This document shows positions 1 to 15,960 of a stretch of 15,960 nt of DNA, one piece after another (the first letter of the stretch is position 1; the number at the start of each line of letters is the position of its first letter). The notes under the pieces were generated by a model. The model did no database searches. It had not been told where the DNA came from and saw nothing but the letters and a program-made list of their open reading frames with translations. The stretch lies in the IMG/VR virus record IMGVR_UViG_2802429240_000004, positions 1-15,960 of that record. One strand, 5' to 3'. A program made the position numbers and the translations under genes. The DNA is from a virus (lineage: Duplodnaviria > Heunggongvirae > Uroviricota > Caudoviricetes).

Positions 1-754
1 TCAGTGAGATTTTTACGCACGACGGCGCATACATGACGGAGTAAAAACTTTTAACGTAGGTTCCGGAATCCAGATACAGCTCGGTCATTCCGCCGCTGTT
101 TTTCTGCGTCTGTTTCTGCCCTAACTGGACAGCACCGATCGTCATAAACAATTCACCACGGCGACCGAGATTCGTGTACGTATTCACATCCTCGTTAATG
201 CGCCCCATGAATGAGAACGGTCGATCAACCGAACAGATAAAACTGTTCATTGCCTTGCGTTTCACCCACGAAGCATGGCCGCCATTGTCACCAAGAAAAT
301 CCCCGCCCTGCGACATAGCGATGGAAAGCGCAGGTATTGATTCGTAGTACGCCAGCATTTCAGAAAGGATCGCATCCAGTTTTCTTATCGGAAAATAGGC
401 CTGGTCATAGTTGCGATCAACCCGAAACTGGAACTCGTGATAATCATCATCGAGCTGAATGAAGTATTTACACCCGACCAGTTTTGCCAGGTCGAAACAG
501 GCATTACGGGCGTAAAAAATTGAGCGGCGGTCACCGAAATTATCGGCTTCGTCAAAACGACTGGCGATATCGGCTTTGGAAAACACCAGCACCTGTTCAC
601 CAAATTCAGCTATGTACTGATGCCGTGTCTTATCTTCATCATCAACAACGATAAAAATTTTCCCGGTATAGCCAGCACGACGCAACGTCCGGTAAGTCAG
701 AACTTTGTCCGGTCGCCCGTGAGTCAGAATAAAGGCGCAAAAATCATCACGCAT
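1..754 (-). CDS. Hypothetical protein, 3'-truncated by the window edge (ATG at 754..752; reading frame runs off position 1)
   Basis: Manual minus-strand translation gives MRDDFCAFILTHGRPDKVLTYRTLRRAGYTGKIFIVVDDEDK...FIQLDDDYHEF... with no in-frame stop inside the window. Its ATG overlaps the stop of the upstream ParB-like gene (ATGCGTGATGA), suggesting translational coupling. The acidic VVDDED and LDDDY motifs are noted but no family is assigned. Confidence 0.5.
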   Translation of the reverse strand, partial: MRDDFCAFILTHGRPDKVLTYRTLRRAGYTGKIFIVVDDEDKTRHQYIAEFGEQVLVFSKADIASRFDEADNFGDRRSIFYARNACFDLAKLVGCKYFIQLDDDYHEFQFRVDRNYDQAYFPIRKLDAILSEMLAYYESIPALSIAMSQGGDFLGDNGGHASWVKRKAMNSFICSVDRPFSFMGRINEDVNTYTNLGRRGELFMTIGAVQLGQKQTQKNSGGMTELYLDSGTYVKSFYSVMYAPSCVKISL

Positions 755-1535
755 ATTCCTCCTCCCCGCCATGCATGATCTCCACCATGCGCTGCGTCAT
801 CCGGACAAATCCATTTTCAATAGCCTGCTGATAATCAATGATCACCAGCGCCGACTCCTCGAAAAGGCACTGAATTTCAGCGGGGGCGTGAGCGTAATAG
901 TCCGCAATTTTGCTGAAATTAAACACCGTGTGACGTTCTGCCGCACACAGGAGGAATTTCTCAATATCAGGATCAAGGGACGCCAAACGTATCCGGTTGA
1001 TCAGCTCCTGAGTTTTCGTATTGTCGTACAGTTCACTGATATCCGGTTTACCGCCCGACGGCTCATAAACAGGCGTATCAATTTTCGTCGTATATGGCTC
1101 CTCCTCATTTACTGTATCTGGCAAAACATCCGTCAACAGTTCATCAATTTCTGTCGGGCTGAAGCCTGTCAGGGAGACATCAAAATCAGCATTGATTAGG
1201 TCCGACAGCTCCATCCGTAACAGATCTTCATCCCAGCCAGCATTCATCGGCAGGCGATTATCTGCCAGGCGGTACGCCTTTTTCTGATCATCCGTCAGAC
1301 CAGACAGAATGATGACCGGAACAGAATCCATTTTGAGCACTTCAGCCGCCATAACGCGACCGTGACCAGCAATAATTTCGCCCTTTTCATCAATCAGCAC
1401 CGGATTAGTCCAGCCGAATTGCTTAATGCTTTCTACCAGTTGTGCCACCTGCTCAGGGCTGTGTGTCCTGGCATTGTGTGCATACGGAGACAGTTCTTGT
1501 AACGGGCGATAGACGATCTTCAATTTCTCGCTCAT
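747..1535 (-). CDS. ParB-like nuclease domain (ParB/sulfiredoxin fold) protein
   Basis: 262-aa ORF with GAGG about 5 nt upstream of the ATG. The N-terminal region VYRPLQELSPYAHNARTH...NPVLIDEKGEIIAGHGRVMAAEVL matches the ParB N-terminal domain pattern (..DGhHRl.A). The C-terminal half is acidic. Confidence 0.7.
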   Translation of the reverse strand: MSEKLKIVYRPLQELSPYAHNARTHSPEQVAQLVESIKQFGWTNPVLIDEKGEIIAGHGRVMAAEVLKMDSVPVIILSGLTDDQKKAYRLADNRLPMNAGWDEDLLRMELSDLINADFDVSLTGFSPTEIDELLTDVLPDTVNEEEPYTTKIDTPVYEPSGGKPDISELYDNTKTQELINRIRLASLDPDIEKFLLCAAERHTVFNFSKIADYYAHAPAEIQCLFEESALVIIDYQQAIENGFVRMTQRMVEIMHGGEEEYA

Positions 1536-1658
1536 ACAGCCTCGCTTTATGAATAAAAAAGCCCGCTATCGGCCAGTGCGCTGGGTGCGCGGCGGGTGCT
1601 GATAACGAGCTTTGACATTATCGCAGCCCCTCACACTGAAGGGCTGCTGTAATGCCTG

Positions 1659-1766
1659 TTACTCACGAATCAAACGAGCATGCTGACCACTCATTTCAAT
1701 GCGTAAGTATTGTGGCTTGCCGTCAATCAACGCGGTGATTAACTTGTCACCTGTAGGTTTCCACAT
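1659..1766 (-). CDS. Small hypothetical protein (35 aa) downstream of the lysis genes
   Basis: ORF MWKPTGDKLITALIDGKPQYLRIEMSGQHARLIRE, found by manual translation (below the ORF-track size cut-off). AGGAG lies 7 nt upstream of the ATG. No family recognised. Confidence 0.35.
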   Translation of the reverse strand: MWKPTGDKLITALIDGKPQYLRIEMSGQHARLIRE

Positions 1767-1939
1767 AATTTTCTCCTGTTTTAATGCCCCTTGCCGCCAG
1801 GCAGTTGATCAAAGTTCATCTTGATTCGGCAAGATTTAGAATGAATAAGATAAAATTGGCACACGCAGCAGAATTTCATGCTTTCCGGACGCTGGCGCAC
1901 CCTTCATTTTTCAGCAAAATATTCTGCTATTACAGGCGA

Positions 1940-2122
1940 TCAGTTCTGCATACACTGCCGAACACCGTCGACAATTTCACAGACCTGAGAAGCTGTATCG
2001 AAAAGCTGGCGCGCCTTATCCAGACTGACGCATCCCACCAGAAAAAAAGGCACCAGTATCGCTACCAGTGCCCATTTCGCCGCCGTTCGCGGCATTCTGT
2101 GTGTCCAGTGTTTTCTGCTCAT
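1940..2122 (-). CDS. Small lipoprotein (60 aa) with signal peptide and lipobox LVGC; lysis-associated or exclusion lipoprotein candidate
   Basis: Internal start of track ORF 1940..2194, placed just after the endolysin stop: MSRKHWTHRMPRTAAKWALVAILVPFFLVGC.... Basic n-region, hydrophobic core and L-V-G-C lipobox. The predicted mature part (about 29 aa, three Cys) is not proline-rich, unlike typical Rz1 o-spanins. Confidence 0.5.
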   Translation of the reverse strand: MSRKHWTHRMPRTAAKWALVAILVPFFLVGCVSLDKARQLFDTASQVCEIVDGVRQCMQN

Positions 2123-2136
2123 AACACACCTGGTTA

Positions 2137-2520
2137 TCAGCGTTTCAACTGAAAGTGAGGCCCGTCTTTCAGTGTTTTCCAGTCCCCGCCCCATTCGATG
2201 GCAGTTCCCAGCTCTGCGGCAGCCTGCTTAAATGCCTGCGCGATTTTCTCGTACAGAGGCCAGTCCCATGACACCTGGCTGCCAACCCAGGCAACAACAT
2301 CCACCGCATCACCGGTCAGGTGGCGGCTGTTCATGGTCTGGCTTTTCCCTTCCGCGACCAGCTGTTTCTGGCGTTCTTTCGTGCGCAGCCCTTCCGTAAT
2401 ACCGAAATCAACCTCCGTCAGCTCCAGCGCACGGCGAACGACAGCAACCAGCTGTGGTTTAACGCCCTCCAGATTCTTTTCGCTGCGACGACTAAATCTG
2501 AATTTACCCGACATATTCAC
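2137..2520 (-). CDS. Endolysin, peptidase M15 family (L-alanyl-D-glutamate peptidase / VanY-like)
   Basis: 127-aa ORF with metal-binding motifs SRHLTGDAVD and EWGGDW...DGPHFQL typical of M15 phage endolysins. No N-terminal transmembrane segment. Its start overlaps the stop of the upstream membrane-protein gene. Confidence 0.85.
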   Translation of the reverse strand: MNMSGKFRFSRRSEKNLEGVKPQLVAVVRRALELTEVDFGITEGLRTKERQKQLVAEGKSQTMNSRHLTGDAVDVVAWVGSQVSWDWPLYEKIAQAFKQAAAELGTAIEWGGDWKTLKDGPHFQLKR

Positions 2521-2792
2521 CTCAACAATGGAAAGATTTTTGTGACGTTCCCGCGTGCGCGTATCACCAGCACGCAGAACAGCAGGTTAAAAAACACTTC
2601 CAGCCAGCCCGTTGCTAACGGGCGACCACACAGATAGCTGAGGGGCGCAAAGGCATACAGCAGCATCAGCAGCCAGGCCAGCCATGACATCAGCGGTTTA
2701 TGTCTGGAATCACGGCGACGATAAAAAAAGAGCGTCAGCACGATAACCGTGCATAACACCACATTCAGCAATCCGGGAAGGTTACTTAACAT
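2517..2792 (-). CDS. Small membrane protein (91 aa, 2-3 predicted TM helices); holin/antiholin-like second lysis membrane protein
   Basis: Internal ATG of track ORF 2517..2846 (MLSNLPGLLNVVLCTVIVLTLFFYRRRDSRHKPLMSWLAWLLMLLYAF...). The start overlaps the upstream gene's stop (AATGTTAAGTAA) and the end overlaps the endolysin start, giving a translationally coupled lysis operon. Confidence 0.55.
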   Translation of the reverse strand: MLSNLPGLLNVVLCTVIVLTLFFYRRRDSRHKPLMSWLAWLLMLLYAFAPLSYLCGRPLATGWLEVFFNLLFCVLVIRARGNVTKIFPLLR

Positions 2793-3174
2793 TGCCGCCT
2801 CCTCCGCCCCGCAGGCGGGAGAACAGACCGGACACCAGTGATGCAATATCCTGCTGGTGGATGAATGACAGAATCTTCACCGACACTACCGCGACAAGCA
2901 CCGCGCACAGCGCATCTGCCGATGTACCGTCATAACCTGTTTTTGCCGCTATCCAGGCTGACAGCACACGCGCTCCCAGCACGCCAACAATGAACGACAC
3001 CAGAAAATGCGCCGCCACACGCCAGGCTGAAAGCTGCTGCGGCATCGTTGCCACAAACAACGCCCCGGCGAACGCACCAAACACAATCCCGAAATCCGTT
3101 CCGGTAAACAGCCCGAATACCGTCGCCCCACCGAGCGCCGCAGCCGTGCCGGAACCGGATAAGGGTTCAGACAT
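2782..3174 (-). CDS. Holin-like membrane protein (130 aa, 3-4 predicted TM helices)
   Basis: First gene after the tandem terminator hairpins, with AGGAG 9 nt upstream of the ATG. Gly/Ala-rich hydrophobic helices (AAALGGATVFGLFTG, FGIVFGAFAGALFVA, FLVSFIVGVLGARVL, LCAVLVAVVSV). Position upstream of the endolysin fits a holin. Confidence 0.6.
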   Translation of the reverse strand: MSEPLSGSGTAAALGGATVFGLFTGTDFGIVFGAFAGALFVATMPQQLSAWRVAAHFLVSFIVGVLGARVLSAWIAAKTGYDGTSADALCAVLVAVVSVKILSFIHQQDIASLVSGLFSRLRGGGGGNVK

Positions 3175-3191
3175 ACTTTTTTCTCCTGTAA

Positions 3192-3215
3192 ATAAAAAAG
3201 GGCCACTAGCGGCCC
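3192..3215 (-). terminator. Intrinsic terminator on the minus strand immediately upstream of the holin gene (tR'-like)
   Basis: GGGCC-actagc-GGCCC hairpin (3200-3215) followed on the minus strand by TTTTTTAT (plus 3192-3199). A second hairpin AAAGGCA-cctgcaga-TGCCTTT lies at 3234-3255. Confidence 0.5.
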
Positions 3216-3438
3216 GTAAAAAAACACCCCATCAAAGGCACCTGCAGATGCCTTTTGTGTGGTGTTATTTGATGTGCGCTGGGCGTGGCGCAGATATGAA
3301 AAAGGCCCGCCGTAGCGAGCCTCAGATTAAAGTGCGTGGGTAATTGCTCTCGTATTCATAGCGCTGTATTCACCACATACCCGGATTTTTGATATTGTTA
3401 AATCGCCAAAAGTAACAATGTCTCAAATGAGGTAAGAA

Positions 3439-3591
3439 ATGGGTCAGAATAACAAACCATTAGATGAAAATGACAAATCCAAGTCAGCTCCAAAGCCCAA
3501 ATCAACAGAGGAACCAAAGAAGGATCCTTTTTCCGTAGAGAGATTGGTCGTTGGTGATTCCTGGGGAGGTATCAGAAGAAAAAGTAAATAA
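3439..3591 (+). CDS. Small hydrophilic hypothetical protein (50 aa), convergent with the membrane-protein moron
   Basis: ORF MGQNNKPLDENDKSKSAPKPKSTEEPKKDPFSVERLVVGDSWGGIRRKSK found by manual translation. GAGGT lies 5 nt upstream of the ATG. AT-rich context; its 3' end overlaps the 3' end of the minus-strand gene by 20 nt. Confidence 0.3.
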   Translation: MGQNNKPLDENDKSKSAPKPKSTEEPKKDPFSVERLVVGDSWGGIRRKSK

Positions 3592-4141
3592 CAACAGAAA
3601 CCATTAATGAATAAACGGGGGCAAGGATAGCTGATATCCTTGCCTTCTCGAGTCCTTCTCTCAGTCTTTTATTTTCCTGCAATAATTCGTTTGCAGTTCT
3701 GCACAAAGCCATCAATCTGTACCTTCTCAATATGGACAAACGGCTGTCTTTCCCCGAAAAACCTCGCTCTTTAAACCTGGCGTAATCCATCGCAGTAATG
3801 CCCTTAATTGCCGGAGTGTACAGAATATCTGGCGACGCATGAATAATGGCACGCTTATGCACTTTCAGCACATTAACAACAAGGTACACAGCACAAATGG
3901 ACCAGTAAAAGACAAAAACAGCCAGTCCAGCGCCCAAAAAATCCAGATGAGTTTTTTGCGTTAATAGTAAAAATGATGAACCGATGCCAACTATCAGAAT
4001 GCTTAATAATTTATAGCCATTTTCCTTGTTGATGCTGTTTGAGCAATGGATTTCCCGAATGCACTCTTCTCCCTGTTTTTCAAGAAAATCAAGAATGTCA
4101 TCATCCGCATCAAGAAAATAGTCGCCGGGTAGATTTTTCAT
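3572..4141 (-). CDS. Membrane protein moron (189 aa; acidic N-terminal domain, two central TM helices, basic cytoplasmic domain, C-terminal TM helix)
   Basis: Track ORF 3572..4156 trimmed to the ATG preceded by GAAGGA (MKNLPGDYFLDADDDILDFLEKQGEEC...). Hydrophobic segments LLSILIVGIGSSFLLL, LGAGLAVFVFYWSICAVYLVVNVL and ISAILAPVYSLMVSVVIYFFF. Visibly AT-rich relative to flanking phage genes. Sits between the Q-like gene and the lysis cassette. Confidence 0.6.
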   Translation of the reverse strand: MKNLPGDYFLDADDDILDFLEKQGEECIREIHCSNSINKENGYKLLSILIVGIGSSFLLLTQKTHLDFLGAGLAVFVFYWSICAVYLVVNVLKVHKRAIIHASPDILYTPAIKGITAMDYARFKERGFSGKDSRLSILRRYRLMALCRTANELLQENKRLREGLEKARISAILAPVYSLMVSVVIYFFF

Positions 4142-4213
4142 TCCTTCACCAACCACGTAATCTGTAATACGCTCAATTTTACCTGAACGCCTGACGATGA
4201 AACACCATGTTCA

Positions 4214-4243
4214 CCAGAAACAACAAAACCCGCTCGATGGCGG
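4214..4243 (-). terminator. Terminator-like hairpin downstream of the Q-like gene (minus strand)
   Basis: CCCGC-tcgatg-GCGGG stem-loop (4228-4243) followed on the minus strand by TTTTGTTGTTT. Lies about 100 nt past the Q-like stop, where lambdoid phages place pR' and tR'. Confidence 0.4.
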
Positions 4244-4343
4244 GTTCTATTAAAGTTCAATTGCGCTTGGTTCGCCTCGCGATACAGCTTTGCGAAGCAT
4301 AGCTGAATTGAAGCAGTTTATTGGCAAAAATGCAATAACTTTT

Positions 4344-4886
4344 TTATTGGCTTTCTCCACATAACGCTAATTTCATTGGTATATACAGAATGTGTTCAGC
4401 AACACCCAACCATGCGTCAATGCGATTTCTGCAAGTTTTCAAGCTCCAGCCAGGGCGATACTTATTTAACTGTTGTGCCATTTTCAGCTTACTCATCCCC
4501 CGCCCTTCATATCTTTGTCGGAGGATAAAAATCAATCCAGGATGCTCTGCCATCACTTCACTAATTACCCGGTCAATACATAACGCCTCGGCATCAGTGC
4601 AATGGGACAGCCAGCTTTTTTGCTTACTGTCGATCATCTCACGCAAAAATGCTTCCAGCTCTGGCTTCTCTATTCCCGCTTTTTTCATTCTGCGCAGAGC
4701 TTCATTGATGGCTGTTTTCGTCAATTTTTTGGATGCCAGCAACTGGTTGAACATATTCCCCGTCTTACCGCCACCAATATACGACCAGCGCCCCCACATG
4801 CGCAGTTTTCCCTGAATCCAGACACTTTCCAGCGTGGTGAGACGAAGGTGTTCCCCGCTTTTGCCTGTATTTGTTGGGTAAATCAT
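4344..4886 (-). CDS. Putative late-gene antiterminator Q-like protein (180 aa)
   Basis: Internal ATG of track ORF 4344..5006, overlapping the upstream gene's stop (TTATGA). Positioned as the last gene before the late-promoter/lysis region. Contains an MWGRWS motif resembling the RWGxW motif I recall in Q82/QuuD-type antiterminators. Assignment is by position plus a weak motif only. Confidence 0.5.
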   Translation of the reverse strand: MIYPTNTGKSGEHLRLTTLESVWIQGKLRMWGRWSYIGGGKTGNMFNQLLASKKLTKTAINEALRRMKKAGIEKPELEAFLREMIDSKQKSWLSHCTDAEALCIDRVISEVMAEHPGLIFILRQRYEGRGMSKLKMAQQLNKYRPGWSLKTCRNRIDAWLGVAEHILYIPMKLALCGESQ

Positions 4887-5173
4887 AAATAACCTTCCTT
4901 TCTCCAGATTTCTTGTGTGCGAAAAACACCTTCTGCATGCATCAGGCGTAATTCTTCTTTGGTGTAATCGCTGGTTTTTACCCGCCCGTCGATTAAATCG
5001 TGGCACGAGCTACAGGCAATCGCTGCCTGCATATCGTGTGGCTTTATCGCTGTTCCGCACGTTCCCGCCAGTCGGTAATGCGCCAGCACAGACGTTTCCG
5101 GATCGTGATTGCAGTAGCCAGGAATTCTGACGGTGCACATCTGGCCTTTAGCCGCTTTACGTAAATCCACCAT
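4883..5173 (-). CDS. nin-region Cys-rich protein (DUF1364 / YbcO-like)
   Basis: 96-aa ORF MVDLRKAAKGQMCTVRIPGYCNHDPETSVLAHYRLAGTCGT...ACSSCHDLID, with the conserved Cys/His pattern I recall for DLP12 YbcO-family proteins. Start overlaps the upstream stop (TAATG). Confidence 0.7.
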   Translation of the reverse strand: MVDLRKAAKGQMCTVRIPGYCNHDPETSVLAHYRLAGTCGTAIKPHDMQAAIACSSCHDLIDGRVKTSDYTKEELRLMHAEGVFRTQEIWRKEGYL

Positions 5174-5772
5174 TACGCAAACTCCAGTAGTTGTGCAGCC
5201 ACATTTTCGACTTCCTCCGGAGAGGAGAATTTACGGAACAGAATCCAGTTCCACAGTACGTTGAGTACTGCTTTATAAACCTGCTGAAACTCGGTTTCGT
5301 CCATATTCGCAAAAGCGATGGATTTCGCCCTGCGCCCACGGCTACCATCCGGATAAAAATGCTCGGTGTAAAATCCGGCCTGAATGGTTACCCACTCGCG
5401 GAAAGCCTCAAACGACTTTAGCAATGCCGTATCCTGGGTTCTGCGTGTCGCAACTGTATTCAGATATTGCTCTGCGGCTTCGCTCAGAGCTGGCGTATGT
5501 TCCCGGCCTACTGATTCACACAGGTAATCAACGAATCCTGAAACCAGTTTTCGTTCGCGAGGAGTGATCGCCCCACCGACCGGAGTCCAGTAATCGAATC
5601 CGAGTTGCAGAAGTTTGAAAAAACGCTTATGGAATGCGTAGTTACGTACACGCTTAAAGTCTGCGTGTACCCACTCACCTATTTTGATTTGATGCAAAAA
5701 ATCGCAACTCTCCGGCGTCGCCGGGAGAAGTAATCCGGAAGAGGTTTGTTTGACCAGTTGTATATGTGCCAT
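5173..5772 (-). CDS. nin-region protein (DUF1367-like)
   Basis: 199-aa ORF with GGAGAAA about 5 nt upstream of the ATG. Family assignment is from memory of lambdoid nin-region proteins and is not verified. Confidence 0.6.
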   Translation of the reverse strand: MAHIQLVKQTSSGLLLPATPESCDFLHQIKIGEWVHADFKRVRNYAFHKRFFKLLQLGFDYWTPVGGAITPRERKLVSGFVDYLCESVGREHTPALSEAAEQYLNTVATRRTQDTALLKSFEAFREWVTIQAGFYTEHFYPDGSRGRRAKSIAFANMDETEFQQVYKAVLNVLWNWILFRKFSSPEEVENVAAQLLEFA

Positions 5773-5838
5773 CGGCTTTCTCCGGTGGCACGGTGTTACT
5801 CAGCAGGAGTTCAATCCTGCTCAAGATTGTAGATGAGT

Positions 5839-6099
5839 TTATTCTTCAGCAAAAGCAGAAAAACCAGCCTTAAAACCAATCTCTTTCAAAACCCCTAATG
5901 ATGTGACAAATTCGTCCTCACGCAAAATAAAACCGTCCGTCAGAAGTCCATTACAAAAATAAAATAACGCAGCTCCACTCTTCCTTTGTTGAGACTGTAA
6001 ACATTTAATACGGCAGTGACTGACAATAGCGCCATTCTCAACGCGCACAGTATAGAGGCCATTTTCACTAAAAATTTCACGCAATTCTTCGATTTTCAT
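5839..6099 (-). CDS. Hypothetical protein (86 aa) between the hok locus and the nin genes
   Basis: ORF MKIEELREIFSENGLYTVRVENGAIVSHCRIKCLQ... with GGAAGGA 9 nt upstream of the ATG (the track starts 3 nt earlier at a TTG). Occupies the position of rem next to hokD in the E. coli Qin prophage; no sequence-level claim is made. Confidence 0.5.
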   Translation of the reverse strand: MKIEELREIFSENGLYTVRVENGAIVSHCRIKCLQSQQRKSGAALFYFCNGLLTDGFILREDEFVTSLGVLKEIGFKAGFSAFAEE

Positions 6100-6220
6100 C
6101 AACAGAATCCTTCCAGATAAATAGCACTCCCCTGTTCGGGGTCCATCCCTCTTCTCCCTGCGCGCTACTTAAGTATTTTTGATTCTATTCCGGCACTATC
6201 CAAAACTTCAAACGCGTTGA

Positions 6221-6250
6221 AAATAAAAACAAAAACCCGCCGAAGCGGGT
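6221..6250 (-). terminator. Intrinsic terminator of the hok mRNA (minus strand)
   Basis: ACCCGC-cgaa-GCGGGT hairpin (6235-6250) followed on the minus strand by TTTTGTTTTTATTT. Preceded by the imperfect palindrome GGCGGGAGATTTCTCCCCCGCC (6291-6312), typical of folded hok mRNA 3' ends. Confidence 0.5.
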
Positions 6251-6319
6251 TAAGTGTGGGTGCATTGAGGATGCCTGACACATCAGAGGTGGCGGGAGAT
6301 TTCTCCCCCGCCAGGTCTC

Positions 6320-6472
6320 TTACTCCTCAGGTTCGTAAGCTGTGAAGACAGCGACCTCCGTCTGGCCGGTTCGGATTCGTACCTCGCAGAGGTCTTTCCT
6401 CGTTACCAGTGCCGTCACTATGACGGTTAAACAGATGACGCTCAGGGCGATTAACATCGTCTTTTGCTGCAT
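6320..6472 (-). CDS. hok: Hok/Gef-family type I toxin (small membrane peptide)
   Basis: Manual translation gives MQQKTMLIALSVICLTVIVTALVTRKDLCEVRIRTGQTEVAVFTAYEPEE (below the ORF-track size cut-off). Single TM helix and conserved Cys; nearly identical to my recollection of E. coli HokD/RelF. An in-frame GTG lies one codon upstream. Followed by a strong terminator. Confidence 0.8.
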   Translation of the reverse strand: MQQKTMLIALSVICLTVIVTALVTRKDLCEVRIRTGQTEVAVFTAYEPEE

Positions 6473-6620
6473 CACAGCCTACTTACCCTTACCTTTCGTT
6501 CAAGCGGTAAGGTCACTTTTTCTGTTGTGTGCTAACCAATAAACCTCTTTTATCTGCATTAAAATTCGCTATCATGTCATCCTCAACCTGTTAATAGCCT
6601 ATTATGGACTTTAGTAAACA

Positions 6621-8450
6621 ATGAGCACTTCCGCATACAAGAGCAAAATTCGAACACTCCAGTGCGCGTTAAAAAACGGTGAATTTGAACCATTCATACA
6701 ACATATCCGTTTTCCATACTTTAAAAATATAGAGCAGAATGCAAGGATCGATTTTCAGTTCCCTATAACGGCTTTAGTAGGAAAAAATGGAACTAATAAA
6801 AGTTCTGTTATCAAAGCGCTATTTGGTTGCCCACATGGTAAAAATATAACTCGTTATTGGTTCACAACTGAAACAGATGAGTTTCCTGACCTAAAACTTG
6901 CTGATGGCAGTTCTCTTAAGCCTAGATATATATATGGATATAAAAATGCTGATGGCCGTTTAGTTGAAATACTCCAAGCGCGTATCAATGCTACCAAGAA
7001 AACAATCGATTATTGGGAAACAAGTCGACCATCTGTTGGTGATAACATGGAGAGCATTTCGGATGATCTGGGTGCTAATAGTAATGCAACCAGATGGAAA
7101 AAAATCAAGAAGGGATTGGTTTTCCTAGATTTCAGATCGGAAATAAGTGCATTTGATAGATGTATGTATCACTCTGATCCTAAATTAAGAAAGAAGAAGA
7201 GTGGTGTATTAATTACAAAGCAAGACTATATCAGAAGCAAATCTAAATATATAAAAAAAGCTTTTGATGAAAAGCTAAGTAATTTAAGACTTTGGGGGAC
7301 GGAAACCATTGTTAAAAATATAACCTTGGCGCCAGAACTAGTTGAGCACGTCTCATTTATATTAGGGAAAAAATATAAAGTCATTAAATTTCTTGAGCAT
7401 CGGTTATTTGGAACCAAAGGAGGAACCGTTTTACTTTCAACTGATAAGTTGAACTATACAGAAGCTTTTGCTGGAAGTGGTGAATTTGCAATAGTTTCAC
7501 TAATACTCAATATTTATTCGGCCAAACCTAATTCATTAATTCTTCTTGACGAACCAGAAGTTTCACTTCACCCTGGTGCACAGAAAAGGATGATGGATGT
7601 TCTGTACTCTATTGTTGAGCAGAAAAAACATCAAGTGGTAATATCAACCCATTCTCCTGTTATTGTGAACACTCTTCCCAAAGATGCCATTAAATTATTT
7701 GTTTTTGATGAAGAAAGTGAAACAGCTAAAATAGTTCAAAATATAGCACCGGATGAAGCTTTTATAGAGCTAGGGCATGATATTAACAAGAAAACAATAA
7801 TTGTAGAAGATAAATTAGCTAAAGCAATTATAGATAAAGCGATTAAAAATGATGAAAGATTAAGCTTATCATTTAGTGTAAGTTATATACCAGGTGGTTC
7901 GGAGACCATTTTAAGCAAGCATCTTCCCAGTTACGCTGTGGTAGAACGCAATGATATTTTGTTTTTACTTGATGGTGATAAGAACAAAAAAATAAAACCA
8001 GTAAGAATTAGTGAAATTGCTGATGCTGATTTAGTTAATACAATGTGCAAATATTATGGTTGCGAGTTAATTATCAATGCCAGTGGTAGTAATGGCAAAA
8101 AAAATGAACAAGAATCTAATAGACTCAAAAGGCAAGTGCTTGAGTATGCATTCAATAAAGTGCAGTATTTACCATTTGATACTCCCGAACAATTACTCAT
8201 TGAAAAGGCAATTACGCCAAGTGAAAAAGAAATAATTGATTCACAGACCTGGAGTTCTGATGATCCAGAACTGTATAAGAATCAAATAAGATTATTAGCG
8301 CAACACCTGTATGATAAAGAAGAAGTAAATGCAGAGGAAATTTTTTGCCTCCAACAAATAATGACCGCAAGACTTAAAAATGAATTGCCTGAATTTATAA
8401 AAATAAGAAAAATAATTACTCAGGCTCTTGACCGTGGTATCATTAGGTAG
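6621..8450 (+). CDS. OLD-family ABC-type ATPase with C-terminal TOPRIM-like nuclease domain (609 aa)
   Basis: Walker A GKNGTNKSS, signature-like AGSGEF, Walker B SLILLDEPEVSLHP, H-loop VISTHSP. The C-terminal region has a TOPRIM-like glutamate (TIIVEDKLAKAII) and DxD (LFLLDGDKN). Strongly AT-rich; opposite strand to the surrounding phage genes. Confidence 0.75.
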   Translation: MSTSAYKSKIRTLQCALKNGEFEPFIQHIRFPYFKNIEQNARIDFQFPITALVGKNGTNKSSVIKALFGCPHGKNITRYWFTTETDEFPDLKLADGSSLKPRYIYGYKNADGRLVEILQARINATKKTIDYWETSRPSVGDNMESISDDLGANSNATRWKKIKKGLVFLDFRSEISAFDRCMYHSDPKLRKKKSGVLITKQDYIRSKSKYIKKAFDEKLSNLRLWGTETIVKNITLAPELVEHVSFILGKKYKVIKFLEHRLFGTKGGTVLLSTDKLNYTEAFAGSGEFAIVSLILNIYSAKPNSLILLDEPEVSLHPGAQKRMMDVLYSIVEQKKHQVVISTHSPVIVNTLPKDAIKLFVFDEESETAKIVQNIAPDEAFIELGHDINKKTIIVEDKLAKAIIDKAIKNDERLSLSFSVSYIPGGSETILSKHLPSYAVVERNDILFLLDGDKNKKIKPVRISEIADADLVNTMCKYYGCELIINASGSNGKKNEQESNRLKRQVLEYAFNKVQYLPFDTPEQLLIEKAITPSEKEIIDSQTWSSDDPELYKNQIRLLAQHLYDKEEVNAEEIFCLQQIMTARLKNELPEFIKIRKIITQALDRGIIR

Positions 8451-8473
8451 TGATTCTGGATGCAGAGGGAAAA

Positions 8474-9514
8474 ATGAAAAAAATCAAAGTGTTTGACTTC
8501 TTTTCCGGTTGTGGTGGAACCAGCCAAGGTTTCCATCAAGCTGGAATGGATATTGTTTTTGGCCTCGATTTCGACGTTGATGCAGCCAGTTCATTTCGTG
8601 CAAATTTCCCGCAGGCTGCTTTTATTAACTCGGACATTAGGTTAATCGACAACAATGCCATAAACAAGTTAGTAAAAAAACATCGTAATGATTACATTCT
8701 TTTTTCAGGATGTGCGCCTTGTCAACCGTACTCTAAGCAAAACTCAAATAAAAAAAATGATGATCCACGATTAGATCTATTAAAGGAATTCAGTCGTTTT
8801 GTAGAGCATTATATGCCTGATTTTATTTTTGTTGAAAACGTGCCTGGAATGCAAAAGTTTAACAAAAATGAAGGAACATTCATGATGTTTTTAGAAATGC
8901 TTTCATCAAAGGGATATAGTGTAGATTATAAAGTAATGCCAGCTGCGTGGTACGGTGTACCACAGACGCGAGAAAGATTAGTGCTCATTGCATCCAAGGA
9001 TTTTTATGTCGCATTGCCTTCTCCTACACATGGGGTTGGAAATACTCCCTATTCAACAGTAAAGGACTGGATCGCTAATTTACCGAAGATAGAGGCAGGA
9101 GAAAAGCATAATAGTATTCCTGATCATGAAGCTGCACGCTTATCAGAGCTTAATTTACGTAGAATAAAATGCACTCCTGAAGGTGGAAGTCGAGAATTTT
9201 GGCCAGATGAATTGATTTTAGAATGCCATCGTAACCATAAAGGGCATACAGACGTATATGGACGTTTGAGTTGGGACAAACCAGCCAGCGGACTAACAAC
9301 TCGTTGTATTAGCTATTCAAATGGACGTTTTGGACATCCAACACAAAATCGAGCAATATCGGTTCGTGAAGCAGCGTGTCTACAAACATTTCCTTTGGAT
9401 TATAAATTTATTGGTTCTTTGCAATCTCGGGCTCGTCAAATAGGAAATGCGGTCCCTCCGAAGATGTCTGAAACGATTGGAAAACATTTGCTTAATATAA
9501 TCAAAGCCTCCTAG
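8474..9514 (+). CDS. DNA (cytosine-5)-methyltransferase
   Basis: Motif I FDFFSGCGG, motif IV catalytic GCAPCQPYS, motif VI ENV, motif VIII QTRERLVLIA, motif X IGNAVPP; variable region between VIII and IX. GAGGGA precedes the ATG at 8474; alternatively starts at the GTG at 8450 overlapping the upstream TAG. Operon with the ATPase gene. Confidence 0.85.
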   Translation: MKKIKVFDFFSGCGGTSQGFHQAGMDIVFGLDFDVDAASSFRANFPQAAFINSDIRLIDNNAINKLVKKHRNDYILFSGCAPCQPYSKQNSNKKNDDPRLDLLKEFSRFVEHYMPDFIFVENVPGMQKFNKNEGTFMMFLEMLSSKGYSVDYKVMPAAWYGVPQTRERLVLIASKDFYVALPSPTHGVGNTPYSTVKDWIANLPKIEAGEKHNSIPDHEAARLSELNLRRIKCTPEGGSREFWPDELILECHRNHKGHTDVYGRLSWDKPASGLTTRCISYSNGRFGHPTQNRAISVREAACLQTFPLDYKFIGSLQSRARQIGNAVPPKMSETIGKHLLNIIKAS

Positions 9515-9530
9515 GAGGCTTTATTTTATT
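9501..9530 (+). terminator. Perfect 20-bp palindrome plus T-tract terminating the ATPase-methyltransferase operon (probably bidirectional)
   Basis: AAAGCCTCCTAGGAGGCTTT is identical to its reverse complement and contains the methyltransferase TAG stop; it is followed by TTATTTTATT. Confidence 0.55.
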
Positions 9531-9545
9531 GTTATCCCCTAGTAT

Positions 9546-9977
9546 TTAATCGTGCTCACCAGACAACCTCCTGAAATTACTCTGGTAAAATGCCAGTACA
9601 CGCTGCATAACTTCGCTTTTCCGGCACTCGCGACAGATTATGTTCTGACGCCTGTCGTGGCGGCGTATTTCTCCGTCTGGTAATGACCAGATAAGGTCAG
9701 GATCAACCACAACCGGTTTCTTCGTCTTTGCCCTTGATAGTTTTTTGCGGGCGTTTTGCCAGTCTTTACGCGCCTGCTCAGACGGGAATAATCCGTAGCC
9801 AGAATTGTAAACATCACCACTGGCGACCAGTTCTCTGGCGAGAGTGCTTATGTAATACCTTGATGCACCGGTTTTAGCCTCCAGAGCCCGTAACGTCTCG
9901 CGACCGCTCAGACGTACAAGTTCAACAACCTGCCCTTTAATTTTTTCCCGCTCTTCTGGTGTAAATACTTTTGCCAT
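9546..9977 (-). CDS. Hypothetical phage protein (143 aa)
   Basis: ATG with GGAGG 5 nt upstream (the track ORF starts 15 nt earlier at a TTG). Contains ICRECRK near the C-terminus. No family assigned. Confidence 0.55.
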   Translation of the reverse strand: MAKVFTPEEREKIKGQVVELVRLSGRETLRALEAKTGASRYYISTLARELVASGDVYNSGYGLFPSEQARKDWQNARKKLSRAKTKKPVVVDPDLIWSLPDGEIRRHDRRQNIICRECRKSEVMQRVLAFYQSNFRRLSGEHD

Positions 9978-9992
9978 AGGTGCCTCCGGCAA

Positions 9993-10754
9993 TCACTTTT
10001 CCGATGCAACATGGCGGGAAGAATCAGTAATCTGTCGTACAATATCCCTGTGCTTGTTCAGCTCCCGCAGCGCGGAGCAGACACGCTCCCACTTCTGGAC
10101 ATGATTTTTCGCCCGACGCAGTTCGCGGTTTGCCAGATGCAGCGATGGTAAAATCAGGTCATCGGCTCGCGTTGCAGTAAACGATGGCAACGACTGCACA
10201 ATGTCCGCCACAGTTTCTGTTTTAATTTCTTCCTGTATTGCAGCTTCCGGCGCTGGTAACGCAACATCTGCTGGCTGAGGAAAGGCTTTACCATCATTTC
10301 CCGTTACCGATGCGGCTTTCGGCTCTGCTGGTAAATTATCGTCCGGCATGCAGTAACGAAATTTACCGTTCTGATTTACACGAATCAGACGCCCTTTGCT
10401 GATTGCCATTGCCAGCGTTGAAGCTACTTTGCGTGATGTGGTACCGAACAATGTAGCCAACTCATCAGCCGTTTGTGGTCCGCGTTGTTCAATCGTCGCG
10501 GTTAAATCGCTCTCTGAGATTTTCGCTACTGTCGCCGTGGTGGTTTCTTCCGGCTGTTCTTCTGGCGCTGGCTGTTCCTGCTGAACGTTGTTATCAGCCA
10601 CACGCCAGGTGTATACGCTTTTATCAACGAAGCCAGCCTTTTTCAGTTCCCACAGCTCGTTCAGAACTTCTTCACGACTGATATCAAGTCGCGCAGCCAG
10701 TTCTACCGACGTGGCTTTTCCCATTGCTTTCAGTGCATCAAAAACGGTTTCCAT
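9993..10754 (-). CDS. Hypothetical phage protein (253 aa) with N-terminal winged-helix-like segment and acidic Pro/Glu-rich linker
   Basis: Internal ATG of track ORF 9993..10820 with GGGAGGA 8 nt upstream. [43 protein letters not shown] resembles a wHTH; followed by low-complexity [16 protein letters not shown]. Confidence 0.55.
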
Positions 10755-10788
10755 TAAAATTTCCTCCCGGTAAAAATTACTTCTCAAC

Positions 10789-11454
10789 TCAAACAAACCC
10801 AGCCGCTTTCCGGCGTTCATATTCCTGTTTCAGCAACTCAATTGGAGTTGGCCCCGACGGGCGTTTTGGTGCTACCAGTTGCCGCCGGACGGGCGGAACG
10901 CTGAAGCCGTCACCAACATGCTTTGCCCATTTCGCTAGTTGCCGTTCTGCAAGTCGTTTTAACTCCCCTTCGGTCATCTGACGCTCAATCCCTTTTGCCC
11001 GCATCTCGAGGCAAATGTGATACAGCACGGGCTGAGACCACGGGTATTTATCGCTCCCGTCGTATCGCCAGGACTCGTTGCGCCAGCGGCGGTACTCCTC
11101 CATCACGGCATCCACAGTCAAACCAAACGGATTTGCCCCACTTTCCGAAATCAACGCCACAAACTCAGCCAGGTCAGGAGGCCATGTTTCACCCGCCCGA
11201 CAACGCTCCATGCACTGGCGGCAGACCTGCCGGATTTGCTGCTCAGTCATCGCGCCAATCTGTGCAATCCAGAGCTTCGAAGGTGCGGCCCCGTTCTTCT
11301 GGGTCCAGCGGTTCGAATAAACCTCCCCCATGAGTTCCCACAGCTTCCACGCCGTTTCCGTCGCTGATAAATCCGTTTTCACGTTCCCACTGCTCACGTG
11401 CTGCCCGAATTTCCTGAACTGCCCGTGATGCGGTGCCACCTGGCGTTGCTGCAT
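10789..11454 (-). CDS. Replication protein P-like (helicase loader)
   Basis: Alignable by eye to lambda P: [40 protein letters not shown] versus lambda YPWKSNAHYWLVTNLYQNMRANALTDAELRRKAADELVHM; also [12 protein letters not shown] versus TTMEQVNAGMRVARRQ. AAGGGGGTGA lies upstream of the ATG at 11454. Confidence 0.7.
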
Positions 11455-12367
11455 GGTTCACCCCCTTGCTGACTGGTTTAACCTGCGCCCTGACGTGATT
11501 TACGTGACGGGCGAATTTCTGCTCCCACTGAACCTGCGTGAACACTTTGCCCTCCGCTGCCCAGTAGTCCCGGAAGGCGGCAAGTTCAGCTGGTGTAAAT
11601 TCCGGCTCAGGAAGAGCCACGCCCCACAGCGCAGCCCGTCGTCGAAAATCCGGCGACGGATGCCAGCCATCGGTCATCGGAAATTTCCCGATGGGTTCGC
11701 TCAGGCCTTCCAGGTAATCAGGTTCCGCTGTCTGCAACGGCACGCCATTTGCCTCACTGGCCGGAGCACTCTCGCGCACGCGCGCGTTATGTGTGGGGTT
11801 TATATATCTGTTATCTGTTATCTGGATACCGCATGACAAAGCGTTAGCCTTATCCTTAGGCTTATCCTCAGGCAAAGGGATTGCCTTATCGAATGCCATC
11901 CCCAAAGCCTCAGAAACCCCGTAGGACGCGGCTCTCAGCGATTCCCTGGCCTCCCATTTGAGAGGGCAATCAGGAATTAAAGCGAATGCCTTTGCCCAGG
12001 ATTTAATGACATTTATCGAGTTTGGCGGATTGTGTTTCGCAGCATTCGGGAGCCAAAAAACTCTGGCTTTGATATCTGCTTTCACCATGCCAAGATTCAT
12101 GGCTTCGCCTAAGGCTAAGTCAAAGGCTTCGATATCCCACCCCAACTCTTCAGCCATTGCTGCCCGCCCGGCTTTAAACAACCCAGGAATAATCCCGGTA
12201 AATGGACTGGTCAGCAGATAAATAAACAAACTCTGTCCACTTGGAGGCAGAGGAGATAACGCCCTAAATTTGGGATCATCCCATATCGTTATTTTTACCT
12301 TGCGATAAGGCTCATTGTTTGCCTTAGTTTTTGGCATGGGATTTGGCATGTTTTTAGCCTTAACCAT
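11243..12367 (-). CDS. Replication initiator O-like protein with DnaT-like C-terminal domain
   Basis: Internal ATG (GAGG 6 nt upstream) of track ORF 11243..12421. The C-terminal segment [61 protein letters not shown] matches E. coli DnaT ([29 protein letters not shown]...[20 protein letters not shown]). Its last ~70 codons overlap the P-like gene in another frame. Confidence 0.7.
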   Translation of the reverse strand: [374 protein letters not shown]

Positions 12368-12446
12368 AATTGCCTCATCTGGTGTCGAACCTTCCTCCGG
12401 ATATAATCTGTGATTCCCCAATCAACAGAACCAAAGGAGGTTCGAC

Positions 12447-12902
12447 ATGTCTTTAATGGCTGTTTGCCAAAAAATTAAAAATCACATGCGCACTGTGTAC
12501 AAAATTAACCAGCACGACCACGACATGGTTAACCTGGTAACATGCAGGGCTATAGTTCTCACCCGCTTCCATCTACTTCTTACAAATCACTCACGAGATT
12601 CTCTCCTGAGTCCCAGTAACTATGATTCGCTGGCGAGATTGCTATACCAGGCAAGTGAAAAACGTATTACTGATCCCTTATCTGTTTCTCCTGTCCTTGC
12701 TCTTCACATTCTGGAAGACGCTCTCTATGACCCCCATCAGGAATGCGACTATCAATTTCTTGAAGCTGAGAAATCAATGAGAGAATGGTTCGTTGAATAT
12801 CACGAACGGCAGCAAAAGTTATCCTCAAAGTATTCAGAACTTCCGCAACTTCGCTGGAGTGACCTTCCGAACGAATTATTTGCTCTGACCCCAGAAAATT
12901 AA
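12447..12902 (+). CDS. Hypothetical protein (151 aa), AT-rich, antisense to the early-right operon; conflicts with 12667..13080
   Basis: Strong RBS AAAGGAGG 6 nt before the ATG and a perfect TATAAT hexamer about 40 nt upstream (12402-12407). Globular-looking sequence. Overlaps the minus-strand ORF by 236 nt, so at most one of the two is likely real over that stretch. Confidence 0.4.
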   Translation: MSLMAVCQKIKNHMRTVYKINQHDHDMVNLVTCRAIVLTRFHLLLTNHSRDSLLSPSNYDSLARLLYQASEKRITDPLSVSPVLALHILEDALYDPHQECDYQFLEAEKSMREWFVEYHERQQKLSSKYSELPQLRWSDLPNELFALTPEN

Positions 12903-13080
12903 TTCTTGGGGATAAATCGTCCATAACTGAGCGCAGGCTAAGTTCTGCGCTCTGAAGCTTCCGAACCGAAGTTTCTGTACCCCAACCCGCAATTTCTGCA
13001 TTTTTTGCAAGTTTCAGGATCCAGTCTCGTAGTTCGCCGGGAGTAAGATTTCCAGCATTGATAAACGGTTTGATTTTCAT
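12667..13080 (-). CDS. Hypothetical protein (137 aa) following the YdaT-like gene; conflicts with 12447..12902
   Basis: ATG 20 nt after the YdaT-like stop with a weak RBS. The N-terminal 59 codons lie in unique sequence; the remainder overlaps the plus-strand ORF. Confidence 0.3.
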   Translation of the reverse strand: MKIKPFINAGNLTPGELRDWILKLAKNAEIAGWGTETSVRKLQSAELSLRSVMDDLSPRINFLGSEQIIRSEGHSSEVAEVLNTLRITFAAVRDIQRTILSLISQLQEIDSRIPDGGHRERLPECEEQGQEKQIRDQ

Positions 13081-13099
13081 TGTTAGTTACCCTATTCAC

Positions 13100-13522
13100 T
13101 TAATGAACAACAGCAGAATCGTCGGACGACCCACCACCGCTGAAATGCGCTTTCCGGTAAACGGCTTGGACTGCATCATCATGCGCATCAATTGCCGTAC
13201 TCAACGCTTCCTGCGCCGCCAGTAATGCACGGCGTTCCAGGGTATCGAAGATGCTGAATCGGTGGCGCAGCTCGCGCGGAAGGATTGCCAGAATTGCAGG
13301 GATCAGTTTCTGAATTTTTTCCCTTTGCGCTTCCGTTTCACCTTTCAACCAGCGGTGATAGATATTCTGCTGATTGTTCCAGTCCTTGCCTGGTACCAGG
13401 GGTAATTCGCCGCCCCCCTGGCGCAGATATTCTTCAGTAATTGCGTTAGCGACCCACGCCTGCCCTTTTTCGGCTGCCAGGGCTAACAGCACTGATTCGA
13501 TGTGCTCATGCCTGATTTTCAT
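13100..13522 (-). CDS. YdaT-like protein (CII-like regulator family of Rac-type prophages)
   Basis: 140-aa ORF directly after the Cro-like gene (17-nt overlap), AAGGTGA upstream. Begins MKIRHEHI and ends AVVH, matching my recollection of E. coli YdaT; family call by memory and position. Confidence 0.6.
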   Translation of the reverse strand: MKIRHEHIESVLLALAAEKGQAWVANAITEEYLRQGGGELPLVPGKDWNNQQNIYHRWLKGETEAQREKIQKLIPAILAILPRELRHRFSIFDTLERRALLAAQEALSTAIDAHDDAVQAVYRKAHFSGGGSSDDSAVVH

Positions 13523-13733
13523 GAATCACCTTCCCTGCTCGCTTTGCCTTACGATATTCGTCATAAACGTTGGGGTCGTACTGAAGCTCCCCGCCGGATG
13601 CCTCCTGCAGGCGCATCGCGCGGCCTTCAGGAACCAGTTCCCCCCATGCAGCAATGCTTGCCAGCCTCACCCCTGCAGCATTCGCGAGCTTCGTTTTGCT
13701 GCCAAAAAAAGCTATAGCATCGGTTTTCAACAT
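13506..13733 (-). CDS. Cro-like HTH regulator
   Basis: 75-aa ORF divergent from the repressor, AAGGAG 6 nt upstream. DAIAFFGSKTKLANAAGVRLASIAAWGELVPEGRAMRLQEASGGELQYDPNVY parallels lambda Cro ([26 protein letters not shown]...INADGSVYAEEVKPF). Confidence 0.7.
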   Translation of the reverse strand: MLKTDAIAFFGSKTKLANAAGVRLASIAAWGELVPEGRAMRLQEASGGELQYDPNVYDEYRKAKRAGKVIHENQA

Positions 13734-13809
13734 ATCGAACTCCTTAGATTTTCCTAAGTAAACTAGATTGTAGAGAAACCTAAGTCAAGAAAAATTAGAA
13801 TTACCTAAT
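13734..13809. promoter_or_regulatory. OR-like divergent promoter/operator region between the Cro-like and repressor genes
   Basis: Contains CTTAG-attttc-CTAAG (13744-13759) and further CCTAAG/CCTAAT copies (13779-13784, 13804-13809). The repressor ATG has no Shine-Dalgarno and a TAGAAT hexamer sits about 9 nt upstream, suggesting a leaderless transcript as for lambda cI from pRM. Confidence 0.55.
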
Positions 13810-14217
13810 ATGAAAAACGAAACCTTCGGTGCCCGCCTCTTACACAGGCGTAAAAAATTAAAACTGTCCCAGGCCGCATTAGGTAAGCTGGTCAAAGTGG
13901 CTCACGTAACAATTTCTCAGTGGGAAAGGGATGAAACACAGCCTGCGGGGAAGAGATTATTCGCGCTGAGTCAGGCACTTCAGTGCTCACCGACCTGGCT
14001 TCTTTTTGGGGATGAAGATAAGCAACCAGGCGAACCGATCCCGGCGAACCAACCAACCAATCTGACAGAAGAGCAAAAAGAGTTACTTCAACTGTTCGAC
14101 GCACTGCCTGAATCAGAGCAAAAAGCTCAATTGTCAGAGATGCGTGCCAGAGTTGAGAATTTCAACAAACTTTTTGAAGAACTACTCAAAGCTCGCAAAA
14201 GAAGCACAAATAAATAA
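13810..14217 (+). CDS. Prophage repressor, HTH_XRE family without peptidase domain (DicA/RacR-like)
   Basis: 135-aa ORF; N-terminal LSQAALGKLVKVAHVTISQWERDETQPAGKRLFALSQALQCSPTWLLFG is a canonical XRE/cI-type HTH. Flanked on both sides by CTTAG-type operator repeats. Confidence 0.8.
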   Translation: MKNETFGARLLHRRKKLKLSQAALGKLVKVAHVTISQWERDETQPAGKRLFALSQALQCSPTWLLFGDEDKQPGEPIPANQPTNLTEEQKELLQLFDALPESEQKAQLSEMRARVENFNKLFEELLKARKRSTNK

Positions 14218-14244
14218 CCCCCCTCTTTACCCCCTCTCTGTAAT

Positions 14245-14280
14245 AAAAAACACAAATTTTCAAACAGTTGTGTTTTTTTG
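14245..14280 (+). terminator. Weak AU-rich stem-loop plus U-tract after the repressor gene
   Basis: AACACAA-attttcaaacag-TTGTGTT followed by TTTTTT. The stem is AT-rich, so terminator strength is uncertain. Confidence 0.4.
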
Positions 14281-14290
14281 CATCAAAAAA

Positions 14291-14345
14291 CTTAGGTTTT
14301 TCTACACAAAACACTTGACCATCATTCTTAGGTTATTCTAAATTT
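14291..14345 (+). promoter_or_regulatory. OL/pL-like promoter-operator for the early-left operon
   Basis: Operator-like repeats CTTAG-gttttt-CTACA (14291-14306) and CTTAG-gttatt-CTAAA (14327-14342) flank a TTGACC -35 hexamer (14315-14320), with TAAATT about 18 nt downstream. Confidence 0.4.
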
Positions 14346-14417
14346 TAGCCATCAAAACACCGCACGGTGTTCTCAGCAAACAGTTCCGCCACCCGGCGTT
14401 AAGGGGAGAGGAAAACA

Positions 14418-14717
14418 ATGTTCACACACGATATATATCCATCAAAAACGGGAAGAAGCGTACTCACTCTTGCATCCGAGCTTTCTGAGCTGGCAGCAGA
14501 GATGGCAAAAGATAAAGGCATTACACCAAAAGATGCACGTCTTGCACTGGAGCTGGCCAGCAGGGTGTCTGCTAACCCGAAAGAGACTCCAAATGATCTG
14601 ATTAAAAGAATGGCTGATGCCATGAAAAAAGTCAGTGAGATCGCAAAAGATCCAAAAGTTGAAAGTGCACTGGAAGATCTGCGGGCCGTAGCAAATGCGA
14701 TGATCGAGGAGATGTAA
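14418..14717 (+). CDS. Hypothetical helical protein (99 aa), first gene of the early-left operon
   Basis: Strong RBS AAGGGGAGAGG before the ATG. Lys/Glu/Ala-rich; not arginine-rich, so not an obvious lambda N homologue. Confidence 0.55.
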   Translation: MFTHDIYPSKTGRSVLTLASELSELAAEMAKDKGITPKDARLALELASRVSANPKETPNDLIKRMADAMKKVSEIAKDPKVESALEDLRAVANAMIEEM

Positions 14718-14747
14718 CCGGCACCACAGGGTGCCAGTCGGGGAAAA

Positions 14748-15026
14748 CTAGACAGAGCGGAATACTGGAATTTTCGACTGAGGACCATCTACTGGGCGTA
14801 TGCTTTCACGTAAGCGTGCATCGAGCCTGATAGCCTCTTCCGAATGCTCAATCTTATAACCCGACGAACACCTCATTGCTTGCAATTTCACGTCCAGATC
14901 AGGAAGAACGGCAAAACTACCATGATTTGGACAATGATAAATTTTCAAAAATTCGCGCTGTCCTTCAACTAAAGTCTGCACAGAAGATGTAGCCAAACAA
15001 ACAGGGCAGAGTGAAGTAATTACCAT
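14748..15026 (-). CDS. Small Cys-rich (zinc-ribbon-like) protein (92 aa)
   Basis: Internal ATG of track ORF 14748..15215 with AAGGA 8 nt upstream. Contains CPVC...HCPNHG. Convergent with the 99-aa gene; a GGCACC-acag-GGTGCC hairpin lies between them. Confidence 0.5.
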   Translation of the reverse strand: MVITSLCPVCLATSSVQTLVEGQREFLKIYHCPNHGSFAVLPDLDVKLQAMRCSSGYKIEHSEEAIRLDARLRESIRPVDGPQSKIPVFRSV

Positions 15027-15422
15027 ACTAAATTCCTTACTGGTTGTGTGAGAACTCCAGTATACCACCGAGCCTGAAGTGGTAAAAAGACAGGCGCACA
15101 ACACGAAAGCGCACGGAGGAGGTGTTTTTCCCTTAGAAGGCTTGTCGTTAAATTTCTTCGACCGTGCGCTTCCGGTTGTGAATAACAACATTGCTGTGTG
15201 TAGTCCTGGCGGCATCAGTTTTTTCTTGAAGTTCGGCTGATGTCCGCCCTCTTTTTAAAGTGAATTTTGTGATGCGGTGAATGCGGCTAAGCGCACGCGG
15301 AACAGTTAAAAGCGTAAGAGTTATGGGTGAAATACTCCGGCGTTAATTGTTAACTGGTTAACGTCACCTGGAGGCACCAGGCACCGCATCGACAAAATTC
15401 ATTTGTAAAAATGGAGATAATT

Positions 15423-15644
15423 ATGATTGCTCATCACTTCGGAACTGATGAAATACCACGTCAGTGTGTGACCCCTGGCGATTATGTTCTTCATGAAGGT
15501 CGGACATATATCGCCTCGGCAAACAATATCAAAAAGCGAAAACTTTATATTCGTAACCTGACCACAAAAACATGCATTACTGACTGCATGATTAAAGTCT
15601 TCCTCGGTCGTGATGGTTTACCTGTAAAGGCGGAGTCATGGTGA
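15423..15644 (+). CDS. Small hypothetical protein (73 aa; alternative start at 15411)
   Basis: GGAG 6 nt upstream of the ATG at 15423. AT-rich. Its stop overlaps the start of the next small ORF (TGATG). Confidence 0.45.
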
Positions 15645-15814
15645 TGACTAAGAAAATAAAATGTGCTTACCACCTTTGCAATAAAGGAATTGAAGAAAGC
15701 AAAAGCATTAAAAGACCACTTCATTTCATGCGTGGAGTTATACCAACGACGGAAATGAAAAAATATTGTAGTGAAAGTTGTGCCGAAAAAGACCAGATGG
15801 CACACGAACTTTAA
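15644..15814 (+). CDS. Small Cys/His-rich hypothetical protein (56 aa)
   Basis: Manual translation [56 protein letters not shown]. Translationally coupled to the preceding ORF. C-x4-C...C-x3-C spacing suggests a zinc ribbon. Confidence 0.4.
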   Translation: MTKKIKCAYHLCNKGIEESKSIKRPLHFMRGVIPTTEMKKYCSESCAEKDQMAHEL

Positions 15815-15887
15815 TTAACTGACTATTCGAAAGTGAATTTATGCCAGCAATGGCAGGGATTCGCTCAACCTTAATTAAGGAGAAAAA

Positions 15888-15960
15888 ATGATTACCAATT
15901 ATGAAGTCACTGTTGTAACTACCGATGACATTGTTCACGAGGTTAATCTGGAAGGAAAGC
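15888..15960 (+). CDS. Hypothetical protein, 5' fragment continuing past the window end
   Basis: AAGGAGA 7 nt upstream of the ATG at 15888; open frame MITNYEVTVVTTDDIVHEVNLEGK... with no stop before the window end. Confidence 0.35.
   Translation, partial: MITNYEVTVVTTDDIVHEVNLEGK

What the first reader, a model, noticed from the sequence alone, without database searches (positions are those of the whole stretch)
1659..3174. Lysis cassette with two membrane proteins, an M15 peptidase endolysin and a lone small lipoprotein, but no recognisable i-spanin
Seen in sequence: four translationally coupled minus-strand genes: a 130-aa multi-TM holin-like protein, a 91-aa membrane protein, an M15 peptidase endolysin (SRHLTGDAVD, EWGGDW...HFQ) and a 60-aa lipoprotein (lipobox LVGC). 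The lipoprotein's mature part is short, Cys-containing and not proline-rich, and no Rz-like ORF (N-terminal TM plus periplasmic coiled coil) overlaps or precedes it. A further 35-aa ORF with a strong RBS follows. Established knowledge: lambdoid cassettes are usually holin, endolysin, then Rz with embedded or adjacent Rz1. Inference: the lipoprotein may be a non-canonical outer-membrane disruptor or an exclusion lipoprotein (Cor-like) rather than a spanin, and the second membrane protein may be an antiholin.
Basis: partly seen in the sequence, partly recalled or inferred. Interest (0 to 1): 0.45.

Follow-up and report, generated by a model that had tools for sequence, protein, structure and literature searches.

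The report
Phage lysis cassette with orphan lipoprotein
A prophage lysis gene cluster has, where phages normally carry a two-protein outer-membrane breaker, one tiny conserved lipoprotein with no partner, so it may break the outer membrane in an undescribed way.

Summary
The minus strand carries a late-operon lysis cassette: Phage_holin_8 protein (2782-3174), Phage_holin_3_7 protein (2517-2792), ChiX/T5-type M15 L-Ala-D-Glu endolysin (2137-2514), a 60-aa lipoprotein (1940-2122, PHROG 7528, unknown function) and a 35-aa ORF (1659-1766).

The lipoprotein is a real gene under purifying selection (dN/dS 0.16). Its ATG is invariant in 91 of 91 loci. It always sits directly after the endolysin, in all four combinations of two holin types and two endolysin types, and in phages with different tails.

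I found no i-spanin in the window, in 88 related loci, or in two complete phage genomes. At least 42 of 80 more distant homologues of the same endolysin are followed by a canonical i-spanin.

SpaninDB (Kongari 2018) lists the phiP27 homologue as an o-spanin paired with a 64-aa i-spanin. That partner is a TTG-start ORF antisense to a conserved gene, inside a phiP27-specific insertion. It is almost certainly an artefact.

Best reading: an orphan, o-spanin-like outer-membrane lipoprotein that performs the outer-membrane step of lysis without a phage partner. The mechanism is unproven. A Cor-like exclusion role is disfavoured. The antiholin idea is untestable here.

The parts
2782..3174 (-). 130-aa, about 4-TM protein of Pfam Phage_holin_8 / phrog_198 (holin or holin partner). 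It is the first gene of the cassette and has an AGGAGA RBS.
   Evidence: It is always paired with the next gene in 77-81 of 88 related loci.
2517..2792 (-). 91-aa, 3-TM protein of Pfam Phage_holin_3_7 / phrog_217 (class I-like holin). Its start overlaps the end of the previous gene by 11 nt.
2137..2514 (-). 125-aa soluble M15 L-alanyl-D-glutamate endopeptidase endolysin of the ChiX/T5 type (alternative GTG start at 2520). Zinc-ligand motifs SRH..D and GPH are present.
1940..2122 (-). 60-aa prolipoprotein (phrog_7528). The signal peptide is codons 1-30 (2033-2122) with a long basic n-region, and the lipobox is LVGC. The mature product is a 30-residue peptide CVSLDKARQLFDTASQVCEIVDGVRQCMQN (1943-2032), predicted helical, with invariant Cys48 and Cys57. 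Residue +2 is Val, so outer-membrane sorting is predicted.
1659..1766 (-). 35-aa ORF with a strong RBS (phrog_8025, unknown function, no TM). It is present in only about 12 of 88 related loci and is probably not part of the lysis function.
4344..5006 (-). Context: Q-like late antiterminator (DUF1133 / Phage_antitermQ). It is followed by a terminator-like hairpin at 4221-4252. This places the cassette in the late operon.
3200..3215 (-). Terminator-like hairpin plus T-run just upstream of the first holin gene. There is a second one at 3302-3323. The late transcript must read through both.

Best explanation
This is the late-operon lysis cassette of a Rac/lambdoid E. coli prophage. The holin pair permeabilises the inner membrane and releases a soluble M15 L-Ala-D-Glu endopeptidase, which degrades the wall.

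The gene in the position normally held by Rz/Rz1 encodes a 60-aa prolipoprotein. It is processed to a 30-residue, helical, disulfide-capable lipopeptide anchored in the inner leaflet of the outer membrane. I propose that this lipoprotein carries out the outer-membrane step of lysis without any phage-encoded inner-membrane partner.

The mechanism I think most likely is that it accumulates in the outer membrane during late expression and weakens it. It could do so directly, as a disulfide-linked helical oligomer, or through a host factor, as colicin lysis lipoproteins do through phospholipase PldA. The outer membrane would then fail once the wall is gone.

Shown: gene reality, lipoprotein features, late-operon position, constant placement after the endolysin, and absence of an i-spanin. 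Inferred: outer-membrane localisation (the +2 rule), disulfide bonding, the lysis role and the mechanism.
For: 1. Position.
- The lipoprotein follows the endolysin by 9-17 nt in 38 of 88 loci. In the rest it is separated only by small inserted genes.
- In lambda-like loci the order is holins, endolysin, (p57), lipoprotein, bor on the opposite strand, Nu1. That is exactly the Rz/Rz1 slot.

2. Modularity. It is found with Phage_holin_8 + Phage_holin_3_7 + M15 (window), the same holins + GH108 (L014), lambda-S holin + M15 (L083-L086) and lambda-S holin + GH108 (L172, L173). No holin or endolysin is therefore a fixed partner.

3. No i-spanin.
- None in the window.
- None in ORF clusters within about 2 kb either side of the lipoprotein in 88 loci, and no lambda Rz/Rz1 hits there.
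- None in the complete genomes of phages pPE4 and phiSTEC1575-Stx2k.

4. Contrast. At least 42 of 80 more distant homologues of the same endolysin are followed by an i-spanin, often starting right at the endolysin stop and usually with an overlapped or embedded o-spanin. The two o-spanins tested match phrog_456 'Rz-like spanin' at E 5e-19 and 1e-20, so the detectors do work.

5. Selection. dN/dS is 0.16 overall and 0.11-0.13 for the mature part. The lipobox Cys and two further Cys are invariant across both subfamilies.

6. Expression. No promoter-like site lies in 1400-4400. Q and terminators lie upstream.

7. SpaninDB independently classed the phiP27 homologue as an o-spanin (PMC6139136).
Against: - There is no experimental evidence for any member of the family.
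- The mature part is only 30 residues (about 4.5 nm as a helix). It cannot bridge the periplasm and has no known way to sense wall degradation.
- It is not cationic (net charge about 0) and only moderately amphipathic (hydrophobic moment 0.2-0.44, z 0.3-2.6), so it is unlike the disruptin gp28.
- It has no detectable homology to o-spanins (hhalign probability 25%, lipobox region only) or to colicin lysis proteins.
- About 13-15% of phages of Gram-negative hosts have no identifiable spanin. The outer-membrane step may simply be missing here, with the lipoprotein doing something else.
- In about 45% of loci small TM proteins (phrog_4493/1115, phrog_4906) sit between the endolysin and the lipoprotein. 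They could be partners that this window has lost.
Confidence: 0.5

Rival explanations
1. It is the o-spanin half of a genuine two-component spanin whose inner-membrane partner goes unrecognised. Candidates are the small TM proteins p57/p67 (phrog_4493/1115) or p44 (phrog_4906) that precede it in many relatives. This window would then have lost the partner and be defective in the outer-membrane step.
For: - SpaninDB lists the phiP27 pair as a 'separated' two-component spanin.
- p57/p67 directly precedes the lipoprotein, 1 nt apart, in about 40 of 88 loci. p44 does so in 17.
- Nested or hidden spanin genes have been missed before, for example in LambdaSo.
Against: - The SpaninDB i-spanin has a TTG start, matches no PHROG and lies inside a 489-bp phiP27-specific insertion.
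- It is antisense to a 90-aa gene that matches phrog_36812 (E 5e-20).
- L023 keeps a 45%-identical homologue of that antisense gene but has no i-spanin ORF.
- p57/p67 and p44 have at most about 12 residues beyond their TM segments. Neither has a periplasmic coiled-coil domain.
- The direct endolysin-lipoprotein junction occurs in the main family and in both divergent branches, 41-66% identical (L083-L086, L091, L171-L173). The minimal form is therefore old and maintained under purifying selection.
Confidence: 0.12
2. It is a moron or exclusion lipoprotein (Cor-, Llp- or Bor-like). It would block a receptor or alter the host surface and play no part in lysis. These phages would then simply lack an outer-membrane disruptor.
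For: - It is a small Cys-containing outer-membrane lipoprotein, like T5 Llp and Cor (my own knowledge of those proteins).
- The endolysin-lipoprotein junction is a hotspot for inserted accessory genes: KilA-N in pPE4, a 90-aa gene in phiP27 and a 93-aa gene in the Stx2k phage.
- A minority of phages lack spanins.
Against: - It co-varies with the lysis module, not with tail or receptor-binding genes. It occurs in myoviruses with baseplates and tail fibres and in lambda-J siphoviruses.
- It is on the same strand as the endolysin and 14 nt downstream, with no promoter-like site.
- The L014-type loci carry Bor as well.
- It has no Pfam, NCBIfam or PADLOC hit.
Confidence: 0.18
3. Homotypic 'self-spanin'. 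The unusually long, basic signal peptide slows processing, so unprocessed signal-anchored precursor in the inner membrane and mature lipoprotein in the outer membrane pair through their helices and invariant cysteines. One gene would supply both halves of a spanin.
For: - The signal peptide is 30 residues with a 16-17-residue, highly basic n-region. That n-region is under purifying selection (codons 2-9 dN/dS 0.14; ATG invariant in 91 of 91 loci).
- Two periplasmic Cys are invariant, and hydrophobic residues follow a heptad pattern at mature positions 7, 10, 14, 17, 21, 24 and 28 in both subfamilies.
- No other partner exists.
Against: - This is pure inference.
- Two 30-residue segments give at most about 9 nm as helices, less than the usual periplasmic width.
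- The n-region sequence is not conserved in the most divergent members.
- The AlphaFold2 model is low-confidence (pLDDT 65) and monomeric.
Confidence: 0.1

Closest known systems
Two-component spanins (lambda Rz/Rz1 and other o-spanin families; SpaninDB, Kongari et al. 2018, PMC6139136)
   Same: - It is an outer-membrane-type lipoprotein encoded immediately after the endolysin in the late operon.
- It has invariant periplasmic cysteines.
- Its phiP27 homologue is already listed as a singleton o-spanin family.
   Different: - It has no i-spanin partner. The one listed for phiP27 is an antisense artefact.
- The mature part is only 30 residues, the shortest in SpaninDB.
- It has no profile similarity to any o-spanin family.
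- Spanin function as understood requires a complex that spans the periplasm.
Colicin lysis / bacteriocin release lipoproteins (Pfam Lysis_col)
   Same: These are lone lipoproteins with a mature part of about 28-35 residues. They compromise the outer membrane without a dedicated partner, through host phospholipase PldA, and their signal peptides have unusual properties (my own knowledge).
   Different: - There is no sequence similarity (no Pfam hit).
- The context is a phage late operon, not a colicin operon.
- This family has two invariant extra cysteines.
Disruptin gp28 of phage phiKT (bioRxiv 10.1101/515445)
   Same: It is a single small protein that replaces spanins for the outer-membrane step in a phage lacking spanins.
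   Different: gp28 is a cationic amphipathic peptide with no lipid anchor. This protein is a lipoprotein with net charge about 0 and moderate amphipathicity.
Unimolecular spanin (T1 gp11)
   Same: It has an N-terminal lipoprotein signal and is a single gene in the spanin slot.
   Different: It has no C-terminal transmembrane domain and no extended periplasmic domain.
Serratia chiWXYZ type 10 secretion cassette (PMC4259817)
   Same: It combines a holin with an M15 L-Ala-D-Glu endopeptidase. The window endolysin matches ChiX at E 1e-42. The divergent loci L083-L086 even use the same lambda-S holin family.
   Different: chiWXYZ carries both a lipoprotein and a TM spanin homologue. Here only an unrelated lipoprotein is present. 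The window cassette also lies downstream of Q in a prophage.

Membership tests
Two-component spanin, o-spanin component | Type II signal peptide with a lipobox Cys and a non-Asp +2 residue (outer-membrane sorting) | tested here: met
   The lipobox is LVGC with Cys31, and residue +2 is Val. In relatives +2 is mostly V, A or T, with G, S or E in a few and never Asp. Actual lipidation and localisation cannot be tested here.
Two-component spanin, o-spanin component | A cognate i-spanin gene (N-terminal TMD plus periplasmic coiled-coil domain), embedded, overlapping or adjacent | tested here: not met
   - None in the window.
- None in 88 related loci.
- None in complete phage genomes.
- The SpaninDB partner is an artefact.
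Two-component spanin, o-spanin component | Located in the lysis cassette downstream of the endolysin | tested here: met
   It starts 14 nt after the endolysin stop. It holds the same position in four cassette types.
Two-component spanin, o-spanin component | Periplasmic cysteine(s) available for intermolecular disulfide bonds | tested here: met
   Cys48 and Cys57 are invariant. Bond formation itself cannot be tested here.
Two-component spanin, o-spanin component | Sequence or profile homology to a described o-spanin family | tested here: not met
   - No Pfam or NCBIfam hit.
- The only PHROG match is phrog_7528, of unknown function.
- hhalign against the phrog_456 o-spanin family gives probability 25%, in the lipobox region only.
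Unimolecular spanin (T1 gp11 type) | C-terminal transmembrane domain in addition to the N-terminal lipoprotein signal | tested here: not met
   The C-terminus ...VDGVRQCMQN is polar. The only hydrophobic segment is the signal peptide.
Disruptin (phiKT gp28) | Cationic amphipathic antimicrobial-peptide-like protein | tested here: not met
   Net charge of the mature part is mostly between -2 and +3 (range -4 to +3), and -1 in the window. The hydrophobic moment z-score is 1.5 in the window.
Cor/Llp-type exclusion lipoproteins | Genetic linkage to the tail or receptor-binding module and to a specific receptor | tested here: not met
   It is linked to the lysis module across myovirus and siphovirus tail types.
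Colicin lysis protein (Lysis_col) | Pfam Lysis_col profile match | tested here: not met
   No Pfam family at E <= 0.1. The similarity is in size only.
Holins Phage_holin_8 and Phage_holin_3_7 | Pfam profile above the gathering threshold, multi-TM small protein upstream of the endolysin | tested here: met
   83.5 bits against a cut-off of 26.4, and 78.5 bits against a cut-off of 25.4. Which one is the holin and which a regulator cannot be tested here.
M15 L-alanyl-D-glutamate endopeptidase endolysin (ChiX / EndoT5) | H-x6-D ... H zinc-ligand motifs and homology to solved enzymes | tested here: met
   It has SRHLTGDAVD and GPHFQ. It matches 5opz at E 1e-42 and 2mxz at E 2e-23.

The most novel reading that the evidence does not exclude
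A 30-residue lipid-anchored peptide is by itself the outer-membrane disruptor of these phages. That would be a third class of outer-membrane lysis protein beside spanins and disruptins. It could act as a disulfide-linked helical oligomer or through a host factor. Alternatively it could be a one-gene 'self-spanin', in which unprocessed precursor in the inner membrane pairs with mature lipoprotein in the outer membrane.
Probability: 0.3. Interest if true: 0.75.

Novelty: new variant of a known kind. Interest (0 to 1): 0.55.

Why it matters
Outer-membrane disruption is the least understood step of phage lysis. Only two solutions are established: spanins, which bridge and fuse the two membranes, and one cationic peptide.

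This family is present in about 7% of complete E. coli genomes (390 of 5426 have a match to the cassette). It is also present in toxin-converting phages (Stx2e phiP27, Stx2k), and part of the cassette matches an LT-IIb phage.

It offers a minimal, easily testable candidate for a partner-free mechanism. Toxin release from these phages depends on lysis, so the protein also bears on how Stx and LT-II leave the cell.

The analysis also corrects a database entry: the phiP27 i-spanin in SpaninDB, and the 51-aa gene model for the lipoprotein.

Tried and rejected
1. Hidden or embedded i-spanin. I looked at all six frames, alternative starts and antisense ORFs. Nothing had an N-terminal TM plus a charged tail, and none of these ORFs matched a PHROG.

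2. The phiP27 'i-spanin'. It is absent from the window by tblastn, confined to 3 of 88 loci, and antisense to a conserved gene. Rejected as an artefact.

3. Truncated o-spanin. I noticed a resemblance between the mature peptide and the C-terminal Cys-containing helix of the phrog_456 o-spanins that follow related endolysins. hhalign gave probability 25%, in the lipobox region only. Not supported, although such short sequences limit the power of the test.

4. Mini-Lpp mimic. The heptad register measured from the lipid-bearing Cys matches Braun's lipoprotein. hhalign gave probability 52%, driven by the signal peptide. A matching register has roughly a 1 in 7 chance. I keep this only as a lead.

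5. AlphaFold2 gave one long helix at pLDDT 65. That is too uncertain to use, so I ran no fold search.

6. A PDB profile search returned only spurious low-complexity or coiled-coil hits.

7. The genome-contig scan with the divergent lipoprotein subfamily found nothing.

8. The literature held no experimental work on this lipoprotein. A 2025 Stx2e paper concerns only a holin.
Full report
OBSERVATION

The minus strand of window 1659-3174 carries five closely spaced ORFs.

- ORF 2782-3174 (130 aa, about four hydrophobic segments) matches Pfam Phage_holin_8 (E 1.7e-23) and phrog_198 'holin'.
- ORF 2517-2792 (91 aa, three TM segments) matches Phage_holin_3_7 (E 3.9e-22) and phrog_217 'holin'.
- ORF 2137-2514 (125 aa) matches Peptidase_M15_4 and phrog_465 'endolysin'. 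It also matches the solved L-alanyl-D-glutamate endopeptidases ChiX (5opz, E 1e-42) and T5 endolysin (2mxz, E 2e-23).
- ORF 1940-2122 (60 aa) has a basic n-region, a hydrophobic core and the lipobox LVGC (Cys31). It matches only phrog_7528, which has no known function (E 1e-38).
- ORF 1659-1766 (35 aa) has AGGAG 6 nt upstream of its ATG. It matches phrog_8025, also of unknown function.

Gene spacing is tight. hol8 and hol37 overlap by 11 nt. The hol37 stop and the endolysin ATG are 2 nt apart. The endolysin stop and the lipoprotein ATG are 14 nt apart.

Upstream lie a Q-like antiterminator (4344-5006), terminator-like hairpins and a 194-aa membrane protein in the usual 'moron' slot. No sigma-70-like promoter is predicted anywhere in 1400-4400.

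IS THE LIPOPROTEIN A REAL GENE, AND WHICH START IS USED?

The family has about 140 clusters at 90% identity, all enterobacterial, and 274 confirmed copies in IMG/VR. A profile search of 1.84 billion representatives gave 24 hits. These include a divergent subfamily whose mature part reads CVSLEKARNWFGVAADVCDTVKKIKDRC.

Over 48 unique coding sequences dN/dS is 0.16, and 0.11 for the mature part.

- Codon 1 is ATG in 91 of 91 loci.
- Codon 10, the start used by SpaninDB and many gene callers, is ATG in only 77 of 91.
- Codons 2-9 have dN/dS 0.14.

The product is therefore the 60-aa form. Its signal peptide is unusually long (30 residues) and very basic.

The invariant residues across both subfamilies include the lipobox Gly-Cys and two further cysteines, C48 and C57. 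The mature 30-mer is predicted helical: AlphaFold2 gives a single helix at pLDDT 65, and SpaninDB predicts 83% helix. Its net charge is about 0 and it is only moderately amphipathic.

WHERE IT SITS

The cassette is about 93% identical to that of the Stx2e phage phiP27. It also occurs in phages pPE4 and phiSTEC1575-Stx2k, part of it matches the LT-IIb phage SerU, and 390 of 5426 complete E. coli genomes have a match.

In 88 loci the lipoprotein always lies after the endolysin. Four module combinations exist:

- Phage_holin_8 + Phage_holin_3_7 + M15, as in the window (34 loci with the same 14-nt spacer).
- The same holin pair + a GH108/PG_binding_3 endolysin. In lambda-like loci this is followed by bor on the opposite strand and then Nu1, so the lipoprotein is exactly in the Rz/Rz1 slot.
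- Lambda-S-type holin + M15 (L083-L086).
- Lambda-S-type holin + GH108 (L171-L173).

The host phages include Mu-like myoviruses (phiP27, pPE4) and lambda-like siphoviruses (Stx2k). The gene is thus an autonomous third module of the lysis cassette. It is independent of holin type, endolysin type and tail type.

IS THERE AN I-SPANIN?

Kongari et al. 2018 (PMC6139136) list phiP27 as a 'separated' two-component spanin with the shortest periplasmic span in their database, 32 + 30 residues. Their o-spanin is the homologue of this lipoprotein.

Their i-spanin (record positions 20348-20542) is a 64-aa ORF with a TTG start. The evidence against it is as follows.

- It lies within a 489-bp insertion present in only 3 of 88 loci.
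- It matches no PHROG, whereas the 90-aa ORF on the opposite strand matches phrog_36812 at E 5e-20.
- Locus L023 keeps a 45%-identical homologue of that opposite-strand gene and has no i-spanin ORF at all.

I conclude that the partner call is an artefact. It is absent from the window.

De novo scans looked for ORFs with one N-terminal TM and a charged tail of at least 45 residues, and for further lipoproteins.

- They find nothing credible in the window.
- Both complete phage genomes checked (pPE4 and phiSTEC1575-Stx2k), and the two phiP27 segments I fetched, also give nothing.
- Nothing turns up in clustered ORFs within about 2 kb either side of the lipoprotein in the 88 loci.
- Lambda Rz and Rz1 give no hit in those loci.

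As a positive control I examined 80 genomic loci carrying 54-92% identical homologues of the endolysin. At least 42 have an i-spanin-like ORF. It often starts right at the endolysin stop and usually comes with an overlapped or embedded lipoprotein. The two of those lipoproteins that I tested match phrog_456 'Rz-like spanin' at E 5e-19 and 1e-20.

The lone-lipoprotein arrangement is therefore a departure from the norm for this endolysin family, not a detection failure.

In about 45% of loci small membrane proteins of unknown function sit between the endolysin and the lipoprotein: p57/p67 (phrog_4493/1115) and p44 (phrog_4906). They have almost no extramembrane sequence on the far side of their TM segment. 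They are also absent from the window and from the divergent branches, so they are not obligate partners.

WHAT IT MOST LIKELY DOES

Position, co-transcription, modular behaviour, purifying selection, outer-membrane sorting signal and invariant periplasmic cysteines all point to the last (outer-membrane) step of lysis. No phage-encoded inner-membrane partner is involved.

A 30-residue helix (about 4.5 nm) cannot span the periplasm, so the canonical membrane-fusion mechanism does not apply. I favour a mechanism that weakens the outer membrane. The lipopeptide would accumulate in the inner leaflet and act either as a disulfide-linked helical oligomer or through a host factor. The only experimentally established precedent for a lone lipoprotein of this size compromising the outer membrane is the colicin lysis proteins acting through PldA (my own knowledge). 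Such weakening would be harmless until the wall is removed, so no separate timing device would be needed. This step is inference.

A more exotic alternative is a homotypic 'self-spanin' that uses the slowly processed precursor as the inner-membrane half. The conserved long basic n-region suggests it, but nothing else supports it.

RIVALS

- A Cor-, Llp- or Bor-like exclusion or moron role is disfavoured. The gene follows the lysis module across different tail types, lacks a promoter, and coexists with Bor.
- A lost-partner scenario is disfavoured by the age and conservation of the direct endolysin-lipoprotein junction.
- Homology to o-spanins, to Lpp, to colicin lysis proteins or to defence proteins was not detected.

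- The idea that the second membrane protein is an antiholin cannot be tested here. The two membrane proteins always travel as a pair and both belong to 'holin' families. The lipoprotein also works with a single lambda-S-type holin.
- The 35-aa ORF is a real conserved small gene, but it is present in only about 12 of 88 loci. It is probably unrelated to lysis.

VERDICT

The family is already listed bioinformatically as a singleton o-spanin, but with a spurious partner and a wrong start. Its orphan status across four cassette types is new and makes it a good experimental candidate for a partner-free outer-membrane disruptor.

Novelty: new variant of a known kind. Interest: 0.55.

Noticed in passing
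window 6621-9514 (+): A 609-aa AAA_21/AAA_15 ATPase (best PADLOC hits HEC-04, ATPase-Toprim, AriA, PtuA, OLD) is followed directly by a 354-aa C5 cytosine DNA methylase. Both are on the strand opposite to the surrounding prophage genes. This may be an inserted defence island.
   Followed up: partly
window 3572-4156 (-): A 194-aa membrane protein (phrog_11870, unknown function, no Pfam or PADLOC hit) lies between the Q antiterminator and the holins. The stx genes occupy this slot in phiP27 and the Stx2k phage. The same protein, 98% identical, is present in phage pPE4.
   Followed up: partly
window 2048-2073 (-): A terminator-like hairpin (11 pairs) followed by TTTTTTT lies inside the signal-peptide codons of the lipoprotein gene. 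It could attenuate expression when transcription is not Q-modified, or it could simply reflect T-rich hydrophobic codons.
   Followed up: no
L001 3832-4026 (phiP27 record 20348-20542): The i-spanin listed for phiP27 in SpaninDB is a TTG-start ORF antisense to a conserved 90-aa gene (phrog_36812) inside a phiP27-specific 489-bp insertion. L023 keeps a 45%-identical homologue of the antisense gene but has no such ORF.
   Followed up: yes
L107 (Superficieibacter electus), 21 nt after the M15 endolysin stop: An unrelated lone 63-aa Thr/Cys-rich lipoprotein (mature part CTHTTYTEATRADGSTVKHIAIAPGTKITTAAGGCIDSTSRETTCSTN) follows an M15 endolysin, again with no detectable i-spanin. This may be a second case of the same arrangement.
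   Followed up: no
L014 3826-3999; L053 3504-3996; L088 5291-5464: Small membrane proteins of unknown function sit between the endolysin and the lipoprotein in about 45% of related loci: p57/p67 (phrog_4493/1115, C-terminal TM) and p44 (phrog_4906). They may be extra lysis factors comparable to LambdaSo Lcc6.
   Followed up: partly
L087 19473-20006 (phage pPE4); L088 4938-5219: The endolysin-lipoprotein junction is an insertion hotspot. pPE4 has a KilA-N domain gene there, the Stx2k phage a 93-aa soluble protein, and phiP27 an antisense 90-aa gene. In the pPE4 record the lipoprotein gene itself is not annotated.
   Followed up: partly
PP818812.1 (L087): 'Actinobacillus phage vB_Apl-pPE4' is about 93% identical to this E. 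coli prophage cassette and carries Rac-type genes (RecT, exodeoxyribonuclease VIII, Kil, DicA, YdaT). The stated host looks doubtful, and it may be an induced E. coli prophage.
   Followed up: no

Follow-up and report, generated by a model that had tools for sequence, protein, structure and literature searches.

The Q-dependent cassette of phage 21 was reportedly described by Yin, Kaelber and Ebright in 2019. Regulatory RNAs are also known from prophages, StxS from Shiga-toxin phages and IsrK from Gifsy-1, and morons classically come with terminators of their own. Polymerase modified by Q ignores the terminators it meets downstream, and the Q21-type proteins (Pfam PF06530, the Q21 family) have no structural homologue in Q-lambda (PF03589) (PMC9388147). 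Constitutive short RNAs running from pR' to tR' are made by lambda, 21, 82 and the Stx phages; the sRNA StxS is functional and depends on Hfq (PMC7547250). Our literature search on the protein family DUF1133 turned up only PMC8136144, where it is listed as Q by HHpred. Comparisons with phage 21 below use its annotated genome (OL657228), in which Q21, pR'21, the Q-binding element (QBE), the SDPE and tR' are marked.

The stretch of DNA analysed here (the window, 15,960 nt) carries on its minus strand, in this order, a Q-like gene, a predicted promoter, a candidate pause hexamer, tR', cargo, the terminator t3, a G+C-rich hairpin, the terminators h1 and t2, and a holin gene; every feature of the late switch lies on that strand except a 50-aa cargo gene on the plus strand. 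We consider it quite probable that this is the late-control interval of a Rac/phiP27-like lambdoid prophage, built as a phage 21 Q-dependent cassette that includes both a slot for cargo and an array of terminators. In our best reading of the sequence, the array would hold the holin silent until Q acts. The late switch is of the ordinary lambda-like type and is comparatively well supported, and our results leave the understanding of lambdoid late control unchanged. What they offer is a testable annotation of the late switch in the DUF1133 branch of Q proteins, covering promoter, pause element, candidate Q-binding site and terminators. The protein still goes by the name "domain of unknown function", although 1561 of 5426 complete E. 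coli genomes gave matches to some part of the query region, be it the Q gene, the leader or the holin.

The Q-like gene, its predicted promoter and leader RNA

The Q-like gene (4344..4886) encodes 180 aa, and its ATG overlaps the stop of an upstream YbcO/DUF1364 gene (ATGA). DUF1133 is the best Pfam family of the product (E = 7e-102), which also scores 27.8 bits against PF06530, above the cut-off of 26, and matches PHROG 753, 'Q-like', at E = 4.6e-76. A profile of 21 homologues reached the PDB Q21 entries 6p18/6jnx at E = 8e-6, and hhalign aligned the protein with phage 21 Q over 131 columns (probability 94%, E = 1.4e-7). Judged by these matches, the product of 4886..4344 belongs to the Q21 antiterminator family as a divergent member and, because its best Pfam family is DUF1133, represents a sister branch of Q21. 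Of the features by which Q21-type systems are recognised, the window shows a PF06530 homologue, a -10-like pause hexamer, an intermediate terminator and, further downstream on that strand, late genes. We rejected the idea of a paQ/CII site of the lambda type (TTGYN6TTGY) within the Q gene, where the pattern has one match on the antisense strand (4861..4874); the window holds 4 such matches against 4.4 expected by chance.

Directly past the Q stop the window reads TTGCAT-17 nt-(TG)TTCAAT-5 nt-TATGCT. The candidate -35, TTGCAT (4335..4330), begins 8 nt past the stop; the extended -10 (4307..4315) is made of TG (4315..4314), a C, and TTCAAT (4312..4307), a non-consensus hexamer without the usual A at position 2; and TATGCT (4301..4296) follows 5 nt further on. 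For comparison we collected 45 distinct motif-bearing modules, with Q identities of 51-100%, all of which keep the layout of the window, and which reduce to 30 unique cores in which TTGnnn-17-(TGn)TTnAAT is conserved. TTG, 17 nt upstream of TTnAAT, and TAnGCT, 5 nt past the -10, are present in 45/45 modules, both having been imposed by the pattern that selected them. Positions free of that imposition are nonetheless invariant or nearly so: G at -14 and positions 2, 4 and 5 of TTnAAT in all 30 unique cores, and T at -15 in 28/30. There is thus strong sequence evidence for a conserved sigma-70-type promoter (TTGCAT, 17 nt, TG-n-TTCAAT) 8 nt past the Q stop, whose activity is predicted and whose start site probably lies near A4300. 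TATGCT matches the SDPE of phage 21 and is a candidate sigma-dependent pause element, at which pausing is likewise predicted. The original prediction had picked out TTGCAT-N17-TTCAAT by eye as a tentative pair and had placed the late promoter and qut within 4250-4340; the pair is present as described, and the placement is supported by the conserved promoter string, the invariant TAnGCT and the homology to Q21.

It should be added that a consensus promoter scan of 2700..5000 returned no match. The same scan misses the annotated late promoter of phage 21, and the pattern scan for terminators misses that phage's annotated, literature-cited late terminator as well, so that the empty promoter scan is uninformative. 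The terminator scan of the same interval returned 8 sites, tR', t3 and t2 (described below) among them, against 2.3 +/- 1.7 in shuffled sequence.

The promoter spacer, TTTTGCCA-ATAAACTG (4314..4329), is our candidate Q-binding element, a role suggested by its position: its first 8-mer begins 28 nt ahead of the pause element, exactly where the QBE of phage 21 stands. Across modules, the C-terminal ~50 aa of Q and the adjoining promoter spacer co-vary, the first spacer 8-mer (TTTTGCCA in the class of the window, AGTGAGCA in another) changing together with the C-terminal helix motif of Q from class to class, with one exception in which ATCRNR helices are paired with a class-C module; part of this co-variation could reflect physical linkage. 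In modules whose helix reads TCRRR, the spacer carries (A/G)nTGAGC(A/C), the half-site AATGAGCA of the phage 21 QBE. The 8-mers of the window form no obvious direct repeat of the kind that makes up the phage 21 QBE. These C-terminal variants and the spacers that go with them, one such combination matching the solved Q21-QBE pair, provide material for a DNA-recognition code of Q21-type proteins.

About 75 nt past the pause hexamer lies a tR'-type intrinsic terminator (4218..4252), the stem of which, CCCGC(C)/GCGGG at 4244..4229, can be extended to 4252..4221 and is followed by UUUUGUUGUUU (4228..4218); it folds at -17.4 kcal/mol (z = -6.1 against shuffles). This is the hairpin originally described after the Q-like stop, found just where it had been placed and with its T-rich tail on the right strand. 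A terminator ends 57-106 nt past the pause element in 45/45 modules, formed by 31 different stems, whereas among 110-nt windows drawn at random from these loci the figure is 9%. Folding of 4301..4216 predicts a 5' stem-loop in the leader RNA (GCUUCGC...GCGAGGC, 4274..4298) that starts inside the pause element, and class-A modules keep the block TCGCAAAGCTGTATCGCGAGGCGA almost unchanged. Transcription from this promoter is predicted to yield a short RNA of about 80 nt ending at tR'.

The cargo slot and the terminators before the holin gene

In an "empty" relative (L061), Q, promoter, tR', t3, h1, t2 and holin are compressed into 266 nt, and tR' adjoins t3; the ~890 nt of cargo in the window (3324..4214) are therefore an insertion between tR' and t3, with CTG at both junctions. 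A second empty site (L020) measures 156 nt. Sequences diverge completely just past tR' and come together again some 100-150 nt ahead of the holin, the slots of relatives being occupied by tRNA-Thr/Gly, an HTH gene, an ORF6N gene or TerB+DUF3927. The accessory insertion point is thereby located between tR' and the holin-proximal terminators, and set beside the related genomes the cargo of the window is an insertion in the manner of a moron.

This cargo consists of a gene for a 189-aa membrane protein (4141..3572) and a convergent, overlapping 50-aa gene on the plus strand (3439..3591). The two match PHROG 11870 and PHROG 14506, and the pair is conserved in diverged variants of the cassette. Comparison of the cargo proteins with PADLOC and NCBIfam gave no matches, and the homologues in phage records all bear the label "hypothetical" or "putative membrane protein". 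A TAAAAT (4181..4176) without a good -35 is conserved in three diverged variants, some 35 nt upstream of the cargo ATG. The moron had been placed under Q control, which fits its position inside the late transcription unit; the conserved TAAAAT, however, suggests that it has a promoter of its own too, so that Q would account for its regulation only in part. At the 3' end of the cargo no terminator specific to the cassette was found, and the cassette ends there against the backbone t3; an internal hairpin (3644..3620) may serve the convergent gene.

Three terminators, part of the ancestral leader, separate the slot from the holin gene. The first, t3 (3299..3323; GGCUCGC-UACG-GCGGGCC + U5, hairpin 3323..3302), folds at -16.7 kcal/mol (z = -4.9) and is also present in L061 and in another relative, L003. 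It is followed by a G+C-rich hairpin without a T-run, GCGC(C)...(G)GCGC (3275..3292), whose stem is kept with a differing loop in L002, L003 and L061. Next comes h1 (3218..3266), a long imperfect stem (3266..3223) with its core at 3255..3234, an outer part CACCAC/GGGGUG and a U7 tract at 3224..3218 (-21.8 kcal/mol). The last, t2 (3194..3215), has the stem GGGCC-GCUAGU-GGCCC (3215..3200) and U6 (-10.8 kcal/mol); its tail, UUUUUUAU (3199..), runs into the ribosome-binding site of the holin, and 25 nt separate its end from the holin ATG. The original prediction had noticed two hairpins here. Both are real, but the terminators number three, t3 and the T-less G+C-rich hairpin having been overlooked, and the hairpin at 3234-3255 is only the core of the longer h1. 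It had also proposed folding of both hairpin regions as a check, in which tR', h1 and t2 all fall below shuffles (z = -6.1, -4.3 and -2.2).

The holin gene (2782..3187, including the Shine-Dalgarno AGGAG at 3187..3183 and the ATG at 3174) is the first late gene and is followed on the minus strand by a second holin and an M15 endolysin (Pfam PF16931, PF05449, PF13539). LT-II prophages presumably carry Q and holin genes of these same families. Folding of the 158-nt holin leader gives -57.8 kcal/mol (z = -4.3), a value equalled by none of 200 shuffles. Across 39 leaders, the 20 base pairs of h1 and t2 are intact in 93.3% of cells, compared with 43-54% for slid partners. Changes on both sides of a pair occur at 4 pairs (11 cells), all of them in h1, and 0/500 shuffles reach 11 cells. 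For t2, 97.9% of cells are paired, and what variation there is falls in the loop or amounts to G-U wobbles; its changes being one-sided only, t2 gives no true compensatory evidence. More broadly, a terminator ends 20-70 nt before the holin ATG in 19/20 distinct leaders, often with unrelated sequence.

We also considered h1 as a plus-strand terminator of an antisense RNA over the holin ribosome-binding site, its plus-strand tail UUUUGUGU being T-rich. Neither inspection by eye nor a scan gave a plus-strand promoter for such an RNA, t2 has no plus-strand T-run, and the idea was dropped.

Proposed mechanism and rival readings

In the lysogen, the late promoter would fire constitutively, and RNA polymerase would pause at TATGCT and stop at tR', leaving an RNA of about 80 nt. 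Upon induction, Q would be made from the early rightward transcript, bind the promoter spacer TTTTGCCA-ATAAACTG and load onto the paused polymerase, which, thus modified, would pass tR', cross the cargo, override t3, h1 and t2 in turn and reach the holin-holin-endolysin genes. The cargo would be co-transcribed late, probably with promoters of its own contributing as well. Any unmodified polymerases that set out from promoters within slot cargo would be stopped by the holin-proximal array, and the lysis genes would therefore stay silent until Q acts.

The hairpins before the holin gene might instead be nothing but 3' terminators of morons, or recombination scars at mosaic joints, with no selected barrier ahead of the lysis genes. 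Terminators of their own are classical in morons; the motif TTAATCTG recurs at cargo ends, suggesting recombination joints; t3 and t2 are interchangeable directly before the ribosome-binding site, where t3 stands in one relative (L081); and of the 104 loci with this holin, about 12-14 have a leader that is unrelated, rich in A+T and free of terminators. Yet all of the hairpins are present at the cargo-free L061 and L020, the ~100 nt before the holin ATG are conserved behind four unrelated cargos, holins of 46-50% identity have unrelated, non-homologous terminator stems at the same position, and the both-side changes in h1 keep or improve its stem. We therefore judge this reading unlikely and retain the array as a barrier before the lysis genes. 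The second Q-dependent checkpoint that had been proposed at this point agrees with the comparisons, in which the array is kept whatever the cargo, is present without cargo and gives way in distant relatives to unrelated terminators standing in its place; because the loci without a terminator exist, the barrier is common but not obligatory.

Two further readings concern the promoter-proximal elements. The true -10 of the late promoter could be TAnGCT, which often has a TG ahead of it; there would then be no sigma-dependent pause element, and TTnAAT would have another role, for example as part of the Q-binding site. TAnGCT does combine the critical A at position 2 with T at position 6, a pair that TTCAAT lacks, and TGn directly precedes it in many modules. 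However, no -35-like hexamer lies 16-18 nt upstream of TAnGCT, whereas in every motif-bearing module TTnAAT has TTGnnn exactly 17 nt upstream, and the TG in front of it is invariant; the corresponding TAAGCT of phage 21 is annotated as a pause element just past the start site; and the window itself has AGC, not TGn, before TATGCT. We think this assignment improbable and keep TTCAAT as the -10. Alternatively, what this region chiefly yields in the lysogen could be a regulatory RNA, the ~80-nt pR'-tR' transcript and possibly also the holin leader, acting in trans as StxS and IsrK do. The precedent of StxS and the constitutive pR'-tR' RNAs of lambda, 21, 82 and the Stx phages point this way, as do the opening ~30 nt of the predicted transcript, almost unchanged among class-A modules and able to form a stem-loop, its predicted end in a hairpin with a U-rich tail, and a weak, sub-threshold Rfam match to STnc370. 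Nothing in the whole window reaches an Rfam gathering threshold, however, and the conserved block is equally explicable as DNA or RNA elements of the Q-loading site; we consider a regulatory RNA as the main product unlikely. Such an RNA would be compatible with the Q-dependent switch described above, not exclusive of it. Searched by E-value against Rfam, 3150..4400 yielded nothing above threshold, the matches being STnc370 with 24 bits (gathering score 54) and suhB/mmgR with 23 bits (gathering score 41), both of which we set aside as terminator-shaped chance matches.

One more possibility, which we regard as a long shot, would give h1 a part of its own. About 9-12 nt separate its strong inner hairpin (3255..3234) from the U7 tract, the arrangement of hairpin, spacer and U-tract predicted for a still unobserved 'Q-dependent terminator' (Yin et al., PMC9388147). 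Were h1 such an element, stopping only polymerase whose RNA-exit channel is extended by the Q nozzle, it would attenuate Q-modified transcription and so set holin dose and lysis timing.

Comparison with described late-control systems

The window resembles phage 21 in several elements. The Q proteins are homologous (hhalign 94%); the -35 starts 7 nt past the Q stop in phage 21 and 8 nt in the window; the QBE lies in the -35/-10 spacer, with the candidate of the window at the same position, 28 nt before the pause element; the SDPE, TAAGCT(G), sits right past the start site, as TATGCT would; the RNA hairpin starts at the GCU of the pause hexamer; and an intrinsic terminator is followed by cargo (tRNAs in phage 21) and then by the holin. 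The Q proteins share only about 27% identity, and the helix-turn[loop]-helix of Q21 has a long loop that is some 12 residues shorter in the Q of the window. The spacer repeat of phage 21 is ATTGAGCA-AATGAGCA, compared with TTTTGCCA-ATAAACTG here; the -10 and the pause hexamer are 13 bp apart, start to start, rather than 11 bp; and the short RNA measures about 45 nt, against a predicted length of about 80 nt. Three further terminators stand before the holin in the window; in phage 21 the pattern scan gave none, but that phage's annotated terminator escaped it as well.

With the pR'-qut-tR' region of lambda the window shares, in the same order, a Q gene, a constitutive late promoter (predicted here), a -10-like pause element where the transcript begins (a candidate here), a terminator and the lysis genes. 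The 6S RNA of lambda is 194 nt long, whereas the RNA predicted for the window is ~80 nt; to our knowledge, lambda has no cargo between tR' and S. Lambdoid morons are accessory genes that sit between backbone genes together with a promoter and a terminator of their own. As in such morons, the cargo stands out as a discrete insertion once an empty site is set beside it, relatives fill that slot with unrelated cargos, and a conserved TAAAAT precedes the gene of the window. Unlike those morons, the cassette consists of two convergent, overlapping genes, with no 3' terminator of its own found.

In the Shiga-toxin phages, whose late region runs from pR'-tR'/StxS through tRNAs and stx to the lysis genes, the interval from Q to the holin is likewise a cargo slot read by Q-modified polymerase, as we propose for the window. 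The cargo here is a membrane protein with a small convergent gene and no toxin, and the Q of the window belongs to the DUF1133 branch. A constitutive short RNA ended at tR' is made by Shiga-toxin phages (PMC7547250), and its counterpart is predicted for the window. At the lysis end of the interval, the Stx2e phage phiP27 has the same holin and the same h1-t2 leader at 91.8% identity.

A Q21-family protein in a lambdoid late region

All relevant genes of the late-control region lie on the minus strand, in the order DUF1367 (5772..5173), YbcO/DUF1364 (5173..4883), the DUF1133 gene encoding the 180-aa Q-like protein (4886..4344), a PF16931 holin (3174..2782), a PF05449 holin (2792..2517) and an M15 endolysin (2514..2137), with 1169 nt between the Q-like gene and the first holin. 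Lambdoid early-region genes elsewhere in the window (a lambda-P-like gene, DUF1627, DUF977 and YdaT) identify it as part of a Rac/phiP27-like lambdoid prophage. Of 5426 complete E. coli genomes, 1561 matched parts of a 1851-nt query, and only one of them over at least 80% of its length. The phage record PP818812.1 ('Actinobacillus phage vB_Apl-pPE4') matches the region with 93% coverage and 94.8% identity, and the U90 prophage of E. coli gives a match of equal coverage, identity and piece structure; the host label of the record looks doubtful, since it appears to be a lambdoid prophage of E. coli. Oriented against the prophage operon around it, 6621..9514 (+) encodes a 609-aa AAA_21/AAA_15 (AbiEii/OLD-like) ATPase immediately followed by a C5 cytosine DNA methylase, a pair resembling an accessory island for defence or methylation.

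The Q-like protein matches DUF1133, which has been listed as Q by HHpred (PMC8136144), and, just above the cut-off, PF06530, which Yin et al. 2022 (PMC9388147) give as the Q21 family. It also matches PHROG 753 ("Q-like"; E = 4.6e-76). A profile search with an alignment of 21 homologues from 21 loci (A3) matched the solved Q21 structures 6p18/6jnx (E = 8e-6), and hhalign aligned the protein with phage 21 Q at 94% probability over 131 columns. Both share an N-terminal W-x2-G-x-L-x2-WG-x-W motif and a C-terminal helix-turn-helix-like region, although the long loop of the phage 21 HT[loop]H motif is ~12 residues shorter in the window protein. Judged by these matches, the window DUF1133 protein is a Q21-family antiterminator.

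Antisense in the 5' end of the Q gene, TTGCCTGTATTTGT at 4861..4874 (+) fits the CII-site pattern TTGYN6TTGY; in phage 21, paQ lies inside the Q gene. Across the window the pattern occurs 4 times against a chance expectation of 4.4, which is no excess.

Predicted promoter, pause hexamer and terminator downstream of Q

With the Q protein as query, viral contigs yielded 80 loci and one-genome-per-species contigs 25. A single layout, TTGnnn, 17 nt, TGnTTnAAT, 5 nt, TAnGCT, recurs after Q in 45 distinct modules, and the Q proteins that belong to them have 51-100% identity to the window's. Here, on the minus strand, it comprises a candidate -35 TTGCAT (4335..4330), the spacer TTTTGCCAATAAACTGC, a -10 TTCAAT (4312..4307) with TG in front (4315..4314), TCAGC, and the pause hexamer TATGCT (4301..4296). 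Among 30 unique cores, positions that the search pattern did not impose are conserved as well: G at -14 and -10 hexamer positions 2, 4 and 5 in all 30, and T at -15 in 28. In the 192-aa Q class the -10 hexamer contains the Q stop codon. All 45 modules have a terminator-like hairpin ending 57-106 nt after TAnGCT, built from 31 different stem sequences; such a hairpin occurs in 9% of 110-nt windows drawn at random from these loci and in 3% of shuffles. The window's is tR' (4252..4221 on the minus strand, then UUUUGUUGUUU; dG -17.4 kcal/mol, z -6.1 vs shuffles). In a third Q class (184 aa; e.g. E. coli U90) the module is another one, TTGACT-18-TATATT, followed by a terminator of its own.

Orphan class-A copies of promoter, pause element and tR' are present in U90 (L001, ~2975..3175) and in three other loci (L038, L046 and L079), directly upstream of the membrane-protein cassette and far from any cognate Q gene; in U90, a class-C Q module and an ORF6N gene precede the orphan copy. 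Some prophages therefore have two late-promoter cassettes in tandem that differ in specificity. The tR' region, 4217..4283 (-), also has a sub-threshold Rfam match to the enterobacterial sRNA STnc370 (24.4 bits vs a gathering score of 54, E = 1.6); STnc370 could itself be a prophage pR'-tR' transcript, or the match could be a chance likeness between terminators.

The C-terminal part of Q21 is its DNA-binding part. E. coli Q variants are nearly identical over their N-terminal ~130 residues and fall into discrete types over the C-terminal ~50, where the helix motif co-varies with the first 8-mer of the promoter spacer. Helix TCRRR is paired with (A/G)nTGAGC(A/C) (the half-site of phage 21, whose own helix is TCRRE), TCE(S/T/N)R with nGTTGCGC, STCEKR with TnTTACG(C/T), and the window's KTCRNR with TTTT(G/A)CCA. 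ATCRNR and RTCCSR helices, however, both occur with the class-C module, adjacency could by itself account for some of the linkage, and the window's two spacer 8-mers form no evident repeat; 4329..4314 is therefore rated no higher than a candidate Q-binding site.

Cargo slot and holin-proximal terminators

Aligned with four E. coli relatives, the window is nearly identical over the stretch that runs from the Q stop through tR', then diverges totally, and re-converges ~100-150 nt before the holin ATG. Relatives fill this slot with tRNA-Thr/Gly, an HTH gene, an ORF6N gene or TerB+DUF3927. In a cargo-free relative (L061) the empty site spans 266 nt and reads Q stop, promoter module, tR', t3, a G+C-rich hairpin, h1, t2 and holin; another (L020) has tR' and one terminator within 156 nt. 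Compared with L061, ~890 nt (~4214..3324) are inserted in the window, and CTG stands at both joints.

The insertion holds a 189-aa membrane-protein gene (4141..3572, minus strand; PHROG 11870) and a convergent gene for a lysine-rich 50-aa protein (3439..3591, plus strand; PHROG 14506) with a good ribosome-binding site, their 3' ends overlapping by 20 nt. The pair is kept in variants merely 53-61% identical and could form an accessory module of two genes, such as a toxin/antitoxin-like or an exclusion pair. All three variants keep a TAAAAT (4181..4176 in the window) that precedes the membrane-protein ATG by ~35 nt. The original prediction placed this moron under Q control; it does lie in the predicted late unit, as an insertion, but the cassette probably has its own promoter besides late read-through. 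A homologue of the 50-aa ORF (MSESNKP... / MSEKNKP...), recognizable by position and sequence, stands beside the diverged membrane-protein gene in two relatives (L081 and L056); the ORF is without PGAP annotation in U90. Upstream of it, TTGATA-18-TAACAA at 3389..3419 (+), with a perfect 7-bp inverted repeat ATTGTTA...TAACAAT, is also conserved. A perfect 10-bp hairpin within the membrane-protein coding region (3620..3644; dG -15.5 and -20.9 kcal/mol on the minus and plus strands, respectively) is, on the plus strand, just downstream of the small convergent ORF and may be its terminator.

Three hairpins had been predicted by eye (tR', 3255..3234 and 3215..3200), and all are present. The array before the holin differs from that prediction in two respects: 3255..3234 is only the core of a longer imperfect stem, h1 (3266..3223, ending at U7 3224..3218; dG -21.8 kcal/mol, z -4.3 vs shuffles), which has a complete intrinsic terminator shape, and a third terminator, t3 (3323..3302, then U5; dG -16.7 kcal/mol, z -4.9), had been missed beside t2 (3215..3200, then U6; dG -10.8 kcal/mol, z -2.2), all on the minus strand. 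Flanked by t3 and h1 is a T-less, G+C-rich hairpin (3292..3275, minus strand) whose stem relatives retain and whose loop varies (ACGCCC, GCGCCC, ACATCT). For the 158-nt holin leader the folding energy is -57.8 kcal/mol (z = -4.3), and 2700..5000 contains 8 terminator-like sites vs 2.3 +/- 1.7 in shuffles.

In the Q-anchored loci, 19 of 20 distinct leaders have a terminator ending 20-70 nt before the holin ATG, and distant relatives (holin 46-50% identical) have unrelated stem sequences at the unchanged position. Adding loci retrieved with the holin as query gave 104 with a detected holin and 56 distinct leaders. In 39 aligned homologous leaders, the 20 pairs of h1 and t2 counted together are paired in 93.3% of cells, compared with 43-54% for slid partners. 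Changes on both sides affect four pairs (11 cells), all in h1, a count reached by 0 of 500 shuffles: the outer h1 stem is perfect in L181 (CACCACAC/GUGUGGUG), and in L140 the internal loop is closed through changes on both strands. Variation in t2 is confined to the loop or G-U wobbles. The second barrier before the holin that had been proposed is consistent with the recurrent terminators, and the array may act as an insulator; as counter-evidence, ~12-14 of the 104 holin loci have an unrelated AT-rich leader without a terminator. The geometry of hairpin, spacer and U-tract in h1 is that proposed for a "Q-dependent terminator" (PMC9388147), yet compensatory changes have preserved the outer stem beside the U-tract, which argues for an ordinary terminator; a Q-dependent one is very improbable.

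The dozen or so terminator-less loci, L116, L114, L125 and L158 among them, have holins 95-98% identical and a different Shine-Dalgarno region. Over the final ~50 nt upstream of the holin ATG, distant relatives (L018-L023) have in common a conserved CCCCTC-N26-GAGGGGG, absent from the window, whose 5' element can pair with the holin Shine-Dalgarno; it may be a translational control element.

Proposed mechanism and comparison with phage 21

Q identity, the layout of promoter, pause hexamer and terminator, the cargo insertion and the terminator array are established from sequence and comparative evidence; how they would act is suggested by established knowledge of Q21 and Q-lambda. The late promoter would be constitutive, polymerase would pause at the -10-like element, and without Q it would terminate at tR' to leave a short RNA, predicted to start at ~A4300, to be ~80 nt long and to begin with a stem-loop GCUUCGC...GCGAGGC. 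Q beside the pause site would load onto polymerase, build a nozzle at the RNA exit channel and block terminator hairpin formation, so modified polymerase would ignore every downstream terminator. The t3-h1-t2 array would insulate against unmodified polymerases from cargo promoters, and the holin would therefore be expressed from Q-modified transcripts only.

As reference we used the phage 21 genome record OL657228, whose regulatory annotation carries literature references. The -35 starts 7 nt after the Q stop in phage 21 (TTGACA) and 8 nt in the window (TTGCAT); the spacer holds the Q-binding element ATTGAGCA + AATGAGCA in phage 21 and TTTTGCCA + ATAAACTG in the window, the -10 AACACT corresponds to TTCAAT, and the sigma-dependent pause element TAAGCTG, directly after the start site, to TATGCT. 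The first spacer 8-mer lies 28 nt from the pause hexamer in both, whereas the distance from -10 to pause hexamer, start to start, is 13 bp in phage 21 and 11 bp, 2 bp tighter, in the window. This calibration equates the invariant TAnGCT of the modules with the phage 21 pause element, and the match to the annotated layout bears out the TTGCAT/TTCAAT pair of the original prediction as the probable late promoter of a phage-21-type cassette. That prediction's late-control interpretation is supported overall, corrected for the number of terminators, the extent of h1, the moron's probable own promoter and the holin leaders that lack a terminator. A hairpin starting at GCU of the pause element is the terminator in phage 21 and the predicted leader stem-loop in the window. 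Downstream, phage 21 has its terminator, tRNA-Asn, tRNA-Thr and holin, and the window tR', cargo, t3-h1-t2 and holin. Five of seven defining features (Q homologue, the position of a candidate promoter, pause element, terminator and downstream late genes) are found at sequence level. By homology the window cassette belongs with that of phage 21 and would work like it, differing in a Q from another branch of the family, the spacer sequence, the tighter spacing of -10 and pause hexamer, a longer predicted leader RNA and the extra terminator array. The cargo-slot logic is common to Shiga-toxin phages, and the Stx2e phage phiP27 has the same holin leader as the window.

Follow-up and report, generated by a model that had tools for sequence, protein, structure and literature searches.

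A prophage accessory cassette that pairs a predicted three-helix membrane protein with a small convergent antisense gene

Prophages carry type I toxin-antitoxin pairs, txpA/RatA and bsrG/SR4 among them, in which convergent transcripts overlap at their 3' ends and one of the two partners is a membrane protein. Lambda rexA/rexB and other prophage exclusion membrane proteins are also prophage-borne and non-essential, and they lie at moron sites. In Staphylococcus aureus prophages, the Tha/Ith pair consists of an accessory gene and a small, overlapping, antisense protein-coding gene that specifies its inhibitor (Rostol et al. 2024, PMC11087260). In phage phi80, Tai/Ati is an immune/counter-immune pair in the Q-dependent late region, in which one gene is antisense and the operon is noncontiguous (PMC11364771).

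The window analysed here, the whole 15,960-nucleotide stretch of a Caudoviricetes record (IMGVR_UViG_2802429240_000004) from an E. coli prophage, contains two convergent genes, here called X and Y, whose arrangement resembles those of Tha/Ith and Tai/Ati; by analogy, the pair may likewise serve prophage defence. The likeness to Tha/Ith is one of geometry, as in both cases a small protein-coding gene overlaps a larger gene in antisense. There is no sequence relationship between the two pairs, and whereas Tha is a soluble HEPN RNase, X is a predicted helical membrane protein with three transmembrane (TM) segments and without a HEPN or other known domain. The X of the window also lies in the late operon rather than in a repressor operon, but in a distant relative (L124) X is found downstream of, and co-oriented with, a CI-type repressor, as is tha. 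The L124 pair accordingly occupies a rex-like position, although the X family is not related to rexA/rexB by sequence or PHROG and the gene layout is different. As with Tai/Ati, the pair lies within a lambdoid Q-dependent late region and one of its genes is antisense to late transcription, but the roles are reversed, since in Tai/Ati it is the antisense gene that encodes the larger protein, which acts in defence, and the small antidote comes from the gene in late orientation. Tai/Ati is moreover located upstream of the packaging genes, and its proteins are unrelated to X and Y and are not membrane proteins. The convergent 3' overlap, the prophage location and the membrane-protein partner are all shared with type I toxin-antitoxin pairs. 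The non-coding antisense RNA and small hydrophobic peptide of such pairs are not found here: their toxins are peptides of <60 aa whereas X has 189 aa, and the antisense partner of X is a conserved, selected protein.

The two genes and their signals occupy a swappable cassette of 0.9 kb at positions 3302-4215 (features on both strands). Upstream, in the sense of late transcription, lies a gene for a DUF1133/antitermination-Q-like protein (4344-5006, minus strand), and the lysis genes on the other side encode two holins (Phage_holin_8 and Phage_holin_3_7) and an M15 endolysin; the sequence-only reading had named these neighbours as a Q-like gene and a lysis cassette, and the annotation agrees. 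The closely related prophage of E. coli M8 (98.7% identity to the window in Q and 88% in the holins) is homologous up to position 3301 and again from 4216, and in place of the intervening stretch it carries genes for tRNA-Thr and tRNA-Gly. With this site filled by tRNA genes in a sibling prophage, the cassette counts as variable cargo, which upholds the earlier proposal for the Q-to-lysis moron site; X and Y are mobile as a unit. In the prophages of U90 and HNSQ2209, the same cassette is accompanied by ORF6N, TerB and DUF3927 genes. A Hok-type toxin gene is present elsewhere in the E. coli prophage of the window.

The base composition of the cassette (GC 0.415; X 0.404, Y 0.399) sets it apart from the lysis genes (holins 0.59 and 0.54, endolysin 0.56), but the difference from the Q-like gene (0.457) is only modest, and so the earlier description of a block clearly more AT-rich than both its Q and its holin neighbours holds for the lysis side and less so for Q. 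Three features expected of a moron are found: absence from the same site in a close relative (M8), a composition unlike that of its neighbours and termination signals of its own, namely a late-strand terminator (3323-3302) that is kept in other alleles and a hairpin on the Y side (3618-3646). For a fourth, a promoter active in the repressed prophage, the cassette offers candidate elements upstream of X and of Y, neither with a sigma-70 consensus. The stretch 3302-4215 is best read as a self-contained accessory cassette, or moron, made of two convergent transcription units that overlap at their 3' ends.

The longest open reading frame for X runs over 3572-4156 on the minus strand and would give 194 aa from a GTG, but the conserved start is the ATG at 4141, which yields a predicted inner-membrane protein of 189 aa (3572-4141, minus strand) beginning MKNLPGDYFLDADDDILDFLEKQGEEC. 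Hydropathy windows and an AF2 model (pLDDT 86) place TM helices at residues 43-62, 68-92 and 169-189. The N-terminal helix is acidic; the first 42 residues have a net charge of -7 and the loop at 93-168 one of +10, so that the predicted layout has the N-terminus inside, a short periplasmic turn, a basic cytoplasmic loop and the C-terminus outside. The 189-residue protein described from sequence alone, with its acidic N-terminus, two central and one C-terminal TM helix and basic cytoplasmic part, is thus reproduced by both methods, and from them we infer its membrane localisation and topology. X is best read as a long three-helix bundle, one end of which comprises the three TM helices in the membrane while the other forms a charged cytoplasmic stalk.

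Homologues of X fall into 141 clusters at 90% identity, nearly all of exactly 189 aa, and they are annotated as 'hypothetical protein' in every source. The only family match of X is to PHROG 11870 (E 1e-75), whose function is not annotated, and neither Pfam, NCBIfam nor PADLOC contains a match to X. Single-protein and profile sequence searches found no counterpart in the PDB, and fold searches returned only generic long-helix bundles. When 63 distant members of the family were searched, Pfam gave sub-threshold noise only and PHROG assigned all of them to 11870, one with an additional marginal match to phrog_24541 (E 0.00089); none of the 63 matched the annotated exclusion families (SieA/SieB, Imm, HK97 gp15, RexB). 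Neither the PHROG number nor the RefSeq accession nor the name of phage pPE4 led to anything in the literature.

A classic moron site, an AT-rich composition and a terminator of its own would also suit a lysogenic-conversion membrane protein that alters host physiology (stress tolerance, transport or the envelope) rather than phage-phage interactions, with Y as its regulator, and the TerB- and DUF3927-type morons that adjoin the cassette in related phages fit such a role. We regard this as improbable, since X has no signal peptide and no enzyme, transporter or adhesin signature, its family is restricted to prophages, and an obligate small antisense partner is more typical where a function must be switched off. 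The functions first proposed for X, lysogenic conversion, superinfection exclusion or abortive infection, are each plausible, and a membrane effector with a part in defence has some indirect support.

Y (3439-3591, plus strand) encodes a hydrophilic, Pro/Lys-rich protein of 50 aa that converges on X and is predicted to be disordered (AF2 pLDDT 62, no secondary structure); its C-terminus carries the conserved motif FSV.R..VGDS....RKKSK. The two coding sequences share 20 nt at their 3' ends (3572-3591), and this overlap amounts to 20, 23, 26 or 32 nt in other enterobacterial alleles and to 29-89 nt in distant relatives. A Shine-Dalgarno sequence, GAGGT (3429-3433, plus strand), precedes the Y ATG by 5 nt, and almost every allele has GGAG, AGGA or GAGG at a distance of 5-9 nt before the ATG; one (L005) has GAAGGA farther upstream. 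The small ORF had already been picked out from the letters alone with this ribosome-binding site, orientation and overlap, all of which are confirmed.

Y is short and of low complexity and has no match in Pfam, NCBIfam or PADLOC, which could be taken to mean that the region is not a gene but merely an untranslated 3' end of the X transcript or an antisense RNA without coding function. The data already contradict that reading, which we consider extremely improbable. Synonymous change in the Y frame far exceeds non-synonymous change (for example, pS 0.38 against pN 0.01; overall, pS 0.36-0.65 against pN 0.01-0.12), giving a dN/dS of 0.02-0.09 for unsaturated pairs, the same regime of selection as in X, and it was on dN/dS that a mere antisense RNA or 3' UTR was rejected. 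Indels are in frame, the start codon and Shine-Dalgarno sequence are conserved, Y has a PHROG match, its homologues form 62 protein clusters, and equivalent ORFs occur in relatives of 45-63% GC. By these comparative measures Y is evidently a translated and selected protein-coding gene. Some annotations leave the Y gene uncalled at several loci.

X and Y are real genes rather than chance ORFs, and they are selected and strictly co-inherited. Y is present in at least 105 of the 108 loci with an intact X and is missing where X is degraded, and all Y homologues examined are convergent to an X. The pair is thus essentially obligate, and the small ORF, put forward earlier as no more than a possible partner of X, is supported in that role by stronger evidence than was then proposed (at least 105/108 loci and purifying selection). 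That X and Y are always inherited as a pair, across the prophages of many bacteria, suggests an effector with a built-in controller. The pair might instead be an addiction or toxin-antitoxin-like module without a role in defence, in which X is a membrane toxin, the Y protein and/or the antisense transcript is the antidote, and a cell that loses the cassette or the prophage dies. The convergent, 3'-overlapping layout known from type I pairs agrees with this, as do the joint loss of both genes in degraded loci and the Hok-type toxin gene of the same prophage. X, with its 189 aa and large structured cytoplasmic part, is however unlike type I toxins, and Y is clearly protein-coding and selected; X is also decaying at three loci, which argues that its loss is tolerated. 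We consider an addiction module quite unlikely.

Several signals frame the two genes. A 13-bp hairpin (3618-3646, plus strand) within the X coding sequence, ~27 nt past the Y stop, is the probable intrinsic terminator of the Y transcript. It is found in 32 of 32 distinct alleles (z -1.3 to -6), with 94.6% of cells paired against 45-59% in slid controls and five pairs showing compensatory changes; G-U pairs are frequent on the Y strand only, and a T-run comes next in several alleles. Directly upstream of the Y Shine-Dalgarno sequence lies a 30-nt non-coding element, TTGATATTGTTAAATCGCCAAAAGTAACAA (3389-3418, plus strand), conserved in ~28 of the 32 distinct alleles despite saturated synonymous sites in the genes, which is probably the Y promoter or operator. 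Comparison of this element with -35/-10, sigma-E, sigma-28, sigma-54, IHF and DnaA boxes yielded nothing convincing. No Rfam family reached the gathering threshold in the window, and near the cassette only chance-level hits to STnc370 and STnc100 (E 0.6-1.8) were seen, so that no family match supports an sRNA reading of the element, hairpin and terminator. On the late strand, the cassette is closed by an intrinsic terminator (3302-3323, minus strand) with an equivalent A-tract or hairpin in other alleles, and an X transcript ending there is antisense to all of Y.

Upstream of X, a -10-like TAAAAT (4176-4181, minus strand) within the conserved ATTCAGGTAAAAT, 35-40 nt before the start codon, is a candidate X promoter. 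TAAAAT or TAAGAT occurs at -34 to -40 of X in 21 of the 32 alleles, with no -35 recognised, and seven of the 32 have no -10-like element; a similar ACATTAAAAT precedes X in the L124 relative. A simple promoter scan of positions 3100-4500 found no sigma-70 consensus for either gene. Two further late-strand signals belong to the phage backbone rather than to the cassette: a terminator-like, tR'-like hairpin between Q and X (4221-4252, minus strand), in a region that is 98.7% common to the M8 prophage, which lacks X-Y, and a second terminator just upstream of the holin gene (3200-3215, minus strand), within the M8-shared block. A comparable hairpin followed by TTTCTGG stands ahead of X in all alleles. 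Expression from the late promoter, as first assumed, is therefore a claim of which part stands: X is read in the direction of the late operon, but a late-strand terminator ends the cassette, another in the backbone precedes it, a conserved -10-like element is part of most alleles, and Y runs against late transcription, on the antisense strand. Both the terminators and the overlap of X and Y exist as described.

Our preferred reading, which we hold tentatively and with a little less than even confidence, is that the cassette is a moron encoding a membrane effector, X, and a small disordered inhibitor or regulator, Y, coupled by antisense transcription. X would act on the membrane, either by blocking the entry of competing phages or by collapsing membrane integrity in an abortive-infection or toxin-like response, and Y, as a disordered cytoplasmic protein, would be its cognate inhibitor or regulator and may interact with it physically. 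Because the X transcript runs antisense across all of Y, while that of Y terminates within X, each gene when transcribed is proposed to suppress the other, which would make the cassette a switch. Strong transcription from the X side, Q-antiterminated and late in the window and repressor-operon or early in distant relatives, would turn Y off and let X dominate. A defence or toxicity phenotype would be expected of such a pair.

The distribution of the family bears on this reading from both sides. The allele of the window is present in two of 5426 complete E. coli genomes and a divergent allele in ~220-280. The family occurs in ~4-5% of complete E. coli genomes and is also found in Klebsiella, Citrobacter, Salmonella, Serratia, Yersinia, Proteus and Providencia. 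X has been seen only in prophages (80 IMG/VR viral contigs and all genome contexts). At all enterobacterial loci examined, X comes directly after an antiterminator and tR'-like hairpin and before a holin, in late-gene orientation, and the antiterminators there belong to three families and the holins to at least five. The Q-to-holin position is strictly conserved in >100 enterobacterial loci, which could reflect a link to lysis and counts against the preferred reading. Being co-oriented with the late operon in the enterobacterial clade, X should also be abundant while the prophage itself grows lytically, a pattern that would be strange in a suicide effector and is in keeping with a late-phase role. 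X might instead be a lytic accessory, transcribed in the Q-dependent late message immediately ahead of the holins, that tunes lysis timing in the manner of an antiholin or holin helper or guards the late-infected cell against superinfecting phage or re-injection of progeny, with Y silencing leaky X in the lysogen. The seven alleles that lack their own -10-like element point the same way; in at least one of them (L073) the terminator hairpin runs almost into the X Shine-Dalgarno sequence.

Relatives of X at 22-28% identity, in prophages of 45-63% GC, and the AT-rich clade of the member P0146 are instead located in early or immunity regions, far from lysis genes, and this argues against a lysis-specific role for X. 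All of them have a small, Pro/Gln/Lys-rich, convergent and overlapping ORF, so that the X-Y association appears to be ancient and independent of position. The partner holins are mutually unrelated, which makes a specific holin interaction unlikely, X itself shows neither similarity to a holin or antiholin family nor a constant association with a lysis cassette, and the cassette has its own late-strand terminator, for which a purely late gene has no need. We consider a late-phase lytic accessory unlikely.

For the effector reading, one profile match offers a lead. The family member P0146 matches the PADLOC PycTM profile PDLC02364 (E 1.5e-8) over nearly its full length and the CBASS 2TM effector PDLC00700 (E 4e-5), but against the Pfam PycTM family (PF18967) it scores 16.1 bits, below the gathering score of 27.2. 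Since the signal comes from a single AT-rich, low-complexity member and failed the Pfam threshold, it is taken as a lead only; the X of the window has no PycTM match in Pfam or PADLOC. Pycsar PycTM and CBASS 2TM effectors resemble X in size (~160-190 aa) and in their helical TM-hairpin architecture. They differ in that the partner of X is a small disordered protein and not a cyclase, and no cyclase (PycC) or CD-NTase gene adjoins X in ~40 annotated loci of the family. A bolder version of the effector reading, which we regard as doubtful but not far-fetched, would make X-Y a previously unrecognised and widespread two-gene immunity system of Proteobacteria prophages, in which a PycTM/2TM-like membrane-disrupting effector that operates without cyclic-nucleotide signalling is held in check by a proline-rich disordered protein on an overlapping antisense transcript and is armed or disarmed according to which of the adjoining phage operons is being expressed.

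Functions that act against phages or modify the host are found above all in prophage morons, and the X family among these is entirely unannotated. The conservation of its pairing with Y down to ~22% identity and across prophage locations provides a concrete hypothesis of an effector, an inhibitor and an antisense switch. The probable Y terminator, embedded as it is in the X coding sequence, would place that stretch under a dual constraint, coding and structural. If the hypothesis is true, the principle of a small overlapping antisense inhibitor gene, as in Tha/Ith, would be extended to Gram-negative phages and to a membrane effector.

The window comes from a lambdoid prophage of E. coli whose late genes lie on the minus strand, and the X product encoded on the IMG/VR contig L031 is identical to that of the window. 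X, the gene for a predicted inner-membrane protein (3572-4141(-)), and Y, a convergent 50-aa ORF (3439-3591(+)), lie between Q and the holins, with a DUF1133 protein bearing a weak antitermination-Q signature (4344-5006(-)) on one side and, downstream of X, a Phage_holin_8 holin (2782-3174), a Phage_holin_3_7 holin (2517-2846) and an M15 endolysin (2137-2520). The AT-rich block described in the sequence-only reading is borne out, as the GC content is 0.40 in both X and Y versus 0.54-0.59 in the lysis genes and 0.46 in Q. Just past the endolysin, an 84-aa ORF (1940-2194(-)) carries a lipobox-like LVGC behind a hydrophobic stretch and may supply a spanin component to the lysis cassette.

The ORF of X spans 3572-4156(-), and judged by all homologues the start is the ATG at 4141, giving 189 aa. 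Three hydrophobic stretches in the hydropathy profile (residues 43-62, 68-92 and 169-189), a net charge of -7 over residues 1-42 and a basic loop (residues 93-168, +10) agree with the membrane protein proposed earlier, and by the positive-inside rule the N-terminus and loop would be cytoplasmic and the C-terminus periplasmic. A confident AlphaFold2 model built from 50 homologues (pLDDT 86, pTM 0.70) has three long antiparallel helices (14-62, 68-92 and 134-188), predicting a helix bundle that is embedded in the membrane at one end and forms a charged cytoplasmic stalk at the other. X matches PHROG 11870, of unknown function (E 1e-75), and has no match in Pfam, NCBIfam, PADLOC or PDB sequences. 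A word-indexed search returned 141 clusters of homologues across Enterobacterales, every one annotated "hypothetical" and almost every one exactly 189 aa long; when 1.84 billion representatives were searched exhaustively with a profile, only 95 clusters came back, reaching relatives of 155-200 aa at 20-30% identity, and no Pfam family was found in any of 63 relatives from the profile search. By these comparisons X is an orphan family.

The convergent ORF noted alongside X has a GAGGT Shine-Dalgarno sequence 5 nt ahead of its ATG and overlaps the 3' end of X by 20 nt, as first described. Of 108 intact-X loci, which come from genomes, assemblies and 80 IMG/VR contigs, at least 105 have a convergent ORF of 47-64 aa that overlaps X by 15-32 nt; the others are accounted for by one frameshift, one ambiguous start-codon base and one Y missed by the search pattern; Y is missing from all three loci with a decayed X. 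The Y sequences diverge with in-frame indels around a conserved pattern, MSQxNKP...KPQP...(D)F(S/T/A)x.R..VGDS....(R/K)K.K, and nearly all alleles keep a GGAG/AGGA motif 5-9 nt before the ATG. Nei-Gojobori counts over the non-overlapping part of Y, in pairs with unsaturated synonymous sites, gave pS/pN of 0.36/0.03, 0.38/0.01, 0.51/0.05, 0.65/0.03 and 0.65/0.12, i.e. a dN/dS of 0.02-0.09 and strong purifying selection, and X in the same pairs is under the same regime. Homologues of Y form 62 clusters in the same taxa as X, and X is convergent to Y in each Y context examined. Modelled alone, Y has no secondary structure (pLDDT 62) and is predicted to be disordered. On these patterns Y is a genuine gene that is obligately paired with X, which strengthens the earlier suggestion of a possible partner to that of an obligate, translated one with an embedded terminator.

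That putative terminator is a 13-bp hairpin inside the X coding sequence (3618-3646, Y strand), about 27 nt past the Y stop codon and overlying the segment that encodes ..ARI.xIL.P at the start of TM3. It was found in 32 of 32 distinct alleles, and in a 20-sequence alignment 94.6% of cells are paired, compared with 45-59% with a slid partner, with compensatory changes at five pairs. Many of the pairs are G-U when the Y strand folds and would be A-C mismatches in a fold of the X strand. In several alleles a T-run stands behind the hairpin, and we read the hairpin as an intrinsic terminator that ends the Y transcript. The cassette is closed on the late strand by a terminator with equivalents in other alleles (3323-3302), and the X transcript is therefore antisense to all of Y. 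Upstream of X, after the tR'-like hairpin of the backbone (4252-4221), ATTCAGGTAAAAT is kept in 21 of 32 alleles; this region includes a -10-like TAAAAT 34-40 nt ahead of the X ATG, with no -35 evident. Directly upstream of the Y Shine-Dalgarno sequence, a 30-nt element, TTGATATTGTTAAATCGCCAAAAGTAACAA (3389-3418(+)), is better conserved than either coding sequence; it has no consensus promoter match and is presumably the Y promoter/operator. It contains an AACCACA box and TCGTTAAATC, which resembles the H-NS nucleation motif. In the distant relative L124 (5700-5800(-)) two copies of the box TAACCACAACTTATAA surround a perfect TTGTTA-17-TATAAT promoter, an arrangement suggestive of an operator. 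No Rfam family fits the hairpins, terminators or upstream elements of the cassette. Most alleles have a second hairpin (3340-3385(+) and equivalents) between the 30-nt element and the late-strand terminator; its arms covary (GCCGC/GCGGC versus GCCAGA/TCTGGC), some G-U pairs are possible on the Y strand only, and the window allele shows this hairpin least clearly.

In enterobacteria X-Y is always found between antiterminator and lysis genes (all contexts with annotated neighbours), in backbones with three antiterminator families (DUF1133, PF03589 and PF06530) and at least five holin families that also differ in endolysin type, replication genes and terminases. Relatives of X at 22-28% identity sit outside this interval: among early-left recombination genes in opposite orientation (L111 and L115), at the end of an AlpA-type operon (L114), or downstream of a CI-type repressor and in the same orientation as it (L124, of the clade of P0146, an AT-rich X-family member). 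In all of them the X-like gene is still overlapped at its 3' end by a small convergent ORF, of 53 aa in the P0146 clade and 29-36 aa in a GC-rich clade, where the motif ..P.(I/V)PQP.P(E/S)RR... is conserved between genomes of 45-63% GC. Since the pairing is kept in such differently placed relatives, X-Y is an ancient, self-contained unit whose association with lysis genes is clade-specific. Small partners of the GC-rich clade, e.g. MSQPNQPVIPQPAPERRE... and MKVNNEPYIPAQPQPERRE... (L111 6446-6535(-), L123 649-738(-) and relatives), resemble the PVYIPQPRP core of apidaecin-type proline-rich peptides, probably a compositional coincidence.

The cassette belongs to the variable cargo of these prophages. 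In E. coli M8 a sibling prophage has Q and the hairpin after it in common with the window (98.7% identity, window 4216-4999), as well as the holin side (2701-3301), and carries tRNA-Thr and tRNA-Gly (L128 4123-4276) in place of 3302-4215. At 98% identity the cassette recurs in prophages of two pig isolates and in the "Actinobacillus phage pPE4" record, with other morons on both sides (ORF6N upstream; TerB and DUF3927 downstream); the Q-to-holin site of strain U90 (L001 5286-7625) holds ORF6N, X-Y, TerB and DUF3927, and in HNSQ2209 an inserted IS66 element separates ORF6N from X. The moron assignment is thus supported by the tRNA genes at the M8 site and the added morons elsewhere. The window allele occurs in only 2 of 5426 complete E. 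coli genomes, an allele with a 54%-identical X in about 220-280 of them (both genes annotated hypothetical), and X is encoded in only 5 of 50,697 phage records. In the cassette, the pPE4 record (L003, PP818812.1, "Actinobacillus phage vB_Apl-pPE4") and E. coli prophage DNA are about 98% identical, and the record has the gene order of the E. coli prophages over the 13-kb region compared, so that its stated host looks doubtful. The window's prophage also has an AT-rich island (6621-9514(+), GC 0.33-0.38) on the strand opposite to the phage genes, encoding a 609-aa OLD/AriA/PtuA/GajA-like ABC-ATPase/Toprim protein (best PADLOC match HEC-04, E 8e-35) along with a C5 cytosine methyltransferase of 354 aa (MTase_II, E 1e-96); this island is probably the second defence cargo of the prophage. 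A 51-aa ORF, MMQQKTMLIALSVICLTVIVTALVTRKDLCEVRIRTGQTEVAVFTAYEPEE (6320-6475(-)), in the position of annotated hokD in related prophages, looks like a Hok/Gef type I toxin.

A lead on function came from P0146, which is firmly in the X family (E 3e-21) and matches the PADLOC PycTM profile PDLC02364 (E 1.5e-8, residues 17-182) as well as a 2TM effector profile of CBASS (E 4e-5); one other family member gives a marginal PycTM match. The assembly index lists Pfam PycTM for P0146, and our own scan scored it at 16.1 bits, below the 27.2 threshold. As P0146 is AT-rich and of low complexity, the window X has no PycTM or 2TM effector match and no cyclase lies near any family member, X was not filed as a Pycsar effector, although we infer that it works like a small TM effector.

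In the mechanism we propose, the membrane protein X would be the effector and the small, disordered Y would inhibit or regulate it, with convergent overlapping transcription making their expression reciprocal. Such a scheme mirrors two experimentally established arrangements, among them Tai/Ati of phi80, where one gene is antisense within the Q-dependent late operon (PMC11364771). We observe the two genes, the selection on them, their co-inheritance, mobility, overlap and terminators. An interaction between X and Y, the timing of each gene's expression and any phenotype are, like the topology of X, predictions. This mechanism is hardest to square with the orientation of X in the window: it runs with late transcription, and high levels of X would therefore be expected while the prophage itself grows lytically. 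The chief rival, a late-phase role of X in lysis timing or late exclusion, stays in play for this reason. On the effector-inhibitor reading, X-Y would pair an accessory effector of prophages with a small controller encoded antisense to it.

Follow-up and report, generated by a model that had tools for sequence, protein, structure and literature searches.

Gene organization of the hok locus

The DNA analysed here (the window) is the whole 15,960-nucleotide stretch of the IMG/VR virus record IMGVR_UViG_2802429240_000004. Its minus strand carries at 6320..6475 a hok coding sequence of the HokD type, with 51 codons followed by TAA, as defined from the ORF list with its translations and by Pfam. 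A rem homologue (5839..6102, minus strand; 67% identity to K-12 Rem, E=7e-37) is found directly downstream, and a DUF1367 protein (Pfam) is encoded on the same strand at 5173-5772. Like the HokD/RelF-type orphans, hok here precedes rem and DUF1367 and lies within the nin/Q region of a lambdoid prophage. On the other side of hok the plus strand codes a cargo cassette (6621..9514; Pfam, PADLOC) composed of an OLD/ABC-type ATPase gene (6621-8450; Pfam AAA_21/AAA_15) and a C5 cytosine methyltransferase gene (8450-9514; Pfam DNA_methylase). PADLOC matches in the cassette are HEC-04, ATPase-Toprim_I-B and MTase_II. The cassette ends at a bidirectional terminator-like hairpin (9502-9523), identified by the terminator scan between the phage early genes and the cassette, so that read-through into hok would need antitermination. 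The intergenic leader between hok and the ATPase gene is 145 bp long (6476-6620).

The initiation codon of hok is GTG at 6475-6473, and an alternative ATG at 6472-6470 is its second codon in the ORF listing. A first-pass annotation of this DNA had reported a 50-codon minus-strand ORF, whose peptide is matched exactly from the ATG but whose start has to be moved one codon upstream to the GTG, giving 51 codons. The GTG aligns with the ATG of canonical hok genes in the alignment to complete loci, and a 156-nt ORF with the same start is the RefSeq annotation in genomes that have the window's junction. Residues 6-46 match Pfam PF01848 (HOK_GEF) at E=2.6e-22 and 78.6 bits, the cut-off being 22, over profile positions 2-42 of 42. 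BLAST searches show that the segment 6103 to ~6500 shares 95-97% identity with hokD as annotated in thousands of complete E. coli genomes, and that it also resembles lambdoid-phage genes named “gef”, “MokW” and “HokD”. The Pfam match and this identity to annotated hokD bear out the earlier assignment to the Hok family and to the HokD type, and the alignment to HokD/RelF and other hok loci agrees with it, K-12 HokD (relF, in the Qin prophage) differing at only three of the 51 residues (K2M, A6T, I12S). The ORF at 6320..6475 is thus, as judged from its sequence, a genuine and intact Hok/Gef-family toxin gene. The exact 51-aa protein is already annotated in RefSeq (WP_201796409.1, “type I toxin-antitoxin system toxin HokD [Escherichia]”), and the gene is of the ordinary orphan hokD type. 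The residues that we take to be the counterparts of the conserved R1 Hok positions (C15, T17, L29, C30, E31, E40 and E48 here) are all present. The list of residues conserved for R1 Hok is from a preprint (10.1101/2025.08.07.668861) in which K-12 HokD and 42 of 45 homologues were toxic on test. The window peptide is probably still toxic.

The 3′ region of hok

The conserved hok 3′UTR (6252..6319, minus strand), which is near-invariant among the aligned hokD-type loci, contains a 10-bp hairpin at 6312-6291 and an intact fbi box, CCUCAAUGCACCC, at 6270-6258. It is followed by a Rho-independent terminator (6224..6251, minus strand) whose stem-loop at 6251-6234, identified by the terminator scan, has a 7-bp stem with five G-C pairs and precedes a T-run. 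Whole hok transcripts fold much better than their dinucleotide shuffles (z=-4.25 and z=-4.9). The structured 3′ sequence and the intrinsic terminator described earlier from the sequence are therefore both found. The 3′ fbi element and the terminal hairpins expected of hok/mok/sok loci are also present. The fbi box is identical to the one that base-pairs, in the complete JNU locus, with the 5′ tac sequence GGGUGCUUGAGG; the alignment to complete hok loci shows no such partner at the window locus.

A relationship of this 3′UTR to the small RNA IsrK was considered and rejected. The isrK match is sub-threshold (25 bits here and 33 bits in Rac, for a gathering score of 50), the Salmonella prophage that matches the hok 3′UTR holds a decayed hok without an isrK match, and the IsrK paper does not mention hok. 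The match is treated as a resemblance of hairpin and terminator.

Absence of the hok leader, mok and sok

The Rfam family RF01794 (“sok”) in practice describes the 157-nt hok mRNA leader, read on the hok strand and spanning the 5′ tac sequence GGGUGCUUGAGG through the hok AUG. It recognizes the positive controls K-12 hokC (118 bits), Rac-phage hok (111 bits) and hokB (110 bits). The same model gave no match at E<=1 over 5800-7000 (1.2 kb), none at E<=10 with the most permissive filters over 6440-6660 (221 nt), and nothing at the gathering score anywhere in the window; at these three stringencies no Rfam sok match was found on either strand. Similarity to other hok loci ends at ~6498-6502 in BLAST, and a residual diverged match to the complete loci of JNU, mEp460 and Rac extends in the alignment back to ~6512, ~37 nt before the start, with nothing further. 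A GGTGCTTGAGGCT box is located 146-169 nt upstream of the ATG in 76 of the 80 best IMG/VR hokD-like loci and is not found in the window at the corresponding distance upstream of hok. Two of the other four loci have the K-12 relE-type junction and two are cut by an IS3-type element. The 80 loci were picked by protein identity and their proteins are all identical, so that no valid comparison of synonymous and nonsynonymous changes can be drawn from them.

In a complete locus Mok is a 70-aa in-frame N-terminal extension of Hok. No reading frame runs from the window leader into hok, all three minus-strand frames being closed just upstream: the hok frame by a TAG at 6481-6479 (CAG to TAG), where canonical loci read through as Mok, the +1 frame by stops at 6515-6513, 6491-6489 and 6485-6483, and the third frame as well. 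The sokC-encoding region of hokC spans -49 to -107 from the hok start, and the equivalent region of the window is junction or cassette DNA. No plus-strand terminator able to end a small antisense RNA was found in 6100-6760, hok's own terminator being the only one there.

The intergenic region is composed of three pieces. The hok-proximal ~37 nt (6476..6512, minus strand) are a diverged hok leader remnant that comprises only the translation-initiation region, as established by alignment to complete loci and to the 80 IMG/VR loci, by folds and by inspection of the frames. A short junction of ~17-23 nt (6513..6529) shows no alignment to canonical hok leaders and no clear one to the upstream regions of the cassettes. 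The remaining ~85-90 nt (6530..6620, plus strand; upstream alignment and position weight matrix (PWM) scan) are the ATPase upstream region that travels with the cassette. Citrobacter and Klebsiella have a conserved counterpart of ~6530-6620 in front of their ATPase genes (83% identity), and no hok is found among the called genes within 3 kb of those cassettes; by this alignment the segment is part of the ATPase/C5-methylase cassette.

The first-pass annotation had named the locus a Hok/Sok-type type I toxin locus and had reasoned that the leader “must carry” the hok promoter, the mok start and any sok gene. Neither statement can be kept: RF01794 is silent, the frames are closed, ~85-90 of the 145 bp are cassette DNA, and neither a sok-like element, tac and ucb elements nor a mok frame was found in the leader. 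Because the leader has been lost along with the start of mok, the Sok target and sok itself, antisense control by Sok and mok-coupled translation are impossible at the window locus. It is a 5′-truncated, mok-less and sok-less orphan hok of the HokD/RelF type, with no working hok/sok module.

Promoter-like sequences and translation initiation

The assignments of promoters, transcription start and translation given below come from consensus scans and thermodynamic folds. A promoter-like sequence TTTATC-15-TATCAT directed toward the ATPase gene is found at 6549-6575 on the plus strand and is conserved in the Citrobacter and Klebsiella copies. On the minus strand, TTGAGG-17-TTTAAT at 6586-6558 is directed toward hok; it is the best σ70 match, at the 99.97th percentile of the window, with a start predicted at ~6551 by the PWM scan. 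The TTGAGG hexamer is specific to the hok-linked E. coli lineage, Citrobacter having TTATGG at this position. The two predicted divergent promoters overlap at 6549-6586, back-to-back in cassette-derived DNA. Co-regulation of hok and the ATPase gene, as had been put forward for this locus, is an idea drawn only from these overlapping promoter-like hexamers.

The window-type hok lineage differs from canonical hokD by an ATG to GTG change of the start codon, an AAG to ATG change of the second codon and a change of the Shine-Dalgarno sequence from AAGGAG to AAGGGT. In the folds, the weakened Shine-Dalgarno AAGGGU is held in a 7-bp hairpin formed by CCUUACC (6512-6506) and GGUAAGG (6493-6487). The GUG is covered by the 5′ arm GUAGGCUGUGA (6472..6482, minus strand) of a helix predicted in both the MFE and centroid folds, whose 3′ arm UCACAGCUUAC (6335..6345, minus strand) lies in codons 44-47. 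The CAG to TAG and ATG to GTG changes turn what is an interrupted pairing in canonical loci into this perfect 11-bp helix GUAGGCUGUGA/UCACAGCUUAC, with a duplex energy of -15.9 kcal/mol, compared with -6.5 kcal/mol for its canonical counterpart. In three window-type loci the start codon is predicted to be unpaired with a probability of 0.000, compared with 0.22-0.35 in canonical and K-12 hokD. The GTG start, the weak Shine-Dalgarno and the start-burying helix suggest, on these folding predictions, that hok is translationally silent.

The 3′ arm of the helix also contains a TACG motif (6337-6334), in the Tyr47 codon. TadA edits TACG at Tyr46 of HokC/D/E (PMC5630033). The sequence motif for TadA editing is thus present in the window, at a site that the folds predict to be paired and outside any loop. 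The TACG-embedded Tyr codon is retained in window-type copies.

Distribution of the hok-cassette junction and of the cassette

Of 5,426 complete E. coli genomes, 32 have the leader, in every case together with the ATPase, and the leader/junction is also found in 11 IMG/VR contigs. E. coli ATCC 8739 and O103 RM8385 are among the strains with an identical junction; hokD-like places in E. coli genomes number ~10,000 overall. The genomes that share the junction carry a Rac-like prophage with ydaS/T/V, kilR, sieB and trkG. Conservation among copies with the junction is ~98-99% over the leader and the initial ~25 nt of hok, and the remainder of the gene is mosaic. An uninterrupted 51-codon ORF is found in each of the 14 window-type copies examined, and hok is annotated as intact in both E. 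coli loci inspected. The variant codons among window-type copies comprise 11 nonsynonymous versus five synonymous ones. Both the terminator stem and the T-run are eroded in the ATCC 8739 sublineage, and a Salmonella prophage has a deletion-riddled hok at the same position.

The cassette boundary was set by a protein search for ATPase homologues and inspection of their contigs. Homologues were found in Citrobacter and Klebsiella (83% identity), Salmonella (67%) and Pantoea (63%), in each case followed by the methylase. These cassettes are located at prophage or island ends beside an integrase gene, and the flank looks tRNA-like when the upstream regions of the Citrobacter, Klebsiella and Salmonella loci are aligned. 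The region upstream of the ATPase in the Pantoea locus is unrelated to that of the window. Within 3 kb of the related cassettes in these four genera, neither the called genes nor the listed ORFs include a hok.

Comparison with characterized hok loci

Sok-less hokD genes have been known since the work on K-12. The K-12 Qin prophage has the gene order relB-relE-hokD-rem-ydfU-Q, in agreement with the earlier remark that its hokD adjoins nin/Q genes, and the window shares with it the hok-rem-DUF1367(ydfU)-Q synteny, the near-identical toxin and the conserved 3′UTR and terminator. K-12 hokD likewise lacks the hok leader, mok and sok through rearrangement, an absence of canonical toxin-antitoxin components that has been described (PMC12214031), and it is transcribed and edited (PMC5630033). 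The two truncated genes differ in what precedes them. K-12 hokD keeps only ~17 nt before its ATG, with an intact AGGAG, whereas the window gene has ~37 diverged nt, a GTG and the weakened Shine-Dalgarno. The former is fused behind the same-strand relBE genes, and the latter is beside the divergent ATPase/methylase cassette. The window hok is thus not the third gene of a relBE operon, and the earlier observation that relBE are not upstream holds. The truncations of the two genes are separate, independent events.

The complete hokD-like loci of mEp460, Rac and JNU occupy the same genomic slot and code toxins of the same family. Their CDS and 3′UTR, and those of hokW-sokW of Sp5 (EHEC O157 Sakai), are >90% identical to those of the window locus; in contrast to it, all four possess Sok, a Mok frame and a complete leader of 146-169 nt. 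As the window has none of these, loss of Sok cannot be the trigger here. The only tested role of a prophage hok is that of HokW, which aids lysis and release of Sp5 after induction (PMC8621323). With hok/sok of plasmid R1 (parB) the window shares the Hok-family peptide and a recognizable fbi box and terminal mRNA hairpins. The R1 system is plasmid-borne, whereas the window locus is prophage-borne and without tac, ucb, mok, Sok target and sok gene; post-segregational killing as in R1 cannot operate there. Both the enrichment of hok in prophages and Sok-less hokD have been described (preprint 10.1101/2025.08.07.668861), and no long-standing question is opened by the locus. Its consequence is for annotation: the label “hok/sok toxin-antitoxin system” is wrong for a locus that has no antitoxin, no mok and no native promoter.

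Interpretation of the locus

The locus probably contains an intact HokD-type toxin gene whose control region was replaced by the cassette and which is now poorly expressed. The gene occupies the usual hok slot of Rac/Qin-like prophages, between the replication module and the rem-DUF1367-DUF1364-Q genes, and a rearrangement that brought the oppositely oriented ATPase/C5-methylase cassette replaced everything upstream of ~-38. This removed the hok promoter together with the tac and ucb boxes, the start of mok, the Sok target and sok itself, leaving the ~37-nt initiation remnant, the CDS, the 3′UTR with a partnerless fbi box and the terminator. We infer that hok is tolerated because it is poorly expressed. 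At the transcriptional level this could be due to the lack of a dedicated canonical promoter and to the 9502-9523 terminator, which would insulate hok from the early operon; at the translational level, to the GTG start, the weakened Shine-Dalgarno and the 11-bp start-burying helix. If Hok is made at all, this would most likely occur under strong antiterminated early-right transcription at prophage induction. The induced toxin could then add to membrane damage and lysis, as HokW does for Sp5 (PMC8621323); otherwise hok would be a silent passenger. Two observations count against poor expression or silence: the TTGAGG-17-TTTAAT match, given which hok may not be transcriptionally silent, and the intact ORF in 14 of 14 copies, which could mean that the gene is still in use. 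Conversely, the 11:5 ratio of nonsynonymous to synonymous variant codons and the decay of the ATCC 8739 terminator suggest a relaxed constraint, which fits a relic better than a conditionally used toxin. The locus would be an example of a cargo insertion that decapitates a type I toxin-antitoxin module, with a surviving toxin gene that bears changes predicted to lower its own translation initiation.

That 6476-6620 nevertheless holds a complete hok/mok/sok module, with promoter, mok start and sok gene, is extremely unlikely. The Hok-family ORF has its conserved 3′UTR, fbi box and terminator, and 76 of the 80 best phage-borne hokD-like loci of IMG/VR are complete, but RF01794 is silent here though its controls score 110-118 bits, no open frame leads into hok, and no plus-strand small-RNA terminator was found in 6100-6760. 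Moreover, ~6530-6620 is cassette DNA that is conserved where the called genes nearby show no hok, and the segment equivalent to sokC (-49 to -107) consists of junction and cassette sequence. The alternative that control was rewired through the cassette-derived leader has three components. A tac-like box, GUUGAGGAUG (6587-6578), would pair with the fbi region CAUCCUCAAU (6273-6264); a 20-codon leader ORF (6575-6513), whose end adjoins the base of the Shine-Dalgarno hairpin, would act as a mok analogue; and/or the ATPase promoter/5′UTR would oppose hok transcription and so tie hok to the cassette. Some features are consistent with this: a 10-bp leader:3′UTR helix appears in both the MFE and centroid folds of 6620 to 6228, TTGAGG occurs in the hok-linked E. 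coli lineage where Citrobacter has TTATGG, GAGG precedes the ATG of the leader ORF by 5 nt and the stop of this ORF (6515-6513) lies beside the hairpin, and the predicted divergent promoters overlap (6549-6586). The 9-nt perfect complement between leader and fbi region is reached by 55 of 2000 shuffles, a p~0.03 that is weak after several features were examined. However, TTGAGG is the -35 hexamer of the best hok promoter, whose start at ~6551 leaves both the box and the leader ORF outside the RNA. The mini-ORF (MIANFNADKRGLLVSTQQKK) was rejected as a mok analogue: its first 13, conserved codons are cassette promoter DNA, present where no hok is seen nearby, its Shine-Dalgarno is not conserved in the relatives' cassettes, and its few variants are mostly nonsynonymous (three versus one synonymous). 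Related cassettes, in addition, occur without a neighbouring hok in four other genera. Rewired control is on this evidence quite unlikely.

Two further readings differ on whether the truncated gene retains a use. It might be a functionless relic, a decaying hok left by the rearrangement and neither expressed nor selected. The 11:5 ratio of nonsynonymous to synonymous variant codons, the eroded terminator stem and T-run of ATCC 8739-type copies and the deletion-riddled hok at the same position in the Salmonella prophage are in line with decay, and chromosomal hok loci except hokB are described as inactivated (PMC12214031). On the other hand, all 14 window-type copies keep the uninterrupted 51-codon ORF and the TACG-embedded Tyr codon is kept. 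The residues matching conserved R1 Hok positions, as we take them from the R1 sequence, are likewise all present. The changes of the lineage, furthermore, all lower initiation, a pattern more suggestive of selection against expression of a still-toxic product than of random decay. We regard the relic as a possible but rather less probable outcome. The other reading is that the cassette-linked hok lineage evolved a Sok-independent self-silencing, from which the toxin would be released by a specific trigger as a conditional effector tied to the cassette or to induction. Two point changes, CAG to TAG and ATG to GTG, would here stop upstream in-frame translation, weaken the start and complete the hiding helix, and the trigger might be RNA processing, antitermination of transcription at induction or an interference involving the overlapping divergent ATPase promoter. 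This is unlikely. The intact but poorly expressed orphan toxin gene is the reading that we retain.

Variability of the site upstream of hok

Lambdoid prophages vary greatly at the site just upstream of hok. The 1.1 kb upstream of hok fall into 37 clusters among 76 IMG/VR loci, and among the upstream contexts found elsewhere are PD-T7-1 and a Ser/Thr kinase paired with a PP2C phosphatase. Since hok is not enriched near defence systems (12% versus 9.4%; preprint 10.1101/2025.08.07.668861), its adjacency to the cassette is best regarded as a side effect of a cargo hotspot.

Cargo upstream of hok and the ATPase/methylase cassette

The DNA directly upstream of hok in lambdoid prophages looks like a hotspot for cargo or defence genes, with hok as its boundary. 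Over about 0.26-1.4 kb from hok, this region is highly variable among the IMG/VR hokD-like loci (L010-L089), forming 37 sequence clusters in 76 contigs, and its cargo is often found in the opposite orientation. Examples are PD-T7-1 upstream of hok in mEp460 (E=4e-157) and a PD-T4-6/mad6-like Ser/Thr kinase together with a PP2C phosphatase (example coordinates in comparison loci: L003 4116-5465; L022 1100-2591). A SAM methyltransferase and IS3-type transposases also occur there.

The ATPase and C5-methylase pair of the window (6621-9514, plus strand) is a mobile two-gene cassette. The ATPase stop codon and the methylase start codon overlap at 8450. In PADLOC the ATPase matches HEC-04 and ATPase-Toprim_I-B best, and the top match of the methylase is MTase_II. 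Among the cassette loci compared (L101-L107, L009), those of Citrobacter, Klebsiella and Salmonella lie at the integrase-proximal prophage end; the early-region position adjoining hok was seen, in these loci and the window, in Escherichia only. The methylase gene converges with the DUF977 gene, and between them is found a perfect palindromic hairpin (AAAGCCTCCTAGGAGGCTTT, 9502-9523) with T/A-rich flanks on both strands. It is likely a bidirectional terminator, leaving the cassette insulated from the early operon of the phage.

The hok 3′UTR and the rem homologue

A 15-codon uORF (MDPEQGSAIYLEGFC, 6099-6146, minus strand) follows a purine-rich stretch (GGGAGAAGAGGG). The TGA of this uORF and the start codon ATG of rem, the gene after it, overlap as TGATG. 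This layout suggests that the uORF and rem are translationally coupled. The rem gene is called a prophage antirepressor in one Rac record.

The small RNA isrK is an Hfq-binding sRNA of Gifsy-1. Its Rfam model matches the hok 3′UTR over its full length (6230-6311, minus strand) with a sub-threshold score of 25 bits (gathering score 50), and the Rac hok 3′UTR (L002 1646-1726) likewise gives a full-length, sub-threshold match of 33 bits. The likeness extends to the gene order, as the hok 3′UTR is also directly upstream of a small uORF followed by a rem gene. Homology to isrK is unproven because the single Salmonella relative checked carries a decayed hok and gave no isrK match. The uORF-rem arrangement is itself reminiscent of orf45-anrP of Gifsy-1 (PMC4825925).

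Hok variants and Mok annotation

In the prophage Salmonella phage ZC-S1_prp (OK490361.1), the corresponding site upstream of the DUF1367 gene and Q is occupied by a hok pseudogene that has several deletions within it (L108, about 1480-1800). Its record annotates this pseudogene as hypothetical proteins only. Codon 12 of the window Hok (6440-6442), within the transmembrane helix, encodes Ser; this position is Ile in all other copies examined, canonical and cassette-linked alike.

Mok labels differ from record to record (L005 452-661; L001 6218-6430; L002 1742-1948). The mokC and strain JNU upstream ORFs are in the same frame as hok, amounting to an N-terminally extended Hok, while the annotated frames of mokB and the Rac-phage mok differ from that of hok. 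The label "MokW" sits on the Hok ORF itself in some phage records.

Follow-up and report, generated by a model that had tools for sequence, protein, structure and literature searches.

OLD-family ABC/TOPRIM proteins are central to P2 Old, Gabija, PARIS and some retron systems. Each known OLD class has a different partner, and how OLD proteins recognise self and non-self is debated. HEC-04 is a defence system made up of one ATPase-TOPRIM gene, and mutation of Walker A or of the E/D/D residues abolishes its protection; it has been found within methylase-containing Hma systems, and its induction is toxic (bioRxiv 10.1101/2024.01.29.577857). PARIS senses Ocr and cleaves tRNA, with AriB reported as a tRNase, and P2 Old has been reported as an abortive tRNase. 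Among restriction enzymes, R.HgiDII carries an ATPase domain of the GHKL type (PMC2441816), and GHKL-HK and Response_reg_2 families have been described as associated with restriction-modification (R-M) (PMC8011034).

The locus studied here lies in a 15,960-nt stretch of DNA, referred to as the window, and is a prophage-borne cassette of two + strand genes encoding an OLD-family ABC-ATPase/TOPRIM protein and then a C5-cytosine methyltransferase. Since the two genes stay together in many bacterial phyla, we favour an undescribed R-M-like module over two unrelated passengers, and give roughly even chances to a self-contained, ATP-dependent, R-M-like defence module of two genes, carried as a moron in a Rac-like or lambdoid prophage. 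The earlier note knew of no named system with this architecture, and none was found in the literature searched on OLD/TOPRIM proteins and cytosine methyltransferases; in OLD reviews and papers from 2023 to 2026, Classes 1-4 appear alone, none with a methylase partner.

Cassette layout and the two proteins

The earlier note had described the cassette as AT-rich, opposite in strand to the phage operon and closed by a perfect palindromic terminator, and all three features are borne out. GC content is 33-40% over positions 6501-9500 compared with 45-58% in the flanks, the drop starting at about 6500, and the flanking gene blocks (747-6475 and 9546-13733) are both on the - strand, leaving the cassette antisense to the phage operons. 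Its 5' boundary, placed at 6540-6620 (+ strand) by the GC drop, comprises the presumed promoter and leader of the ATPase gene and is abutted by the upstream region of a divergent neighbour, a hokD-like gene (6320-6475, - strand). A promoter scan of the + strand over 6476-6620 yielded no convincing sigma-70 promoter-like site, and no strong Shine-Dalgarno sequence was found ahead of the ATPase gene in the 6540-6620 leader. At the 3' boundary (9503-9530, both strands), a terminator-like scan and direct reading of the sequence identified a perfect 20-nt palindrome, AAAGCCTCCTAGGAGGCTTT, at 9503-9522, followed by ATTTTATT. The palindrome has a stem of 8-9 bp, a 4-nt loop (CTAG) holding the methylase stop codon and T-rich tails on both strands; it scores as terminator-like in either direction and is likely a bidirectional terminator for the methylase and DUF977 genes, which converge on it. 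Scanned for Rfam families and tRNAs, the window gave no match.

The first gene (6621-8450, + strand; stop codon 8448-8450) encodes 609 amino acids and was assigned by Pfam, PADLOC and AF2/Foldseek. Its ABC-ATPase domain (aa 23-375, 6687-7745), delimited by invariant motif residues and by AAA_21 over residues 49-350, contains two family-specific inserts. The motifs listed in the earlier note are all present in the translation, namely VGKNGTNKSS, LILLDEPEVSLHP, ISTHSP, IIVEDK (E396) and LLDGDKN (D451/D453). In an alignment of 38 sequences, Walker A (G54-K60-S61), the signature AGSGE (284-288), Walker B (D310-E311), the H-loop (H344) and the TOPRIM E and DxD are invariant, and the insert regions are strongly conserved across phyla. 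The TOPRIM core (aa ~389-490, 7785-8090) holds the catalytic-type residues E396 (7806-7808) and D451-G-D453 (7971-7979), and is followed by a C-terminal helical region (aa 491-609, 8091-8447) with invariant E523, K553 and Q578.

Profile searches matched AAA_21 (2.7e-21) and AAA_15 (1.9e-20) in Pfam and HEC-04 (8e-35) and ATPase-Toprim_I-B (4.6e-26) in PADLOC. The families expected by the earlier note were thus recovered far beyond chance for AAA_21, AAA_15 and, in the second protein, DNA_methylase, but not for TOPRIM: no TOPRIM-type Pfam family, including the OLD-like TOPRIM model, matched the 609-aa protein at E <= 0.1. The PADLOC Old and GajA models align with the ATPase segment alone (about residues 301-373), the AriA HMMs match just the ATPase part, and the sequence match to Thermus scotoductus (Ts) OLD 6p74 (E 4e-6 over 62 residues) is limited to the ATPase motifs. 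In full-length Foldseek searches with the AF2 model (pLDDT 85), Ts OLD 6p74 (2e-13) and GajA were the best matches, with OLD, GajA, PtuA and SMC heads the closest overall; for the C-terminal domain, the TOPRIM-like fold that had been proposed was found, its nearest neighbours being the OLD and AriB C-terminal domains with 6p74 as the best. Judged by sequence and model, the protein is an ABC-ATPase of the OLD family with a C-terminal TOPRIM-like domain and predicted nuclease activity.

The second gene (8474-9514, + strand; 346 aa) was assigned by Pfam (DNA_methylase, 4.9e-61, whole profile covered), TIGR00675 (dcm, 1.4e-48) and PADLOC (MTase_II, 1.3e-96). Its sequence is that of a complete m5C methyltransferase and contains every catalytic motif: I (8492-8518), IV (PCQ, 8717-8725), VI (ENV, 8834-8842), VIII (QTRER), IX and X (GNAVPP, 9443-9460). 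The full set recorded before (FDFFSGCGG, PCQ, ENV, QTRERL, GNAVPP) is present in the translation, and 16 orthologues from several phyla show no variation in the catalytic motifs. Translation most likely starts at ATG 8474, which has a GAGG 5 nt upstream (8465-8468, read directly from the sequence) and corresponds to the ATG used in RefSeq and NCBI assembly gene calls. A start at GTG 8450, overlapping the ATPase stop codon, is less likely given this Shine-Dalgarno-like GAGG and the RefSeq calls. The genes had been said to overlap or abut, which is true of the reading frame, open from 8450, but the likely start leaves a 23-nt spacer (8451-8473, + strand). A homologue 63% identical to the methylase is labelled 'Modification methylase HgiDII' at source, and by this one source label the enzyme appears to belong to an HgiDII-like family. 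The HgiDII site GTCGAC occurs twice in the window against 2.04 sites expected, 16 kb being too short for this comparison to have power.

Linkage and genomic context

Homologues of the ATPase are numerous (2,299 at E <= 1e-5 among the candidates scored) and occur in many phyla. We surveyed the neighbourhoods of 80 homologous loci from different species and phyla, tallying counts by hand. A methylase orthologue was present in 68 of the 80, and in 57 it adjoined the ATPase gene in the same orientation, either gene coming first; nine further loci carried a C5-methylase of another family and three showed none, so that any C5-methylase was found in 77/80. The pair occurs in Proteobacteria, Actinobacteria, Bacteroidota, Firmicutes, Acidobacteria, Planctomycetes and other phyla. 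When a degenerate DNA pattern for motif X was searched over the ATPase loci of viral contigs, it lay beside the ATPase in 58 of 63, and reverse look-up from methylase orthologues found the ATPase directly upstream in all three cases. Homologues of both genes are therefore strongly linked elsewhere, and this linkage across phyla supports the functional tie between methylase and nuclease suggested in the earlier note.

The stop codon of one gene can overlap or abut the start codon of the other, and convergent and divergent arrangements are also seen (L062, L027 and several viral loci). At one locus, the pair stands alone among housekeeping genes, outside phages and with a 4-nt gene overlap, which argues that no other gene is needed. 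The identities of methylase and ATPase drop together with distance; between two E. coli variants, the methylase is the more conserved partner (63% identity versus 39% for the nuclease). At an Agromyces locus (L025), no C5-methylase was detectable within 8 kb of the ATPase.

The partner methylase comes from at least three C5 families (HgiDII-like, HpaII-like and others). In three Bacteroidota loci, an HpaII-like methylase, a conventional R.HpaII and the ATPase-TOPRIM gene share an operon, the last lying directly behind R.HpaII, and the ATPases of these loci are no more divergent than those with the usual methylase. Other Bacteroidota variants carry GHKL-histidine-kinase and Response_reg_2 genes between the methylase and ATPase-TOPRIM genes; the four-gene form (L079) is the sole place where a GHKL domain is present, the proteins of the window having none. 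A Bacillota locus (L054) has two C5-methylase genes, separated from the ATPase-TOPRIM gene by a Vsr gene. We suggest that the methylase swaps and the variants with R.HpaII, Vsr or GHKL/two-component genes reflect an undescribed modular link between C5-methylation and an ATP-dependent nuclease.

The best reading of the cassette's own position is that of a moron in a variable site of a Rac-like or lambdoid prophage, between the DUF977 gene and hokD, an interval that other genomes fill with different cargo, among it a SIR2-family protein. The P. syringae pair comes after a CI-like repressor gene of the same strand, and in Yersinia and Burkholderia it adjoins an integrase. Neither the cassette DNA nor the ATPase protein had a match in 50,697 deposited phage genomes. 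The 39%-identical ATPase variant gave weak matches to ATPase motifs alone in phage genomes (e.g. lambda Ea59), and plasmids yielded a single near-full-length ATPase match, at 31% identity.

Proposed mechanism and rival explanations

We propose that the methylase would place 5-methylcytosine on the DNA of the lysogen and on the prophage itself, and that restriction would fall to the OLD-family protein. Through its ABC-ATPase head, which probably dimerises or forms larger oligomers like that of other OLD proteins, it would engage nucleic acid and control the C-terminal TOPRIM nuclease, which would attack incoming DNA that does not carry the m5C mark, thereby excluding superinfecting phages and making loss of the cassette costly. 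We infer that the nuclease acts on DNA, that m5C blocks it and that the pair defends against phages, methylation presumably providing self-protection. The antisense position, the own terminator, the variable-cargo interval and the repressor and integrase neighbours support a defence module. Its R-M-like character is supported by the HgiDII label and by the GHKL/Response_reg_2 variants, which belong to families described as R-M-associated; the greater conservation of the methylase and the occurrence of all gene orientations are, moreover, typical of R-M pairs. Among the points that count against it, the nuclease gene comes first in the operon and there is no C-protein, which leaves safe establishment in a new host unexplained; P2 Old and PARIS AriB are reported tRNases, so the substrate could be RNA; and in L025 no nearby C5-methylase was detectable.

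Given that the methylase family is sometimes swapped (e.g. for M.HpaII with R.HpaII), we consider generic recognition of the m5C state, or of the methylase, more likely than a nuclease with its own fixed target sequence. The HpaII-type loci with their undiverged ATPases, a further point against the R-M-like reading, are hard to reconcile with a nuclease having its own matched sequence specificity.

The same swaps bear on the rival that survives best, which we nevertheless judge unlikely: a methylase-coupled abortive or 'guard' system, in which an OLD-like sensor-effector is held inactive by, or monitors, the C5-methylase and, once triggered, attacks host or phage nucleic acid (perhaps tRNA), with methylation itself not being self-protecting. 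Triggers could be phage inhibition of the methylase, SAM depletion, or titration of the methylase by unmethylated replicating phage DNA. A partner that is always a C5-methylase, yet comes from at least three families, fits the sensing of a generic feature of m5C-methylases, and the strong conservation of the ATPase inserts across phyla points to a ligand that is itself conserved, and not to DNA sites that vary. Other OLD-type ABC/TOPRIM systems are triggered abortive effectors (PARIS and P2 Old; HEC-04 is toxic when induced), and the Bacteroidota loci with a complete HpaII R-M system resemble a backup layer. The common two-gene form, however, has no primary restriction enzyme to back up, and the convergent and divergent arrangements are less expected for an obligate protein complex. 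In addition, the methylase retains every catalytic motif across phyla, which argues that its enzymatic activity, beyond its mere presence, is under selection.

Orphan methylases are common on phages, and HEC-04, IbfA, P2 Old, V. cholerae (Vc) OLD and YbjD all act as single genes. Together with L025, this would fit two separate, co-selected functions, that is, a stand-alone Class 1 OLD/HEC-04/IbfA-like defence next to an orphan or anti-restriction methylase shielding the mobile element from host enzymes. We consider this very improbable: the linkage in genome, viral and reverse look-ups is too deep and reciprocal for hitch-hiking (77/80, with 57 adjoining orthologues; 58/63; 3/3), the two proteins lose identity in step as distance grows, the genes overlap or adjoin at their stop and start codons, and the pair also turns up away from phages, in housekeeping surroundings. 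The 'independent cargo' option of the earlier note is hence not supported.

A very improbable third reading, a C5-methylase repair accessory in which a MutS-/Rad50-like ABC ATPase and a TOPRIM nickase would act on T:G mismatches from m5C deamination or on covalent methylase-DNA adducts, as Vsr does for Dcm, would explain why the partner is always of the C5 class (to our knowledge, a dedicated repair nuclease, Vsr, regularly accompanies no other methylase class), why the link survives methylase-family swaps, which sequence-independent repair would tolerate, and the gene's place right behind R.HpaII, but the characterised relatives are all defence or toxic nucleases, and the prophage-hotspot, integrase-adjacent and repressor-adjacent positions fit defence morons better than repair genes. 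As a substitute for Vsr, the ATPase-TOPRIM protein is a weakened candidate, since in L054 a Vsr gene lies alongside it and is thus not replaced.

Returning to the R-M-like reading, if true it would make TOPRIM a further fold employed in restriction. The pair is native to E. coli prophages and has two genes, which makes it a simple system for host-controlled-modification assays. Its annotation names are generic ('ATP-dependent nuclease', 'DNA cytosine methyltransferase'), so the clade may be overlooked in defence-system censuses.

Comparison with known systems

Similar to the cassette protein, Class 1 OLD proteins (P2 Old, Thermus scotoductus OLD, V. cholerae OLD and E. coli YbjD) combine an N-terminal ABC ATPase and a C-terminal TOPRIM with E and DxD in one polypeptide, and P2 Old is likewise prophage-borne. 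By definition, Class 1 genes stand alone and have no conserved partner, whereas this clade has a conserved C5-methylase neighbour, seen in 77/80 genome loci and, as motif X, in 58/63 viral ones. HEC-04/IbfA (PADLOC PDLC04149) shares the fused ABC ATPase-TOPRIM arrangement, and HEC-04 is the best defence-HMM match (8e-35), aligning residues 232-459 of the 609 with profile positions 160-383 (224/494). With a 494-position profile for HEC-04 and a 1557-bp gene (~518 aa) for ibfA, both act alone, without a dedicated adjoining C5-methylase.

GajA of Gabija (Class 2), the ATPase-TOPRIM DNA endonuclease of a two-gene defence, is among the best full-length structural matches. Its partner, however, is the UvrD-like helicase GajB, and Gabija discriminates self from non-self without methylation; no UvrD/PcrA-like helicase (gajB) occurs in the surveyed loci or in the gene list of the window, which places hokD and the methylase next to the ATPase gene. 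Class 3 (retron) systems have an adjoining reverse transcriptase and an msr/msd non-coding RNA, but the window has no reverse transcriptase among its genes and no Rfam match. PARIS (Class 4) has a separate AriA ATPase and AriB TOPRIM, whereas both domains are fused in the cassette protein. WonAB, an OLD-ABC ATPase with a PD-(D/E)xK nuclease, is a different system.

Among methylase-containing systems, HgiDII-type/paraMORC R-M likewise pairs a C5-methylase with a large, ATPase-containing putative restriction protein, but that ATPase is of the GHKL/MORC type and the one described here is an ABC-type OLD ATPase with TOPRIM; papers on these systems (including PMC2441816 and PMC8011034) make no mention of an ABC/TOPRIM component. 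The TOPRIM-like nuclease domain also lies outside the Type II folds PD-(D/E)xK, HNH, GIY-YIG, PLD and half-pipe. The 2008 fold classification of Type II restriction enzymes never mentions TOPRIM (PMC2441816), and no characterised restriction endonuclease with this fold turned up, short of a targeted search, which likewise counts against the R-M-like reading. Lactococcal AbiR with M.LlaKR2I is a non-canonical defence that depends on a particular DNA methylase, both to function and to avoid being toxic (PMC13064643); it differs in having three unrelated proteins (sigma-like, ParB-like and Snf2-nuclease), a methylase from a neighbouring Type II system and no OLD protein. Type I and III R-M systems share the logic of a methylase and an ATP-hydrolysing restriction subunit in one operon, but use SF2 helicase-type motors, PD-(D/E)xK nucleases and N6-adenine methylases with specificity subunits, as opposed to an ABC ATPase, TOPRIM and a monomer-type C5-methylase. 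We tentatively regard, at somewhat less than even chances, the clade as a fifth, methyltransferase-coupled OLD class: a widespread two-gene R-M-like system whose ABC-ATPase/TOPRIM restriction subunit would tell self via 5-methylcytosine or the C5-methylase itself, whichever methylase family is present. Such a partner would give OLD nucleases an explicit epigenetic self-mark.

Conserved pairing of two enzymes with intact motifs

All sequence motifs quoted in the earlier note are present in the translations of both genes, and profile searches bear out the ATPase and methylase families it had proposed. The 609-aa protein matches AAA_21 (2.7e-21) and AAA_15 (1.9e-20), as well as SMC_N, while its neighbor, the C5-cytosine methylase, matches DNA_methylase along the full length of its profile (4.9e-61) and TIGR00675 dcm (1.4e-48). 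Across 38 aligned homologues, with identities as low as 37%, residues G54, K60, S61, the AGSGE signature, D310/E311, and H344 of the ATPase are invariant, and so are E396-D397 and D451-G452-D453, the glutamate and DxD expected of TOPRIM. The full-length AlphaFold model (pLDDT 85) finds its best PDB match in the Class 1 OLD nuclease of Thermus scotoductus (6p74, E 2e-13), followed by GajA of Gabija; both alignments span ~625-656 columns, that is, both domains. For the predicted structure of the C-terminus (residues 375-609, pLDDT 92.8), each of the top five Foldseek hits is to the C-terminal region of an OLD protein (probability 0.98-1.0). Since the structural match scores are modest and a Pfam search of the 609-aa protein returned no match to a curated TOPRIM HMM, this domain is best regarded as a predicted OLD-type TOPRIM, remote but consistent.

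The methylase seems to belong to the HgiDII-like family, going by a single source label, that on a 63% homologue. Its nearest solved structures by sequence are eukaryotic DNMT1 catalytic domains (E ~1e-38), which match in two stretches either side of the target-recognition region and rank well above M.HaeIII (1e-20) and M.HhaI (1e-14).

A survey of one genome per species yielded 80 loci with ATPase relatives (31-63% identity) from Proteobacteria, Actinobacteria, Bacteroidota, Firmicutes, Acidobacteria, Planctomycetes, Patescibacteria, and others. Searching these by tblastn with the window methylase revealed an orthologue (31-72% identity, at least 155 bits) in 68 loci, one copy being truncated where its contig ends. 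Counted by hand, 57 of these orthologues share the strand of the ATPase gene and directly adjoin it (on its downstream side in 35 loci, on its upstream side in 22); another two adjoin it on the opposite strand, and the remaining nine are 1.7-4.8 kb away. In nine further loci, a C5-methylase from a different family lies within 1-3 kb, which leaves three where none was seen; two of these are a contig of 1.9 kb and a gene at the edge of its contig. The linkage also holds in viruses, where methylase motif X is found beside the ATPase in 58 of 63 IMG/VR contigs carrying it (of the five exceptions, three are contigs that break off within or right at the ATPase gene), and in the reverse direction: starting from methylase orthologues of Yersinia enterocolitica, Pseudomonas syringae, and Burkholderia cenocepacia, the ATPase gene was immediately upstream in 3/3. 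In a metagenomic bacterium, the two genes of the pair overlap by 4 nt and stand by themselves in a housekeeping neighborhood. A 635-aa ATPase homologue of Agromyces sp. (L025, 7806-9713), flanked by a 607-aa protein without Pfam match and a TM2/DUF2510 protein, has no C5-methylase detectable within 8 kb either side and may be a solitary member.

Prophage context and cassette layout

The window is the whole 15,960-bp contig PTSL01000043.1 of assembly GCA_002965885.1 and part of a Rac-like/lambdoid prophage. Its minus strand carries the lysis genes and an antiterminator-like DUF1133 gene, then YbcO, DUF1367, Rem (5839-6099), and the Hok/Gef-family toxin gene hokD (6320-6475), the latter two immediately left of the cassette. 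To its right, also on the minus strand, are DUF977, DUF1627, lambda-P-like and DnaT-like replication genes, YdaT, and a Cro-like gene; an HTH repressor gene and kilR occupy the plus strand. Precomputed Pfam matches at the left end place a TAGT gene (PF20691, 1-754) overlapping a ParB_N gene (747-1535), both on the minus strand; with these two, the prophage may contain another gene pair related to DNA modification.

Between hokD and the DUF977 gene, the ATPase (6621-8450) and methylase (8450/8474-9514) ORFs lie on the plus strand, opposite to the phage genes on either side, and their AT-richness is equally as first described (GC 33-40% over 6501-9500 vs 45-58% in the flanks). Of the two arrangements considered earlier, overlapping or abutting genes, the second stands: a GTG at 8450 overlaps the ATPase stop codon (8448-8450) and is disfavored as a start, whereas the ATG at 8474 has a GAGG at 5-nt spacing upstream and is the start used by RefSeq and assembly gene calls, which makes the two genes abutting neighbors 23 nt apart. 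The perfect palindrome AAAGCCTCCTAGGAGGCTTT (9503-9522), with the methylase stop codon in its loop and T-rich tails on both strands, scores terminator-like in both directions, in agreement with its reading as the terminator of the cassette. Ahead of the ATPase gene, a site scan and sequence inspection found no convincing promoter or Shine-Dalgarno sequence. The putative promoter region of the ATPase gene shares sequence with the upstream region of hok, and an Rfam scan of the window, including the hok region, gave no Sok-like or other family above threshold.

Two variants of the cassette are present, and both are rare, in complete E. coli genomes. The window type occurs in 32/5,426, at 99.2-99.3% identity and at the same insertion site, with no copy at 100% among the 5,426; an identical ATPase protein has database entries under Escherichia sp. 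14.0985 and 'MULTISPECIES Escherichia'. The second variant (eight of the 5,426; 6001-8835 in loci L083-L088) encodes a 596-aa ATPase and a 346-aa methylase, 39% and 63% identical to those of the window, and occupies a different site, flanked by the Q antiterminator gene on one side and by TerB or holin/lysis genes on the other. These latter prophages also carry Dam and N6_N4 methylase genes, and match H59 points to a third variant, ~71% identical. The DUF977-hokD interval (window flanks 5800-6560 and 9515-10300) is a variable cargo hotspot in E. coli prophages; alternative cargo comprises a SIR2-family plus HTH protein, DUF4209, QueH, an alpha/beta hydrolase, the Paa adhesin, DUF551, DUF7167, and KilA-N. 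In a P. syringae prophage (L166, 934-4523), the pair directly follows a CI-like repressor gene (HTH_3 + Peptidase_S24) and shares its strand, a placement which suggests that it is expressed in the lysogen, and in Yersinia and Burkholderia it lies beside an integrase. Judged against general knowledge of prophage morons, these placements are typical of accessory or defense genes expressed in the lysogen.

Locus variants and possible modes of action

In the simplest model, for which the case seems to us evenly balanced, the pair is an ATP-dependent R-M-like module: the methylase would supply an m5C mark and the OLD-type protein would restrict DNA without it. This model is supported because the linkage is deep and reciprocal, both enzymes keep intact catalytic motifs, the methylase is more conserved than the nuclease, all gene orientations occur, and the pair is self-sufficient. 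Our confidence goes no further because relatives such as PARIS and P2 Old are described as RNases that act abortively once triggered, not as enzymes restricting DNA, and because of two features of the variant loci, exchange of the methylase family and coexistence with R.HpaII.

Three Bacteroidota loci (L065, 5642-9743; L067, 5603-9713; L047, 4770-9755) combine an HpaII-like methylase, R.HpaII (PF09561, E down to 6e-144), and the ATPase-TOPRIM gene, in this order, in one operon of overlapping or abutting ORFs, to which L047 adds a 373-aa protein without Pfam match. Their ATPases are 42-43% identical to those of two loci retaining the usual methylase (L079 and L034), whereas the methylases are only 23% identical, and the methylase family has thus been swapped without unusual change in the ATPase. 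Both features are hard to square with a nuclease that has a matched recognition sequence of its own; generic sensing of m5C or of the methylase by the nuclease would accommodate them better, as would a guard monitoring the methylase. Common to all variant loci described is a C5-cytosine methylase as partner of the ATPase, and no partner from another methylase class was found among the loci with neighboring genes inspected.

Elizabethkingia L079 (2163-9782) illustrates a four-gene Bacteroidota variant, comprising, in order, the methylase, a 1001-aa GHKL protein (HATPase_c_3 + HEF_HK + HATPase_c, a histidine-kinase ATPase domain), a 548-aa Response_reg_2 protein, and the ATPase-TOPRIM gene; at the domain level this variant is defined by L079, with L041, L058, and L061 sharing its gene spacing. 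These HK-like and RR-like families have been described as C5-methylase partners in R-M/paraMORC contexts, with no mention of an ABC/TOPRIM gene.

A repair role of the ATPase-TOPRIM protein analogous to that of Vsr is weakened by a Bacillota locus (L054, 7962-12479) in which its gene is followed by that of the Vsr mismatch endonuclease itself and then by two consecutive C5-methylase genes. That the two genes are independent cargo, as the earlier note had also considered, is effectively excluded by their linkage.

Relation to described OLD systems

The R-M-like reading would make the finding an R-M-like system; it may alternatively be classified as an OLD class defined by its C5-methylase partner. 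The initial impression that no named system has this architecture holds for the OLD classes and the full-text literature searched, in which neither the ATPase/methylase combination nor the RefSeq accessions are described. The main risk to novelty is a prior listing of such pairs as putative systems, as may exist in REBASE or Krishnan et al., 2020, which lay outside this search.

Among defense-library models, the window ATPase is best matched by HEC-04 (8e-35), though over part of the model, and by the ATPase-Toprim_I-B of retrons (4.6e-26). Experiments have validated HEC-04 as a defense that consists of a single ATPase-TOPRIM gene, and IbfA, a two-domain ATPase-TOPRIM protein interfering with phage UAB_Phi20, is its reported homologue. 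R.HgiDII, the known partner of the HgiDII-like methylase family, is an ATPase-domain restriction enzyme, and the window methylase is likewise paired with an ATPase protein. Reviews and primary papers on OLD proteins, dated 2019 through July 2026, recognize four classes, namely single gene, Gabija, retron, and PARIS, none of which has a methylase partner, whereas the window clade is partnered by a C5-methylase.

What the first reader, a model, noticed from the sequence alone, without database searches (positions are those of the whole stretch)
12368..13099. Convergent, mutually overlapping ORFs in an AT-rich block between the YdaT-like and O-like genes
Seen in sequence: a 151-aa plus-strand ORF with a strong AAAGGAGG RBS and an upstream TATAAT hexamer overlaps by 236 nt a 137-aa minus-strand ORF that continues the early-right operon. 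The block is more AT-rich than the neighbouring replication genes. The plus-strand start context (AGGAGGTTCGACATG) closely resembles that of the Cro-like gene (AGGAGTTCGATATG). Inference: one frame is probably a shadow ORF; if the plus-strand gene is real it is an antisense-oriented moron inside the early operon, analogous to rex or sieB-type exclusion genes in lambda. Manual codon-position counts did not discriminate the two.
Basis: partly seen in the sequence, partly recalled or inferred. Interest (0 to 1): 0.45.

Follow-up and report, generated by a model that had tools for sequence, protein, structure and literature searches.

The report
Two real genes overlapping on opposite strands
Neither of the two overlapping reading frames is an artefact: both are conserved prophage genes that have been inherited together, tail-to-tail on opposite DNA strands, across several genera of enteric bacteria, while annotation pipelines routinely report only one of them.

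Summary
In detail: ORF151 (12447-12902, +) and ORF137 (12667-13080, -) overlap by 236 nt in an AT-rich block between the YdaT/CII-like gene and the O-like replication gene.

The inference that one frame is a shadow ORF is not supported. Every ORF151-family relative examined, from 99% identity to barely detectable, has an overlapping convergent ORF137-family frame. In all but one (L008) its N-terminus is homologous too. The non-overlapping parts of both ORFs show coding-type substitution patterns.

In the distal 150 nt of the overlap, synonymous sites of ORF151 are unusually conserved (0.65 vs 0.48, p=5e-4). The minus-frame protein there is twice as conserved as plus-strand constraint alone predicts. 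ORF137 models as a confident three-helix protein with a disordered tail.

ORF151 sits behind a about 70-nt conserved block. That block precedes at least 8 unrelated cargo genes in the same slot, including ECs1072 of O157:H7. It is found in 582 of 5,426 E. coli genomes.

The function of both proteins is unknown. Mutually antagonistic expression, with ORF151 made in the lysogen and ORF137 in the lytic phase, is inferred and not shown.

The parts
12447..12902 (+). ORF151: 151-aa predicted all-helical protein of unknown function, transcribed antisense to the early-right operon
   Evidence: Full-length homologues of 148-162 aa from 99% identity to barely detectable similarity in Salmonella, Serratia, Trabulsiella and metagenomes. 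Codon position 3 is the least conserved position in codons 1-100. No Pfam, NCBIfam, PADLOC or PDB match. The AF2 model is poor, pLDDT 50.
12667..13080 (-). ORF137: third gene of the cro-ydaT operon. Three-helix protein (helices 14-31, 35-64, 72-112) with a disordered tail (113-137)
   Evidence: Matches phrog_37051 at 5.8e-92. PGAP annotates it. It is intact at 129-139 aa in all distant relatives, and its non-overlapping N-terminus is 39-50% identical there. Diverged database homologues P0020-P0034 exist. AF2 pLDDT is 82-94 over residues 41-110. It starts 19 nt after the ydaT stop.
12667..12902 (.). 236-nt antiparallel overlap. Frame relation: plus position 1 pairs with minus position 1, plus 2 with minus 3, plus 3 with minus 2
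   Evidence: Minus-frame stops number 1-8 in plus codons 1-77 (5-8 in eight of nine lineages) and 0 in the rest of the ORF in 8 of 9 lineages.
12747..12902 (.). Doubly constrained core: ORF151 codons 101-151 and ORF137 codons about 60-109. The most conserved motifs of both proteins are encoded here by the same DNA
   Evidence: Synonymous identity is 0.65 against 0.48 in the non-overlap (Mann-Whitney p=5e-4). Minus-frame amino-acid identity is 0.528 against 0.270 +/- 0.018 simulated under plus-only constraint.
12371..12449 (.). Conserved about 70-nt platform block holding three nested helices, a -10-like element, and the SD and ATG of the cargo gene. Its left edge abuts the SD (12373-12376) and ATG (12365-12367) of the O-like gene on the minus strand
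   Evidence: It is nearly invariant where the coding DNA is only about 66% identical. It occurs in 582 E. coli genomes and 74 viral contigs, in front of at least 8 cargo families. The minus-strand RNA fold is more stable in 38 of 41 variants.
12433..12440 (+). Shine-Dalgarno AAAGGAGG of ORF151, forming part of the 3' arm of the block's outer helix
12379..12407 (+). Candidate promoter inside the block: CTGGTG, 17-nt spacer, TATAAT. In cargo-less relatives it reads TTGTGA-16-GATAAT
   Evidence: A TAnnCT/TATAAT element is conserved at this column in the variants read by eye. The transcription start site is not determined.
12343..12370 (+). Alternative, lineage-specific promoter-like site TTGGCA-16-CATAAT, just 5' of the block and overlapping the O-like start codon
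   Evidence: 10 of 12 matches. It is absent upstream of the block in other lineages.
12411..12424 (.). Palindrome TGATT-N4-AATCA at the innermost helix of the block. It has the same half-sites as the YdaT operator-like site at 13512-13529, which has N6 spacing
   Evidence: The published operator is TTGATT-N6-AATCAA (PMC9986795). This is a lead only.
13100..13522 (-). YdaT-family (CII-equivalent) gene immediately upstream of ORF137
   Evidence: PMC9986795
11243..12367 (-). O-like replication initiator with a DnaT domain. Its likely ATG is at 12367, because homology to replication-initiator PHROGs begins at residue 38 of the 392-aa mechanical ORF

Best explanation
Both ORFs are genuine protein-coding genes that form one conserved, co-inherited, convergent overlapping module. 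The module is inserted in the early-right (pR-type) operon between the CII-equivalent ydaT gene and the replication genes. I put this part at about 0.85.

ORF137 is translated from the early lytic transcript (cro-ydaT-orf137). It gives a three-helix protein of about 110 residues plus an unconstrained disordered tail. ORF151 is read from the opposite strand, starting at a conserved about 70-nt platform that supplies a -10-like element and a consensus SD and ATG. Related prophages place unrelated cargo genes, or nothing, behind the same platform, so the slot behaves as a moron site.

Inferred, not shown (about 0.35): the two transcription units collide head-on and share 236 bp, so their expression is mutually antagonistic through transcriptional interference and sense/antisense RNA pairing. 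Under this reading ORF151 is made when pR is repressed (lysogen or establishment) and ORF137 when pR is active (lytic growth). The biochemical function of both proteins is unknown.
For: Homologues of both frames:
- ORF151 has full-length homologues down to 49% identity by single-sequence search and weaker ones by profile search.
- tblastn and HMM scans of 48 loci show that every locus with an ORF151-family gene has an ORF137-family ORF converging on it. Overlaps are 182-272 nt. This holds for L045, where the plus protein is 30% identical to the family, and for L047 and L048. The frame relation (position 1 opposite position 1) was checked in the nine lineages.

Coding signatures:
- ORF137 non-overlapping codons 1-59: identity at codon positions 1/2/3 is 0.525/0.625/0.40.
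- ORF151 codons 1-74: 0.586/0.717/0.465.

Double constraint in the overlap core:
- ORF151 position-3 identity rises to 0.60-0.68.
- Column-wise synonymous identity is 0.65 against 0.48, p=5e-4.
- Minus-frame identity is 0.528 against 0.270 expected. The control region gives 0.256 against 0.175.

Stop avoidance: P(no stop) is 0.02-0.26 per lineage, and no stop is seen in 8 of 9 lineages.

Other support for ORF137:
- AF2 pLDDT is above 82 for residues 41-110, which includes the overlap-encoded helix 3. The tail is disordered, matching its lack of sequence constraint.
- Paralogue P0033 in L045 conserves the same segment without an intact ORF151 partner.
- Good Shine-Dalgarno sequences precede the ORF137 homologues of distant lineages.

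Support for the slot being a moron site: the same platform fronts at least 8 cargo families and also occurs without cargo. ECs1072, a cargo behind the same platform, is on the list of genes whose transcript level changes across growth transitions in O157:H7 Sakai cultures (PMC2241611).
Against: - There are no expression data for either ORF of this module.
- Polymorphism among close relatives (66 sites) does not discriminate the frames inside the overlap.
- The promoter of ORF151 is not pinned down. There are two candidates, and no consensus promoter lies upstream of the block in other lineages.
- No intrinsic terminator was found for the plus transcript.
- No function was found for either protein.
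- The last about 28 codons of ORF137 show no sequence constraint, so part of the overlap may be incidental.
- The lineages are not fully independent, so combined probabilities are approximate.
Confidence: 0.75

Rival explanations
1. Only ORF151 is a gene. ORF137 is a shadow ORF kept open by the amino-acid composition of ORF151.
For: Gene callers on distant relatives call only the plus ORF. The C-terminal half of ORF151 inherently offers few stop-generating dipeptides, with 1.2-2.8 stops expected. The ORF137 tail is unconstrained.
Against: The 59 non-overlapping N-terminal codons of ORF137 are conserved at protein level with a coding pattern, and the start position is conserved. Minus-frame identity in the core is twice the plus-only expectation. 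The AF2 model is confident. Paralogues exist without an intact ORF151 partner. The family has its own PHROG.
Confidence: 0.06
2. Only ORF137 is a gene, as PGAP annotates in E. coli. ORF151 is a chance antisense ORF.
For: RefSeq annotates only the minus ORF here. ORF151 has no PHROG or Pfam family and a poor AF2 model.
Against: 220 nt of ORF151 lie outside the overlap and show a coding pattern. The length of 148-162 aa and the stop position are conserved from close relatives to barely detectable ones. A consensus SD and ATG are invariant. L008 keeps ORF151 although the N-terminus of the partner was replaced.
Confidence: 0.03
3. Both are genes, but the overlap has no regulatory meaning. It is a product of genome compaction and of ORF137 running on until the first stop. 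The two products act independently.
For: The last about 28 codons of ORF137 are unconstrained and disordered. Other cargo genes in the same slot (the 83-aa family) have convergent neighbours without overlap.
Against: The two families were found together in every locus examined, even at the limit of detectable similarity. The constrained core of about 150 nt includes helix 3 of ORF137 and the most conserved motif of each protein. ECs1072-type modules, whose cargo is not detectably homologous, keep the same frame relation and partner type.
Confidence: 0.3
4. The extra conservation in the overlap core reflects an RNA or DNA element, such as a terminator or an antisense pairing site, rather than ORF137 coding.
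For: All three codon positions are conserved there. Convergent transcripts must end or pair somewhere.
Against: No terminator-like site lies in the core and there is no Rfam hit. The minus frame stays open. The segment models as a confident helix. It is conserved as protein in paralogue P0033, which lacks an intact ORF151 partner.
Confidence: 0.08

Closest known systems
Phage morons, such as lambda rexAB and sieB-type genes or HK97-type morons (from my own knowledge of the literature)
   Same: An independently oriented gene sits inside a phage operon. It is AT-richer than its neighbours and has its own SD. Presence and cargo vary among otherwise related prophages.
   Different: The cargo here comes with a conserved partner gene on the other strand that it overlaps. 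No intrinsic terminator was found. The promoter is not established. There is no evidence of an exclusion function.
Lambda cII / oop antisense RNA with the pO promoter (from my own knowledge)
   Same: A transcript is initiated next to the replication gene. It runs antisense to the early-right operon and overlaps the 3' end of the gene that precedes the replication genes.
   Different: The antisense transcript here encodes a conserved 151-aa protein. The overlapped gene is not the CII equivalent; YdaT lies one gene further upstream. There is no sequence or Rfam similarity.
Experimentally proposed antisense overlapping genes of E. coli O157:H7 (for example PMC9927249, seen)
   Same: A long antiparallel overlap of two protein-coding frames in an enterobacterial genome.
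   Different: Here the support is comparative: both partners form families and the overlap is retained across genera. There are no expression data for this pair.
ECs1072 family phage-associated protein (NCBIfam NF033230)
   Same: Same slot, same upstream platform (92.7% identity), same 151-aa length. It is also overlapped, by 317 nt and in the same frame relation, by a convergent ORF with an ORF137-like N-terminal motif (phrog_8304).
   Different: ORF151 is not detectably homologous to ECs1072.

Membership tests
Shadow (artefactual) ORF | The frame is interrupted or lost in diverged relatives, and conservation is no greater than that imposed by the real gene on the other strand | tested here: not met
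   Both frames are intact in all diverged lineages. Minus-frame identity is 0.528 against 0.270 expected. The non-overlapping parts of both show coding patterns.
phrog_37051 (ORF137) | Significant full-length match to the family profile | tested here: met
   E 5.8e-92, residues 1-137 of 137. Distant homologues also match.
ECs1072 family (NF033230) for ORF151 | NCBIfam score of at least 70 bits | tested here: not met
   No hit at E<=1. hhalign probability is 0.1%. The O157 protein itself scores 105.7 bits.
Moron | Variable presence or cargo at a fixed site among related phages, with deviating base composition | tested here: met
   At least 8 cargo families and cargo-less versions occur behind the same block. 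GC is 0.41-0.47 against 0.52-0.63.
Moron | Own promoter and own terminator flanking the gene | tested here: inconclusive
   There are two promoter-like candidates but no TSS data. No plus-strand terminator-like site lies after 12902.
oop-like antisense RNA | Short non-coding RNA ending in an intrinsic terminator, with similarity to the described RNA | tested here: not met
   No Rfam match. The transcript region encodes a conserved protein. No terminator was found.
Known anti-phage defence systems (PADLOC) | Profile match to a defence-system protein | tested here: not met
   Neither window ORF hit any model at E<=1. Two distant minus-ORF homologues gave only weak hits: Type I specificity subunit at E 0.014 and AbiEi at E 0.0027.
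YdaT-controlled promoter (pRE-type) | YdaT operator TTGATT-N6-AATCAA at the promoter | tested here: inconclusive
   The block carries TGATT-N4-AATCA, which has the same half-sites but the wrong spacing. An N6 site with 2 mismatches lies at the cro/ydaT junction, 13512-13529. Binding was not tested.

The most novel reading that the evidence does not exclude
ORF151/ORF137, and the ECs1072/phrog_8304 pair of O157:H7, represent an ancient two-protein prophage module. Its antiparallel overlap is itself the functional device: it forces mutually exclusive expression of a lysogen-state protein and a lytic-state protein, and it guarantees their co-inheritance. The module would be mounted on a conserved platform that also carries a structured RNA acting on the early transcript just ahead of the replication gene.
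Probability: 0.25. Interest if true: 0.75.

Novelty: new variant of a known kind. Interest (0 to 1): 0.6.

Why it matters
Long antiparallel overlaps of two protein-coding genes are regarded as rare and are often doubted in bacteria and phages. Gene finders forbid them by design. Here comparative evidence supports such a pair across genera, and public annotation is demonstrably inconsistent. PGAP calls the minus gene for this module type and the plus gene for the ECs1072 type. Metagenome callers call the plus gene. One phage record calls both.

If the ECs1072 lead holds, some of the 582 E. coli genomes that carry the platform block, including O157:H7 strains, would also carry an unannotated partner gene. 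The shared platform also defines a hot spot for accessory genes in the immunity/replication region. That makes the regulation of such genes experimentally approachable.

Tried and rejected
- Polymorphism among 16 close haplotypes (66 sites) was too sparse to separate the frames in the overlap.
- Pfam, PHROG function, NCBIfam, PADLOC, PDB sequence profiles and Foldseek (PDB, BFVD) gave no functional assignment for either protein.
- The AF2 model of ORF151 was too poor for fold search. The afdb50 library was unavailable.
It was redone with database homologues.
- Rfam found nothing.
- RNAalifold on the MAFFT alignment reported no compensatory pairs, because the arm of L008 was misaligned. Single-sequence folds and 42 variants were used instead.
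- A plus-strand SD-sequestering leader was my first reading of the block. I downgraded it after cargo-less versions appeared and the minus-strand fold proved stronger.
- No consensus promoter was found upstream of the block outside the window's lineage.
- LexA-box and sigma-54 readings of the block were rejected on inspection of the sequence.
- The YdaT-operator resemblance has the wrong spacing, N4 against N6, and is kept only as a lead.

Full report
**Context.** The window carries a lambdoid immunity and replication region with the early-right operon on the minus strand. Its genes are:
- a cI-like repressor, 13810-14217 (+);
- Cro, 13506-13733 (-);
- a YdaT-family gene, 13100-13522 (-). YdaT is described as the functional equivalent of lambda CII (PMC9986795);
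- ORF137, 12667-13080 (-);
- an O-like DnaT-domain replication gene whose likely ATG is at 12367;
- a P-like gene.

**Observation.**
- The two ORFs, their lengths and the 236-nt overlap are as described.
- AAAGGAGG lies at 12433-12440 and TATAAT at 12402-12407.
- GC is 0.41-0.47 in the block, against 0.52-0.63 in the flanks.
- The Cro start context is similar.

**Annotation is inconsistent.**
- RefSeq/PGAP annotates only ORF137 in E. coli relatives and leaves about 500 nt empty.
- A GenBank phage record annotates both ORFs.
- Gene callers on Salmonella, Serratia and metagenome contigs call only ORF151, leaving about 200-280 nt empty.

**Homology.**
- A single-sequence search gave ORF151 full-length 151-aa homologues down to 49% identity. 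The same kind of search gave ORF137 only homologues of 85% identity or more. On its face that favours ORF151.
- That result was misleading. tblastn on the fetched loci showed that every distant ORF151 locus but one also carries an intact 129-139 aa minus ORF. These are 43-48% identical to ORF137 and start at almost the same offset. They include the 59 codons outside the overlap, at 39-50% identity with E 1e-7 to 1e-16. The exception, L008, has a replaced N-terminus and is described below.
- A profile of these sequences retrieved diverged database members P0020-P0034.
- HMM scans extended the pairing to the most distant ORF151-family members.
  - L045: the plus protein is 30% identical to the family and the overlap is 194 nt.
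  - L047: overlap 182 nt, and both genes were called by the source.
  - L048: overlap 272 nt.
- L045 also has a second ORF137 paralogue (P0033) without an intact ORF151 partner.
- L008 keeps ORF151 although the N-terminus of the partner was replaced.

**Tests for dual coding.**
- The frame relation is plus position 1 opposite minus position 1, plus 2 opposite minus 3, and plus 3 opposite minus 2. Selection on one frame alone therefore leaves position 2 of the other frame free to vary.
- Among distant lineages, ORF151 shows position-3 identity of 0.465 in codons 1-74 and 0.34 in codons 75-100. Codons 75-100 lie opposite the ORF137 tail, which is only 27% identical. Position-3 identity rises to 0.60 in codons 101-126 and 0.68 in codons 127-151.
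- ORF137 codons 1-59 give identities of 0.525/0.625/0.40 at positions 1/2/3, which is a coding pattern.
- Column-wise synonymous identity is 0.48 in the non-overlap and 0.65 in the core (Mann-Whitney p=5e-4).
- Minus-frame amino-acid identity opposite plus codons 100-151 is 0.528. The expectation when only the plus protein is held and synonymous codons are redrawn is 0.270 +/- 0.018. The same frame in a control region without an ORF gives 0.256 against 0.175, so residual relatedness explains only part of the excess.
- Minus-frame stops number 1-8 in the first 73-77 plus codons (5-8 in eight of nine lineages) and zero afterwards in 8 of 9 lineages. Synonymous randomisation gives P(no stop) of 0.02-0.26 per lineage.
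- The doubly constrained core is about 12747-12902. There the motif LP(E/Q)LRWSDLPNELF of ORF151 and the motif RINFLxS(D/E)QIIRSxxHS of ORF137 are encoded by the same DNA.

**Structure.**
- ORF137 models as three helices (14-31, 35-64, 72-112). pLDDT is 82-94 for residues 41-110, and the tail 113-137 is disordered. This agrees with the pattern of sequence constraint.
- Fold searches return only generic helical hairpins.
- ORF151 is predicted to be helical, but the model is poor.
- No family or defence-system match exists for either protein.
- The ORF151 family is small: 23 representatives among 1.84 billion proteins.

**The upstream block.**
- The 70 nt before ORF151 are nearly invariant where the coding DNA is about 66% identical.
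- A distant blastn search found the block in 582 of 5,426 complete E. coli genomes. Most hits cover only these about 80 nt.
- The block precedes unrelated cargo genes in the same slot and orientation:
  - ECs1072-family proteins in O157:H7;
  - a 97-aa family;
  - an 83-aa family;
  - BssS-like proteins;
  - several others.
- In L126 and L127 the block lies in the 86-nt spacer between ydaT and the replication gene, with no cargo. There it reads as TTGTGA-16-GATAAT.
- The block folds into three nested helices. Across 42 variants the inner helices change sequence but keep pairing, and L008 shows compensatory changes in the outer helix. This is my reading of the individual folds; the pairs were not counted formally.
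- The minus-strand RNA fold is more stable in 38 of 41 variants, by a mean of 7.35 kcal/mol, and has more G.U pairs. The structure therefore more likely acts in the early-right transcript, directly 5' of the replication gene's SD (12373-12376) and ATG (12365-12367).
- The plus-strand reading, in which the fold sequesters the SD of ORF151, cannot be excluded. It depends on where the transcript starts. The candidates are TTGGCA-16-CATAAT at 12343-12370 and CTGGTG-17-TATAAT at 12379-12407.

**Mechanism.**
- Shown: two conserved coding frames, their co-inheritance, the double constraint, and the shared platform with variable cargo.
- Inferred: ORF137 is translated from the pR-type transcript, since it starts 19 nt after ydaT and distant homologues have good SDs. 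ORF151 is expressed from the platform in the opposite direction. The convergent arrangement would make the two mutually antagonistic.
- ECs1072, behind the same platform, is on the list of genes whose transcript level changes across growth transitions in O157:H7 Sakai cultures (PMC2241611). This indicates that a cargo gene in this slot is transcribed in a lysogen.
- The function of both proteins remains unknown.

**Verdict.** The reading of ORF151 as an antisense moron is supported. The "one frame is a shadow ORF" inference is rejected. This is a well-supported, conserved antiparallel overlapping gene pair, which is a new variant of known kinds (morons, antisense overlapping genes). It has practical consequences for annotation.

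Noticed in passing
window 12371-12449; loci L049-L051, L052-L128: A about 70-nt conserved platform block lies between ydaT or cro and the replication gene. It occurs in 582 of 5,426 E. coli genomes and 74 viral contigs, in front of at least 8 unrelated cargo genes or none. It has nested helices that keep pairing while their sequence changes. Its fold is stronger on the minus (early-operon) strand in 38 of 41 variants. No Rfam family matches it.
   Followed up: partly
L049:2713-3273 (-), E. coli O157:H7 PV15-279; also L058, L062, L112: The ECs1072-family gene of O157:H7 is overlapped by 317 nt by a convergent 170-aa ORF that PGAP does not annotate (phrog_8304). The frame relation is the same as in the window. 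The ORF has an ORF137-like N-terminal motif (hhalign E 3.6e-4). Partner ORFs are conserved in four diverged lineages, and cargo position-3 identity rises from 0.34-0.37 to 0.46 in the last third of the gene.
   Followed up: partly
window 12411-12424 and 13512-13529: TGATT-N4-AATCA in the block has the same half-sites as the YdaT operator-like CTGATT-N6-AATCAC at the cro/ydaT junction. The published operator is TTGATT-N6-AATCAA. YdaT might therefore also bind the platform, but the spacing differs.
   Followed up: partly
window 11243-12421 (-): The start of the O-like replication gene is annotated inconsistently: 304 aa by PGAP in relatives, 374 aa in the phage record, and 392 aa for the mechanical ORF. 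Homology to replication-initiator PHROGs begins at residue 38 of the 392-aa ORF. With the SD GAGG at 12373-12376, this favours the ATG at 12367.
   Followed up: partly
L003 (PP818812.1, 'Actinobacillus phage vB_Apl-pPE4'): This record, attributed to Actinobacillus pleuropneumoniae, is about 97% identical over the 851 nt compared (window 12300-13150) to E. coli lambdoid prophages. The host assignment looks doubtful.
   Followed up: no
window 12929-12952: A perfect 8-bp inverted repeat, GAGCGCAG-N8-CTGCGCTC, lies inside the non-overlapping part of ORF137, just downstream of the ORF151 stop. No T-tract follows it. It could be an end or processing site for the plus transcript.
   Followed up: no
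L045:3001-3748: There is a tandem duplication of the ORF137-family gene. The first copy is opposed only by a 117-aa antisense ORF with a degenerate ORF151-like C-terminus (PVLQRSALLSELSGLMSEN). This suggests that the whole overlapping module was duplicated and one plus copy then decayed.
   Followed up: partly
L052, L075, L079, L090, L092 (97-aa cargo family): The 97-aa cargo gene behind the same platform is almost entirely covered (273 nt) by a conserved-length convergent ORF of 110-117 aa. Whether that ORF is a second case of dual coding or a shadow ORF was not tested.
   Followed up: no
L050:2503-2820: PGAP's 'bssS family protein' starts inside the platform at a non-ATG codon, out of frame with the platform's ATG. 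Intact 83-aa BssS-like cargo genes in L059 and similar loci start at the platform ATG. L050 probably carries a frameshift.
   Followed up: no

Follow-up and report, generated by a model that had tools for sequence, protein, structure and literature searches.

A DicA/DicC-type immunity switch and a conserved early-left leader cassette in a probable Qin-like lambdoid prophage region

The dicC-dicA-dicBp region of the Qin prophage of Escherichia coli K-12 is reportedly the subject of the studies of Bejar and Bouche (1986-88), Yun (2012) and Ragunathan (2023). In this region DicA binds the operator Oc (TTGTTAGTCATAACTAACAA) in vivo, where it represses dicC and activates dicA; single-base changes in Oc abolish the binding, and Oc alone has been shown to bind, Om and Oa alone giving no DicA binding in vivo (PMC3441716). 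The early-left promoter dicBp is repressed 22-fold by DicA and induced by the antirepressor Rem, and a deletion of dicC has no effect on it (PMC10448788). Transcription of K-12 dicA has been mapped to a start 3 nt before the ATG, i.e. the mRNA is leaderless (PMC4681348). It is further known that dicBp turns on spontaneously in a subpopulation and that the DicA site at dicC is recovered by Reg-Seq; the DicA site at dicBp is a low-evidence listing for which the location is not given.

Our window (the whole 15,960-nt stretch analysed, positions 1 to 15,960 of the IMG/VR virus record IMGVR_UViG_2802429240_000004, Caudoviricetes) contains at 13506-14417 a region that is very likely best explained as the immunity region of a Qin-like lambdoid prophage, composed of a DicA/DicC switch and a conserved leader RNA that is not of the nut type (Table 1). 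A switch of the DicA/DicC type, together with the leaderless reading of its repressor gene, is of a kind already known from K-12 Qin. The first-pass annotation had named RacR/YdaS of the Rac prophage for comparison; the closest system is instead Qin DicA/DicC, itself similar to C2/Cro of P22.

Table 1. Coordinates of the features discussed in the text, numbered from the first letter of the window.
Feature	Position	Strand	Description
YdaT-family (CII-like) gene, downstream of dicC	13100..13522	-	Pfam YdaT_toxin; PHROG 163 CII-like activator
dicC homologue, 75 aa, Cro analogue	13506..13733	-	NCBIfam DicC NF007282; Pfam P22_Cro
Operator O1	13743..13758	.	Perfect CTTAG-ATTTTC-CTAAG; aligns with K-12 Oc; just downstream of dicC -10
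Predicted dicC promoter	13760..13788	-	-35 TTGACT 13788..13783, 17-nt spacer, -10 TAGTTT 13765..13760
Operator O2	13769..13784	.	tgTAG-AGAAAC-CTAAG; K-12 Om position; spacer/-35 region of dicC promoter
Operator O3	13794..13809	.	aTTAG-AATTAC-CTAAt; K-12 Oa position; contains dicA -10
Predicted dicA promoter	13796..13808	+	-10 TAGAAT 13796-13801; predicted start A13808, 2-nt leader
dicA homologue, 135-aa repressor, CI analogue	13810..14217	+	HTH residues 7-65; NCBIfam DicA NF007257; Pfam HTH_3 only
AT-rich hairpin after dicA	14246..14280		Flanked by A and T runs; terminator-like, possibly bidirectional
Early-left operator, distal	14291..14306	.	CTTAG-GTTTTT-CTAcA; upstream of -35
Predicted early-left promoter, dicBp equivalent	14315..14344	+	TTGACC 14315-14320, 18-nt spacer, TAAATT 14339-14344; promoter scan
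Early-left operator, proximal	14327..14342	.	CTTAG-GTTATT-CTAAa; over spacer and -10
Conserved leader cassette, ~57 nt	14350..14406	+	CATCAA start, H1, CUCAG, A-rich linker, GUUC, pseudoknot
Hairpin H1 (probable)	14356-14361 with 14366-14371		Loop GCAC
Pseudoknot S1 (probable)	14387-14390 with 14395-14398		CGCC with GGCG
Pseudoknot S2 (probable)	14392-14394 with 14403-14405		CCC with GGG
99-aa hypothetical protein	14418..14717	+	First gene of early-left operon
DicF-like sRNA	15195-15249		Strong intrinsic terminator; between leader and kilR

The protein product of the minus-strand gene scores 157.1 bits against NCBIfam DicC NF007282 (cut-off 130), is 77% identical to K-12 DicC and matches the structure of P22 Cro (1rzs, E = 2e-8). 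The divergent repressor scores 238.9 bits against NCBIfam DicA NF007257 (cut-off 101) over its full length (1-135), shares 62% identity with K-12 DicA and matches, with its N-terminal domain, the DNA-binding domain of P22 C2 (1adr/2r1j, E = 1e-21). A LexA/S24 cleavage domain was not found in the repressor, for which Pfam returned HTH families alone (residues 6-72). Its earlier description as an HTH-only protein is therefore correct as to the missing cleavage domain, but passes over a conserved C-terminal half of ~65 aa.

The similarity to K-12 Qin comprises the divergent layout with three spacer operators at the same positions (Oc at the dicC start), two operators that surround the TTGACC -35 of the early-left promoter, the TTAG-N6-CTAA core, the geometry between -10 and ATG, and a nearly identical early-left leader; both loci also have an operator-controlled promoter after dicA, followed here by the DicF-like sRNA and KilR. 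They differ in the operator arms (GTTAG/CTAAC in K-12, CTTAG/CTAAG here) and in the first genes of the early-left operon: ydfABC, dicB and ydfD in K-12 Qin, as against the 99-aa gene, kilR and ydaE in the window, where the operon also includes the DicF-like sRNA. The immC region of P22 likewise has a tripartite operator between divergent genes for C2-like and Cro-like proteins. The P22 operators have 14-bp cores with arms of the TTAAG/CTTAA type. At its C-terminus, P22 C2 has a cleavage domain that is sensitive to RecA; repressors of the DicA type, in contrast, have none and are induced in K-12 by an antirepressor. With cI/cro of lambda the locus shares a presumed bistable switch, sets of operators to either side of the repressor gene, a predicted weak and activator-dependent maintenance promoter and a probably leaderless repressor mRNA (in lambda, that of cI from PRM); however, the homology of the repressors is limited to the HTH class, and the window has neither an S24 domain in the repressor nor an N/nut system. 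The racR/ydaS/ydaT region of Rac resembles our locus in its overall organisation and in a repressor mRNA that is leaderless, as it probably is in the window. Both regions also have a YdaT (CII-like) gene, associated with a YdaT box in Rac and a similar repeat here, and further downstream kilR/ydaE, and the leader of Rac ydaG carries the same pseudoknot module as the one described below. Nevertheless, RacR and its operators, with repeats of the ATTAGG type, bear no relation to the CTTAG-N6-CTAAG sites, and Rac-type leaders have a different stem or a long C-rich leader in place of hairpin H1.

A perfect CTTAG-N6-CTAAG repeat had been noticed over the ribosome-binding site of the Cro-like gene. 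The repeat and the overlap are real, its left arm reaching into the AAGGAG Shine-Dalgarno of the minus-strand dicC (CTCCTT 13740-13745; ATG 13733), but it lies at 13743-13758 and not at 13744-13759. The near-copies reported at 14291-14306 and 14327-14342, flanking the TTGACC at 14315-14320, were found in exactly these positions by pattern search; no third early-left operator was detected at up to 3 mismatches. O2 and O3 had not been listed before: both are situated in the 76-bp spacer between dicC and dicA, with centre-to-centre spacings of 26 bp (O1 to O2) and 25 bp (O2 to O3), and O3 adjoins the repressor ATG at 13810. The number of repeats in the window as a whole is unremarkable, with 9 matches when up to 2 mismatches are allowed and 4.9 expected, and what matters against chance is not this total but the clustering of the sites in intergenic regions. 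All three exact TTAG-N6-CTAA cores of the window, and five of its seven cores with one mismatch, fall within the 276 nt of two intergenic regions, for which ~0.008 exact cores are expected from the local composition; three or more occurred in none of 20000 shuffles. The positions of the repeats match those of Oc, Om, Oa and the dicBp operators in K-12, which supports the proposal of immunity-switch operators to either side of the repressor gene and makes this function probable.

Across homologues, the operator half-site varies together with the HTH region of the repressor. Repressors with the recognition helix VAHVTISQWE are paired with (C/G)TTAG-N6-CTAA(G/C) operators and those with VSGSSISLWE with ATTGAG-N4-CTCAAT operators, while the outer base of the operator, C or G, tracks differences in the helix that precedes the recognition helix. 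This co-variation indirectly supports the view that the repressor binds the operators and would repress both promoters. Judged by its arms, CTTAG/CTAAG as compared to GTTAG/CTAAC of K-12, the operator-specificity variant in the window is new, and because the outer operator bases differ from K-12 the immunity specificity is probably different as well. Little is new in the switch itself, a probably heteroimmune version of the DicA/DicC system. The CTTAG and GTTAG operators, whose repressors share the recognition helix and differ in the helix before it, nonetheless form a natural comparison that is useful for understanding how the outer base of an operator is read by P22 C2-like repressors.

The predicted dicC promoter is arranged in the alignment like that of K-12 dicC (TTGACT-17-TATCTT). 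In the predicted dicA promoter, which is without a good -35, the -10 hexamer TAGAAT stands 8 nt upstream of the ATG at 13810, and in every homologue a TA(G/A)NAT hexamer lies 8-9 nt ahead of the ATG. The repressor ATG indeed has no Shine-Dalgarno, as had been pointed out: GGAG, GAGG and AGGA are all absent from the preceding 20 nt. Given the mapped start of K-12 dicA and the conservation of the -10-to-ATG geometry here, the suggested leaderless, or nearly leaderless, repressor mRNA is very probable. At the early-left promoter the TTGACC aligns with the -35 of K-12 dicBp, and the predicted start is A14351.

We propose that dicA is transcribed rightward from a weak promoter with its -10 within O3, so that the mRNA would start ~2 nt before the ATG and be translated without a Shine-Dalgarno, and that the divergent, Cro-like dicC would be driven by the strong TTGACT/TAGTTT promoter. 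By analogy with K-12, a repressor dimer on O1 would cover the dicC +1 and ribosome-binding site, turning dicC off and favouring dicA; the weaker O2 and O3 would probably be filled cooperatively or bound by DicC, and occupancy of O3 would lower dicA expression. The two early-left sites, which bracket the -35 and cover the -10, would keep the toxic early-left operon silent, and induction should require an antirepressor and not RecA-mediated cleavage. The roles of the degenerate sites are what we infer, because Om and Oa alone are unbound in K-12 and the dicBp site is of low evidence. These two facts, that DicA did not bind the cloned Om and Oa in vivo and that curated data list its dicBp site without a location, would also agree with a switch in which O1 is the only true repressor operator and O2, O3 and the early-left site(s) are mainly bound by DicC, dependent on cooperativity or unbound. 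We consider such a reduced switch rather doubtful: relatives that share the recognition helix (L001, L123-L125) have the degenerate sites conserved in both location and sequence (O2 as CGTAG-AGAAAC-CTAAG in L001, L123 and L125), these sites shift in step with the repressor type, and dicBp of K-12 is clearly repressed by DicA and indifferent to the deletion of dicC.

The leader of the early-left operon is the more useful result than the switch, and it heads operons for the cell-division inhibitors DicF, DicB and KilR. The inverted repeat AACACCG-ca-CGGTGTT at 14356-14371 is present as previously described, although as RNA it allows only a 6-bp stem with a GCAC tetraloop; its fold has -6.8 kcal/mol (z = -3.6), and one of 200 shuffles was as stable. 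This hairpin is probably helix 1 of a leader that combines a 5' hairpin with an H-type pseudoknot showing compensatory changes. The cassette begins at the predicted transcription start and the pseudoknot ends 11 nt before the first start codon, directly ahead of the ribosome-binding site.

It had been suggested that the hairpin could be a nut-like or processing element; such an element would be recognised by a phage or host protein. The conserved single-stranded CUCAG and GUUCCG do point to sequence-specific recognition, a perfect boxA (CGCTCTTTAACAA) is found just downstream of the element in some relatives, and the K-12 dicBF mRNA is processed by RNase III and RNase E, although further downstream. 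However, boxA (CGCTCTTA / GCTCTTTAACAA) is absent from 14350-14417, its sole match in the window being at 3765 on the plus strand, and a GCAC tetraloop on a 6-bp stem is not the GNRA-like pentaloop of boxB. The 99-aa product that follows has neither an arginine-rich N-terminus, as an N-like protein would, nor a family match, and RNase III would need longer helices than these. In the relative L215 a canonical boxA and a boxB-like hairpin come downstream of the same leader element, so that the element itself is not a nut site. Recognition as a nut-like or processing site thus appears improbable, although a processing role is conceivable.

The leader cassette is present in more than half of the complete E. 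coli genomes (2943 of 5426). It is ~93% identical to the ydfA leader of K-12, though the adjacent operators differ. Upstream of the cassette the operators vary; downstream, with the start codon 7-25 nt away, more than 30 unrelated genes occur as the first gene. By itself, the pseudoknot module also stands near the ribosome-binding site after long leaders of unrelated kinds, in Rac and in E. coli TUM1881; in the latter the 99-aa gene, annotated as hypothetical and without a match in Pfam, PHROG, NCBIfam and PADLOC, stands 3' of the same module. The pseudoknot module is present twice in E. coli K-12, ahead of ydfA (Qin) and of ydaG (Rac), so that the element is directly testable in a standard laboratory strain.

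Altogether 61 distinct leader variants were collected. In the structural alignment A6, which is hand-built and N-padded with a linker length chosen for maximal pairing, 96% of the pseudoknot pairs are paired, three of the eight pairs have changed on both sides, and covariation scores 0.279, while shuffles give 0.143 (0/500 as high), a shuffle statistic that overstates the support for the pseudoknot because the sequences are related. Alignment-free permutation tests gave no permutation that reached the observed value, either for S2 (0/2000) or for H1 (0/1000). On an unfitted MAFFT alignment RNAalifold also predicts S1, but S1 alone: H1 and S2 are missed there because indels misalign them, which is the reason for the use of the N-padded structural alignment and the alignment-free tests. 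Across genera, S2 appears as CCCC/GGGG, GCCU/AGGC, GCCG/CGGC, CCG/CGG and ACCC/GGGU, and a pair of S1 varies between CG, UG and UA. The stem of H1 is found as AACACC/GGTGTT, AATCAC/GTGATT and ACAGC/GCTGT, with a C-A mismatch in the Pantoea and Citrobacter types.

These patterns bear on the idea that the leader has no RNA function and is a conserved joint for recombination between immunity and early-left modules, its structure being incidental. On the one hand, the edges of the cassette are mosaic breakpoints, at which operators and first genes vary freely around a cassette nearly invariant within E. coli, and the pseudoknot module alone is common to Rac-type leaders. On the other hand, the sequence has diverged across genera while pairing was kept through double changes in S2 and S1, and H1 is present with different stems. 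A mere recombination joint is in our opinion unlikely.

A covariance model of the leader (R1) gave one strong match in the window (14350-14411, 73.9 bits). For a second copy in the rightward or late operons R1 yielded weak matches only: one in a late-operon leader (3207-3274, minus strand, 13.8 bits, E = 0.055) and one of 12.2 bits inside a lambda-P-like ORF (10883-10904, minus strand), which we read as a coding look-alike because the variation across contigs appeared, by eye, to be of the third-codon-position kind. The copy number is relevant to another candidate function, that of a cis-acting processive antiterminator RNA such as put of phage HK022, whose factor-independent action on terminators depends on the beta' zinc-binding domain of RNA polymerase. 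The nascent leader would in this case bind RNA polymerase and permit reading through the DicF-type and other terminators to kilR, recET or dicB. Like putL, the element starts at the +1 of the early-left promoter, and, as with HK022 put and lambda nut, the early-left transcript opens with a structured RNA; a strong intrinsic terminator separates the leader from kilR, and with no N-like gene or boxA another read-through device would be useful. However, HK022 put consists of two long stem-loops, ~70 nt in total (PMC9378689), as opposed to a short hairpin and a 4+4-bp pseudoknot here, and the element differs from put and nut in its much smaller helices, in the absence of boxA/boxB and in its single copy per phage. 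Identity with HK022 put was rejected: the comparison with the PL-nun region, including putL, revealed no sequence similarity (Rfam holds no put model), and there is a single strong copy in the window, with no putR-like second copy in the rightward operon (other R1 matches reach 13.8 and 12.2 bits at best). The pseudoknot module, moreover, travels alone, beside the ribosome-binding site, behind the unrelated leaders of Rac and TUM1881. A put-like antiterminator therefore seems quite unlikely to us.

Our favoured reading is that the leader would most likely act in cis on the stability of the early-left mRNA, on translation initiation, or on both. Rfam gave no leader match over 13000-15960 at E values up to 1, nor, in seven relatives, a match of gathering level at the leader, and the literature searched, mostly outside subscription journals and the 1986-1990 dic papers, holds no description of the leader, whether by its sequence or in connection with ydfA/dicB leaders or termination. 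The leader RNA is thus widespread and apparently undescribed, as far as Rfam and the searched literature go. It may, as a tentative suggestion that we hold at less than even confidence, represent an undescribed class of cis-regulatory RNA that lambdoid phages of the Qin, Rac and mEp460 types share in their early-left operons across Enterobacterales. If so, factor-independent antitermination and a portable module for translation or mRNA stability would be its candidate roles, and such a module would set the expression of the toxic dicBF/kil operon after repressor loss.

Some minor observations concern the surroundings of the switch. The DicF-like sRNA scores 37.6 bits, under the gathering score of 48, and its 5' region differs from that of K-12; its terminator stem GGCGG is complementary to CCGCC of S1, which we judged to be a coincidence. 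An inverted repeat CTGATT-TTCATG-AATCAC at 13512-13529, spanning the start codon of the YdaT-family gene, resembles the YdaT box TTGATT-N6-AATCAA (PMC11879457). The AT-rich hairpin after dicA, too poor in GC to be called by the terminator scan, folds with -9.7 kcal/mol (z = -2.6) and is conserved in the relative L001.

The immunity switch proposed in the first-pass annotation, with CTTAG-N6-CTAAG operator half-sites on both sides of a short repressor gene, was read correctly, and it is an already known system: the repressor and its Cro analogue are homologues of DicA and DicC (names given to the same genes in phage records), and the sites coincide with the K-12 Qin operators. The N-terminal 69 residues of the repressor match the P22 C2 DNA-binding domain (E = 1e-21), and Pfam finds only HTH families and no S24 peptidase domain in it; the Cro analogue matches P22 Cro, and a YdaT-family, CII-like gene lies downstream of the dicC homologue. 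The best match of the immunity region to E. coli DNA is only 92% identical and ends just before the 99-aa gene.

Features of the window discussed in the text
Feature	Position	Strand	Details
Late-operon leader	3180-3340	-	upstream of holin gene (2782-3174)
Q-like antiterminator gene	4344-5006		DUF1133/Phage_antitermQ
609-aa OLD/PtuA/Gabija-like ATPase	6621-8450	+	PADLOC HEC-04, ATPase-Toprim
Dcm-type cytosine methyltransferase	8450-9514	+	
YdaT/CII-like gene	13100-13522	-	
DicC homologue, 75 aa	13506-13733	-	NCBIfam DicC 157.1 bits (cut-off 130); 77% identity to K-12 DicC
O1	13743-13758		perfect CTTAG-ATTTTC-CTAAG; left arm overlaps AAGGAG Shine-Dalgarno of 75-aa gene (ATG 13733)
Predicted dicC promoter	13788-13783, 13765-13760	-	TTGACT, 17-nt spacer, TAGTTT; ahead of O1
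O2	13769-13784		tgTAG-AGAAAC-CTAAG; pattern search, 76-bp spacer
O3	13794-13809		aTTAG-AATTAC-CTAAt; pattern search, 76-bp spacer
DicA homologue, 135 aa	13810-14217	+	NCBIfam DicA 238.9 bits (cut-off 101); 62% identity to K-12 DicA
AT-rich hairpin	14246-14280		between A run and T run
Early-left near-copies of repeat	14291-14306, 14327-14342		sequence reading 13200-15000 and pattern search
Early-left promoter	14315-14320, 14339-14344		TTGACC, TAAATT; promoter scan
Leader cassette	14350-14406	+	
99-aa gene	14418-14717		
155-aa ORF	14748-15215	-	weak zinc-ribbon match
DicF-like sRNA	15195-15249	+	37.6 bits (Rfam gathering score 48)
STnc100-like match	15239-15430	+	40.4 vs 47 bits
KilR, FtsZ inhibitor	15411-15644	+	NCBIfam NF008465, PHROG 294
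YdaE	15638-15814	+	

The perfect repeat exists, but one base to the left of its annotated position; the positions of the two near-copies and of TTGACC hold in the sequence and in the pattern search. Two spacer sites, O2 and O3, had been overlooked, and the centre-to-centre distances from O1 to O3 are 26 and 25 bp. Across the whole window the number of repeat matches is unremarkable (9 vs 4.9 expected). Unlike these counts, the clustering of the cores is remarkable: all three exact TTAG-N6-CTAA cores of the window, and five of seven with one mismatch, fall inside the two intergenic regions, 276 nt in all, where about 0.008 exact cores are expected and three or more were reached in 0 of 20000 shuffles.

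In alignments of both intergenic regions the window sites superimpose exactly on those of K-12 Qin. K-12 Oc (GTTAG-TCATAA-CTAAC) aligns with O1, the middle K-12 site is degenerate, the third (TTTAG-CATTAG-CTAAC) abuts the dicA ATG, and the dicB promoter sites (GTTAG-CTATAG-CAtAC and GTTAG-TCATGG-CTAAt) surround the same TTGACC. Of the three K-12 operators Oc, Om and Oa, DicA binds Oc in vivo, where single-base changes abolish binding, with repression of dicC and activation of dicA as the result; neither Om nor Oa is bound on its own (PMC3441716). The DicA site at K-12 dicC was also recovered by Reg-Seq. DicA represses K-12 dicBp 22-fold, deletion of dicC is without effect, and the operon is induced by the antirepressor Rem, with spontaneous firing of dicBp in a subpopulation (PMC10448788). 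Across homologues the half-site varies together with the HTH region of the repressor: repressors with the recognition helix VAHVTISQWE have sites (C/G)TTAG-N6-CTAA(G/C), in which the outer C or G follows differences in the preceding helix, and those with VSGSSISLWE (phage mEp460, Buttiauxella) have ATTGAG-N4-CTCAAT. Of the evidence at hand, this co-variation is the strongest indication that the protein reads these sites; judging from sequence, the window holds a new operator-specificity variant of the DicA/DicC system.

The predicted dicC promoter has the layout of its K-12 counterpart and precedes O1, so that O1 would cover the dicC start and ribosome-binding site, and O2 the spacer and -35. 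A leaderless repressor mRNA, likewise suggested in the first-pass annotation from an ATG that indeed has no Shine-Dalgarno, is very probable and already known for the family: the K-12 dicA start maps 3 nt before the ATG, and no more than five E. coli mRNAs, those of dicA, racR and ymfK included, are listed as leaderless (Romero et al., PMC4681348). All homologues compared have a TA(G/A)NAT hexamer 8-9 nt ahead of the ATG; in the window it is TAGAAT (13796-13801, plus strand), within O3 and 8 nt ahead of the ATG, and no credible -35 was found for it in the dicA spacer. The mapped K-12 start and the conserved hexamer geometry together predict a start at A13808 with a 2-nt leader. The hairpin directly after dicA is conserved in the nearest E. 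coli relative as well; it resembles a weak terminator acting in both directions and would, as such, shield the early-left promoter from transcription coming out of dicA. The YdaT/CII-like gene has its start codon inside an inverted repeat, CTGATT-TTCATG-AATCAC (13512-13529), similar to the YdaT box of the literature (TTGATT-N6-AATCAA), through which a reverse promoter facing the repressor gene is activated in Rac (PMC11879457).

Only the early-left leader deserves follow-up at this locus. The inverted repeat described at 14356-14371 is real; in the RNA, six base pairs close a GCAC loop (-6.8 kcal/mol, z = -3.6), and this hairpin, H1, belongs to a widespread and apparently undescribed structured leader. 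In the alignment, about 57 nt from CATCAA (14350) to AAGGGGA (14406) are ~93% identical to K-12, whereas the flanking operators differ. CATCAA lies at the predicted transcription start, 6-7 nt past the -10, and by the published RNase III cut (+813/814) the K-12 transcript begins no more than a few nt from this motif. An exact leader 24-mer was matched in at least 120 IMG/VR contigs, and a 62-nt leader, without annotation, in 2943 of 5426 complete E. coli genomes (up to five copies per genome); the leader also occurs in the viable phage mEp460, and diverged forms follow dicA homologues in Pantoea, Erwinia, Enterobacter, Citrobacter and Buttiauxella. No Rfam family matches the window leader at E up to 1 or, at gathering level, the leaders of seven relatives, and text searches of the literature for the leader sequence and relevant terms found no description. 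The sequence 5' of CATCAA differs by immunity type, and over 30 first genes with no relation to one another stand behind the cassette, with 7-25 nt between it and the start codon. That it is purely a recombination joint we regard as unlikely. Leaders with no other similarity to it, in Rac-SA53, K-12 Rac (before ydaG) and E. coli TUM1881, end in the 3' half alone (GTTCCGCCACCCGGCGTTAAGGGG).

H1 stems vary (AACACC/GGTGTT, AATCAC/GTGATT, AATCACT/AGTGATT, ACAGC/GCTGT), some types with a C-A mismatch; when halves were swapped between variants, the best stem became shorter (3.93 +/- 0.20, against 4.67 observed), and none of 1000 permutations was as high. In the 3' half, helix S1 follows GUUC and pairs CGCY with RGCG, and helix S2 pairs the final 3-4 loop bases with GGGN 3-5 nt downstream (CCCC/GGGG, CUCC/GGGG, GCCU/GGGC, GCCU/AGGC, GCCC/GGGC, GCCG/CGGC, CCG/CGG, ACCC/GGGU, GCC/GGC). 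S2 length is 3.80 with its own partners vs 3.34 +/- 0.07 with permuted ones (0/2000 as high). No nucleotide is common to any two of the four strands, and S1 and S2 probably form an H-type pseudoknot (S1 4 bp, L1 1 nt, S2 3-4 bp, L3 3-5 nt). In a hand-built alignment of 38 distinct but related sequences, itself fitted to the structure, 96% of cells are paired, three of eight pseudoknot pairs show two-sided changes, the covariation score is 0.279 vs 0.143 shuffled (0/500 as high), and sliding the partners cuts pairing to 35-45%. RNAalifold on an unfitted MAFFT alignment recovered S1 and nothing else; the single-sequence fold of the 3' half, by a program that cannot model pseudoknots, is no better than shuffles (z = -0.6). 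Rac-type early-left leaders (K-12 Rac, L253, minus strand ~2150-1955; sequence L252, 2300-2520) are ~150 nt long, start with a very C-rich tract (ACCACCCACCCCGCCCCACAG) and have the same pseudoknot module at their end, directly ahead of ydaG or the 99-aa gene.

A nut-like element, as suggested for the hairpin in the first-pass annotation, is unsupported: the window leader contains no boxA, its GCAC tetraloop does not fit a boxB, and no N-like gene lies downstream. In the relative L215 (10991-11030) a perfect boxA (CGCTCTTTAACAA) and then a GCCC-UUAGU-GGGC hairpin come after the leader element, and the same boxA stands just past the pseudoknot, ~58 nt after GTTCCG, in L128, L178, L185, L224, L229 and L248; these phages thus seem to have both the leader element and a canonical nutL. 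Comparison with HK022 put rules out a put homologue by sequence and by architecture. A put-like function would fit the strong terminator hairpin that ends the DicF-like sRNA, between leader and kilR, but with neither put sequence nor put architecture, and a single copy in the window convincing to the covariance model, we hold it to be quite improbable. The reading we favour, tentatively, is that the leader would act in cis on mRNA stability and/or translation initiation, because the pseudoknot always lies at the 5' edge of the first gene's ribosome-binding site, because UAAGGGG is Shine-Dalgarno-like and the sole candidate Shine-Dalgarno in Rac and the relatives L052, L117 and L018, and because the 5' hairpin lies ~5 nt from the 5' end.

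The late-operon leader contains three consecutive terminator-like hairpins; at 3207-3274, CATCAAATAACACC...GGTGTTTT is a weak match to the leader covariance model (13.8 bits, E = 0.055). Within a lambda-P-like ORF (10789-11454), GTTCCGCCCGTCCGGCGGCAACTGG (10883-10904, minus strand) resembles the pseudoknot module (12.2 bits); its variation across contigs looked like third-codon-position change, and we take it as a coding look-alike.

With KilR and YdaE the early-left operon is Rac-like and the immunity genes are Qin-like, so the prophage is a mosaic. The DicF-like sRNA shares the terminator half of K-12 DicF but differs in the 5' targeting region. The STnc100-like match overlaps it and reaches the start of kilR; K-12 Rac has the sRNA KilS annotated at a comparable place. 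The 155-aa ORF between the 99-aa gene and the DicF-like sRNA would, if real, be antisense to the early-left transcript, and E. coli TUM1881 has a shorter hypothetical gene annotated there. The ATPase and methyltransferase genes sit on the opposite strand within the replication/early-right region and together resemble an insert of the defence or moron kind.
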